Shown piece by piece: positions 1 to 64,000 of a DNA stretch of 64,000 nt. The stretch is taken from NCBI GenBank assembly GCA_973895155.1, contig OZ316891.1, forward strand, positions 27,105,254-27,169,253, written 5' to 3'. The notes below the pieces were generated by a model. That model was not told the origin of the DNA and searched no databases. It saw nothing but the letters and a program-made list of their open reading frames with translations. The position numbers and the translations under genes are program-made. The DNA comes from Marsupella aquatica. Taxonomy: Eukaryota; Plantae; Marchantiophyta. The stretch's first letter is position 1. Each line of letters opens with the position of its first letter.

Positions 1-1841
1 AAGAGAGAGACTAAACTTGAGGCATTTGCTGACGCTTTTGCATTGCAACGGTGCAGGAGTTTGAGCCAAGCAAACATAACATTGATGTTATGCACATTGA
101 GAAGAATATTTGTGAGAGTCTACTCAGATTCTTGTGTGGAGAGAAAGACACTGGTTCAATGAGATTGGATCTTGAACAGAGGGGAATGAAACCCCATCTT
201 TGGTTGAGGCCACATGCCCACAAAGCTGATGTGCTCTTGAAGTACCAAGCAACCTATGTTCTGACAGACACAGAGTGAGAACTATTTGTGCAGAGGTTGA
301 GTTCTTTGAAGGTTCCTTCAAACTATGGCAGTGCTTTCAAGAAGCATATCATGACTAGAAAGCTTGGTAGTATGAAAAGCCATGACTACCATATGTTGAT
401 GCAACAGGTGTTGCCTTTATGTCTGAGGGGCCTGTTGCAGAAGCCTGTTCATAATGTGATCATGCAACTTAGTGATGTGTTTTGTCGTATTTGTGTGAAG
501 GTTTGGGATGAAACACACTTCCCACAACTGACAGAAGATATCGCTCAGGTGCTGTGTGACCTGGAGATTTATTTTCCTCCCGCATTTTTTGATATCATGA
601 CCCACCTACTTGTCCATGTTGTGGAAGAGCTACACCAATTTGGGCCTGTGAGTGCTCGTTGGTTGTATCCTTTGGAACGGTACATGAAGCTGCTCAAAGG
701 TCACATGAGAACATATTACAAACCTGAAGCAAGCCTGGCTAAAGGTTACATCAAGGATGAGACTCTGGGATTTATGACCGAATACATAGCACAATATGAG
801 CATGTGAAGACCAGGGTGTGGAATTATGATGAGGAGGAAGGGGTGATAGGTGAAGTACTGGAAGGGGCTGCAACCACAAAGAACCTGACCACATCTATGA
901 GGGACTTGGCACATGACTTTGTATTGCACAACACTGTGGTGATGGAACCCTGGATACAGTGAGTGCATACATGTGCTATAATCCAGTTCATGAGCTTAAA
1001 TGTTGTGTGCGTGTGATTTTCTCCTTCAGCCTGTTCATATTTACCCAAGCTAATGCTGTGTGGTTGTTTGTTTAGGGAGTATGAGTCATTGAAGGCGGCC
1101 CATCCCACTGCAGGAACAACTTTTCCAGGTTTCATGGAGTGGATTAGAGTGGCAATTAGAGAGCATCACGAGACCCACCCAGACATGGATGCAGACGTTT
1201 ACCTACTGTCTTATGCCCCTAGCCTGAAAGTAAAGACTTACAAACGGATGAGAGCATATGGGAATCACTTTCGAGTGAAGGATGGTGATAGTGCCTACAG
1301 GGTGACAAATGACTGTGGGCTCATCACTGTATTTGAGCAACAGAGTCACAATCACAACAGGGCCTGGATGGAGATGGGATATGTGGGAGAATTAGTTGAC
1401 ATATGGGCTCTGGACTATGGGGCGGTGTCCAGTCCTGTGATTCTTATGAAAGGTTCATGGGTGCGGCAGGATTGGCTTGGTAATAGGGCTACCATGAAGA
1501 GAGACAACGACAGTTTCTTGCTGGCCAATTTCAGAGGGAAATTGCCCGAATGGTCTGAGCCATTTGTGTTTCCCAGTCAGGTGGAGCAAGCTTTCTTCCT
1601 GGATGTGGAAGACTCCCCAGGTTGGCGTGTAGTGTGTCATAAACAGGCCAGGCAACGTCGGATGGAAGGATCAAACCTTGAGTTTCATTTACACTCTCAT
1701 AGTGCCTTTGATCGTCGGCGTTCAGACCAAGTGCCTGTAGTTCATGATAGCGGGGACTTCATTCCTGTGACAAGGGTAGATGCATTTGCTGAAGGAGGCG
1801 AATTCAGAGATGCAGATACCAACAATGTGCCTGTGCCATGA
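1..1841 (+). pseudogene. CACTA (En/Spm TnpD/Tnp2-like) transposase, C-terminal part (DUF4218/DUF4216-like)
   Basis: Motifs DVMHIEKNICESL, KSHDYH, FPPAFFDIMTHLLVH, RWLYPLERYMK, EPFVFPSQVEQAFF. In-frame TGA at 276-278; GT-AG intron at about 960-1075. Confidence 0.9.
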
Positions 1842-2320
1842 GTAATGTGAATTGTTTGCATGGACAATAGTGAGGGGATGTGTAATAAAGTAATTCTAAA
1901 GCAACACAGATGTATGGATGGATGCCTGGTGATTGTGGTTGCATTGTATTATACGGGGTGACCATAGATGACATATTTGTGTGGTCCAATAGGATGGAGC
2001 AGAGTGACACATAGATGTGTGAGTATGAAAGGAAAGCTATGGAACAACGAGCATACATGAAAGCCAAAATTGCAGAACTGGATCTGGAAAAGGATGTGGC
2101 TGAATTGTAAGGGAACGATTCTCAACTACACCCCTCCGCTGAGTTTGTGTGACATGAATAGTTCAATGTGGCACTGAAATTGTGACTGTATTCTCATATT
2201 GGAATGTCGTAGAGCAGCAGGTTTTTCAAAGAAACAAAAGGAGTACGCAAGAAGGGTGACCAGCACTATATCTAGGCCTGTGCGTCGGAGTGACAGGTTG
2301 AGCAAGAAGGTCGTACCTAC

Positions 2321-5300
2321 AATGGCAGAATGTGGAGATGACATGGATGCTGCGCAAGTGGGTGCAGACACTAGACAAGAAGATGCAGATGATGAGTATT
2401 TTCCAGAGGAAATGGATGAGGATGGGGTTATGACGATGAATACATTGCAGAGCAGCCCCAAAAGAAACAGGTAAGTAGTTTTCCCAACAAGCTAGGTTTA
2501 GAGTTAAAAACTCTTGTTGAGAGGTTTCATATGTTCAGTACTACACCCTATGTACCTTGCTTAGTTCCTTGTAGTTGGTGATGTGATGCAGCGTCCTGCC
2601 AATTTTGTTTTGCCTGCAAAGCCTGTGCATGCACCATACCAGCAGGGGGGCTCACCTCTGATCAAGGTTGGCGAGGTGGTAGTAGTGGTAGATCCGAGGC
2701 TGGTGCCCAATACTATGGCAGGGGGCAAGCTCTAGGTTATGCCCGTGGTAGAGGCAGAGCAGGTCCAAACCCACAGTCTCGTGGGTATGGACGTCCACCT
2801 CAACCATGGGGATGGGAGTATATATATCTATATGCCAGTTATTTGTGAAGGCATGGCACGAGTCCTGAATTTCAGACTGCATATCAATTTTTGACATTGT
2901 TTGGGATGTATTGGATTCAGACAACATGAAATTCTTTCCACCTGCCATTGCATGCAGATTCTGCCCAACCTGATTGGGCAAATGCTGGTAATGATCAGTT
3001 CCAGTGTCCACAAGGACAGACATGGGTTGAACCAGGTTGGGAGGATGGTGGTGGTACGTGGAATGAACAAGGTTGGGAAGGTGGTGAAGGTAATTGGCAG
3101 GGATTTCAAAATACAGTACCTACAAATGCTGGAAGAGGGGCAGGTAATGTATGATCTTGTCAGCAATGGAAGAACTCATTACATGTGGAGTCCATTGACG
3201 TGGGGGGGATTCTGCACATGTATAATAATAGAAAATGTATGTGTGCAGGTTGGACAGTCGAACCATCGACTCAAGTATTCACTAATGCCCCTATGCAGAT
3301 GCAGCACGGAAGGGGGCCAAGTATGTTGGTGAATGTTCATATGTTTTCCTATGTTCCTATAGTTTGTACTTAGTTTTCAGTACATATGTTTGCACACACA
3401 TACCTAGAAAGTGACATCATCCGGCCCCTGTACAAGGCTGGACAGGTGGTCCAGGGTCACAACAATTCCAAAGTGCAGTCCCTGCACAGGCATCTATAGG
3501 CAAAGCTATAGGTATGTATGTTTGAAGAATTTTTCTTGAAGTGAAGCATTGAATGTTGCCGTCATCCATTCTGCTGTATGTAGTTCTCAAGCATGAATGG
3601 CATTGTATTTTCCCAAGTGGCTGCAGAACCCCAGGTAGGGTGATGAAGGGGTGGCCAATACAATGCCCAGTACTACCGAGAGTAGTGCACGAGGGGAGGT
3701 GACAAAGAAAGGGAACGTAAAGTTGAATGAGAGACAATGGGTGGATGTTGAGTGTCCTCGTAAGAACCATTGGCATGCTGATTTGAAAGCTGAAGTATTG
3801 CGTTGGTTAGATGTGAGTGTTATTAATTTTAAAAAACAACATCCAAAAGATTGGAAGACTGTATGTGAAAATGTTGCTGCCAAATGGAATTATGTGGGCA
3901 GTGATGATGGCGTGGACATAGGTTGCCTAGAGAGTACAACAGGTAAAATCATAAAGCAAGAGAGGTGGAGAATGCACAAGGCTTGGAAGGAAGGTGGGGA
4001 GAAGCCAGATATGCCTCCACCAGCCAATTGTGATGATAAAGTGTGGGCAAGGTTAGCAGCTTATTTTGTAATAGATGCTTCAAAAAAGAAGAGTTCACAG
4101 ATGACCGAGGCCAGGTTGAGTGTTCAGAACCCTAATCTGATAGGAAGGACCGGCACTGCACCGACAGCAAAATGTTTGGTAAGAATGAATGGCCTAGCTA
4201 TGTAATTTATGCTACACTATGTACTATGATTTAGTGTAAACCCATACATGTAAACTTTGTTTTTTAGTGTACGTTCCCTGAATAATAATGATAACTTGTG
4301 TTTGCCATGCATGTGCAGAAAGCCCAATTGGGGCAAAGCCCTTCAAAAGAAGAGTTGAGGGCTGAAATTGTGAACACTCGGGCTCAAGAGGGTGCATCTG
4401 AATCCTCCAAGCATGTAAGTTATATGAGTTCTGATTGGTAATTGAATGACCTGCATTGAATTTCAGGTGTACACTGTATATATCACATTCATTGTGCATA
4501 TATTGCCCAACATTTCATATGGAGTGATTGAACCTATACCCCTATGTCATGTAGGGAGGTGGATCTTCACTTACATAGATAAGTGGTCGTTTGAAGGCTG
4601 TCGAAACATGTCTTCCAGAGATCAATGAACATTTGAATTCGTTGACTGACTTGTTCCATGTGAACTTCAAGACATTAATGGAAGCTGTTGTGTCGGTGAG
4701 AGATAAAATTGATTCCAATTCTGCAGGAGTTTCACCATCACCACTTGAGGTGGCAAAGTCGATGCACTCTTCTGGCATGCCAACGACATGTAGGCTTGAA
4801 GGTAAGGCCTTTACAACTGTGTGGGATATGATTAGTAAATGTATAGTTTGAATTGACATAGTTTGTTGAATGTGTTATTTTTAGTAACATATATTGTGGT
4901 TGTTGTGTCCATAGAGAATAAGACAGGTGCTGAAGAGAAGAAGTATGAGAACCTGGCAAATACTCGCTGTAATTTAGAGGCAACAAAGTTGCAGTCTGTA
5001 CAAGCAACTTGTTTGACAGAGGGCAGTCAACCATGTTTGGATGAGGATGACATTGGCAAGGGAGTGGATGATATCAATGTTGGGGCAAATGAGGATATCA
5101 ACAAGCATGACAATGATACCATTGAGCCAGATTCATGCTATGTAGATCTTGACTCCATTGCAAAGATAAATGATTTGCAGAATGTATCATTCTCAATGAC
5201 AGGTGTGCCTCTTGTTGAGATAAATCCAACCAAAGAGTTAGTTGGTATGACACTCCCAGGTGGTGAACCTGCTGCTGTGACAGTCCTAACAGAGGAACCT

Positions 5301-5711
5301 ACTGAGCCTAGCTTCACTACTGTGAAGAGAGGAAGCATGCGCACACGAAGCAAGTCTGCTAGTGGGAGCAGAGCCACGTCAAAGGTTTCATACAAACCTC
5401 CAAGAACGGTGCTGGCAGAAAGATCTAAGGTGGAAGTCGGGAAAGCACCTAATGCTGAGGGACAAAGTGGCTTGTTAGCTGTTGATGAGAGTGGAACACG
5501 AGTAGGATTTGGCAGAGTGCAGGTTGGTTCCACAACGTTCCATGGCAAGCGGATTCCCCCAGGTTATTCAGTAGTGTTAGTCACATTACTAGTGAAACCT
5601 AAAGCTGTCCTTCCCATTCCAAACACAAATGATGATCCTCCTCAAAAGACACTTGGAGATGCTGCAGGTTCTTTGGTATTATGGCCAAGCAAGTTCATAG
5701 AGGATCCATAA
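2321..5711 (+). CDS. Multi-exon CACTA accessory gene (TnpA/Ptta-like, with Tnp1-like C-terminal domain)
   Basis: ORFs 3651-4205 (W...L..YF...KS.QM...R) and 4863-5711 (G.V....FHG..IP.GY..V.V......A.LP.P......TLGDA.G..VLWP) separated by GT-AG introns. Exact exon structure not fully resolved. Confidence 0.65.
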
Positions 5712-6449
5712 CAATGTCATGCCATTATTTGTTCGTAGTGTGAGTCATGTTATGTAGATTTTAGATGTCAAGAAGGAGTACAAGAATCATGTCCTCTTGG
5801 AGATTCATAGTATCATGCATGTGCTTTCAGTTATCTCATCATGCAGTCATCAATTATGAGTTCCTGTTTTGTCTTAATTACATTGATCACATTGTAAACT
5901 ATTCCATTGGAATTCAAATGATCTACATTTTTGAGCAAGATTGTGATTCTGTTTAATTCTTATTAATGTTTTGTGTAGGATCTCCTTATATGATGCTTTG
6001 TTTCATGTGAATGTCATTCATGCTATTTTCATTTCTTGTATTCAATGTGTTATATTTCTAAAGTTAGAACATCAGGTTTCTATGTATTGTAATGTGGAGT
6101 GCTCTCTCTCCTTATGAACTGTCCCTCTGTGTTCATTAGTCATGGTTACAACTTGCATGTGAACCTTATTAGTTATAAACATGAGTATATAGAGTCCCAA
6201 ATGGTTCTGTTGTGTGACCCGGGCCAGGGTCTCCATTGGTCTCTCCTGTGACACTAAATGGTCACACGCTAGTCGTTGTTGAATGCGGGTAAGTCATGTA
6301 TGTGACTTACCATGTGACTTGTCAAAGTCATATTACAGTCACGTAGAAACAAGGCTAGACTCCACAATAAAGTCACAGATCAGTCACAAATGGGTATCAA
6401 GCAAGTCACAAAGCCCAGTATCAATACACTAGTACATTTTCAGCGTTTT

Positions 6450-6770
6450 TCCGATGCTCCGATATCGCGAGAGCTCAGCCGTCCGATACTAAACAAATCA
6501 TAAAATGCATCGGAATTGTTCGACTTCAATAGTAACGCAATTTGCCATTCTTTTTGAATCGCATGTTAACCTTCCGATGCAAATATAAACGGTCCTTTCT
6601 TCCGTTAGATTTAGAATCGGATGTCTTCCGATAAGATTAGTAACGGAAATGTATCGGACAAGTATCCGATAACTGTTAAGAGGGGTCCGATGCAGACTGA
6701 ATCGGACAAGGTTTCGGAATTAAGGTAAGATGTTTCCGACAATTATGCGATGTTCATTGGATCGGATATG
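6450..6770. repeat. Left subterminal TCCGAT/ATCGGA array of inner CACTA
   Basis: More than ten direct and inverted copies, e.g. 6450, 6483, 6509, 6573, 6616, 6627, 6654, 6666, 6686, 6701, 6761. Confidence 0.9.
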
Positions 6771-7924
6771 GTGTGGAAAATGAATACTCATAACTTTATT
6801 AAGAAATCTGGTCCCTTTCATAGTAGAGGGAACATGAAATACAACAATGATATATATAATGTCGGTAAAAATAAACATATGGAGGGGTCCTACGCGATTA
6901 ATCCCAAGTTACACTAGCTAGCAAGGACCTCAAGGCTCGGGGTCCAAATCTTCAACTACAACCACATTGGGTTGCTCCTGGATGATGGATCGTGATCGTG
7001 GAATATAAGTCATGACAATGGACCACTCAGGATCATCAGGATACGGAAGATAGAAGGCCTGCTCAAGATGGTGGGGGAATGCAAATGGATCAGAGGTTCT
7101 CCAAGTTGAGCTAATGACACTATTTGCACCTGTCTTCAACCATGTGAACCCACAAGCATCCTCTTTGCAAGTTCGGTTATGGCCAACAAGGTTCATCCGA
7201 AACCATTTGCACTTCAACACCACCTCCTCCAAAGTGGTGTGTGCATGATAATGCACTGTCAATATCTCTTCAATCTTGCCATAGTGGGCCACTGTAGAGC
7301 GTATTGGATTCCTATCAGATGTGCTACTTTGTGAATCTTGGGTGAACCAACCCATGACCCCACAATCCTGTGTAGCTGCCCTCTTCTCATCAAGCCGTTG
7401 CACACGAAAATGCCTTCCCTTTGACCACATGGCGGTCCGAGTTGTCACTGTGAGTAATGGTCTATGAACCAAGGTGCAAAGGCTGTCTGTAACCAAAGGG
7501 AAGTCTGACACGCTCTCCCCTTGCTCCAACAAGGCATCAATCTTGGTCAACTTTGCCCTCATGTATGGGACAAACTTGGGGAAGATGCGTGGCCGATGAC
7601 TATTTGCCTTTTCCTCCTCATAAAAAGTTGTCCAATCTCCTGCAATCTCAGGCAAGTTATACAACATAAATGTAGTGACTTGAAGGCGCTCAGCTGAGCC
7701 CAAAAGTTGTTCTCCCTTTGCCCCTGTAAGACGGTCATCTTCAAATTCTGCTTCCCTTGATGCCTCGTCTATCCACCCCCTTGGTGCACTGGGATCAAGT
7801 GTAGCTACAATGTTTGTACAATAAAACATGCTCTCTGCTCCAAGATGACGCTCAGCGATGCTACCTTCCACTCTCGCACAATTTGACACATATGACTTCA
7901 TCACTCCCATAAACCGCTCTACCC

Positions 7925-8578
7925 CCCTGGGCCCCCAGCCTTTGTAAACTAAAGAGGTATACGTGCGTACAACCCCCTCCCTAGTACCCTTTATTATTTT
8001 TGGGAGCCTATAAAAATTTCTCTTGTTATTCTTAAAAATTTAATTTTGGAGAATAAATCTGCCCCTTTGAGATATTATAATTTCACATTTTACACCATTT
8101 ATGAAAGTTATAAATTCATCATGTGCAAACGGTTCTAAAACTGACGGGAGTGTTTTGGAGGGGTTTTGGGTACATACATTTTTGTGTTCGTGACCATTTA
8201 ACCCCAAACTTCAACTTTGGGGCATTTATGAACCACAGGGCAGGGTAGTCAGGGTTCAAAAGCTCCAAAGTACTAAACTACTCTGAATCATAGATATTGC
8301 AAGCATAATTATATGTCATATACACATGTTCCAATAAAGGGTGGCCACAAGGACCAATCCTATTGTGACGCGTGTCACATCCATATTACATCACCTCTTG
8401 AAGCATATTAACTAGGGCGACATTTATATAAGCCTTTATTAGTTAGAAAGGGTTTTTGAATAAAACCATCCCTTGATATTTCTAAGCCAATTATAAAAAT
8501 TAATCTCAAATCAGATTTTTTGCACCCTTCATCCGTTCGCACGTCCAGCCCATTATTAATAATGTTGGGGGCCCAGGG
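7925..8578. mobile_element. 654-bp non-autonomous TIR element (MITE) with 8-bp TSD
   Basis: TIR CCCTGGGCCCCCA(G/A)C at both ends; TSD CTCTACCC at 7917-7924 and 8579-8586. Removal restores the transposase sequence WMYWVE-RFMGVMK. Confidence 0.93.
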
Positions 8579-11083
8579 CTCTACCCAGTACATCCAACGA
8601 CAATGTACCGGCCCTGCAATGCCAACCTCACGCACTAGGTGTACGAGGAAGTGAACTTGGCCATCAAAGAATGAAGGAGGGAGTGCCCTCTCCAACTTGC
8701 ACAATACCTCCACTCCAAACAGGTCCATAGCTGCAATCTCATCCTCATTCACCTCTTTGACACACCCACCTCAAGAGCTTACCTAATGACCACAGGGCAT
8801 CACAAAGATCCTCACTACCCAATCCAATGATGGCCACTGGAATGACATGTTGTAGTAGACGATGGTAATCATGGGTCTTCAAGAAAGCTGGCCAATGTGG
8901 ACAGTCTGGTCCCCCAAATGCCTTGCGCAGATTGGCCCCGTAGCCCGTAGGAAACCTCATTGACCCTATACGATTGCGGAACTCAATCCGCTCACCTCTG
9001 GTCAATACCCAAGGAGGGTGAATAGTAAGGGGGCCATTAGGGGGATCAATAGATGGCCAAAAACCATGAGGACCATGCATCCCCATCTCCTCACAACTCT
9101 CTCTCCAGTTGTTGTCTTTCTCTCCGTATAGATGGCAAATCAATGACCTCCCAACGTTCCCCTCAATATGCATAGGGTCAAACAAATGGTTAATTGGCAT
9201 CTCAGCCCAATATGGCAGCTTTGACATTAATGCAGACAAACGAGTCATGCCACACCGGGCCAATGGTAAGGGATCATCTGGGTCTGTCACTCTATCCCAT
9301 ACCTCCTTCCAATAGCGTGGATCCCTTGGCACTGGTTGAGGGCATGTGTCTGGTTGGCCATCATCCGTGTCATATAAGAATGGGTCACGCCTCCATTCAT
9401 GCTCTGGGGGGAGATACTTTGTGTGACCAATGTAAACTATCTTCCGTAGGGTGGTAGACTTAGGGCGTGCCACTCCCTCCAAATCAGGACCACAAGTTGG
9501 GCAGGCTCGGTATCCTGATGTCTGCAACCCAGAGATATATCCAAACCCTACAACACACACAATCAATACATTAAACAATAGCCAGGCAAACTTTTATATA
9601 TAACATTATCCTATAGTGTATTATCTACCATAAAAAACCATGCATAATATTGGGGAAGGTATATTTTAACATACTAGGAAGATCATGTATGGTCCACATA
9701 ACGATGGCTTTTAATTTAAATTCACGAGGTAAACCACCCGTCAGCACTCGACCATCATAGCAATCCACTTCCCTCCATAGTTGTTGAAGCTTCTCCAACA
9801 ATGGTTGCAAGTAAACATCAATCTTTTTTACTTGCTTGGGGCCTGGGATAATCATTGAGAGCAGCAAATGACCTTTCTTCATGGCCATCCATGGAGGGAT
9901 GTTGTAATTTGTAAGGACTACTGGCCAAACTGAGTATGGTTGGGCCTTCCGGGCCAATGCAAAGGGGCTGATCCCATCTGATGCCAAACCTAGTCGTACA
10001 TGACGTGGGTCTGTCTTGAAGTCACCCCATCGGTCCTCCACAAACCTATTTGCAGGTGAGTCCACCATCATACGCATGGTTGGCCGATCTGAACTCATAT
10101 CTGACCGGTTCTTCGAATGCCACACCATATACTCAGCCAACTCTGCACATCGATACTGGTGCCGTAATCTGGGGATAAGAGGAAAATACCTCATGACCTT
10201 CTGTGCTACTTTTCCAGTCAGCATGTCCTCTCGATACCTCGGTTGGTCACATGTAGGACATGTAGTGGCATCTTTGTGTTCGCCCCTGAATAGAACACAA
10301 TCATTCACACAAGCATGTATGACTTCGTATTTGAGGCCTATGGATTTCAACACCTTTTTTGCCGCTTTCCATGAACTAGGCAAGCAGTTCCCTTCTGGCA
10401 AAATACGACTATGCAAGGTCCTGAAAAGATCATCAAGAAGGAGATTGCTTGCTCCATGTCTTTGCTGCAAGTTCAACAATAACATTATTCCTGAGAGCCG
10501 AGATAGTTGTGACCCCTCAAAAATTCGTGTTTGCGCATGGTCACGAGCTTCCTCCCATTGTCTAGAGGAAGAACCTTGTGAAGGATTGTCACCATGAGGA
10601 TGTGCATTGGTGTCAAATGCATCACCCATATCATGGTCACCATCCTCCACGTCATAGAACTGGTGCATAAGATCATCCATGGCCCTCTCCTCCTCAAGTT
10701 TATCTTCGGTGGCATTAGACACATGCTCAGGAGGGGCATCTTCATTCTCTGATGCTTGAGCCCTACGCCAATCACCCATGGCCTGAACAAGGTGTTGCCA
10801 CATTGCTTGTGATAATACCCCCATATCTGGTTGAACATATGCATTCTAACATTTCACAAACATACATATTATATTAGAAGGGCCACATGCAATGAGACAA
10901 GTGTTTAAAGGTATAGGCTTTTTGGTTTCCCCGCAAAATTACAATTCTCTTTACACATTCTACTAGTATACTTTCAAACCTTGATCAAAGATTGACTTAC
11001 ACAACTAACCAATTTAGTTTGAAAACCTGTATCATGTATTTTATGTTAAACAAAAAGGTGGTATATATACATATATGTCTGCC

Positions 11084-12002
11084 CTACATGGGGCGAGAAA
11101 GCAATGTTTTCTTGGGCCTATCCCACTCATAGTCACAAAACAACTCCTGGCCAGCCCTAATGGTTGTAATGGCTATAGTCATGACATGATCATCCATATG
11201 TTTTACATAGTAAGGCTCTCTAGGTGGACCAAATATCTGAATCCACTCTACATTAGGCCTAAGTCCTCTCCCTCTACCACGAGTACTATTGATGTACCCA
11301 GCTATATTATTGGAGTGAACATGGTTGCCATCAATCATCCGAGAATGCCAAGGCCTCCGTATGAGCTCATCTGGATCAGAATCCATTTGCAATGCATAGA
11401 CACCCCACGATGGGTGTTGGCGCAATAGAATGTTCCAACCTTTTGAAGTATACACAGGACCAATGTATGGAAATAGGTGCTCACCATCATAACCTTGGGG
11501 CCACGGCTTGGGCGGGACCACAATGTCCTCCAAGGCAAACACCCCAAATCCTATGTCATGGCCAAGGGAAGACGCCTTCACTATCCATTGGTGACCCCAT
11601 ATGTGGATAGGGGTATCAGTGGTTAGGCCAAGGGGTATTTTGAATCTATCAGATGAGAAATCCTTCAACACTGTCAATGCCTTCCCGGTGACATATGACA
11701 ACCCCAACCTCCCTTCCACTTCCACATAGTCCTCTCCTGGTGGCACTCTAAGAGTACGGTCTACAACTTGCTCCTCAATCTCATGAGTGCCTGGCAAGGG
11801 TTCATAACGGCGACGTTGTCTCTGGGAACGTGCTCGGGTGCGTCCAACCCTAGATGGAATTGCTACACTCTCTGGCTGAACACGGGGGGGGGCTAGATGG
11901 AGAGGGAGCTGATGATGATGCAAGCAACTCTCTTGCACCAGCCAAAAGCGTATTTACCCATAAGTCATTAGAGACCAATGGAGGAGGGGTCCTACGAGGC
12001 AC
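11084..12002 (-). CDS. SET-domain (lysine-methyltransferase-like) exon inside the CACTA element
   Basis: ORF 11084-11938 shows SET motifs in canonical order: SSLGHDIGFGVFALEDI, YIGPV, MIDG....NIAGYINS, NVEW, AITTIRAGQELFCDYEW. Splice acceptor at 12003/12002. Confidence 0.85.
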
Positions 12003-13192
12003 CTATTCAATCACAAAAAACCAACAATTAATAAATGTATGGGTGCAATGTGGCAAATTGTACATGTCAATGTCTCCAAGAGCAATTAATTGTGCATACC
12101 TCGCGAGTAGAATATCCTGGTAAATTGCCCTCGTGTCTGCCATAGTTCTCAATATGCTCAATGGCTTCCCAGGCTTGACGAACCACCATGCCTTTACATC
12201 GGACACACCAACATGGAATAGGTCCTAGAGGAGGAGGACATTGAAGCCTTGGAGGGGGGGAGGAATGTCCCCCTCAGAAGATGAAGAGGTTGAGTAAGAA
12301 TCCGACTCTGAACTCTCGGAAGAAGACATCTGTCCATCACCCATACAAAAATAACCTTTTATGTGCCATTGTGGGAATTAAATATGTAAGACCAATGCAA
12401 TAAATATAAAGGCAAAAAAAACATATAGATGTTTTCATATCAATAATACCTGAATGAGACCCACGCTTTGCAGTGCCGACTAGGATCTTGGCCTTAGATT
12501 ATATTCTAAGACAAATCTGAAATTGCTGCACAAGTACACTTGAGCTTAATTGGGGTACACCAATATCAATAATTCATAGTAATTATAGGTAATGCTTCAT
12601 AGTAAATATAGCTCACATTGTAGAGGTGGTAATACCTTTCAGATGTGCGGGCTCTCACTGTGCATGATGCATTGCAAAAATGGACCCAAAATAATCGCAA
12701 TAACCTAACCCTCCGCAAAAAGGAACTGCAAAATTCCGAATGCAAGATGCATAAGGTTAGCTAGGTCAAATTGTATTTGGCACTCCAAATTAAATGCCAC
12801 CCTAAAAATTTGGAGTAACCTTTAACAATAACCCGCAACCCTTATACATACCAACCACCTCCAAAATCATGCATGTGACTCGGGATACCATGGCTCCGAT
12901 GGTCCGCCCTATCCGTAGAACCCCTGGCCAACACATAGAACCAACGTAGTGTCATCCAAAGAAAGACCAACTTCATTTACCATGTTCTCTATATCGGAAG
13001 AGCCTTAGGTTAGTGCTTTGCAGGAGGGGTCCGATGTTCATCCGATACAATCTCCGATACAGTTTTAATGGGAATTTCCGATGTAAATAGAATTGGATGA
13101 GTAGTTGGAAGCATTTTTAGGGCACCCGACCTAAGTGCGAACGCACTTGAGTCGGGCTTTGCATCGAAGAACAGTCGGGAGTTCATGTCTTT

Positions 13193-16100
13193 GTGAAAAA
13201 CAAGCACGTGGCGCACGGCAGCGAAGAGCAAATGGCTATGGAGGGGAGCGATGGAGGGGCTGGGGGAGGGGCAGGAGCAGGGACAGGAATAGAATTCGGA
13301 GGAACAGCTGGAGGGCAAAGAGATGGTGGAGATGGAGGGTCAGGAGCCGGACAAGGTGGGGCTGGAGGAGCTATTGGGGATGGAGCAGGGCCATCAGAAG
13401 ACTTTGGGGAGATCATGGCTGCAATTTTCCATAAGCAGGTAGGGCTCTCCATAGAGCATGCGCAAAAGGTGGCTGCATTGACACAAGGATTGCTAGACTC
13501 TTCTAGGAGCATTGTTCTTGCTGAAGCTCAGAAAACATTTGAGGAGAGGCAGCGTACTAGGGAGAAAGAGAAGAAGAGGAAGAGAAGGGAGGAGAAGGAG
13601 ACTGTACCTGTGGAGGCCCTCTCACCACGAGAGAGAGAGAGAAGGCATTACGTAGAGAGGCACGGGCTGCAGATAGGAAAAGAGCCGAGGAGGAGAAGCT
13701 GCGAGCAGAGGAGAGAAGCAAGAGGCCAAAAATTTATTTGAATGAGGGAGGAGCTCCGAGGGCCAAGAGCTATAATCTTTTCAAGAGTCAGCTTGGGCAA
13801 GTACTTAGATCCCATTTTGGAGTGTTAGATTACTGGGGGAAGGAAAAGGAAGAAGAGAAGTTCAGAGTTCGTGAGCAGGTGAAGGAACGTTTTTGCAATG
13901 GCTCATTCATTGATGACAGGTTCTTAAACAAGAAAATCAGTCTATCCCTTGCAGACAGAAGGAATCACATCAGGTAGAAGCTGAGGAAGTACCTTGGTGA
14001 GTGCAAGGACAGTGAGGAGGTGATCAGGCAAAGAGGGTGCCCAAATGATATTCCTGTGGAGGTATGGCCAGCTTGGATTGAGACCGAGCTGCAGGTTCGA
14101 GCCTGGCAGGCAAGGAGATACTGGCAAGCTGAGCTAGAACTCCTTGCACTGAGGGCCCAGGCAGGGGAGACTTTTGACACCCGCCATGCTGATCAAAACC
14201 TGCAACATTGGGATGCAAAGTCAAATCAGCTTGGGGACCCTCCCTCACATATGCAAAAGGCATTGATTCGAGTTGAGAACAGGCCAGTAGTCACTCACAG
14301 AATGGGGCAGGGCGGGTTGCTGCGTCTCAAGGCAGAATTTGTAAGTAGACTCCACCTCCTCTCTCCAAGCTCTCCCCTCCATTCACCTAATCACCTGAGG
14401 CCCTTCTTTGCCTAAAGAGCCCCGGCCCAAAGTCCCCTCTTATTGTCAAGTCGTGCGGGCCCTGCAAGCGCGCTATGCATGTGATCAATAACTCCATCTT
14501 TTTTTGTCGGGGCCCTATTTCCGATTGTGGTCCGATAGTAGTAGAATCGGAAGGACAGTCAGAAATACTGCTATGGCTTTTTTGGACGTCGTGTCCGATT
14601 CCAATCCGACCTTGATGCTATCGGACAAACAATCGGAAAGTAATCGGACAGTTTGAATTTTCAAATTTTTTGACGGTTACCCTTGCGGATAATTGTGGTT
14701 GGTTCCATTGACCATTTAAAAACATGTTGGGGGTGATCCAGTGTGGATCTAATTGGGGTGTGACCCGGTGGCACTAATTGGGACTAATTTGGTTGCCGGT
14801 GCATTTTTTGAGGGGGGCAGGAGCGCGAGCATGGGCGACCATATTGCCAGAAGAGAGGGAGTTGGCTAAGAAACAAGGACCACGGGCTCTTCGGATTCAC
14901 TTGAAGGAGGAGTTGGGTTCGGTAAGGAGATTATTTTTAATGCAATGTCTTAATGGGGTGTTGAAATTTATTTCTAAAAAGCGTATACTAATTTGGGTGG
15001 TTGGTTGGATATATGCAGGGCTCAGACGAGGAGGGATCGGAGGGTGAGGACTCGGCGGACGAGGGCTCAAGGCATAGCAGTGGGGGATCCGGCAAATCTG
15101 ATTTAGAGTCGTCGGACCCAGAGGAGGGGATTGTGGCCATACCCCCTCCTCGCCGGTCCGATACAGTTAGGGGTAGTGCTAGGGCTCTTCAGTTGACCCG
15201 TCGTGGCCCTATAGCGGATGTTCGTGCGACACATACTAGGACCAGTAGGGGTGGTGCTAGTGGGACCCCTCACCAGCCTAGAGCCATAGGGGTTGGATCT
15301 AGTGGCAGACGTGACTCACGGGCTGCTGGCACAGGTGGTGAGGGTCCCCGGCGCCGGTCACGGGCTAGTGGCAGAGCTGATATTCGAGGCACTCGGCATG
15401 TGTCGCGAGATGAGCGACATGCTGTTGGTGAGTCTGGCCGATTAGAGCCTCATGGGGAAGGGTGTTCTAGAGGCTCACAGCACTCTGGTGCAGATGGGGG
15501 TGGCTCAGGAGGTTCTCGTCACTCAGGCTCGACAGGGGGTGGTGTTAGGGCCCCAAACCAGTCAGGAGGGAGTGGTGGTGTTGCTGGTGTCTCTCCCCAC
15601 TCAGGCCACATTGGGGGCGATGTTACTGCTCCTGGTCAGTCAGGAGGGAGTAGAGCTAGTGTCGGTGGTGTGTCTCACCACTCAGGCCGCATTGGGGGCG
15701 GTGTTAGTGCTCAGGGTCAGTCAGGAGGGAGTAGAGGGAGTAGAGGTAGTGTCGGTGTTGTCTCTCACCACTCAGGCCGCACTGGGGGTCGTTGACCTGC
15801 CCCTGGCCAGTTAGGAGGGAGTACAGCCGGTGGAGTTGGTGTCTCTCACCCTTCAACCCAGACTGGGGGTGCTCATATTGCCCTTGGCCATTCAGGAGGG
15901 AGCGGGGGTGGTACATCACGGCAGTCCGTTGGCAACGGGGCTAGTGGGGGTGGTGCAGCTTCCTTTCATACTTGCCATGCAAGTGGGGGGAGCGGACCTT
16001 CCCATGACTCCCTAGCGTCACATGGTGGTGGTGGTGGTGGTGGCGTGGGTCCAGTGCCTCCTATGACCTCTACACAGGGGCCAGATGTTGTGGACCAAGT

Positions 16101-16210
16101 CACCATGGACAAGCCCCCATTCACCCAGACTCCTGCCCAGACTAGTATTGTACCCCCACCACCTCGGACTCATTCCAAAAAGAGGAAGGGACGACATGCT
16201 CCATTTTGAC
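13193..16210 (+). pseudogene. Second (TnpA/Ptta-like) multi-exon gene of inner CACTA, divergent from the transposase
   Basis: Consecutive ORFs 13193-13741, 13738-13977, 14020-14415 (HRMGQGG motif), 15001-15795, with splice donors at 14341 (GTAAGT) and 14922 (GTAAGG). Contains stops and frameshifts; G/S/R-rich low-complexity tail. Confidence 0.6.
15480..15910 (+). repeat. About 60-bp degenerate coding tandem repeat (Gly/Ser/His-rich)
   Basis: Recurring CACTCAGGC..CA(T/C)TGGGGG...CAGTCAGGAGGGAGT...GGTGT.TCTC units. Confidence 0.75.
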
Positions 16211-16549
16211 TTAGACTAGCTTAGATAGATAGAGACATACTGCGTAGCGTTAGACTTAGACGAGATTAGGAGTTGGATGTGCTTACTTTTGTGATCCCAG
16301 TACTCGGATCACTCTTGTACATTTTGGGGTATGTTTCCCTTTTGGAGTTTGAGTACCCTTTGTGGCCATATATCCTTCTTGTGTTAATTACTTCTATTGG
16401 CATTGTCTTTCAAATAACCTCTTCAACATCTTCAACAAATCCCTCTATGTTGTATTGCGTAAATTCCCCCAAGAACCACCCTCAACCCCAACAGAAAAAA
16501 TCCCTACAAGAAACCAAATGTTGCAATGAAGCTAGGTCTTTCCCGAGTA

Positions 16550-16970
16550 ATCTTCCGATACTTCTCCTATCGCACCCCTCCATTGCTTCCGAATCCCTCC
16601 GTTTCATATGTTCCGATACAAATTATATGTCAAATTCCCATACCAAAACTATCGGAACATCCGTTTATTCCACCATCGCAATGTCCGATGGGGATTTTAA
16701 CGCAATATCCCTTGAAAATTCATACGGACAACTGTCGGACGACAAATCTTCACCTAGTGCAAGGAGAGGCTTCTTCGGGCTCTTGTGACATCGGACACCT
16801 AATGTATCCGATTGCAGGAGATATGCAATGTCCGATAGTATTGGTATCGGGTGGTCCAAAACAGGTCCGATGGTCCATATCCGATTATGGGAGTATCGGA
16901 CAGAGCGATGCAGTTAGAATCGGAAACCTCAAAAATGGCATCGCATTTTTCCAAAAGCGTCCGATGGTAT
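16550..16970. repeat. Right subterminal TCCGAT/ATCGGA array of inner CACTA
   Basis: Many direct and inverted copies ending just before the right TIR. Confidence 0.9.
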
Positions 16971-17151
16971 AAATATCGGTAAATGGCCCTAAAATGTACT
17001 AGTGATAGTGACTTCCATTTTTTGGTCTCAACTTTTGCAACTCCAAGGGTCACAGTGTGGGTCAAGTCACATTGAGTCACAATGAAGTCACATGAGCCAA
17101 AATGAGTCACATATTGCGGTCTCAGTTCACCTCGGATTCTTCTAGTCAGTG

Positions 17152-17500
17152 AGCATCAGATTGGCAAGGGCTAGGGATATTAGTGCTTCTGAGCACAGAC
17201 ATTGGATTGTAGGGGTGTAGGCAGAGTATCTTCTTTGGCTATTTTGCATGACTAGGGTTGCTAGGTGTTGGAATCTGGTGGTAGTATTGTTCTATGTCAC
17301 AAGGGTTCTAAGGCACACAAACTGAGACTAGATACTGTTACAATGGCTCTACTATAGTTTTAGCGTGTAGGGCTCTTTTAGGCTTTTTTCTTGGACTTTT
17401 TTGGCTTCTTGGTGGGACTTGTCCTAATGTAATTTTGGGTGTTGCTTGCTTCCCCCTGCCATGGGGTTCTCGCAATCCTATTTTATTTTATGTAAAGATA
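17152..17500 (+). mobile_element. Probable LINE 3' remnant
   Basis: 3' segment TTCCCCCTGCCATGGGGTTCTCGC resembles TTCCCCCATCCGTGGGGTTCACGC in the 3' UTR of the LINE at 24007-24901. Confidence 0.4.
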
Positions 17501-17647
17501 TTTTCCCAGTTTAATAGTTTAGTGAGGAAGACTAGCCTTTCATTTTTATAACTAGTACTAGTAGGGTTCAAATATCTGGCCACATATGACTGATCGATAA
17601 TGACAGAGCAAATGCAAAGGATGTGTTTGGCCATGTCTCTAGCTAGA

Positions 17648-20600
17648 TGTCACACAAACAATCTGGGCCTTAATTTTGGGTTAACGCTCTAGGGTGCACA
17701 TGTTTGGCCATGTCTCTGACTAGATATCACACAAACAATTTGGGCCTTAATTTTGGGTTAACGCTCTGGTGTGCACAATGTGACCACCAGTAAAGATGAG
17801 GTTTCGGGCAAGAAGGGGTGTAGTGGCCCGTATTAATCTAAGTCAAACTATATAGATTTATGTAGATATGGATATCATACGTATGTTTGGATTCCACCAT
17901 TGGAATACACCCATAGTCAGTGACTCAGACTAACTCCTAGCTTGGGGACTTACAAGCCATTGCCAACAACAAGAACTCCCAACGTATTCATGTGATGCCA
18001 ATGACATGGTCCTTATTCAATAATACGATGGAATTGGTATGTTGTACGCAAGAAGTAACTATGAGACTGCATAACAATCAGCAAGATGGCAAGAATAAGG
18101 GCAATCATGGCGTTTAGAGTAGGACTAGGGTAGTTTATGTTGAAGAGCGCACAGCCAAACCAGACATAACGGCAACAATCATTGTAAGGGCCACAAATAA
18201 TCAGCTGGAGGACAAGAGGATTAATTCACCTCCTCTACCATATTATCTTGTTGACAAGCGCAATGGAGCACGGAGGCTCTCCAAAATGCAGGGGCAAGGG
18301 CGGATATGGTAATAGGGAAACGAGTCTCCACAATTGAGAAAACGGCTATGTGGTATAATGGTTGTTCTCATGATGAAATCTGAATGCCTTGGGCGTGTAT
18401 CTTCATTTTGTTACTTAGGTTAGTGATTCATAATCTAGTATTAGTGTGTTAGGGAAATAAAAAGTTATTATATCACGGGTGGTTGGTGACCATATCTCTT
18501 TCAAAATGTCATCAAATCTGGATCTATAAAGAGCATTGGAAAGATCTAGTCAAGGTGAGTAAAATCAATATAAAACACTTAGGAAATGGAGGTGTATTAA
18601 GAAAAATTAATATTGCCTAATTAATTAGTGTCCTAAACTGCCTCCTCTACCTCGTTGGAGACTTTGTCCACCTCCGGTTGCGGACGCGCCACCTCCAGGT
18701 TGAGGTTACCAATTGTTTTGAGGTCGGCTTGATGCAGTGCCAACCACTTATCCCAATCAGTGATTATGGTAACTATTCACTTGCTGAGCAACTTGCACAA
18801 ACTGGTTGTTCAGGTTGGCCAGACTCTTAACATGAGTCACGGACTCCTCCTCAAGCCGAGCTACAATGGCCTTATGCGACTTAAGGTTCGCTTGAACCTT
18901 AAGTAGTTCTTAGTCTAGTCTATTCTGCTTGTCTAAGATGCTGACTAAGTCCCCTTGGTGGGCGGTGGCTGCAGACTCTAGGCGTTCCATGGTCATTTGG
19001 AGGGCCCCAATCTCATTCCCTTTGGCCATGAGTGCACGTCTAGCAAGAGGGCCATATGCCACGGGTGGTGATCCAACCTGAAGAAAGCCGATAATCGGAT
19101 TGCAAGTAGTTAGAGACCTGGTGGGCGATATACTCCACTTAGCTCCACGAAAGGTGTTGACTAAACTTTTTGGACCAGATCGTGGGCTAAGGTATCAGGT
19201 ACACTAAGTACTCGATCCTCCACGGTCTTTGGCAAGGGTCCTTCCATGGTTGGGGCTACTGCTTCCTCCATAGTTCGCATAGGAGAAAGAATGGGATCCG
19301 CAAGGGGTGGTGGAATTGGCGATGGTTGCGTTGGAGGCAGCAAGGACCTGTAAGGAGTAGGTTGTGATGGAGTGGGGGCACGGTTTACCCAAGCTGCAGT
19401 AGTCAGGGCCCACGATGTGCTAATACTGGGGGTGGGGCCGGCGTTGATCGAGATCGAGGTTGCAGTATTCTTCCCCCTAACCTTGCGTCCTTGCTTGTAC
19501 GGTCAATCTAGGACGATTGCAATGTGACTTCCTAGATAGGTTTTCCCACCAATGAATAGGTCTATCTTAGCCCATTTAAGCTCCCCAAAAAATTGGCGGC
19601 TAAAGAACTAAGCCCAATTCTGCCTCTTGCATTGCTCCACCTACATAACTGTACAGAGGGAGATCTTGGATCAAGGTTCGATCATGTGCATGGTGATCCG
19701 GATAAAGTTTAGTCGCCCCATACAAACCAGATTAGTACAAGAACCTTGCTTGTACCTGTTGTTTGTCTTGCCCTCTGGTTTGAAGTGTTGAGGGACATAC
19801 TCCTTATCTCGATAGACAAAACATCTGGGCCAACCGGTACTCCGAGAGGGACAAGGTTTGTCCCAACACCGTGGTGGCAGGTGTGTCAATGTCAAAGTTT
19901 GAGATGAACTCATGCATCTCCCTTGCCCCGAAGGCGATAGGCCTCTAGATTAACTAAGCAAATTTATGTAATTGATGCTCCTTTAGATAGTATGGGTGGG
20001 ACGAGTCCTTGATCGCCGCCTAGACCACCTTGAGAATGTGGACTATCTACGACAAGTTTTGCTGCAAGGGGGTGGGTCTCTTCTTGGATTGGGCATTGGG
20101 GGAGGGGTTGGCCGGGGCTGGAACTCATATGGGGATAGGTATAGTGTGTGCAAGCAATTCAGGTCCTTGCATCGTCCTAGCCCACTTCCATGAGCATTAC
20201 ATTAGGTGCGAAATATCTTCTCTGGTTGAGTCCAAAGAACACTATGCATTGTTCATAGCGCAAACCTGGGCCTGACTAGGCAAAACTCGCTTGGCCGGGA
20301 TGATAGGGTGGTTGGTGGTTGGTTCTGGCAGAGTAGCCATGTCCCAATTTAATGCATTGGAGCTCTCCCCAAGGAAGGTGAGATTCCGCATTGCCTCCCG
20401 TTGACAATTGATTTCTTCCGCCCTCCGCTTGGCTATAAGCTGCTGCTCTATGTAACCCGGGATCTTGTCAATCTCTGCCTGAGCCAGCTTCTGGCCGCCC
20501 TTCAACTTAAAATACTTTGCTGGTACAACTAAAATTGTCTCAGCTACCAACCGAAAGCCTTCTTTGTTGATGTACAACTTGGTAATGTAATCCCAAACCT

Positions 20601-21370
20601 TGTTATAGCTTGCGTCCTTGGTGAGTGCAACCTTCTCGCAGTTGATTTGTGCTTCCTTAATCACCAATTTAGCATATATACCTTTGCTTGCATGCAGCTT
20701 TCTTGAAGCAAGACTACCAATAAGTCTCAGATAGGTTGGCGCCTACCTCCCCAACCAGGGTCCAAAATCCGAGAGCGACAAGGGTCATACTAACCTTCTC
20801 ACTCTATTCATTGAGTTTGTCCCCTACGCCCATTTGTTGTCACAGTATTGTAGGTCTACAATCTCCCATGGAGAACTCCCAATCATCTTTGTGTGTCGCT
20901 CCGACTAAATCTCACTACAATGTGCGCTTGTCCTTTGGTTTCCTTGATAAAAGATGAGTTTGATCAAGAGCAAAACTGGAGAGCAAGAGCAAATTGACGG
21001 GAACCGGCAATGATGATGGCAAAGTGCAAGGTAGCAAATGAGTTGTCATGCCACCAAATGGGTTCTTATGGAAGTTCCTAGGCCAGCTTGGATGTGAGAA
21101 CATTGAGTATTGTCGGCCGCCATCGCTTGGTAGAACGCGACTGCCTTGGTCCAAGCATGAATTTCCATAAAAAACTTTTACCCTTCCGCCGCCATAGAGT
21201 AGCGAATGATTGTAATAGTGCACATTGAAATTGGCACTTGTGAAATTGACTAACCTATTCCTAGCCTAATCATAATTGAAAACCCTGCTATGCATATTGT
21301 TCCTAACTATACAAATACGGTCCTAATCTACTACTTGCGTCATGGTAAGTGGCACATTGCCTGTGTCACA
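17648..21370. mobile_element. 3.7-kb LTR-like element, diverged relative of 33643-37246, with a decayed minus-strand ORF
   Basis: TGTCAC...GTGTCACA ends; colinear similarity with 33643-37246 (e.g. CATAGTCAGTGACT...CTAACTCC..GCTTGGGGA; AAATTGACTAACCTATTCCTAG; ORF pieces DKIPGYI, YKQGSCTNL). About 76-bp tandem duplication over the left junction; no matching TSD found. Confidence 0.7.
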
Positions 21371-21438
21371 CAGTTAGACCAGACCATTGGGTATTATATT
21401 CAACTATTTTAGGTTATCATACGTTTCTACATGGTACA

Positions 21439-22924
21439 TGTGATGCCTAGACAGGAATCACTCGGCCGGTTAAGTGGGTAAAGCAGGAAGGCACCCTAGG
21501 AACACCTTAGTATAGTGACAAAACAAGGAAAATATAAACAATTAGGGGCAACCATGGAACCCGGGCAGGTGCCGGAAGTAAGTGGGAAGGGGAAGGGACC
21601 AGCTGCCGAGCCACCAACGAAGAAGAAGCGGAAACCTTCAGGGTCAAGGAGTAATACGACTTCACAGGCCGTGGTGATCAAGGAGGTAGACCCAGCACCG
21701 ACCCCAGACAGGGTCACGGCTAAGGATCCAACTACCCTAGGGGAAGGGGAGGCCGAAGCCGAGGGAGTGGCTGAAGCCGAAGCCGTGGGAGTGGTTGAGG
21801 CCGAAGCCGTGGGAGTGGCTGAGGCCGAAGCCGTTGGTATTGCCGAGGCCGGTGTCGAGGCTGAAGCCGAAGGTGGACCCAGTCAGGCCGATGGAGAGTT
21901 GACTCGGTCAAGGGCAGGTAATCTGTCAGTAGGCGGGCCAACGGCAGTGGCTAAGGAGGAAGTGTTGGGGGCGTCCATTGAGGATCCACCACCGGTGTCG
22001 TGACGGTGCAAGGGCGCCGTTCCTTTTAGGGAGGGCGGACGTGGAGGGAGGAGGCGTGAGTGGGCAGGGCAGGCGCGGATCTCCACGTTTAGGATTATGA
22101 TCAGAACCAGGAGCGGCCCTGACACTTAGCTTAGTGGGATTGCGGTCCCACTGGTAGGAGCAACACTTGTGCTCCTGCCTTGCTATACATAGGTAGATTC
22201 GGGCAAGTAGATTACTGTCAGGTAGATTAGGCTTACGATGCAAAGAATGGCGGATCCACTACCAGGATAAGTACCTGGGCAGCGGGGAGCTCAGGGCCTC
22301 TTCTTTAGCAAGTTTTTAGTTTGCACCAGCCGGGCTGGGATCAAGTAGTACGAGAAGCTCTCGGTTAGTCATACAGTGACCCTTGTGTATATTCATGTTT
22401 CCTCATGCCTAAGAGCTGAATAGAGTTGGCCTCACGGCTTAGTTCGCAGAACTTGTGTATGAGATGTACTGTTTGTATGGCAAGTGCATGGTATGACTCA
22501 GTCAGAATGAGTCATTTTGCTATTTGTGTGTCGCATTAACTTGTGTGAAGAGTGCCCACATCAACAGAAGGAAGGAAAGTAAGCAGGGGAGTGAGAGTTG
22601 GATGTGTCGAGCTGAGAGAGGTCTTAGCGGCTTAACCAAGCCTATTGGGGATCATTCCGGCGGCGGAATCCAAACATACCTAACAAGACGGAGGGGAAGA
22701 CAGGGGAAGACAGGGGAAGGCCTATATTAGGCCGGCTACGTATCTCATGACCCGATGAAGGATCTGTCCAGTATATGTGTGTAAAATGTTAATAGTAGTA
22801 GTAGAAGGTTAGCAGCGTCCCATGCCGCTAAGCCGCGGAAACGGCCTCGCCAAGCACGAAACCTGTGGGAATCGGCTTGAGCTGGGGGGTTTCTTGGGTT
22901 TAGGGAGCCATGGGACGCACCACA
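21439..22924. mobile_element. 1.49-kb solo LTR
   Basis: TGTGATGC...GCACCACA termini (7/8 inverted match) with perfect 5-bp TSD GTACA at 21434-21438 and 22925-22929. Contains ORF 21515-22003 with EAEAVGV repeats. Confidence 0.8.
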
Positions 22925-22988
22925 GTACAACATTCATGACCAACTCTAACTATTGGTCATTGTTGACATGGACATCTTGAGATTGGAA

Positions 22989-23274
22989 CTCGAGGGGTTG
23001 ACTATGAAAAATCTTAAGAACCACGTGCGATCCAAAATAGGTATTTTTCATAAAAATTAGCTAAATTTTTTTAAAGCGTAGGAAGCAAAAGAAGGTATTA
23101 TAAATCCAAATTGTAAAATATTCTCTAATATGTGCCTTTTATAAAGTAAAACAGGTCATTAATATTGAAAATAGAGAATACTTTTGGAATATTCCCATTA
23201 TAAATTAGGTGTGTTTATATTAGGCTAGGATCGCACGTGGTACCCCAAAATATACACTAAGTTAACCCCCCGAG
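22989..23274. mobile_element. MITE, short copy (TIR about CTCGGGGGGTTAAC), 8-bp TSD
   Basis: CTCGAGGGGTTGAC...GTTAACCCCCCGAG; TSD GATTGGAA/GACTAGAA (6/8); inner inverted repeat ACCACGTGCGATCC; homologous to 29320-29943. Confidence 0.8.
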
Positions 23275-24006
23275 GACTAGAATAGACTGGTCAGTCATAT
23301 TGAAGACTATGATCAAAGAAACAAGAGTCATAACTAGCCCACTATCTTGACTTAATTGCTAATAAAAGTAGTTTTGGGAGTCTCTGTGGAGTTGAGGCTC
23401 GTTCAATATATATTGGTAAAAATTCAGATTAGTTGTTTATTTGAGGCCTTTGTCGCTTCATTTGAGTTGCTCAAAAGACCCAACAAAAAAACAGAATTTC
23501 TTTTTTAAAAATTGAAGAAAAAGAATTGATGAAATCCCGCATTTGTACCATATGGATGCCGCCTATCTCAGCCGACCATACTAAGATGGGATGTCCTTAT
23601 GGTACGGACACCCATAGTGAAAAATGGAGAAAACTTCTTTAATTTTTCTCCTCAAATTTTAAGCAAAAATACTTTGGGTGGGGGTATTTTTTCCTCGTTA
23701 CAACTGAGCTGTCTCTCTAAGATTATGTGACAACTGATATTAGGTTGACATAATGGACTTGACAGATAATTGATGAGATTCCTATACTCGTATTATGCAA
23801 ATAAGTTTAGATGTGATTCTTGGTTAGGATAGAGTCTAAAGAATTTGAACTTCATTTTAATGATTTTAGTGGATTGTTGTTTGAGAAATCAAGAAAATCT
23901 AGATCTGAATTAGAGCTAATCATCAAGATGTTTGGAAAAATTTGTAGCTCAAAAATGGTTTCTTCACAACCAATTTGAGAGATCCTATTGTCAAAACTTG
24001 ATCAAC

Positions 24007-24901
24007 CTAAAACCTTTGTGTGGCGGATCTTGGCTCAAGGTCTCTTCTTGGGTTAGAGGGCCTTTGCAGATTGCAAAATTTGATGGGGTCTGTACACTAT
24101 GCTCAGGCACTGCCCACACATCTTCCTTGGGTGTAGGCATGCGGTCTGCTGTTGGAATGTAGCTAGCGAATGGCTGCAGGGTCTCTTGGTGATTGGTAGG
24201 GTGAGTATAGTTAGGCTCCTTCTATCTACTGTGGGGAAGACACCTTTGATCATGTTGCATACTTTCCTCCTGTGTCAGACTCTATGGTGCATTTGGCTGG
24301 CCAGGAATGGTCAGACTTTCGACAGATCCAAACCAAGGACTTTTAATCAGCTGCTGGTCTTCTCCAAAGCTCTTGATCATCTACATGCAATTGCTTCAGC
24401 ATCACCAATGAGTAGGAAACATTGGTGACTCACTCAGGCCAAACTGCTATTGGAACGAGAACAAAGCAGAATTCTGGGTAGCGGAGTCCGACATACTGTT
24501 ACACATTAATGAGCTGTGGTTCTTTGGTCCTACCAATTTTGTCTTAAACCCTTGTACGGGACACTTGCTTCTGGTTTCAGTACTTGGTAGACCTCACTCT
24601 TTAGAAGAGTAGTTGCCACCAGTGTTTACTTTTAGTCTACTGTAGTTCAAGTCTCCATTAGGCTTCACCGGAGACTTCTTTAGTACTGCCACGAGTTGCT
24701 GATTTTGTCCTGCATGGGCACAGAGTAGCTTGGCTCTAGTTATACTTTAGACGCTACCATCCATTGTATTACTTACTTTTGGTGGATGGATATCTTTTCA
24801 CCTTCGGGGCTATTTTTTTCCGCACTTGCTGGCCTGCCTGTTTCCCCCATCCGTGGGGTTCACGCGGAATAAAAGTTCATATTAAAAATAAATTAAAAAA
24901 C
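24007..24901 (+). mobile_element. 5'-truncated LINE (zf-RVT C-terminal region, 3' UTR, A-rich tail)
   Basis: C..C......HIFLGC......W and LWCIWLARN...F motifs; AATAAA plus A-rich tail; 12-bp TSD AACTTGATCAAC at 23995-24006 and 24902-24913. Confidence 0.85.
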
Positions 24902-26194
24902 AACTTGATCAACACTTGATTGTAAGAGTCAGATACTTAGAAATATGAATCTTGTCAAATTCCCTCTTTTTGTTTAAACCACTGCTGTCCATATAAAAGG
25001 AGAAGTGTCCAAGATTTCTCACCTCTAGGGTGAAACTTTGCTCCACAATTTCAGGAAAATGATACTAAAAATGGTGAAACCTGGTGGATCCAGGTTTTGT
25101 CATGGATAGTGGCGCTTTAAGGGACCTAGTTCAAAGGTCTATATTTAGTGCTTTAGACCAGGTCATATTTAGTAGACCTCCTTAAAAGAATAGTTGTAGC
25201 ATCTTCATAAGCGGTAGGAGAGCGGATCAAAATGCCTGCATGAACACCTTCAAGGTACTCAATGTAAGCAGAAATGTGCATATTCACAACTTGATTTTGT
25301 TCAACCTTGCAAGCTTTGAGAAGACCAGTTTTGGTTTATTTCATTGGCATTTCACAACTCGGCATCAACGAAGAATCAATGGCACCTTGATTTTGCCAAC
25401 ATAAACTCAGGGGCCACAATGTAAAAAAATTGGGGGTTATCACAAAGTTAACATTGTTTCATCTACAAATGTATGATTGCGCCCTCAAGAATGTATTATT
25501 TCGAGTGAGGTCACTATTTGGGGTTGTTACTTCACTTTGAGGGTTTCTGGTGGATACTGTTGGGGTTTTGTGAAAAGATTGAAAGTATGATGACTAAAAT
25601 TGTAAGTGGAGGTTTGTGCCTTCATTAGGCCTGTCCATTACCTAGGGTTTGAGTAGCCAATGGTTTTTCCAATTATTCTTCATGTCAAATTGCTATTGGT
25701 TTGGGGAATTTTGCGATTAGTATAGGAAGAAGGAGGACTGCAAATCTTCCCAAAGTCATAACACTCGAGACCTGGGTAACTGTGGGAGAGGAGTACTTTC
25801 TCCTCCTCTATTGTGGCCCTGTGTGCCACAATAGATGGAAAGATCAATTTTGTGGTTAGCAAAGTGATGGAGGTGACGGTTTGGATGTCAAGAAATTTTC
25901 AATCGGGAAAGTTTTGCAAGCTCTGTTGTTCAAGGGTAGGAAGGGGAGGTCAAAGCTCTTCCAAGGGGACACCAAGCGGATGGAGGCTATGGGTGAGAAA
26001 CATTGATTTTGTAGGGAGAGTGTGGTGTTGGGGATTTGAAGGTGTGGCACTTGTGCCAAAAGTGTAAGCTAGCTATGGTGGTAAGTTGAAGGTAGTAGGG
26101 ATTGAATAAAAGTTGAGTATGACTTGCTACCTTATTAGTTATTAGTCACTAAGAACTATGAAATGACTAACACATATATGTCATGTTAGTCACT

Positions 26195-27100
26195 CTGCCC
26201 TCAAAAAGGGTTGTGGGGGCAAAGTGGCATAACTAGTGGCTCACTCAAGGTTGAAAAGTACTCCCTTGGACAAATCACTCCAAAGTCATACAACTTGGGA
26301 GAGTTTTGCCAAAAGTTGGGTTATGCCCTTCCATGGTGCAAAACATGGCCCTCAAAAAGGGTGGTGGAGGCAAAGTGGTATAACTAGTGGTGCAAGGTTG
26401 TCGAGTACCCTACCCCGCATCACATGAAGTAAGTAGCATCCTTAATGGTTGGCCTGTATGATCACCAATATGACCAATCAACTGCCCAAGGCCCCAAACA
26501 ATCATTTAATCTATGGCATGCATGACTTGCGCATTGACATAAACAATGACTTGGTTTTGTGTCATTTGCATGAATGACGTCTCGAGACATTGCACAAATG
26601 ACCAAAAACAATTAGTCATGCACATAAATGACTCAAAATCCCTTGGGAATGACCAAATAGGAGTGATTTGTATTCCCGTGGACAAATCACTCCAAAGTCA
26701 TACAACTTGGGAGTGTTTTGCCCAAAGTTAGGTGATGCCCTTCCATGGTGAAAAAGTTGGATCATATCAAATATTTTGAGGCCAAAGTGGGGTAACTAGT
26801 GGCCCAAGGGTCTTGAGTACCCTATCCTGCATCATTGGGGTGAGTAGCTTCCTTATGGTTGAAACCCTACCACTAATATTGCCAATCAGGCGCCAGAGGC
26901 ACCAACAAGTCATATTGTGCATGGCTTGGATGACCACAATATTGACATCAGAATTGATTTATTTTCATGTCATTTGCATAAATGACGTATCAAATAGCAA
27001 TTGTCAAATGGCTAGAAAGTTCAGTCACATGACAAATCACTTGGAGTTCCTTGAAAATGACACAATTAAGCATGTTGCCATCAGCAAATTTGGAGCCCTA
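26195..27100. repeat. Degenerate direct repeats (about 410-bp unit twice, with nested shorter repeat)
   Basis: GGACAAATCACTCCAAAGTCATACAACTTGGGAG at about 26268 and 26680; CCCTCAAAAAGGGT.GTGG.GGCAAAGTGG at about 26198 and 26349. Confidence 0.75.
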
Positions 27101-29319
27101 GTCTAGTACTTAAACCCTTAACCTTACACCCTAAACCTACGCCACAGAGTATTCTTTGGTTCCAAAAATATGGCAGATTATAAACAAAATTGGGACTAAG
27201 GTCTCGTCAACGCTAGCACACAAAGTCAAATTATCGGAAGGAAGTTGAGCAATCCATCGTGGTTACTCTAGAGAAGCCTTTTACACTTCCGTGCCATGCT
27301 GAGACATCGGCGAAGGAGGTTGATGAAGCTCCTATGGAAGAGGCATATGCAGGGAAAGCTTGCACCTATGGTTTGTGGGAAGGCCATTGATCAAACGAGC
27401 TTGCATGTATCCCTGTACTCTACAAAGGCCACAAGAAGGTGTATAACTTGGAACTTATGGAGTGATAACACTGACTCAGTCTTTGGCTCAAATGGGTTCA
27501 AGTAAAAATACCTACAGTACTTAGTAGAGATGCACCTTTCATTTGTAAAATGTTCATATAGTCTCTAAATGTAATGAATATGTGATAGTTGCTATAACAT
27601 CAGTGTTCACCAACACAATCATATCATGTATTATGCCTGGAAAGGTATATATGAGGAACATTGGAGGGAGGTTATGTAACTGCTCCCTAACCTCAGGTGG
27701 CTTAACTAGAGGTCAAACTAACCTGGGGTAGTTGACTAGGGTTTAATCTACATGGTATAACACTTTCCCTTGGGGATTTTATGGGTTTATAAAATGCCCA
27801 CTATTTATGTAGAGTTAAAAACCCTATGTGAATTGGATGGTCCCTATTAAAGTATGGCCTCATCAAACCCTTCCTGCTTTCTTCAAAAGGGAAGAGTACC
27901 ACTACTATACATGGTATAGGGCCATAATATGAAAGTGTTTGACTAGTAATGTAAGGTGCCTCTACTGTAAATTTTGGTTGTCTACTATTGTGGTGAGTTC
28001 CGATTATTGTTTTGAAGAGTCGGGTGTTGGATGTGAAATGTCATTCGGATGAGTGCGGTGACTATTCTGGAGGTCTTAGGGCAAGATTCAGTCACAAAGA
28101 GCACAGTAATAGTTCGCGGATTTGTGAGAAGGTAGAATCAATTGGAGCCTGGTTGCGATGTGTTGGCGATCCTATGCCGGTGTCAATCATATGTGGGAAG
28201 GCTTTGAGTGTGTTTCATGCATCAAAATCGCTGTTGGTGACTGGGTATTTCTTGGATCGACTGATTTCCTGCTGGCTGGTTATATTGTTGATTTTTTGGG
28301 TGGCGATGATTGCGGCAACTGGGCTAGAGGAGTGCCAGACGGATAAGGTGTGTGGTTTCTGATTTTGTTGCTGTAGACGTCCCATGTTTGGTGTCTGGTT
28401 TGCTTGAATGAGTTTGATTGTAGTTCCTTTGCTCCTTCTGTCCTTCTTGTGCTGATTCTCAATGGAGTGTCCTGCAGTATGGTATGGTTGATTTAGGTCT
28501 GTGTGATCCAGTTTGATATGATATAAGATGATGGAAATTTCCGTCTTTGTGAAGTCTTTGTCGGTGCGTCGTCTATGGCCGCTTACTAAATGTATAAATG
28601 GCCATGGTTTCACTTTTGATCCCTTGGGGTTGCTCAAGCAAATGTGATTCAGTGGTCTCCTGCTTGAAGATCAAGATTTAGTCTCTGTTTGTTGATGGTT
28701 AGTGTTTTAATTTTCTCGTTTGAGAAGTGTTGAAAGTTGTCTCATACCAATTCCGAGTGTATGTTCCTTGTGGAGGGCTGGTGGTAAAGGTTAATTTGGT
28801 GAATAGATCGACTCTACTCTCCTTGCTTGGTATCCATTCAACCTTTATCTTGTCTCCATGTTGTTCGTGGGTATAATGTTTTTTGGTGCAATATGTTTAA
28901 TTCTGTCCCCTTTAATGAAGCCTTGTGTAATCTGGTCTACACATGGCCAATTGTCTTCATAAATCACTGTTGGCTTCTGAATGAGCTGTTGGCTTGTGTT
29001 CTGGTTTATATGATCTATAAGTTGTCTCAGCCAGATACATTCCCGACTTGCCTCATAGAGTGCAATTGTTTTTGCGTGATTCGATGATGTGGTTGTCAAA
29101 GTCTGCTTCAAACTTCGCCAGGATATTGCGGTGGTGCCCTGTAGGAAAACGTATCCTGTCTGTGATTTTGAGTCGTCTGGATCAGATAGTTTGTTTGTTG
29201 TATGTGTGGGGAAGAATAGGCCAAGATCAATTGTCCCCTTTAGGTATCTGGAAATCCTTTTGATCCCATTCCAATGTCGTATTGTGGGTTGGGAGCTGTG
29301 GCGGGCCAAGAGATTTACG

Positions 29320-29943
29320 CTTGGGGGAACCACGTGCAATCCAAAATAGGTATTTTTGATAAAAATTAACTAAATTTTTAAAAAGTGTAGGAGGCAAAAG
29401 AAGGTATTATAAACTAATGTTCATAGAATATTCTCTAATATATACCTTTTATAAAATAAAATAGGTTATTAATATAAAAATAGAATATTTTCTAATATAT
29501 ACCTTTTATAAAATAAAATAGGTTATTAATATAAAAAATAGAAAATTTTCTTGAAATATTTTCTTTATAAAATAGGAAACATTGGTACGAACTAAAGGCC
29601 CACACTTCATTGTATAATATATTTAATCTTTAAGGAACGCAATGGGAGGGGCAAAGCTAGCTATGAAAGACCCGGACGGGGGTCCCCCCCGGCCTCCCCG
29701 TCAGAGAGCCGATGGGCGGCAGCTATCGCTTCGGTTATTTTTTTTGTTCCCGAGGTCCGAAGCTCTCGACCAGCGGGAGAGTTCTTTTATGTCGGAGAAA
29801 AGGCCCGAAAACCAGGCTCTACCCGCCCACCTGACTTTTTCAGGAGCTTCACGGTGCACCAGCGCCTATTACAATAGGTCTATTTATATTAGGCTAAGAT
29901 CACACATGGTACCCCAAAATATACACTTAGTTAACCTCCCGAG
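29320..29943. mobile_element. MITE, 624-bp copy of the 22989-23274 family, inserted in Copia RT
   Basis: TSD GATTTACG/GATTTATG at 29312-29319 and 29944-29951; right end GTTAACCTCCCGAG; splits RPDISFA(I/V)-NLLAR. Confidence 0.88.
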
Positions 29944-32900
29944 GATTTATGGCAAATGATATGTCGGGGCGTGTTTGATTGGCAAGGTACATCAGTGCTC
30001 CTATTGCTGACAGGTATGGCTTCTCTGGTCCCAACGTCTGCTCATTCTCAATTTGGCTCTTGAATGTGTCCTTGGTCGGGTCTAGTGATCTGAGTTCCAT
30101 TGGTGTGCTCACGGGGTGTGCACTGTCCATATTGAATTGTTTCAATATCTTTCGTGTATATGTTGCTTGATTGATCAATATCCCGTCCTGCAAGTAGTCA
30201 TAATGAAGTCCCAAGCAATACTTGGGTTCACCAAGATCTCAAATTTCAAATGTATTTTTAAGTGTTGCAATTGTTTCTGTAATAATTCATGGTGTGCCAA
30301 ATATATTTATATCGTCTACATAGATTGCCACTATTATGTATTCATTTCCTGTTTGTTTCATGAATAGGCATGGAGCGATATCATTGTTTATAAAGTTCAG
30401 AGCTAACATTTTGGCCTTGAGCTTTTTGTACCAGGTTTGGCCGCTTTGTTTTAACCCGTACATGGACCTGAGAACTTGTACAACAAATTCTTTTGGTTTG
30501 TTCTGTGTAGCAGACTTTTTGTTTTGTTTTATGGGTTGTCTAACCTGCTCCTTTCGTGGCATTAACATTTGTTCTTTAGGAACTATAGGTTTGTTTGCAT
30601 GCATGATGAGAAATTCAGTAGGAAGTCTCTGTGATGTCTTAGATTGTAGATCTTCTATGGTTGTGCCATTTCTCCCCCCTGAATATGGAAAGCTATGCGC
30701 TTAATCAATTTGGGTGGTGCTTTCATATAGATGGTGGTGTCCAATATGCCATACAAGTAGGCTGTCACCACATCTTGGATGTGTAGCATCAGGTTGTGGG
30801 CTATTGCAAATGCAATCATATATTGGTATGTGATGGAGTCCATCATTGGAGAGTAGGTCTGGTCAAAGTCTCGGCCTGGTATCTGGGTGTAGCCCTTCGC
30901 GACCAGCCGTGCTTTGTATCTGATGACCTCTCCTTTTGCATTCCTTTTCCTTATGAATGTAAATTTTTACCCTGTGAGTGTTGTGTTGGGCGGAGCTGGT
31001 ATTACTGGTCCGAAGACCTCTCTCTTGATTAAGGAGTCCAACTCAGAGTTTATTGTTGTTTCCCACAACGGCCAATCACTCCTCGATTGTGCTTCTTTTA
31101 CTGATGTGGGGTCAGGTGTTTCATTTGTGATATCCTGTGATATGTTGAATGCAAATATGTCGTCTACCACTGTGTGATATTTATGCCATATTTTTCCTCT
31201 GTGTGTGTAATTTATGGCAATTTCTTCATTGTTGGTTTGTGGTGTTGAGGTTGGTTCTAGTATTACCACTTGTGTTGTTGATGTTGTTGGTGTGGCAGAA
31301 GGTCTCAGTTGTCTTGGTTGGCTATCCCTCGATCCTGGTGGTCATCCCCTTTTAGCTCGTGGTATTGCATATGTGGCAAGTTGGCTGAGTACATTGATTC
31401 TTGCTGGTACAGTTGCGGCCTCCGCGGGATCGGGTTACAGTTGTTGCATTGTTAAATGCATCGGGTAATTTCTCCAGTATCTGGTGGAGGTGAAGTATCT
31501 GTCTTACTTCTTTGTCAGCTTGTCTCGTACGTGGGTCTTGCCCTAGTGGATGTGTGGTGTTCCACTGTATTGCTTTTGTTTTTGGCAGCTGCAGTTTCTC
31601 ATTGGTTGCCAGGTGTGGGAACTCTTCCTCAAAAAAGTTGCAATCTAAGAATCTCGCTTTAAAAACGTCTGTGGTTGATGGTTCTAGGAAACGGATAATT
31701 GATGGTGAGTTGAATCCTATGTAGATTCCCCTTTGGCGTTGGGGGCCCATCTTAGCTTGTTTTGGGCCCAGTATCGGTACTAGGACGAGGCAGCCAAATG
31801 TGCGAAGGTGTGAGATGTCTGGTGGGATGCCAAATGCCAGGTGATGTGGTGTTTGTGAGTTGAATGCGGATGGGCGGTATCTCAATAGTGAAGTTGCATG
31901 TAGAATTGTGTGGCCCCATCATGCTGTGGTTGGTAGTTTAGTCTACATCAAGAGGGGTCTAGCGATGAGTTGTAGTCTTTTAATCATCAATTCCGCTATG
32001 CCATTCTGGAAGTGCGCATGTGGGACTGGGTATTGTGTGTCTATGCCCTCTGTTTTGCAGAATTTGTCAAAGGTTTTGGAGGTGAATTCACCTGCATTGT
32101 CTACCCTGAGTGTTTTAATTGGGTTTCCAGGGAACTGCAGTCTCAATTTTAGTATATGTGAGAGTAATCTAGGGAAAACTAAGTTTCATGTCAAGAGTAA
32201 TGAAACCTGGGACCATTTTGACAAAGCGTCAATGATGGCCAGGAAGAATCGGAAAGGCCAGCTGGGGGGTCTATTGGTCCGCATACGTCTGCATGTATCC
32301 ATTCTAGGAATTGTGGTATTGTTTGTACTATTTTGGGGATTCTTGGTCAGGTAATTAATTTACCCTGTGAGCACTAGACATTGTTTTGTAAGTGCTGATG
32401 GGTGGACACTTGGTGGGATTCCAACAATGTTTTTGAGTATATGGTGGTACATGGTAGTACTACCTGGGTGGCCTAGGCAGATATGCCAAGTCTTGGTTGG
32501 GTTTAATGTTGTGAGCTCTGTGGTGAAGGCATAAATGTGGGTGGCATACAGTCCTGGTGGGTGTATTTGTAAGGCTTCTCTAATTTTTGTTCCTACTTTT
32601 GTTTTTTCTGTTATATGTAGGGCCTCCCCCCCAAGGGCCCAAGCTTGTGCTTATGTGCAGGTTATTTGCGTGTATGTCTCTAAAGCTGATCAGGTTTCTT
32701 GTTGCTCTGGGTGCATATATGGCGGAGGGTATATTTATAGTTGTCCCTTGGGGGAAACAAATTGTGGCTGGGCCGTTCCCTACTTCAATGTAGTTTTGGC
32801 CAGTGATAGTGGTTAATGCTCTGTTGGATTGGATAATGTTGTGGAAGAATCCCTTTGTCCAGAGGATGGAGTGGGATGTTCCACTGTCCACTATGCAATT

Positions 32901-33642
32901 GGTTGCTCCGGTTGAGGTTTGGTGTCCCAGGTTGGCTGTATGAGTTTTTGTTGGTTTCAAGTATCGTTTATATATGTGTCAATGTCTCTTGGGATTTCCA
33001 TGAAGTTCCCTTGTGGTTCATAGTCATATTTGTTTATGCTGTCTTGGTATAGCTTTTAAACTAGATGTGCAAGTGCTCTGCAGTGTTTTTGTATATGTCC
33101 TGTTGTACTGCATCGGAAGCAGGTGGGGGGTGATGGCTTAACTCTTGATTGGTTTGTGTAGCTGATGCCACGTCCATGGCCTCGGCCCCCTCTGCTCGTC
33201 CAGGTGTGGCTCCGGGTTTGGTCATTTATTCCTGCCTCTCCCTCGGCCTCTAAATCCTAGGTTTCTGCCACGGTTTAATGGTCGTCCTCGGCTCCCCCTG
33301 AAGTTTCCTCTGCCTCTCCCTCTATATCTATTGTATGTTTCTATTGTGTGTGACTCTAGTTTAGGTGGTGGGGGTGCACTTCCGGGGGGTCTCATCTTGG
33401 CATTTTGGAGGAGCAGTATTTGGTGTTTCTCCGCTAGGAGCATGTGGGCTATCAACTGTGAGTAAGTGGTAAAGTTCATATTCCTGTACTGGGCTGATGA
33501 CACTAGGTTTGTGGCATTGAATGTGGATAGAGTTTTTTCAATTTGTTTGTCGTGATCGGTGATTGGGATTCCGCATACCGCTAGTTGTGATGTTATCCTA
33601 AATAACTCACTGTTGTAATTTGCCACTGATGTATAGTCCTGG

Positions 33643-36600
33643 TGTCGCGCCACTAACCCGGGCCTTAAACCGGGTTAACTTGCCGGTGCACAACCAACCT
33701 CCAGTAAGGGTGAGGGTTTGGGCAAGGAGGAGTGTAGTGCCCTTAATTAGCCTAAGTCAGACTATATATAGGTACCGGTATAATACTTACACAACCATCA
33801 CAGACATCACAGGTATATTTGGTTTCCACCACTGGAAGGATCCTATAGTCAGTGACTTGGACTAACTCCCGGCTTGGGGATTTTCAAGCCATCGCCGCAA
33901 CCAGAACTTGAAGCATACGCTTCTTGACAATCCCAACCATTAGTCCGCACCCGGTACGTCCCTTGAATGGTGCCTTTGTCAAGGCAAGGCATACATGCAA
34001 CACAAACTACTCGCAAAAATATTGGGGGAAAGACAAGGTTTACTCAGATAAGAAGAACCATTTTACACAGTTGACTCAACTTCTAAGTGATCGGCGGGCC
34101 TAATGGCAGTCGATGCCTAGTCTCTACAAGACCCTGTCTTGCACTTGCCCAACAAGGTCGACTTTGGCTCTCACTCCTTAGTGTTCCCCAATTATCCTAC
34201 TCAGGCCGTGACTCCCCGTGCGCCATTCTTCTCCTAACTGAAATACACCACTAGCTTCTCCCCCTTCACTAGCGGAAGGGGGAACCTAAATATTGTTTTC
34301 CAAGGAGGGTGGAGATGCTACCTCCCTTGGCCACGGCCTACCTGACTAACTACTTACTGACGCGGTTGATCGCCTGTCGACTGTCCTATTGACAGTCAAT
34401 GGCAAGGGTCGCTGACTGCGGCACTAACACCTAAGTCCTATTGTCAGTCGTTCTAGCCAGTTGATTGCCGCCTATCCTATGCTGGATGATGCTAACTAAC
34501 TTGTCCTAATCTCGCCTACCATGCCGCTAATTGGCGCCTAACAACAACTACTCTACCACTACGATTAACCCAAAAAGATACCCTGGCTCACCGGTTGCAC
34601 TGTGTAGCCGCCTGATCGCCCCCAGTGCTAACCACCCCTCCCATGCGTCACGCCGTTGGTCTAGGGTTTGTCCCCTTGTCAGGTCGGGGCCTCCAGCCGC
34701 CTTGATTAGAGGCGTTTCTCGCCTTGCTCCACTGGCTTATTAGTAGGGTAATCCGCTCTTGTAAGACCTTGTTATCCCACATTGCCTCCTCTACTTAATT
34801 GGAGACGTCGCCCACCTCCGAGTTGAGCTGGCCGATTGTTTGAAGGTCGGCCTGGTTTTGGGCCAACAACTTATCCGATTGGCAGTGACAATATTGACCT
34901 GCTAGGCAGCTTGAACAAACTGGTTATTTAGGTTGGTCAGGCTATTAACCTGAGCCAAGGACTCCGTTTGAAGCTGGAGTACAGTGGTTTCGAGTCCCGT
35001 GACGTCAGCTTGAGCCTTAAGTAGCTCTTGGTTTAGTTCGTCCCGTTGTTGGGTGACATGGATTAACTCCTCCTCATGAGCGGTGGTTGCCTCCCCTAGT
35101 CGCTCCACAATCATCTCGAGGTCCCCGATCTCATTCCCCTTGGCCATGAGTTCATCCTCCAGGCGGGTTACAATCCGCGGTTGGTGATCTAACATGAAGA
35201 AGGCCGGTTGGAAGTATTGGGCGACCTACTGCCCGATGTATGTCGCCAGTTCCCCCAATAGGTCCTAGCTAAACTTCTGGATTAGGTCGTGGGCCAAGGT
35301 CCCCGGAACTACTCGGTAATCCTCCATTCTCTCGGGTAAGGGTATGTCCATGGTCGGAGTGACGACCTCCTTCGAAGTCTGCACTGGGGAAGGAATGGGT
35401 TCCTCAGGTGGTGGTGGAATCAGGGGTGGCTGCATTGGGGGCAGTGGGGGTTCAATGGCAGGGGATGGCGAGGGAGGCCCATTATTCATAATCATGGTGC
35501 CCAACAGAGTGGAGGGTGGAGGGGTAGTTTGAGGAACGGAGGGGTTGGGGTTTACCCGAGCCGTGGTAGTCGAGGCGCTTGGGGCAGTACATCCGGGGGT
35601 GGTGGCGGCATTTCTTGGAGCCAAGGTGGCCAGCCATATTCTTTCCTCTGGTCTCACGTTGCTATTTGTACCAGTCTAGGATGATTGCAATGTGAATCCC
35701 CAGGTACGTCCTTCCCCCGATAGGCATGCCCGTCTGAGCTCGCTTGAGCTCTCCCCAAAACTGGCGGCTAAAGAATTGGGCCCAGTTCCACCGCTTATAC
35801 TGCTCCACTTGCACAATCGTACAAAAGGAAATCTTGGACTGGGGTTCAATCATGTGCAGGGTAGTCTGTATGAAGTTTACCCGCTCCATACAGGTTAGGT
35901 TGGTACATGAGCCCTGTTTGTACCCATTGTCTGTCTTGCCTTCCGGTTTGTCCAGAGTTTGACCGGTGCCGGCCCAGTTGGCAGACAAAAGATCTGGGCC
36001 AATCGGTACTTCGTGAGTGACAAGACTTGCCCTGATACCTTGGTGGCAGGCATGTCAATGTCAAAATTGGAGATGAACTTGTATATCTCCCTTGGCTCGG
36101 AGGTGGTGGGCCTCCAGTTCAGTTGAGCAAATTGCTCCAATTGATGCTCTTTGAGATAGTTCGCATGCGAAGGGTTCTTGATACCGGTCCAAACTACCTT
36201 GGGGACGCGGTTTACCTATAGCAAGTTTGGCTAACGGTAGTCCAAGGCCCTCTGGGACTGGGTGTTGGTTGGTCGGTTGGCCGGGGCTGGAGCTAGTGTG
36301 GGGGCAGTGTTAGGCCGCGTCGTCAGCTTCAGACCTGGCCTTGTCCTAGCCCACTTTTGGGGATGTTTCTCCAGCTGCGGACTAACCTATCCTCCAGAGC
36401 CTGACGAACACTTGGTGTTGTCCACCGGACGGACTTGGGCCTGGCTTGGGGGTATGCGCTTGGCCGGAACTATAGGCTGGGTCTCGGGCCAGGTGGCAGC
36501 AAGCATGGGCGGAATAGCCATTTCCCAGTTGAAGGAGTTAGAGTTTTCTCCAAGGAATATTTGATTGCAAGCTGCTTCCCGCTGCCTGTTGATGTCTTCT

Positions 36601-37246
36601 TCTTGTTTTTTGGCCGCAATATGCAGGTCAATATAACCAGGAATCTTATCAAATTCTGTCATACTAACCTTCACATTCCTCTGGTTGAGTCTGCTTTCTT
36701 GGCTCAGTCGCTGCACCCAAGGCCCGACCAAAGGTCTGTGACCTCTCACAAAGAAGACACTGATCCCAACTAAATCTTGCCACAATATGTCCGCAACCTC
36801 CGACTTCCTTCAATAAAAGTGAGCTTCAACCAAGAGCGGCTACTACAAGGGAGCCCTGACGACATCCAAATGATCTAAGAAATGCAAAGTGGCAAATGGG
36901 CTGCCGTGCCATCGACTCGTGCTTTTATGGGGGTTCTTGGGTGAGCTCGGGCGCAAGGGTATCGAAGGCCATTAGCCGCCATTGTTTAATTTCAATTGAT
37001 TGTCTTGGTCCAAGTGTGATTTGATACAACAAACTTTTACTCCACCGCCGCCATTGTACCGCGGACGATCGTAATAGTGCGCATCGTAATCGGTACTCAT
37101 TAAATTGACTAACCTATTCCTAGTCTAAACATGATTGCAAAAATGACTTCTTGTAACATCCTAACTATATGGGTACGGTCCTAATGACCGTATACGTTCT
37201 AATCTGACGTTTACTTTATGTCAAGTGACATGTTGCCCGTGTCACA
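33643..37246. mobile_element. 3.6-kb TG...CA element (solo-LTR-like) inserted in Copia gag, with a long decayed minus-strand ORF
   Basis: Starts TGTCGCGC, ends GTGTCACA; perfect 5-bp TSD CCTGG at 33638-33642 and 37247-37251. Removal restores gag WINLRV-QDYTSV. ORF fragments at about 34780-36800. Confidence 0.9.
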
Positions 37247-40200
37247 CCTGGACACGCAGGTTTATCCAATCGTGGCGTGCAACTGGGAGGGATATTGTGC
37301 ACATGTGATCAAAGCGTAGTTGTAATTCCTCCCAAAGTACGCGTGGGTTATAGTGATTTAGATATTGTGTTTTGAGGGGTTATGCTAGATGGTGTCTAAT
37401 CAGAATTAGTGCTCGGGCTTTCTGTTGTAGTGTATTGTCGTTATCTGTATGGATTGTGTCCTGTAAGTCTTTGGATGCAAGATGAGCCTCGACATCCAGG
37501 GACCAGGATAAGAAATTTGCCCCATCTAAGGTCAGGGCTTGACAAAGTAGTTTCTCCATGGGGTTCGTGTTGTAATGTATATGATTTTGGGTTAAATTTT
37601 GTGGTTATGGCTATATGGTGTTCTATCAATCTTCAATTGATGATATGTGAATCAGTATTACCAGGTCTCGTTTTGATGTCCTCCAGTGTTGTGTTCTCCT
37701 ATGGTTGTTCTTCTGGTTCTGCTTCAATCTTTGGTTTGTATGGTCGAATGTGCTTCAATGTTCGATGTGAATCGATCTGCAATTTGTATTCATGTATGGT
37801 CCTCTTTCCTCTTTGATTTGATTTGGTCTCTGGCTTGTTTCCGGTTCTATCCTTATGATTTGCCCTCTGTCACGAAAGGTGATTCCAATCTATGTTGTTG
37901 AGTCATTGAGGTGGGTGCTTACTATGCCCGGGGAGAAATTATCCGCCTTCAGGAGAGTGACCTTGGCCAACTCCCAGAAGGCGGCCTTGGCCAGGGTACC
38001 TCATATGATGTTGTGATGGGAGGCCGGGACCGTACGAACAACCTAGACGTGACGGTGGTCGGGGTAGAACCCAAGACTCGATAAGCCATATCTCGGGCGT
38101 CTGATGTCCGTTTTGGGAGCCGTTTTTGGGTTATGATCAGGATGGCAGTGGCTATCCATAAAATTTCTCAGGACCAGATTTTGAGAAACTTCTACTTTTG
38201 ACAATTTTCATGGCCAAGGTAGTGGGAGCCACTGGCCGCCACGTAGTAGGAAGCAAGACCATGGCCTACATAGGACTTAGTCTAGTTTTTGTTAAGTTGA
38301 TGTGGTGGCCGACAAAGGCACCGTTGGCCACCCATAGGTAGCAATAGGGTTAGAGTGCACGTGTGTGCCGCATGTGTAGAAATCTTTTAGGTTAGAGACG
38401 CCTCCAGTAGATGGCGGCCACCCAGGGCAGTGGCCGCCGCCACACCCCCTAGGGCTTGTGTGTTCACGTATTGTTGTTTTTGGTATTTAACCAGCAGCCC
38501 CTAGTAGGAGCAAGGGGGAACTCAGTCTAGTGTTGTTTGTGCGAGGATTGGCCTTCAAGGGAATTGATCTGGAGTATTGAGGTGGAGAGGTGCTCATTGT
38601 CCCGTGAGGCAAGAGTTGGGCAGACGGCAGGAGGCCGTGTTACCCATGCAATGTGTTACCTTGGCCACTAAAAGATATAGATTCGGTTGGATTTTCATGA
38701 ATTCTTGTGTGGTGTTCTCTCTCTTTGTTGCACGATTGTGTTCTTCCCCTAGTATGAATGTTTAGAGACTCATTTAGAGAAACTTACATGGTTTGGTCGA
38801 CCCTGTGAGTGGGAAAGTGGTGACAGCGCTTTACCAAAGGCTAGGAGGAGTAGGAACAAGATAGTCCATGGGGCTTGATCAAAAGCGGAGTACACGTATA
38901 GTTGATAGACTTGATCAAAAAATACATTTCCGGGAGCGGAAACAAATCTACTGTGGACTAGCTCAAAATAGGGTATGTAAGAAACTCATCATTTTTTTTT
39001 GCTTTTTGTACAAGGATAGTAAGAAATACATTTTAGCATTAGTAAAATACTTAGGGTTTGCAACCCTAAGTCACTAAGGAAGGATAGTAGGGAATCATGG
39101 AAGGGAAAAATATGTTGTTCTAAGAAGATGTAAAGGGATAAGTGAGGTCTGTATGGTAGGGCAGCAAATATTCTTTCCTTAGTTAGGATAGGCGACTAAG
39201 TCGGGACCGGAAAATGACCCAACACCTGACATCTCATTTTTGGCTAATATTTCTCCCATGGGTGCGGGGAGGTCCCTAGGGAACCCTGAAAAATTATGAA
39301 GTGAAGTAGGGTCTCAACCTAGGAATGGTGAGTATTTTGGCTGAACTTAAAATAACCATCTAGCGGGTCCCGGAGAAATTAGCCAAGGGGTAGACATGTT
39401 TGGTTCGAGGTTAAAATTGGGTATATTATAGCCCATAATATCCCTTGAAAGTCTAAGAAGTAGTTTATCAACTTTGGTTAGTTTTTGGGAGCACCTCAAA
39501 GATTGGGAAAAGTAATGCAACCTATAGATATGGGCAAACTTAGGTATTTTTAGAAAAGTCAGTGCGTGGTATTTAGTGCGTTTGACAAATTCAGGAGGGA
39601 GTCCTATGTCCAAGGATCCCATAACTATGCTCAGAAGTTCTTTTAGACATATGGGTGATTTTTTGGCATGGCTTTAAAAAGGGCTAGTACAAAGTTTTCT
39701 CCCGCGAGAGAACCAAATTTTTTCTAAGTGTGGAAACGCGACGACGCGGCTGCAACGAGGCTAGCACGAGGCAGGAAGGAGTCTAAGCACGAGGGCGGCT
39801 GCAAGTTGAGTGATTAGACTATGAAATCACATGGTGGAAAATCTATGGTGGGCTATTGTTGCTCCAGCACGAGATCGGCTAACTTAGGCAATGTGAAATT
39901 GATGCAGCAGCTGTCCAGTAAACGTGATCTCTGCCTGGATGCTGACAAATTGAGAAAGGGCAGGCACTACATAGGCTGTAGAGCTTGCTGCCAAGGAAAA
40001 CGTGGATGCTGCTGGCTGATTCACTCTACTGGCTGATTCAATGTGCTGGCTGATTCAATCTGCGGGTAGGTAAGCTTGTGCTGAGTAAATTCAAAAGAGA
40101 ATGGCTGGCAATTGAGAATCCATGTGCTGAGAATTGACCAGCTGCTGCAATTTACAGCAGTTGTGAGCTATGGCTACTCCTGAGCAAATCAATCACAATC

Positions 40201-41939
40201 CAGCCCAACAATTAGAAGGGACTCAGTCATAAATCAGAGGAGAAGCTACTGCAAAAATCAGTCAAGCAATTAGTCAAGGAATCATCCTCAAATCAGCTGC
40301 ACAATCAGGCACGATGCTAAGCTCTATAGCTTCTGGAAAGACTGGACCTTATGAGGAACTCTCTCAGGTCGACACCTGGTATACACATAAGTGTAAACCG
40401 GGACCTATGACAGTGTAATTCGGAGCCCTTTTGCACATAAGGGATTGAGAGAGGGAAAATGCCATAACTTGAGCTAGGGGCATCCGTTGGGGCCCATATT
40501 TTTTGTGCCGATTCAAGGGAAGGTAAAGCATCGTTGAGTGAAGGTAGAAACCCAGGAAAAGAAATACCCAGAGATATTTTAAATCGTCGCCATGGGGGGT
40601 CCCGCTAGCTTGCAAACGGGAGCTGCCAAGGGGGAATGAATACCAGATGTAGGGCCAAACACTTTGGGTACCCATACCACTTTAGTAAGGCTCTAGGGAA
40701 GGGTACTTACCTTTGGTCGAAGGTGCAAGGCCATCAAGTTAATAGAAGTGAGTATAGAGGGTAGTTTGTTTAGGGTAGTATAAGGGGTACAAGTCAAATA
40801 AGGCCAACTTTGACTAGGCATAACTTTGGACTCAAGTACTCTTTTTGCGAGCTTTCAAGTGCGTTGGAAAGCTGATGAAGAGGACCATAAGTGGGAGCAG
40901 GTTTGGAGGTCAAAGCATGCAACTCATGCGTGGCATATTCCAGGGCTTGGAAGGAGTCAAGCAATAGGTTGTAGAGTGAGCTATGAACTATAGTTTGGAC
41001 TTGGTGTGTTAGGAGGACTTGGGGGAGGTATAGCTGGACCCCAGGTCAAACTTGGTGTGGTGTGAAAGGAGAATAGTATATAAGGTGGAAGATTTCATTT
41101 GTTGAGGACCAGAAGTCTCATTCTTAAGTGCAAGCTCTACCTTGCAAGTTGGGGCTAAGATTGAGAAGGGGAAGGAGGTCCATGCTTAGTGTGAAGAGTG
41201 TGTAGTGACCTTTTATGTAAGGATTGAGTATACAATAAAAGGATTCTTCCAATCTTCATTGTGACCACTAAGTGTGATTAAATGTGAAGTGTTTGAGAGC
41301 AAGAGAAGAGTCCATGCTAGGATGCAATCTTGGTCTAATCGTGAAGGGGATGTGCTGGTACACAACCAAGGCCAGGGAGGCAAGGTAAAGGTGGAGCACT
41401 ACTTTGGGGTTTAGAGAGGATTGTATCTTGAGGGTGGAAAGCACCTTGCTTTGTGTGAGAACCAAGAGGAAGAGTTCTTTGCAAGAAGAGTTTTTCTAGA
41501 GCTCAAGGGGGTGTGTGGACCCAAACCAAGGCCAGGGGGGCAAGGTTAAGGGGTAACACTACCTTGAGGATCTTGAGGGGACTTAAGCTTGAAGAGAAAA
41601 GTACTTGGGGTTCTTGGGTGTTTGTTTTAGGGTCTACTCTAAGGTGACAACTTGGAGTGGATATCCCCCTTGCTAATCCTTGGAGTAGAGGAGAGAGAAA
41701 GAGTGGGAGTGCAAAAGTAGTCAAGGTGACTACCTCTCTAGAAGTGGAGAGTTGAAACTACTTGTGTATGGTGTACTTAGACCTTGCATGTAGATTTCAG
41801 AAGTTTTGTCAATCCTTTGTGACCCTGGTATGACATGGAGCAAGTATTAGGTAGAGTTTTAGGGGAAAAGATGCTTAAGCTCCTTGACAAGTGTTTGACA
41901 TCTACACAAGCCCTTCCATCTATACTAGAGTGAGTGTAA

Positions 41940-42112
41940 ATAGGGTGTGTCAAAGCACAATTGTAACTCAATTACAACTCAAGACATAAAATGTTGTTGT
42001 GGCCAGGATCAAATACTATGGGCTACCATAATACGTACCCCCATAAGGGTGATATGTCCAAAACAATAAAGTCGTAACACTTTGGTTCCAGGAGAACTTT
42101 GACACACCCTAT
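41940..42112. mobile_element. Small MITE-like element, possibly Tc1/mariner-type
   Basis: Perfect 16-bp inverted repeat ATAGGGTGTGTCAAAG (41940-41955) and CTTTGACACACCCTAT (42097-42112); TA dinucleotides at the ends. Confidence 0.5.
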
Positions 42113-45100
42113 ATGAATTCACTGAAATTAAGTTTTTGAAGCTGTTGCATTCAAAGTAGGGGGCATGCTTGGTTTTCAGGCTCTCGTTTTTTGGGATCCT
42201 GTGGCATGTTTGGTTTGGTGTGACATGTACAAATTTTTTGGGTGGGTGGGGGTGGGTATGGTCTCTACTTTGGAAGTCTGTGTTGTGCACATAGTGGGCT
42301 CCAATCCCGGGCTTCAATTCAGTTCCTAATAGATAAATAAATAAATTCTTCCTTGAATTTTTTTTCTTTAATAATAAGCTGCAAAAAACCCTCGAAGGGG
42401 TGGAAGCAAACAGAACAAGACAACCGCAAAGCAACAACTCCCCGGGGAGGCCAGCAGGGAGGCCCCTAAACGGGGCCAGCCAAAAGCACCCTTCACCGCG
42501 CACCACAAGTACAATTACTATCAACCACAAGCACCAAGGGTAGGGGTGACCTATCTGGAATGGCCAAAGCCCATCAAGGGCTCCAGTGTCCTGTGAGCAA
42601 GTATGAACCTATACTAAACGGACCCGCGACATGCCATGACCAGCTAAGCAAAGGGAGACCAACATAGAGCAGAATCAGCCCAACAAGGATCACTTAGCCC
42701 CCAGAGGTTCCACCCAGATGCAACATCACAATTAGAGGAGACCAATCCTACCACCAAAGCAACATCAACCCAAAGACAGGTGTCCATCTCTCCAAGACAT
42801 CCACCCTTGTCGCTTCACCTTGATTGCTTCTCTGGCCCTCAAGAGCCAAATATGCTTCCACCCAATCGGAACCGCAGGGAAACGCCATGCAGGTGAGATG
42901 ACATCTCATAGAGTACCAGCCGCATGTCAAAGGATTTATGCCCATGTTCCACGAAGACGTGTTCATTCCTTCCCAGCTAGATCATCTTCAGTATTTGAAA
43001 TATCAAAAAGAGTTGGACAACCTACAAATGGCTACGACCAAAGGAGGCATCCAATTGAGCTAAGAAGCATTGTCCTAGGGAAAAAATTATTCCACCGCAA
43101 TATAGTCATAGCACATTTGCCAACACTCAACAGCATGCACACAATGCACAAAGAGGTGAGGGATACTTTCTAGCACCCACGGACACAGCCTGCAAGCACC
43201 CCTACTAGCACTGACGTAAGGGCCCTAGCTCCAGTAAAAAGACCACCAGCAATAATATGTCAGAGAAACGTTTTGGCTCTAGTGGACAGGTTGGAGCCCC
43301 AAAGAGATTGCCATCTCTTGCCCCATACTAACTCCAAGCCATTGGACAGCCAAATTTGGGGTATTTACATAAGACAGGAAACAGGAAAACAGGAAATCCA
43401 AAACAGGAAACGATGACAGGAAACAGGAAACCGAATATAGAAAACTTCAGCGAAGAATGCCCGAAATTATTCTGGTGTGAACAAAGAACTTGACATTCAA
43501 AATAGGACGTTTAGAAGATTCGAGTCGAATGCACAAAAAATGGTCAAGAATAGCGCCAGGTGCTCGTTTAATAAGCTTATGGGAACTGTACATTTAAAAC
43601 CATTTTGACCGCTATCCGTTAGCGAATAGCAAATCCGTCCCAAAGAACAAAAACTCGTGTACAAGAAGATATCAAAGAACGTGCAGCATCTTGGTCGGGC
43701 AAGTGATCACACTAGCGCTTGGCGCTAGTCCTTTTGGTTGTGGAAGAACCGTTGTCGTCCTCGATGCCAGCCTTAGATGTGGCTGTGTTGGGAGTAAAAC
43801 CGTTCTCACCATAAATGTCAAGGATGGCATTCTCCTCACACCTCTTCAGCAGAGGCGGGTAACGACGAACCAAATCCAACCAATTTGCACATCCGACGCC
43901 AATCCACAATCCACAAAGGCTTGTGATAGAAAATTAATTTACTAATATGGTAGCGCCAGGCGCTTACAAAAGTTCAAAATGATCCGAGGTGTCCACCCCG
44001 TAAACCGAAGGATCGCAAAATTCAAAAAGCAATGCGCATTGCGCATCCTATGCCTATCGCTTGATACTACCGAGACGGTAAACTAGCGTCACTTGTCAGA
44101 TCTACAGACAAGCGATGACAAAAATGGCTAAGACATGTATCGAATAATCTGTAAGAGATAGATCAAATAAGTTGTAGCCATACGCAAGACACACCCTAAA
44201 CTGAACTCATCAACACATTTTGCAAACTACGCAATGTCCATTGTGAAGGTGACCATACTAGCGCAGGGCGCTAGTCCGTTCATTCGTAGATGAGCCACAA
44301 TCGTCGTCGATTCCAGTTGCAGATTAGACTAAATCCGGAACAAAACCATGCTCTCGGGTCCTGATGTAAGAGGCAGATGGACTTTGCTCGTCACCGCTTT
44401 GGGGAAACACGCCAGGAATGGTGGTACTCTGGAAATCTACACGGCCAAGTTCTTCATGTTTCCTCATTTCATCCTCCCGAGTTGGACTATGGGGAGGAGG
44501 TGGCCAGTGAACAGAAAACCTTTCCGCAAACCTCCTTGGCGGAGAATCCCTCAGCCACGGGATCAGCGTTTCACCAGGACTAATCGCTTCATCTTGCGGA
44601 AGGTTGAAGCGGTTGTGGAAGGCACTTGTTTCCGACCATCCGGGTTGTTCAGTCACGGGAACCGAACTCTCTTCCGAAATGATCATAGTGTCTTTGAAAG
44701 TAGGTTGCGGAGATTCTCTGGGGATTATCCATGGCAGGTAAGCGCAAGATCTCGAACACAATCGAAAGTGGAAAGCACTATAAGATGATAATGGCGGATC
44801 ACACTGAGAACTGATGCAATACAGGGCATTCAGGACTTAATCGCTCAAAGTTTATAGGGATTAGGGTGTAACCTCGTGGCGACCTGAACCGCTCGCTCCA
44901 TCCGGAAACGGTGGTAGCACCCTCAAACTCCCGTTATGGTCTAAAAAGGAAACATGACCATCGCGGCAGACCAGACAAAATATTAACGGGAAATTTGACT
45001 GACGTCATCCAGAAGGTACGGGAGTACCAATGTACCAGCGTCATGACCGTTATACAATTATTATAGTAGCGTCGGGCGCTACTATAATAGAAAGTGTACT

Positions 45101-45239
45101 TCGAGCGGACACTCCATGGTTACAACTGACATATAATATCTTTATTGTACAGTATTTCTGGCATACATTTGGGTAGCGCCCGGCGTTAGCATAGTTGCAC
45201 TAAAAAATACACCCAAAATAACAACAGAGATCCAAGTTA

Positions 45240-48200
45240 ATCTGAGCACTCCAATTCACTGGATTCGGACCTGCCGGTAGATTCTGCCTTGATGTCTAAA
45301 AATTTGCTCTTGGCCATATCATCCACAAATCGGTTCCGCATAAATTTTCTATCAGACCCCCTCCTTAATCTCAAGCCTTTATTCTCCCAGTGCAGGGTAC
45401 GCACACTGTCAACTTTTCTAGCAACATTTCAGCATAGGAAGGTAAGACAAATGGTTTCTCGAGAGTTTCAATATATCGCCTAGCTACTTTCCGTCTAAGT
45501 TGGAAACGCCGGCGAAGATTCTAGTCTGACCTGAGGAGGAGAACATTGGATTTGATGTCAACGGCCGAAATATTTGCAAAAAAGGAAATTAAAAAATGTG
45601 ACATCTAAGAGAGAAGAAGGGAATCGACCGTCATAAAAAACCGGGTTAGCTTATGAGCTTACTCGGTAGTTTCTTACTCAGAAGAGTCTCCGCTGTCACT
45701 CCCTCCATTAGATTCTGGATCTTCTCCGATTAAAGACACTTTGGGAATGTTCGGATCCTCTTCTTCTTCTTCCCCCTCTTCTGCTTCATTCTCATCTTCG
45801 GAGTCAAAATTTAATACTGATTTAAGTTTGTCTCTCTTTTGTTTTGCAAGCATAGGCTTCGGAGGGGCTTTGGACTCAGATACTTTGGGAGTTAGAAGGT
45901 CAAGAAATATTTTTGAAGCGGTTTCAACGAACTCCTTCCTATTCTCGAGCCCAATTACAAATCGACCACAATTATCACCTGCCACAAATGTACTCCCAGA
46001 ACCTACAGCCCAATCCAGAACAATATCTCCGGGACACGTAATTAGTTCCAGAACAGACTGCATAAACCCTGGATGTAGTCTGGCATTCCCGGAAAATTCA
46101 AGCTCTGGAGTTGTATCCACCTTCGCAAACAGAAGTCCGATCAGATTTGTGATAGAGGGATCCTCTGTTCTTGAAAGAAGTTTGAACTTAGGATCCTTGG
46201 GGACTTTCACCTTGGATGATACTCGACAAAATATATCTAAACGTAAAGTGAATACCTGAAAAGGGAACATGAACAAGTAAGGACCAAAGAATTGTAATAG
46301 CGTCGGGCGCTAGTAAAGAATTAATAGTATGATTAGTAGTGTACCTAGGAAAAGATTAAAATTTATAATCGAGCACTACATAAAATGAGCAGCGCCTGGT
46401 GCTAGCAAAACTTTGAAAGTGTGATGAATAGATTTACCTGCAAATCAGACTTGGCCTTGTACATGGGGAACCCCATGACAACATTATGTGTACACAAACA
46501 TTGGAATTTCTTAGACTCTTGACATGCTGAGATGACCTGTGAAATCTGATCATACTCCCCCGTATGGAGTATCGCAATAATTCCGTCATCCGACATAAAG
46601 GGATCCATTGCCTGGAAAAAACATCGGGCTAGCGTACAGTCGGGAACGTTCCATTTAGGGACCTTCCTATCAAGCAAAGTTGGTTTTAGCCCAGTTGGCA
46701 AATAAATAAAACCAGTGTCAACACCAAAAGGCCTCTCTTTCCCACCCCTCACCACACCTTTCAGTCGGCATCCCGATTTGATTAAGTCCTTCCCCCACTT
46801 TTCGGCATCATTAACCCATTCTGGCTTCTCCTCCTTGTTAAACACATTGTCCACTAATTCACTGACACTAGTCTCAACGAAACAATGATGAGATGCCTTG
46901 GATTTAAAATTCCCAACATCACGCTGGAGCCCGGTGGCCGCCAGAGAATCCCTTTCTGATTGCCCAGCATCGCGAGTCCTCCTGCTTTTCTTCTTTGTAC
47001 TCGTTGCATCGACTGGTACAATTGATTTTCCAGAATTAACTGGTGTAAGTGGATCTAGCAAAGCGCTAGTATTTGCTTCTGGAGCTTCCGGGGTAACCTT
47101 TGTATCATCAGTGGCGTTTGCATCCGACTTCTTTTGACCTATTCACACATTGCAGAGAATGTGGGATAAGTGTCAGAAAGAAAAAAAATGGATTAAGGTT
47201 GATGTATAGGAATAGTAGCGCCAGGCGCTAGCAAAGAACTAAACTGGGTTTGAATGGAAACGTATGTTTCTTCCCGGATCGCGTTGATGCACTTGGCAGT
47301 GCTGTGTCTACTTTCACTTTCCCCCTCGGCTTGCGGCTCCTGTCTACATGGACAACTACTATCTCGCAGATTGTTTGTAACTCAGTAGATGATTTGTTGA
47401 CGTCGCTCAGGAGCCCTTGCTTCATCTCAGAAACTATGTTGGGTATAATCTGCAACTTGGCCAACCAATCCTTCTCCACTTCGTCAAATGGTGAATCCCA
47501 CTTGTATGTGTCAAGATACCACGGGCAGTGAATTCTTTCCCACTCAAACATTTCCCGTGGTGGAAGTTTACCCTCAGCAGGATACATCGAATATAAGTCA
47601 GCAACATGATCTCCCTCCTTTGCAACAATCCACTTGTGAAATGCGGTTGGATACGCCCAAAGCGCATCCGGGGAATGTACTTCCATCCATATGTAAAAAC
47701 GATACAAATACCTCTTGGCCCTCTTCTGATTTTTCTCTGTATATACCTCTTTATCAGGGTATTTTGATGGCCAGGCCACATGGTGTTGAAGAACTTTGCC
47801 TTCACAAGATCCCCATACCTTCTGGATTCACTTGAAATAATTTCAATCAGACCCTCTACTGAGTCACACCCTGAATGGGCAAGCCTATCAACTGGGAGTG
47901 TTTTAATGGCTGCGGAATTGCAGACTGCAACATCCCAATTGCGATTCCCTCGACGGTATTCCAGGTCTGCCATGTGTGACACCACTGCTTCACTGGATCA
48001 TCATTCACACTGGCAGGGTGGAAGAATTGTTTTCTCAACTTTGGAGTACAATGAGCAACAAGCAAAGTGCATCTCAATTTTGGATCGAGAGCAGAAACGG
48101 CTGTGAATAGTCTAGCACGGTCCATAGTACAAACAACCGAATCGGGTTTTTTCTCTCGCTTGTTCTTCTCCATCAATACATACATCTCTGCACAAGTACC

Positions 48201-49541
48201 TAGAAAATCTTCAAACTCAGGACTAAGAAGAGGAGTGATTTTGGATGTTTTCGTAGACCAATCTTTGGTGGCCTCTTTCAACATGAGTGACTATCGGTTT
48301 GCGACCTCATCAGCCGACCAAGGATTGCCTTGACTTGCTGCCAATGCCATGTCCATCTTGAACTGGTTAGTGTAAGCTTTGATTTTGTTTTCGCACAAAA
48401 TATAAACAAGAGCTTCCAGAGGCATTTTCCGTGTGTACCAAGAATGTTTTCGAGTCTTCTATTTGATATACTCAAACTTTGCATAATTGGCGCTGTCAAT
48501 TATTGACTTATAGTACTCTAGATTGTGAGAGAGAATCCTTCAGATTCTGTCTGCGTCAAGGATCCAAGACGGTTCAACAACGGCCTGCCCTAACCTGCAA
48601 TAGGCCATGTTTGAAATCAGTAGCGCCAGGCGCTAGCATAAAAAACACTCTCTTTAGTATTTATTTAACAGCAATGGATTGCGGAAATGTTTAATTACAA
48701 GTTTGTGCCGAATTACTTACTGGTTGACAGTGAGCATAGCCGCCTCAATCTGAATTTGCGAAGCTTTATCACCCTTGAAAATGGTGCAGAGAACTCTAGG
48801 ATGATACTTGACATTGTCTGGATTTTCCTTTGTGACCATAGTCCACGAGTAAAGTTGGTGATTCCCATCAAACACTGAGAACATTTTGTATTTCAAGATC
48901 GTAAAAGCTGGATCTGCCGCGCATTCTAACTCAAATTTCTCGTTCTCAGCAACCCAAATAGCATCCCAAGTCTCCCTGATCTCCTCACTGCAGATTTGCT
49001 CCACACCATCGGAATCGGTCGGTTGCACAAAAAACTGCATTCCAATCCTTGGATTGTAGCCACTACTTCGGAACGAGTCTTTCAATTTCTCAATTGACGC
49101 ACTCTCCTTTTGAAGCGTCCGCACTACCTCCATGTGGATCAACCGACAAAGCGGAATCCTGGGCGGTTCCTTCTCGTTTCCCCGTAAATCTTTTCCAAAT
49201 GACATTATGTGTCGCGAGATGACTTCATCCATCCCTAATGCAACCTCTTTGCCCTCTCCCAACGCATAATCGGTCATGCTATCCGTGTCCATTTGGACCC
49301 TTCTGGACTTCTGGTGTGGTAGTGTTGCGTTGATGGAAGTGATTGCTCCGCTTGACCTTGTAACTCGACTCGAGTAAAATGCCCCAGAGAACGAAGATTG
49401 TGTAGACTCGCAATGACCGTGATCTTCCTCTGGAATTGTGGTATACCCTCTTGGAGAGCTTGGGGCGCTTGAAGGTTGCATTGTGGAGCATGTCAATACG
49501 TGAAGGTCTTTGTACGACACAGAGCCAGTCTCTACCCTCAC
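45240..49541 (-). pseudogene. Spliced cargo gene: ParB/Srx-like N-terminal domain plus beta-class N4C/N6A DNA-methyltransferase-like domain
   Basis: IPLCRL....VR......IEKLKDSF...GY and FSVFDGNHQL (ParB-like); VDTGFIYLPTG...FMSDDGIIAILH (degenerate motif IV and VI region); ITCPGDIVLDWAVGSGSTFVAGDNCGRFVIGLE (SAM-binding motifs X-I-II). Introns at 48595-48720, about 47139-47267 and 46256-46437. Frameshifts in 47750-48500; 3' end approximate. Confidence 0.75.
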
Positions 49542-50375
49542 GCTCCGAACAAATTACCGTACACAAAGAACAACAAAAAACCTTTAAAACTTTTCCATCA
49601 TAGTGCTGTTGACATCATGTGACGGAGAACGAGAAGGATTGAAAGAATCTCACTGACCAATCCAAACAAAGACAGGTGGCAGGGACTGTTTGAAATGAGT
49701 AGAATTAACATCTACTTTCAAGTCATTTGTGGATGTAGCGATGAACGGGAATGTATCGTTAAACAATCCAATAGAAAACAACACAAAGTAAGGAATTTGT
49801 TCATACAGGTTACCATTAGATGTAACTGTTGGGCAAACCAAAGTCATCTCCATCGATACTAGTGCCCGGCGCTAGTATAAAAAACCACTAAAAATACTCT
49901 CATACATGACGATGACAGGGAGGAGATTATGTCAGCATCGGGCGCTAGCTATGTATACCCCTTGTATTTTCCCAAGAAGTACCGATTCCAAAACAATATG
50001 AAATGTTTATTGATTTTTTCAGCAATTCCATCAAAATCAATAAAATATTTCTCTTTGACTTGACAGTCCGCCAATGATAGCGCCTGGCGCTAGCACGTTC
50101 AGTCTGGTTTCTAAGTTGAAACCCGAGTACTTCTTTATGGTAGCGTCGGGCGCTAATAATTATCTAATTGCATTTTTGCACGTTACCGGTAAGTAGTGTC
50201 GTTGGCAAAATGACAAACTACATTTATGTGTCTGCACCTAACGACTAGTACCCGTTTTGTCATTTACAAACGATAATCTTCTGAGGTTTGGAATGAGTTT
50301 ACTTAACTTAAGTCAAGTAATGTTCTCCTATTTCCTCAGTTCATTTGTTTATCAAATTAATATCATTCTCCTGCA

Positions 50376-53300
50376 ATGTCTAATTCAGTCGTGCTTCTTT
50401 GTCCTGATACTGGGGAGATTGTAAGCATCCCTTTAGGTTCATCCGACACGTACAAACAGGTCAGTGAGAACTATCTTTGTTGAAGATTTGACGTTGCCAT
50501 CAACGACATCGATTCCATCAAACCAGACCATGCATCTGGAGAGGAGACAGATGACGCACTATTTGATATCGATGATGGAGTCAGATTTTGGCACCTCAAC
50601 GCTGGAAAGAGATACATTATCAATCTCCGACAACATTCCGTTCTGAATGAAAGACATCCGGTTCCATTCATTGACCTTACCGAGAGTGAAGAGGAGGAGG
50701 TAGCCGTAGATTTGCAGACATCGGCCAATCCAGGGCCTTCTATCAAGATAGAAGGTCACTCTCCTTCCGAGCCAAACGTTTTGGGGGGTGTTGTGTACCG
50801 TCGAAGCGCAATGGATGCCATTCTCAAATCAATTGGCCATAGTGAACTGTCGCGGTTCATCCGAACAAGTGATTTCAGGCATTGGCAGGTGAATTGTCTA
50901 CCAAGTAAATACAATGGAAATGTTGTGTTTGAATTGCCTCCCGCAGAAGGTCTGCTATCAAAAGGTTCGAGGCTCCGTGACATGGACAGGCCTAAAGACT
51001 ACTACTTCTGGACACGGATATTTCCAACTTCTGCGAATGTCCAACCTAAAAAGTTTTGGGAATTTGGTAAAGTGACGTGTACCGGTGCACTCAAATGTCG
51101 AAATCAGAAATGTGATTATCTGCTGCGGAAGAGAAGAAGAAATTCAAAAGCTTGGGATGGGACACCCAAACTTGCGGGGCCACATACTGTGGGAAAGATT
51201 ATTGAGGAGGGTGGAGTAGTTTGTCACTACTGCCAACAATTGCCCTTTTGTACTGAAGCTTGTTCAGCAATGCTTTTTTATATGTACCCGCAATTACTTC
51301 TCAACGCGGATACATGTAAACATATGTCACGTCTTGCTGTGCATGTCGGAACTCATGCGCATCCCAGTTGTAAAGTTTTTTCTCGAGGTGCGGAAAAGAT
51401 TGCTCATGAGTTCATAAAGAAGCAACATGAAGCTACACCGTCTACCACACCATCGGGTATAAAGAATGCCATAACTGGATCTTTAAGGAAGGCTCTTTGT
51501 GTGTCCAACAATGACATCGCAGAATCGGAGGAAAGAGAAATTTGGGAGTCGTTAATGGTTGTTTTGACCCCTCAAAAGTTTGCATCTCTTTTTTGGAGTG
51601 TTCGGCAAGACCAAAAAGGTAAAGGTGAGTTAGAGTTTCTTGTGGAAATGCAGAAATGCATAAAGTTTCCATTTCTACAACGTTACATGCTGCCAGGTCA
51701 AGGCTGTAAGGAGGAGCGACCGCATATTTTCAAAATGACGGTAAAAGGGCACGGATCTGGAGTTGATTTGTTGCGCCAAATGCAACCTGGAGGTCGACTA
51801 GAAGGCGCATGGGCTAGTTTTGATGTGATGAGGAGAATGACCAAGGATTGGATAACTTTTAGCACTCACGTTTATGATCACAATTACCGTGCTCTTTGCA
51901 CAATCTTCACATGTGAGTTGAAAGCTGAAGATTCTGAGTCGTTAGAAAAAGCTTGGAATTTGATGATTGAGGCTTGCCATGAAAATGGGTTAGACAACGT
52001 AGTAATCCATGGATTCATGGCTGACAATGCTCAAGCTGGATGGAATGCTGTTCGGAATGTGTTTTTTGGTGGACATCCTAACCCCAAAAAGGAGCGATCG
52101 GATGCGTTTCACTTCTATCAATCGTTTCATCGTCATTCAATTGGAGTATTGGAAGAAAAACGAGAAGAGCACCGGAAGATGTGGGACTCTTTAAGGAACG
52201 CGCCAACATTTCTTGGAGCCTACAAAATTTCCAGGGAAATTGACATGTGGTGGAGATCAGGGAATTGTGTTCCAAGAAAGCTTCGGATGCTCCAAGGTTG
52301 GCTTGCGTGGTGGGTGGTCCGATGGCGTCAATGGGGAAATTTCATTCGTTTGGTGAGTTTCAACATCCATAAACAAACTGTAAACACACGAATCAACATT
52401 TTAAAAGAAGGAATCAAACAAAGTCATACTAGCGCTTGGCGCTATCATTATTTCCAGTGACTTTTGTGTCCTAGTTCCACTCCAATATTTGCCCGAGTTT
52501 TTATACTAGCGCCCGACGCTACTTTTATGAACCACTTGTTACTCGTATTTGTCCATATTCTAGTGTGAATGGTGGTAGCGCCAGGCGCTGGCATTGATTA
52601 AACCCGGAAATCTAACCAAATGATTTGGTTCAAATGTTTCTTTATTGAATGCAGTGACTAAGCCATATTTCCTAAACTGTGCTCCAAATGTTTTGTGCAG
52701 AACAAAAGCGTAGAGGAAAGCGCTATGATTCCTAACTGTACTACTTCAGAGGCGGCACATTCCATAATGAAGGCTTGGCAAACTAAGAAAAAGGCTGGTC
52801 TATTTGAAGCATGTGAGATGGATCAAAATAGGGCTCTTTCACAAGTTGCTGCATATACGGCGTATAAGAGAGGTCTTAACCAAGGAACCGGACCTACAAT
52901 TTGGGAATTGGCATTCCGTTCGGCAGACCAGGCAGGTTCTTCAAAAATTTTCCAAGATGCTTCCAATATGCTTCTTTCCGGTGCGGCTGAATTCGACCTG
53001 GAAAGGAGTGGCCCTCTCAATGGGGATGTTACCACAAAGTCTATGAAGAGGAAAGGTCTAGCCTCTGGGAACATCTCGGCACAAGACTCCCATCGGCATG
53101 ACACTATTCTTGTAACATCACCAAATACTCGAGGCATGAAAAGGAAAAACTTAAACAAGACTGAATTCTCCCCCGTTGCATCGGGTCCTGTTCACCATGA
53201 CATTGGCGTTGTGGACCTGTCAGAAAGTGAAATTGAAGAAGGCAGACATTGGAGTACTCCGCCCTGGAGGAGGTCAACAAGGTTGTCTGCAGCCTCCCAA

Positions 53301-54237
53301 CCTCCCAACCTCCAAAAGGTCTGCACCTCCCAACCTCCAAAAGGTTGTCCATGACTCAGTTGTGTTGGAGATAGATGTGCGACCAGGGGCGTGGCACCTA
53401 CGAAGAGTGACAAGACATGGTGCAGGGCCTCAGTGTAATGGATCTCTTGGTGGAAAATTGGATCGAGATGACTGTCGCAATCGTCTTAAAAAGGTTGGTT
53501 ACCCATCAACAGATGGTGTAGTTGGCATTGTTGTCAAAGGATATCGCGTGTTCAGGGGAGAAACACACCCTAAGATGATTTGGTTTTGTCCCAATAGTGC
53601 ATGCTATAAGAGCCGGCCCGGTCGTAATGTGGTGAATCTTCCCCCATTTCCTCATAGCCTGCCCGTTTTGAAAGGAACTAATCTTTCCGAGGCTGAGGTC
53701 CAATTCCTGACTCAGCAAGGGATTGCTATCAATCTAGAGGCCGGACGTCAGGTTGCTCCACCTCCTTTTGACTTGCGAATCAATGTGAACCTTTTCCCGG
53801 AGAAAATCAATCTCCTTGAGCCAAATATCCGCCTTCGGAGCAGGAATGGTAAAAATACAATCCCACGTTCAAATCTTTCGCAAGGGCACAACAAAAGAAT
53901 TGAATCCGCAAACAAGGAGTCGATGACCCTCGTTCAACAATTTGATGTTTCTGTTGGGAACTCTTAGGGCAAACAATTTCAGATCCAAACCCAAGAGAGA
54001 CTTCGCACGGCAAACACTTATTGGGTACAGATTTGCATTTTCCCATGTTGTTCTTGTGAGGACTTCTATCGTCACCATTCTCATGGTAGGCCCTTCATGC
54101 CGTGCAAGCATCTCTATTGGGTGTATACCAACGTCCTAAAACTAGATGTGGTGGATTCAACTTTGGCTAGTCAGCCAATTCTGACTGTAGGAGAGGTGAG
54201 GCTCATTCTAGCTAGGCAGAATTCTTTGGACTTATAG
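50376..54237 (+). pseudogene. MULE-like transposase with GCM/WRKY-like Zn domain, DDE core and C-terminal SWIM finger
   Basis: C.G.L.C...C...CHYC...C...HVGTHAHP; SFD, FMADNAQAGWNAVR, (C>D)AFH, TTSEAAHS; SWIM CSCEDF...PCKHLYWV at about 54050-54120. Intron 52353-52700; frameshifting microduplication at about 53290-53345; in-frame TAG at 53965. Start approximate. Confidence 0.85.
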
Positions 54238-57200
54238 ACTAGACATTTAGTAACGTTCAACGGCTCCAAACTGATTTGTCGCATTGGAATGTTTCACATC
54301 TTTTCAATGATACCTAATCAGATACTCATTTTCTTTACACATTTTGTTATAACATATGGCTAGCGCCGGGCGCTAGCTTCAGTTTGTCCCTTTCTGAGTG
54401 AATCTTGTTTGATTATGGTCCAAATGCTTTCCAGTACTTATCTTTGCGATCGGAATCTCCGTTTGTGAACTTTCCTATATTTGAGTTCTTCTCGTGGGAT
54501 ATAAATCTTCCCCTTCCAGGTCACACTTCATTGAAGTGTACTTTATTATTTATTTATGAACACCGTTCAATCCATTTGGTCTCATCTCAAACCCCTTGGT
54601 TTTTTTGTTAGCGCCTAGCGCTATTACATAGTACCTTACCGATTCCGATGATATTTTAAAGATTGGTATTTTTGGAGTGTGCCTCACCTCAGTAGCCTAT
54701 GTATGGTGGGACCCACTCAATGGTTTACGCATATATGGTGGACAAGTAATTCAGTTACAGAGACAGCATGTGAATTTTGTTGTTCCAAGGAACCCGATCA
54801 AGTCTTACCTTTCCATCAAAAATGGGCCGAAAACTTCATATCTTTACTAGTAACAGTTCCTGTTTTCCTGTTAACAGGAATCCTGTTTTCCTGTTTCCTG
54901 TCTCGGTGGTGATGTCCGCCAAATTCGATTCCAGCAAAGGTAGTCAGAGGCCTGAGGTCTCAGGAGTTGGTATGCATGATTATTGGGCAATTTAAAAACC
55001 TTCAGCGGGACAACCTGGTCCAACCACCGCTACCACCATGCCCCCGACTCAAGTCCAGTATTGCAGCAGCGTCTTGCACATATTAGCAGCAGTACTTGTT
55101 GACAACAATCTCTATGAGCCTACGCCCGCCCTCTCAGCAAACGCCAACAACTAGTAAAATCCCTCTAGCGTTGTGCCTCAGATACCCAGCAGTCAAAGAT
55201 CTTGCATATTCCAAGCCTTCCACAAATCTACACAGTGAACTCCGTGTGGGCACAAGACCAAGTGGTTAAGCCTTTCATGCAGCGAATAGAATCCTGTATG
55301 CTCCATCTCCCAGTATAACCAACAGCCCTAGGGACAAAGGAGTTTGCCCTGAGGTTCTCCCATGCTTTCCAGATTCCCCAAGTGTATGTTATACTGCACC
55401 TTGATTGAGGAGTGCACAACAGTAACTTATCCTCAAATTTGTAGTGATTCCATTGAATCACCCTAAAGTTCAGCCATCCCATAAGACATAGGTTAGTAGC
55501 GAGCCCATTCTGTTCTAGGGTAGTCAAGTGCCTTCATAAACCACTATGTCAAGAGGGCATCCGAATGACTTCAAAAGTCCCTAAGCCCCAGCCCGCCTTC
55601 CACCTTAGGTCTAGCCATCTTTTCCCAAGCCACCAGAGGGATTCTCTTCCAACCAGCCGGATTAAAGGCTTTTTCAAAATTGAGCTTTAAAAACAGAGCT
55701 GCCTTCTTACGATTGTGTACCTAATCACTTTTAAGCCAAGCAAGAGAAATATTCTCTAAAATATATCTGCTTGGGATAAACCCTGTCTGCTGAGGGGTAA
55801 TCAGGTTGCATAGTAGATGCTTAATTTGAAGAGCCACCAATTTGACCAGTATTTTGTAGCTGGTGTTTAGCATGTTCAAAGGGTGCTAGTCTTTTAGATA
55901 TCGTTTATCCGGTTTTTTGGGATCATCTTTATTAAACCTTCTTTGATCTCAGCAGCCAGCTCGCCTGTCAGCCAAAAGTCTTGTATCATTGCCACCAAGT
56001 CTTCCTTCATAAAGTCCCAACAGGCCCTGGATACTTCCATAGTGAGCCCATCCGTCCTCAAAGCCTTGTCCTCCGGGAGAAGCCACAACACTGCTTTCAC
56101 TTCTGAGAGCGTAGGAAGCGCCTCCATTGTGCATGTCTCAGTAGCCGTAAAGGAATACCTGGTGTTCCTCATCAGAATGCACCAATTGCGCCTGCTTCCG
56201 ATCAAATCAGCCTGTGGGGGCTGCCCGGTGAGTACAATGCCTCACACTACTGTTTCACTTCACCAATAATCTCCTTAAAGTTTATAATAATTGTTCCATC
56301 CTCCTTTACCAACATCCTCATTGCCTCCCTCTCTCTTTTGGCCTTGACGGTGGCAAAATAAAACTTAGTCGATTGCTCGTCTTTTCCCAGCCACCTGATT
56401 TTGGCTAACCGTTTAGACTGATGTGCCACCTCCACCTCCGTAGTGTGCAACTGGTCTTCCCATCACAGTAGCTCTGACAGTTCATCAGTCGAGTATTTAT
56501 CTACAATTGTTGTCTTAAGTATTCTCACTTGATCTCTCAAAAAATTCATCTCTTCCTTACCCTGTCTTGGGGAAGCTTGTATCTCCATGTATTTCTTCCT
56601 CATCCTGCCACTAGCTCTAGAGAATCATAAGTGGGGATTAAGTTCTCCCGTTCCACCCTCGCACCAAGCAGCCTCCAATAGATCCATCTTCTTTTGCTCC
56701 TTGAGAAGGGACGGATTTGCCTTAAAAAAGCAAAGCAAACCTTACCTCTTTTTGTCACCAACTTCACAGTCTGCAAGCGCCATACGGCCACGATGGGGTC
56801 ATGATCTGACAATGCCGTGCCCCCATCATGTGTTAGTTCCACAGCACCAGCAATCCACCCTCCCTGGTCACTAAGGTAAAACCAATCCAGTCGAGACTGA
56901 GTAAGAGTTGTATTATGAAGGCGCCTCCATGTGTGTCTGGAACCAATCAGAGTGCTACCCAAATTATATACATCGATAAGATTCATGCGGACTTGTAAAA
57001 ACCTCCAAAATTCCACCTCCTGTCCCCTCAGCAAGGATGAGCCACCCAAAGAATCCAACCTGGTTTCAGTCATATTAAAGTCACCACACATGATCCACTT
57101 AGCTTGAGGAATAAATAGATAAATTCTTACTTGCTTGAGGTCTGAAATCACAACCAGAGCAACAATGAACCTATTTATGATTGTTACCCTATTGAACCAA

Positions 57201-58569
57201 AACCGGTTTGCCAGTTAAATGCAACTTCAAAAAAATCTAGTTGCCACCTTTCCCTACTGGGTGGAATCACAAGGAGCCAGCAAAAAAAAACAAAAAAACA
57301 AGGAGCCAGATTGCCTTCCTCTTGAAGTAAAAAAATGGCTGTCCTTATTCCTCAAAGTGGCAGCTCTCTATTGACTTGCAACAGATAGTAGCCCATGTTG
57401 TACTGTCAATGACAACAACAATTCAATGACAACAATTACTGCATAGCAACCAATTTTGTGTTTTTACTTTGAAGAGCTGTTGGCGGAAGTAGGGCATAAG
57501 GAACACTTGTGATCTAGAGAATGATTACACTTGATCTTAGCCAAATGCCCAAGACAAGGTATAAGAGATGATCTAGACAATTAGTTGGAGTACCCCTTGG
57601 TTATGTAAGTTTAATTTGATGTTATTCAACATCTAAGTTAGAGCACATGAAGAGTTGCATATTGGAATAAGATTGAATAGATGAGAGAAAAACGAGCAGA
57701 TTATTCATGGAAGAAGTGCATGCACATCGTTCCCTTGGTACTCCTATGTCCATAGAGTCCATGCAAATTGCTATAGAAGCCAAAGAGTTTCTTAATTATA
57801 TTCCTTTGGTATTCCATTATCCAAACAGTCGAAGGGTTTGTTTATTTGAAATGTTATTTTTCAGTTTTCAATTGGTTTTACAGTTAGAAGGTCTAATTGT
57901 TTTTCTTTGACTTTTTTCAAACACACAGTCTTGTTTGGTGCTTTTACATCACAAACCGTTTTGTTTGTGACCAATAGTGCTAATGTGACTGCATGTGCTT
58001 CCAGGGATTTTGGAAGGAACTTCCCATGGAGGTCCGTAATAATTAGGAAGACTGTTTTTGTTAAATTCACTAATATTGGAGGTAATTAGTAAATGAGCCC
58101 GCATACCTGTCCTTTTGAACTTAAATGAAGGTGAGGCCAAAAAGGATTTGCCTTTATCACAACGTCATGTTGTAGCGCACTTGCCCCTCGGATTAGTTAC
58201 TTCACTTACGTAGTCATATTGCCCCGCATAATGTAGATGCACTTGCCCTTTGGATTGGTTAGCTCCCAATTAATGTGCTCTGCTTCACAATTAAAGTATT
58301 GACTAGACTAAATGCCCATTGTTTGAATGTGAATAAAATGATGACAAAAATCATCATGCATGCTTGTCATTTTGATATACATAACATGCCATCATTTTTT
58401 CCGTGGACATAAATTTGGCGGGGCTATGGTTTGAGGCTTCATTCTAGAAGCCTAGACCCCAACTTTAGCTTCTGTTCGCGATTTACTAGTAAGATTTAAA
58501 AACTATGGGGATAATACAGTAATTTCCCCAAATTATTACTCTCCGTCATAATTATGGAAAGTAATGCTC

Positions 58570-60510
58570 AGATGGACCATTCCCATGAACCTCAGATGGT
58601 GCAGGTTACTGTTGACCAGAAGTGTATAGGTTTTCTTACAAAGATAAATGTTATTTGCTTACAAGCCAGGTTTTTATTTTGTCCATCTAGGCATCTTGTG
58701 GAATGTGTAGGGTGATGTGGGCTTGAGTTTGGTGTTATATGTCAAAGGGTGCACTTGCCCCTCAGTCAAAATAATAGTACTCCGGCAAGTGGATGATTCA
58801 GAGATGGACCAGATTACTCTTGACCGAAAGAGTATAGATTATCTTACAAAGAAAAGGAGTTATCTGCTCAGTATAAACATGGGTTTCCTTCCATTCAAGT
58901 GTTATATGTCAATCAACAAAAATACAGAATAATATTGAGTCTGGCTGCCCCATGAACCCAGATGGACCAGGTTGCTGTTGACCACAAGTGTATAATAACA
59001 GAATAATATTGACTTTGGCGGCCATTGCCCGGGACTCGGGTTACCATGTTGCCATGGAGCAACGACATGTCTTCCACCCCGGGGATGGTGTTTCGGACAG
59101 AAGGCAGGCTGATCTGTCTTTTCTAGGGCAGGTGTTTGTGCTCTTGGAGATGTGCTTGTTGCTTATCCGACTGGAGGCAGTCACGTTGTGGTTGCTGCCC
59201 ATGTGCCTGGCCATGGTGCAGCCAAGGCAGCCTGGCTTAAGGAGGAGGCATATGCAGTTTGCTACTGTGGAGATCTTTTCTACCCTTTTGCTCTATAGAT
59301 ATTTGGTGCTCTCCACCCCACCTTTGATCAGTTCCTCATGACTTGTGCAATTTTTTGTATTGAGTGGAGACCTTTTCCCCTTGTATCTGTCCTTACTGCC
59401 TTCTTTAGGTAAAGGGTATCCGTGGCTCTTCATAGGGCTCAGGCTTTCATTATCCTTTGTAGGGTCAAGGCAGTTGGTTTTAGGGCCTCTAGACAGATTC
59501 CACTTCGTGACCCTCCTATGCGGTTTACTGCGGAGCTCTACCAGGCTTTTCTGCTACTGCCTTGTTTAGATACAGGGCATCGGGCTTTCATAGTCCTATG
59601 TAGGGTCGAGGGTAGATAGATTCCCTTCTTGACCCTCCTATGCGGTTTACTCTAGAGCTCTACCAGGCTTTTATGTTCTCTGCACAATAGGGTTTTAGTC
59701 TTCTTTGCTCCCTTGGGGGCTCTTGGTTTTTGTCCTTGTTCTCAGATTGTGATGGGGGACTCCTTGCCTTGTTTGACCTCTTGGGTCTTCTTGGGGGCTG
59801 TCCCTCCCTCTTCTCTTTCCTTCCCTTTATTGGGTTGATTTGCCTTTGGGACAATGTCTCCAGGTTTGGCATATTTGCCCTTTGGCACTTTGATATATAG
59901 TATAGACGTTTTTACAAAGAAAAGTGTTATCAAGTACAAACAAAGTTTCCCTAGCCTTCTGTCCACAGGGGCATTTTGTCAAACATTTAAGTCCATGAGG
60001 GCTTGAGTTTAGTGTTATATATCTATCAACAAAATGACAAAATAATAAGACGTCTCACGGGCCCATGAACTGAGTGACCACAAGAGTATAGATGCCCTCA
60101 CAAAGAAAAATGTTATCTGAGTACAAACAAGGTCTCCCTTCTCTCCATCCGGGCATTTTGTCAAACGTATAGGTCCATGAGGGCTTGACTTACATGTCAT
60201 ATGTCATTCAACAAAAATAATAACAGAATTGAATGAGTCTAGCGGCCTGATGAACCCCGGATGGAGCAGGTTACTGTTGACCACAAGAGTATAGATCTTC
60301 TTACAAAGAAGTGTTATCACAAGAGTATAGATTTTCCTACAAAGAAAAGGTGTTATTACAAGAGAATAGATTTTCTTACAAATAAAAGTCTTATCTGAGT
60401 ACAAATCAAGGTTTCCTTGCTGTCCATCCATCGGGGCGTTTTGTCAAACGTTTCGGTCCATGGGGCCTTGCGATATGTCAATCAACAAAAATGACAGAAT
60501 AATAATAAAA
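58570..60510. repeat. About 180-bp degenerate tandem repeat (roughly 5-6 units), interrupted by a retroelement fragment
   Basis: Recurring CATGAACC..AGATGGA.CAGGTTACTGTTGACCACAAGAGTATAGA...CTTACAAAGAAAA.TGTTATC...GGGCATTTTGTCAAAC...ATATGTCAATCAACAAAA. Confidence 0.8.
59015..59890 (+). mobile_element. 3' fragment of a restriction-like-endonuclease (CRE/NeSL-type) non-LTR retrotransposon
   Basis: Across frames: GYHVAMEQ...RQADL...GDV.V..P...AA.AA..KE..Y....FYPFA...FGA.H..F..FL...RVSVALHRAQA, the PD-(D/E)xK RLE C-terminal pattern. Confidence 0.65.
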
Positions 60511-61764
60511 ATATGTCTGGCGGGCGGGCGGGCGGGCGGGCGCAGGCAGCTGGGGCAAGCTGCCTTGTCTCGCGGCTATGGACGTTGGGGAGAATGGAAA
60601 GGATTTCTAGAGCAGCTTGTGTGACGAAGGGCAATGGAGAGCCGAAGAGCTGTTCATTCGTGGCGCCGGGGCGGGAGTGAGGAGTAGTAGTAGTAGAGTG
60701 GTAGTCCGCCATCGCCACGAAGAGAAAGTGAACGAGAGAGTTTCGTGGACGAAGAAGACTTTGTTACCAGGCGGGACGAAAGGTCGAGTCGAGTCGAGTT
60801 GACTGAGAAGCAGCAGAGAGGGAGGGAGGGAGTGAGGGAGTAGTGAGCGATGACGACGATGGCAAAGGTAGGGCAGTGGTGGAGTAGAGAACTGGAGAAT
60901 GATCGGGAGATCCGGCGGGTGGAGCGTGGGAAAGTGAAGTTTGGGAGGGAGATTGGAAAAGAGACCAGTGTTGAGAGGCGGAAGAAGAGGACGGGGACGG
61001 ATTGAAAAAGCAAGGCAGGCTTCGTCGCCGGGGAGAGGGTGCGTATGGGTGTGGAGGTTGACGAGTTACTACTGTACTACCACCAGTGTACCATCTCAGT
61101 AGTAGTGAGTAGTCGAGTAGGAGTTGTATTTATTTGTCGACAAAGGGAGGGGAGCGAGTTAGGCTCGCTGAGCACAGTAGTCTGAGTCTGAAGCAGAGGA
61201 AGAGGGTGGCTGGCTGCGGCCTGAGGAGAGGCGATGATGATGCACTCGGTGGAGCGGAAGCAGGAGATTGTGATGAGCAAGGGGTCACACACGTGGAGGA
61301 ACTGGAAAACAAATCACGAGCCTGCGTCTTGTGGATGTCATTTCTCTAATAAGAGGAAAGAGTTGTTCTCTGAGATTCTCGGATGATGCAAACGTGTACA
61401 GTCGACTTGTAGGAGATGGTGCTGTTGAGTGGGAGTCAGGGAGAGTTGATGCAGCTGTCCCGACTATTGTGACAATTACTAGAAAGAAAGAGAGCAGCGA
61501 GTGATGCTTCCCGCTCGGGGCGGCATCGATAGTTGGCCTCGACACTATGTATCTTTTATTAAGCTTTCGTGATTTGTTAGTCTTTTGGTAGCATCTTTCG
61601 GAAGCGCCACTGCGGAAATTGTGAGAGACCAACTTGTACTTTGGACGAGGGCTTAACATTTCGGAGCTGGTTTTACGGACAGTAGAGTGGGCTCTCTGAA
61701 CTTATTTTCACCGAGCTTACTTCATTTTGGCACGGCCCTCGGAAGAAAGTGACGAGGCGACGAA

Positions 61765-62668
61765 ATGGCGAAGTCGAAAAATGCAAAGAAGGTTCTCGAC
61801 TCTTACACGGTCAAGGGTACTCACAAAGTTGTTAAAGGTGAGACTCCGTGGGATTGTTTTCCTGGTTTTGGAGGAAGCATGAAGTGTCGAGAAGCTGTTT
61901 ACATTGCATAGTGTATACTCTTACGGTATTAGCAGGCATTGTGTTGATACCTTCTAATTCATGTTGTTCGTAGCTGACTGTGAAGCGCTGGTGGTATTGA
62001 TGAGTGCAGCTGGAGACTGCGTATTAATGCGAGCTCAAGATTCTGACAAACCGCCGTATGTTGCGAGAATAGAAAAAATTGAGTCGGATAGCCGCAGTAA
62101 TGTCAAAGTGAGAGTGCGTTGGTACTACCGCCCGGAGGAGTCTATGGGTGGTCGTCGCCAATTTCATGGTCAAAAGGAATTGTTCCTATCTGATCATTAT
62201 GATATTCAAAGTGCTGATACGATAGAAGGCAAGTGTATAGTTCACTCTTTCAAGGCCTACACGAAGCTGGACAGTGTTGGCACTGATGATTACTTTTGCC
62301 GTTTCGAATATAAAGCTTCTACTGGCGGGTTTACTCCGGATAGAGTGGCTGTGTAAGTTTAACCTGACATATTTGCCCTAAATTATGAGCATCGATTGGA
62401 TTTCCTTTGGCACTCGCGCCTTCCGCCCCTGGCTATGTTCTCCTTCTTTGGTTGCATTACCTTTGGCATTGTTTGCTCAATAGTTCACCACTTTAGGTCT
62501 TGCTGTCAACTTGAAAACCCTAGTGTGCTAGTCTGTGCCATTAGTCAACTCTAGTCTGCTAGTCTGTTCCATTAGTCACAGGGACTGGTCTGCTTGCAGG
62601 TACTGTACGTGTGAGATGCCATACAACCCAGACGACTTGATGGTGCAGTGCGAGCAATGCAAGGATTG
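61765..62668 (+). CDS. EBS: BAH-PHD chromatin reader, EBS/SHL family (exons 61765-61837, 62010-62352, 62600-62668; remaining exons not found in window)
   Basis: [32 protein letters not shown]...PPYVARIE...[28 protein letters not shown]...[31 protein letters not shown]; canonical GT-AG junctions with matching phases. EBS versus SHL cannot be distinguished here. Confidence 0.95.
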
Positions 62669-64000
62669 GTGAGCTAATCTTCTTTAAACCCTTGGTATTG
62701 GGCAAGCTCGCTCAAAAAAAAGTTCTTGATCGAGAAAGGTGATCTTGGCTACGGATATAATGTGCCAAGTTCGAATAACTGGTTAGAGTTTTTTGAGGTG
62801 ATGATGACGTGTAGCTGTACGAGGCTTTTCAGGCTGCAAAGTCTATTTGGAAGATCAGAGTCCCATCCCTTGCAGCTGTTCTAGGGGTGAGATGCCGAGA
62901 GGATTTCGGTCAGCAGCTCCCGTTCCTACTCTGATTTTGCTGTGTGGCGAGGAGGGCTAGTAGGTTTTACATTTCGTTGACAGAAGGTTGACGACAGGGA
63001 GAGCTTTACCTCCTGTATAGTTCAGACTGAGTGGCTTCGTTTTCTTTCAGCGCAAATGGAGCATATTTCTGGGTTCATATCTTGTGACGGTTATCCCTTA
63101 ATCTTTACGTACTGATGGGAATTGACCACGGGAGTCCAAGTTGGAGGCAAACTATGATGATCGTCCCTGTCCTGGATCGCTTAGATAAACCCTCTTCAGC
63201 CAAAACTAGTCACTTCTCTTGAAATCCTAGTCCCATGCGAAATGCCGTGTGGTAGACTAAGCCACGACTCTCCTGGTCAATTACCATTCACTTGACTAGG
63301 TTTTCCAAACAAAATATGGATTCCACTTGACTAGGTTTTCTATGTAGAGTCACAATTTTGTACTGAAGCGGGCCTTGTCAAGCAATTAAAGTCAGGGATG
63401 AATGTCATAAGTTGCCGCTACTGTCTTGCATTATGGCGATGACATTTGGTAATATCTCCTGTGGGTAATTCCTAGCCGAGGGCATCCTTCACAATCGGTG
63501 CTAGCAAATATCCGACTGCGTCCTGGGGTTTGTTCATATTAGAATAGGTCAAGATCCCTTTGTTAACCTCATCCCTGAAAGGATATTTTCCGATCATGAA
63601 GTTTGAATTGATATGCTTCTTTATCTGGGGCATGCTAATGGATCTATCGCGGACCATATTATGTGCTTGAAATGGATTGTCTCCAACACGGAAGGTACTT
63701 GCTGCATCACTCAAGGAAGTAGCTGTAGTCATGTTAACACGGTGCCAGTATAAGTTATTCTGTTAGTCTTCAGGTTATTTGATGAACTGCTGACCAGTGA
63801 CGTTTATGAATTAAGACGTGAATGGGATTAAAAATATTGGTACGAGATCTCTGGTAGGCGGAGGTAACTACCGGGAGGATTTCCGATGGAGTGGGCAGGT
63901 TAGCGTTTGTTAGTCTCGTTGTGGGCAACATACAGATTGACTGTCCGATTGTAACAGCGGTTAGAGTTGAATGTCACTAAACATTCTGCAAGGAATACGG

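Follow-up and report, generated by a model that had tools for sequence, protein, structure and literature searches.

A CACTA transposon of liverworts with a SET-domain exon in its transposase gene and two predicted products

Within a 64-kb window of Marsupella aquatica (the whole stretch of DNA that was analysed), positions 6427-17004 form a complete CACTA element of 10,578 bp whose transposase gene contains an exon for a SET domain. This exon is almost certainly encoded by the element itself and kept by selection. We suspect that one gene makes both a transposase and a predicted lysine methyltransferase, which would mark chromatin on the element's own copies, and we regard this reading, taken as a whole, as evenly balanced between right and wrong. 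Its parts differ in strength. Two spliced products from one gene are likely, judging from conservation and gene models; we lean towards the SET form being an active methyltransferase; and histones on the element's own copies are suggested as its substrate only tentatively.

Structure and state of the element

The features are as follows (positions in the window):

6427..6440, + strand: right TIR; TSD at 6424-6426
6450-6761 (12), 14520-14643 (7) and 16554-16960 (12), no strand: ATCGGA/TCCGAT clusters, with the number of motifs in brackets
6930..10845, - strand: Tnp2 transposase exons, with an intron near 9547-9671, a frameshift near 8755-8770 and a MITE inside
7925..8578, no strand: 654-bp MITE inside Tnp2; its TIRs are short and its target duplication has 8 bp
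10846..11083, - strand: AT-rich spacer (GC 0.31) between the SET stop and the far acceptor
11084..12002, - strand: SET exon, with linker, basic stretch, N-terminal extension, SET domain and stop at 11086-11084
12003..12099, - strand: predicted intron 1, 97 nt, GT..AG, GC 0.33
12100..12329, - strand: exon A, 230 nt, with ATG at 12329, a Ser-rich start, a CxCxxC-x13-H motif and a phase-0 donor GAG/GTATGC
12895..13077, no strand: further ATCGGA/TCCGAT cluster (6 motifs) between the divergent gene pair, likely the promoter region
13232..14340, + strand: ORF2, second gene in divergent orientation, likened to TnpA by its position only
16991..17004, - strand: left TIR, starting CACTAG; TSD TAT at 17005-17007

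The element has the TIR start, 3-bp TSD, Tnp2 gene and subterminal short repeats of CACTA (En/Spm) transposons. Its TIRs are identical over 14/14 bases, and TAT is the 3-bp target duplication at both ends. The element makes up 17% of the window and holds 40 of the 59 ATCGGA/TCCGAT occurrences in it, with 12 + 12 subterminal copies in the end regions. Contigs of 4/4 runs jump by ~10.6 kb, from 6399-6424 to 17005-17018, as would be expected from empty sites or repeat flanks. In four loci (L007, L010, L030 and L035), a CACTAC start lies ~3.2-3.4 kb 5' of exon A.

The transposase matches PF02992 (E 9.7e-38 and 1.2e-8) and PF13960, with a PF13952 match scoring under the Pfam cut-off. Contigs of 3/4 runs have 2 extra bases behind 8755, at the Tnp2 frameshift, and contigs of 3/4 runs join 7915 to 8578. 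ORF2 is broken by a shift at the GA run 13629-13642 and a stop at 13975. It has no Pfam match and no significant match to the second ORF of another element; a counterpart with ~30% identity has equal place and orientation in 9/35 loci. With the MITE in Tnp2, the frameshifts and private motif changes, the window copy is a complete but broken element.

The original prediction called for the correction of single-base shifts in two G runs, and both shifts were located. In exon A, one base at 12254-12260 (7 G) breaks the frame; a net +1 is required, and was found in 2/2 spanning contigs among those listed. Between linker and SET, the run at 11884-11892 (9 G) requires a net -1 (mod 3). Here the window copy's nearest contigs have 2 bases fewer and are still out of frame, so this shift is probably real decay, and the lineage of the window copy may have lost the SET form. 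The idea that both shifts are read errors only was therefore rejected for the second run. Four private changes fall in a conserved SET motif of this copy (11311-11326); like the MITE and the element ends, they were absent from the original prediction. The linker frameshift would be avoided by splicing to a C-rich candidate phase-0 acceptor at 11875, which is not relied on here.

The SET domain and its conservation

The exon encodes a real SET domain: the window scores 28.7 bits against PF00856 (E 1.9e-6; cut-off 22.4), where the absence of any SET profile match had been named in advance as grounds for doubt, and the segment 11099-11749 folds as SET with a model pLDDT of 91.8. The PF00856 score of the Calypogeia gene model P0001 is 34.1 bits. 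Foldseek matches the model to SETD8 at E 3.9e-7. The best fold match has Z 12.1 (rmsd 2.9, 126 aligned), and scores are flat, from Z 12.1 to 10 across 18 different entries, with no preference for any histone-site family; the SET domain of SETMAR/Metnase is in row 34. A fold from an 11-sequence alignment reached a pLDDT of only 40.6 and was not used, and a PDB search with the single SET sequence returned azurin only, at E above 1. The best PDB profile match (E 2e-6) is the SET domain of Legionella RomA/LegAS4, and no other top fold match reaches its identity of 28% (Z 10.9). According to the parts of the report consulted, LegAS4 is an active histone H3K14 methyltransferase with a cSET helix and H3-reading ankyrin repeats (10.64898/2026.05.29.728679).

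Across the aligned family, the GxG glycines (G 64/70 and 70/71), the Asn of the NH motif (N 72/80), the ELxxDY motif (E 70/72, Y 66/70) and the lysine-channel Tyr (Y 76/80) are conserved, and 4/6 positions mutated in a dead LegAS4 allele have conserved counterparts. The canonical lysine methyltransferase motif RFINH, as described in the part of the source seen (PMC3980110), is replaced family-wide by GYINS (Gly 71/80), so the family lacks the canonical form; the predicted change of NH to NS is borne out by Ser in 78/80 relatives. This lowers the probability of activity and does not exclude it, because active LegAS4 also lacks the His. The post-SET segment is missing, as had been proposed: three Cys beyond the last catalytic Tyr are found in 0/67 aligned sequences, whose tail after this Tyr has a median of 7 residues. 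The family has no counterpart of the segment with LegAS4 Tyr231, and therefore the cofactor pocket may be incomplete. The family has a conserved N-terminal extension of ~50 residues, which may substitute for the pocket-closing post-SET/cSET segment.

The original prediction would have been refuted by an exon confined to this copy or evolving neutrally. Instead, the exon recurs across families and two liverwort classes, with a dN/dS of 0.29 between families (Fisher p 1.3e-7) whose synonymous sites are saturated. Purifying selection between families and the kept Tyr and Asn argue that SET is cargo of the element, not a neutral captured fragment. Within one family, the pN/pS of SET is 0.68, nearly neutral, and the ratio of Tnp2 is alike (0.60-0.73). 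The linker frame is kept in 5/7 spanning contigs, with length changes of -10 to +41. Nucleotide identity between L001 and L007 is 77% in intron 1, 81% in the spacer and 84% in SET, a slight contrast. Insensitive searches found no relatives among viral contigs (0/89 candidates), prokaryote genomes (0/70) or phage records, and viral SET folds match no better than cellular ones.

One donor, two acceptors

The predicted sites all occur in the window: exon A at 12329-12100 with its phase-0 donor, the near acceptor AATAG/GTG at 12002, the SET stop at 11084 and the far acceptor GTTAG/AAT at 10845. Each acceptor TAG is the final in-frame stop ahead of its own reading frame. The whole order (phase-0 donor, near acceptor, SET with its stop, AT-rich spacer, far acceptor, Tnp2) is also seen in a family with only 42% SET identity, in diverged subfamilies among public contigs and in gene models from two classes of liverworts. 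Of the loci in which the SET end is complete and 280 nt or more lie beyond it, 20/20 continue with Tnp2; of the loci whose SET start is intact, with 370 nt or more ahead of it, 17/18 have exon A and its phase-0 GT in front of SET. These counts are not independent, because most metagenome loci belong to one family. At L007, exon A (231 nt), the intron, the SET exon and both acceptors are all intact, and in this locus and its sister loci the spacer counterpart has 146 nt and ends TAG/AAT. The position of the donor GT is kept in two diverged contig groups, and contigs diverge at either border of intron 1. P0001 joins the identical two codons across intron 1 at the exon A-SET junction. The Cys/His motif stands N-terminal to the SET sequence in six predicted proteins, and SET sequence and Tnp2 are fused in three Riccia models. 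Among the assembled contigs listed, none has a joint at a predicted intron.

Exon A had been likened to the transposase-associated domain of CACTA elements, and its scores to that family (PF13963) are weak. A profile built from 10 exon A sequences gives a true PF13963 region 8.5 bits, a score beaten by 1/1000 shuffles, and L010 and P0066 score 16.1 and 14.9 bits; the cut-off of 27.7 bits is unreached, and the window has no match. Thirteen residues, not the ten first counted, separate the last Cys from the His. In a SET-free transposase, P0250, the N-terminal Cys/His domain is PF13963.

Could Tnp2 be a separate downstream gene with its own ATG, leaving exon A to SET alone and no alternative splicing? 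Tnp2 could start on its own, because a Met stands 8 codons past the far acceptor in both families; the single annotated exon A junction found (P0001) goes to SET; and Arabidopsis EnSpm families, as far as described in the sources, include split-gene layouts. We consider this improbable. In both families a phase-0 TAG/AAT behind a T-rich stretch is the exact point where the Tnp2 frame begins to be open, the spacer is merely 146-238 nt long, and exon A weakly scores to the same PF13963 that P0250 carries at its N terminus. Placed as it is, the near acceptor is in competition with the far one; the SET exon might then act mainly as a splice sink that keeps transposase output down, with a protein of minor importance. 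Such a sink would need neither active-site residues nor a frame, both of which are kept across saturated families, and with the dN/dS between families it is largely refuted and very unlikely. Slighter still is the chance that a host gene fragment was captured (Pack-CACTA type) and is decaying neutrally. The broken window copy and the nearly neutral ratio within a family would suit such a fragment; the exon's identical place across many families and two liverwort classes, the selection between families, the equal within-family ratio of Tnp2 and the lack of a host SET gene among the named matches argue against it, and we take it as refuted.

Rather unlikely, in our view, is a SET form that is made and selected and has a non-histone substrate (transposase, ORF2 or a host silencing protein), or serves as a non-catalytic binder of lysine peptides. 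The missing post-SET segment, the family-wide change of RFINH and the lack of an outstanding fold match are consistent with it. A dead domain is opposed by the conserved Tyr, Asn and GxG, at positions of catalysis and cofactor binding, and by a best profile match to an H3K14 methyltransferase that likewise lacks the His; neither point affects a non-histone substrate.

Proposed function and known systems

As we picture the two-product gene, use of the near acceptor would give a protein of ~380 aa from exon A, linker and SET, with its own stop and polyadenylation in the AT-rich spacer, and use of the far acceptor would skip the SET exon and join exon A to Tnp2. The spacer is thus likely both the 3' UTR of the SET form and the intron end of the transposase form. 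The SET form would bind S-adenosylmethionine and methylate a histone tail, and could be targeted to element DNA by the shared Cys/His motif or by the ORF2 protein on clustered ATCGGA motifs, so that the element stays transcribable. The known plant anti-silencing factors TnpA and VANC are DNA binders that bring in host machinery; the SET form would take the role that they have in flowering-plant elements, as a writer enzyme. The claim that the element makes its own methyltransferase-like protein stands insofar as the element does encode the SET exon, which is conserved and under selection, and the layout fits two products from one donor. More speculatively, an old CACTA clade of liverworts and other early land plants might protect its own copies with a mark written by a zinc-finger histone methyltransferase of a new, post-SET-free design made from the transposase gene, which would be a transposon-encoded histone writer in land plants.

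If this is true, the element gains a way of marking its own chromatin, and a single splice choice would couple both outputs, the enzyme being tied to the first exon of the transposase. The question whether transposons write histone marks becomes testable: the SET family is large, selected and has intact members, and among its carriers are relatives of Marchantia, in which direct tests on chromatin can be made. A SET this small that does without a post-SET segment would also be of structural interest and might serve as a part for epigenome editing.

SETMAR/Metnase is a domesticated fusion in the host genome, present as a single copy, whose one chain holds both SET and transposase. Splicing links a SET domain with a transposase there and, by our prediction, in the liverwort element too, but the latter is mobile, and its SET and transposase are predicted in alternative products.

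SET domains as transposon cargo are known already, and the suggestion that they were undescribed for CACTA elements was too wide. Red-algal Plavaka, likewise of the EnSpm/CACTA superfamily, carries the accessory gene PAG2 with a PF00856 SET as conserved cargo, for which the accessible part of the report only proposes a transcription-modulating role (10.1101/2025.02.11.637652). As described there, PAG2 is a separate gene in a three-gene cassette and a fusion of N6-adenine methylase and SET, whereas the liverwort SET exon lies within a Tnp2 gene of plant type, is joined to the first exon of that transposase and has no methylase; no PF01555 (N6-adenine methylase) was found in the element ORFs or 33 proteins, so it is not of the PAG2 type. 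SET genes are also cargo of the DNA transposons HarbingerS and MuDR of Phytophthora (PMC12730594), and a SET ORF is cargo of a proto-Helentron (PMC4067079); these belong to other superfamilies and hosts, with stand-alone SET ORFs as far as described. The literature consulted, in part, held no assayed case of a transposon SET cargo. A SET-carrying transposon that shares a transposase exon, or occurs in land plants, was not found in the literature searched (Repbase Reports originals and bioRxiv supplements lay outside its scope).

In En/Spm (TnpA and TnpD) and Arabidopsis Spm3, a transposase and a regulator are spliced alternatively from one CACTA gene, and Spm3 TnpA leads to hypomethylation of its own family via clustered short motifs, according to the portions of the reports seen (PMC13547354, 10.64898/2026.08.24.746577). 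As presented there, TnpA is a transposase-derived DNA-binding factor and no enzyme, whereas the second liverwort product would bring in a foreign catalytic domain; the liverwort element, unlike these, has a separate divergent ORF2 as well. With LegAS4 the element SET shares a compact domain without the NH-motif His, and it differs in having neither the cSET helix nor the ankyrin repeats; the similarity is too weak for inferring origin or substrate. By its features, a bacterial effector-like cluster in the Atlas is a lead only.

Layout of the SET exon and its CACTA element

The SET exon in the CACTA transposase gene is a real, conserved feature and is new among SET-carrying transposons. The gene is held by a complete element (6427-17004) with perfect 14-bp terminal inverted repeats and a TAT duplication; contigs of all four runs skip ~10.6 kb at the element ends. 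Pfam places Tnp2 domains, the transposase proper, downstream of the far acceptor.

Features of the SET gene and its neighbor
12329-12100, minus strand: exon A, ATG at 12329, phase-0 end before GTATGC
12002 and 10845, minus strand: near and far acceptors behind exon A, the TAG of each being the final stop ahead of the frame that opens
from 13232, plus strand (opposite to the transposase gene): ORF2, an open frame

The exon A boundaries, phase-0 donor and both acceptors of the original prediction were borne out, as was its SET call, given that the frame 11953-11087 matches the Pfam profile PF00856 at 28.7 bits (cut-off 22.4). Two frame shifts at G runs, also predicted, were found: exon A (230 nt) needs a net correction of +1, and the linker plus SET (919 nt) of -1. 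Exon A resembles the transposase-associated domain PF13963, as had been proposed, but falls below the profile cut-off; its Cys/His motif suggests zinc binding. GC content is 0.33 in intron 1 and 0.31 in the spacer after the SET stop, versus 0.46-0.50 in exons.

Of the 59 copies of the hexamer ATCGGA in the window, 40 fall inside the element, with four clusters: at the two element ends, between both genes, and behind ORF2. Also behind ORF2 (14992-16209, plus strand) are open frames rich in Gly and Ser that contain five repeats of 78-90 bp; they are possibly further ORF2 exons. The element lies within a short repeat whose contig depth is very high (~6000-6426 and 17005-17135).

Conservation, selection and decay

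A profile search returned 130 proteins with E values no higher than 0.001, of which one or more are spurious. Ten named clusters were among the 30 examined: three from Calypogeia fissa, six from Riccia sorocarpa and one from the fern Adiantum nelumboides. The nearest named SET protein relative (68%) is from C. fissa, a leafy liverwort, which makes a liverwort the probable host; Calypogeia and Riccia belong to different liverwort classes. In Calypogeia, model P0001 covers the final 30 codons of exon A and goes straight on with the codon that opens behind acceptor 12002. In three Riccia models the SET sequence continues into Tnp2, two of these being the top long matches of the window Tnp2. Proteins with a Cys/His motif ahead of the SET sequence fall in separate parts of a quick tree. 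Genes on the contigs of two such predicted proteins, P0034 and P0200, were, we assume, probably called without splicing. A distant SET subgroup (P0177, P0179, P0184, P0200, P0225) comprises many decayed copies, and P0200 and P0225 have a Cys motif ahead of SET.

The SET exon is not confined to this copy. Among 35 metagenome loci, Tnp2 follows in 20/20 of those that have a complete SET end and extend 280 nt or more beyond it; 15 short, cut or rearranged loci were left out of this count. Exon A with a phase-0 GT lies upstream in 17 of the 18 loci whose SET start is intact and preceded by 370 nt or more. Since most loci belong to a single family whose SET is 42% identical to that of the window, joined by a sister locus (L001), they count as two families. 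The family locus L007 is intact here: exon A of 231 nt, an intron of 117, a SET exon of 801 with one stop, a spacer of 146, then TAG|AAT and Tnp2. A CACTA start lies upstream in four loci, and the divergent ORF2 is present in nine. In another locus (L023), the SET exon is interrupted behind position 605 by apparent retrotransposon pol sequence.

Neutral evolution of the exon is contradicted by the comparison of L001 with the majority sequence across 11 family copies (dN/dS 0.29 over 196 codons, from dN 0.118 and dS 0.407; Fisher p 1.3e-7). Against the window SET, synonymous sites are saturated (pS 0.73; pN 0.40), and against the window Tnp2 pN is 0.29-0.31. Within-family ratios (0.68 for SET, 0.60-0.73 for Tnp2) are as expected from copies decaying after insertion. 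However, two results speak against selection: identity between L001 and L007 is 77% in the intron, 81% in the spacer and 84% in SET, and the ratio for the whole of exon A is 0.77.

Close copies were compared in contigs down to 80% identity, with 32 of 328 pieces listed. Coverage of individual SET positions reaches 12 contigs per run, contig similarity falls at the intron borders, and the donor GT is kept exactly at 12099 in two diverged contig groups. The linker frame is kept in five of the seven listed contigs with readable net length (+38, +41, -4, -1, -10) and is lost in two (-2, -3), one contig with an unknown gap being left out. Among listed substitutions in the SET core (40 of 413 sites), 13/26 are synonymous against ~24% expected (p 0.004). 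The SET exon is thus cargo of the element family.

The window copy itself is decayed. A 654-bp MITE (7925-8578), hAT-like judging from the length of its 8-bp duplication, interrupts Tnp2 at the WMYWVE motif, which we take to be the site of the catalytic Glu, and additional shifts or stops occur in Tnp2 and ORF2. Within 11311-11326, four bases of this copy disagree with the whole or almost the whole contig depth there and convert the family DGDPxR to DGNHxH. At the linker G run, the closest contigs are two bases shorter in 4/4 runs and likewise out of frame; the shift is therefore not merely a read error, and the lineage of this copy may have lost the SET form.

Predicted protein and possible function

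A SET structure model from 81 sequences (pLDDT 91.8) matched SETD8, LegAS4 and MLL1 (E 4e-7 to 8e-7 in Foldseek) and Set1, EZH2 and SET8 (Z 12.1-11.5), with no SET family ahead of others among the fold matches. The position two before the last Tyr is non-aromatic in most members; in SET chemistry, such a residue would permit several methyl groups. The top PDB profile match is Legionella LegAS4 (E 2e-6), a dead allele of which is reported to alter Tyr135, Ser158, Tyr159, Asn181, Tyr220 and Tyr231 (10.64898/2026.05.29.728679); canonical SET motifs were taken from PMC3980110. Counted on the alignment, four of the six LegAS4 positions have conserved counterparts (Tyr/Phe 73/75, Tyr 76/80, Asn 72/80, Tyr 66/70). 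The Ser158 position is not conserved, and Tyr231 lacks a counterpart because family SET proteins stop a median of 7 residues past the last Tyr.

Exon layout and selection on SET are demonstrated at the sequence level; splicing we infer from the conserved signals and from a gene model that supports it independently. One transcript start most likely feeds exon A, whose donor would join either the near acceptor, giving exon A plus SET with its own stop, or the far acceptor, giving exon A plus Tnp2. We suspect that the SET form would methylate lysine, its predicted activity. Its most likely substrates would be histones at element copies, to which the shared Cys/His motif or ORF2, as putative targeting factors, would guide it. 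The main rival is that the SET form acts on a non-histone substrate, or that the domain only binds.

SET genes are reported for Phytophthora HarbingerS and MuDR (PMC12730594) and for a proto-Helentron (PMC4067079). In Spm, splicing of a single gene yields both the transposase and TnpA (PMC13547354; 10.64898/2026.08.24.746577); the accessible text of the former has no match to 'SET domain', and that of the latter none on SET proteins. The claim of novelty stands for plant CACTA transposase genes, in which the literature within reach (which did not extend to Repbase Reports, paywalled articles or supplements on bioRxiv) gave no SET exon, but not for the wider EnSpm/CACTA superfamily, where PAG2 of red-algal Plavaka is described as a methylase-SET fusion (10.1101/2025.02.11.637652).

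Other elements and genes in the window

A second putative mobile element spans 44300-54000, in which minus-strand ORFs face a long plus-strand ORF and a 25-bp repeat occurs in nine copies. No SET match was found within it.

Features of the putative element at 44300-54000
45674-46309, minus strand: PF01555 DNA methylase match (E 1.7e-8)
48717-49553, minus strand: ORF with a ParB-like motif by eye, without Pfam match
50484-52460, plus strand: long Cys-rich ORF without clear Pfam match

Its content resembles the accessory genes for a methylase and ParB that red-algal Plavaka and Zisupton elements carry. The 3' part of another CACTA element (1-5711, plus strand) matches PF13960 and PF13952 and holds additional ORFs; the 5' end of that element lies beyond the window. 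A decayed copia-like gag-pol was seen by eye at ~28800-33700 (minus strand), and the two copies of an 87-bp direct repeat, at 23018 and 29327, are possible LTR parts. A repeat pair (17871-21282 and 33803-37141), ~16 kb apart, is 73-81% alike in pieces. Finally, a host gene exon at 61958-62356 (plus strand) encodes a BAH domain (PF01426, E 1.2e-26) and is presumably EBS/SHL-like.
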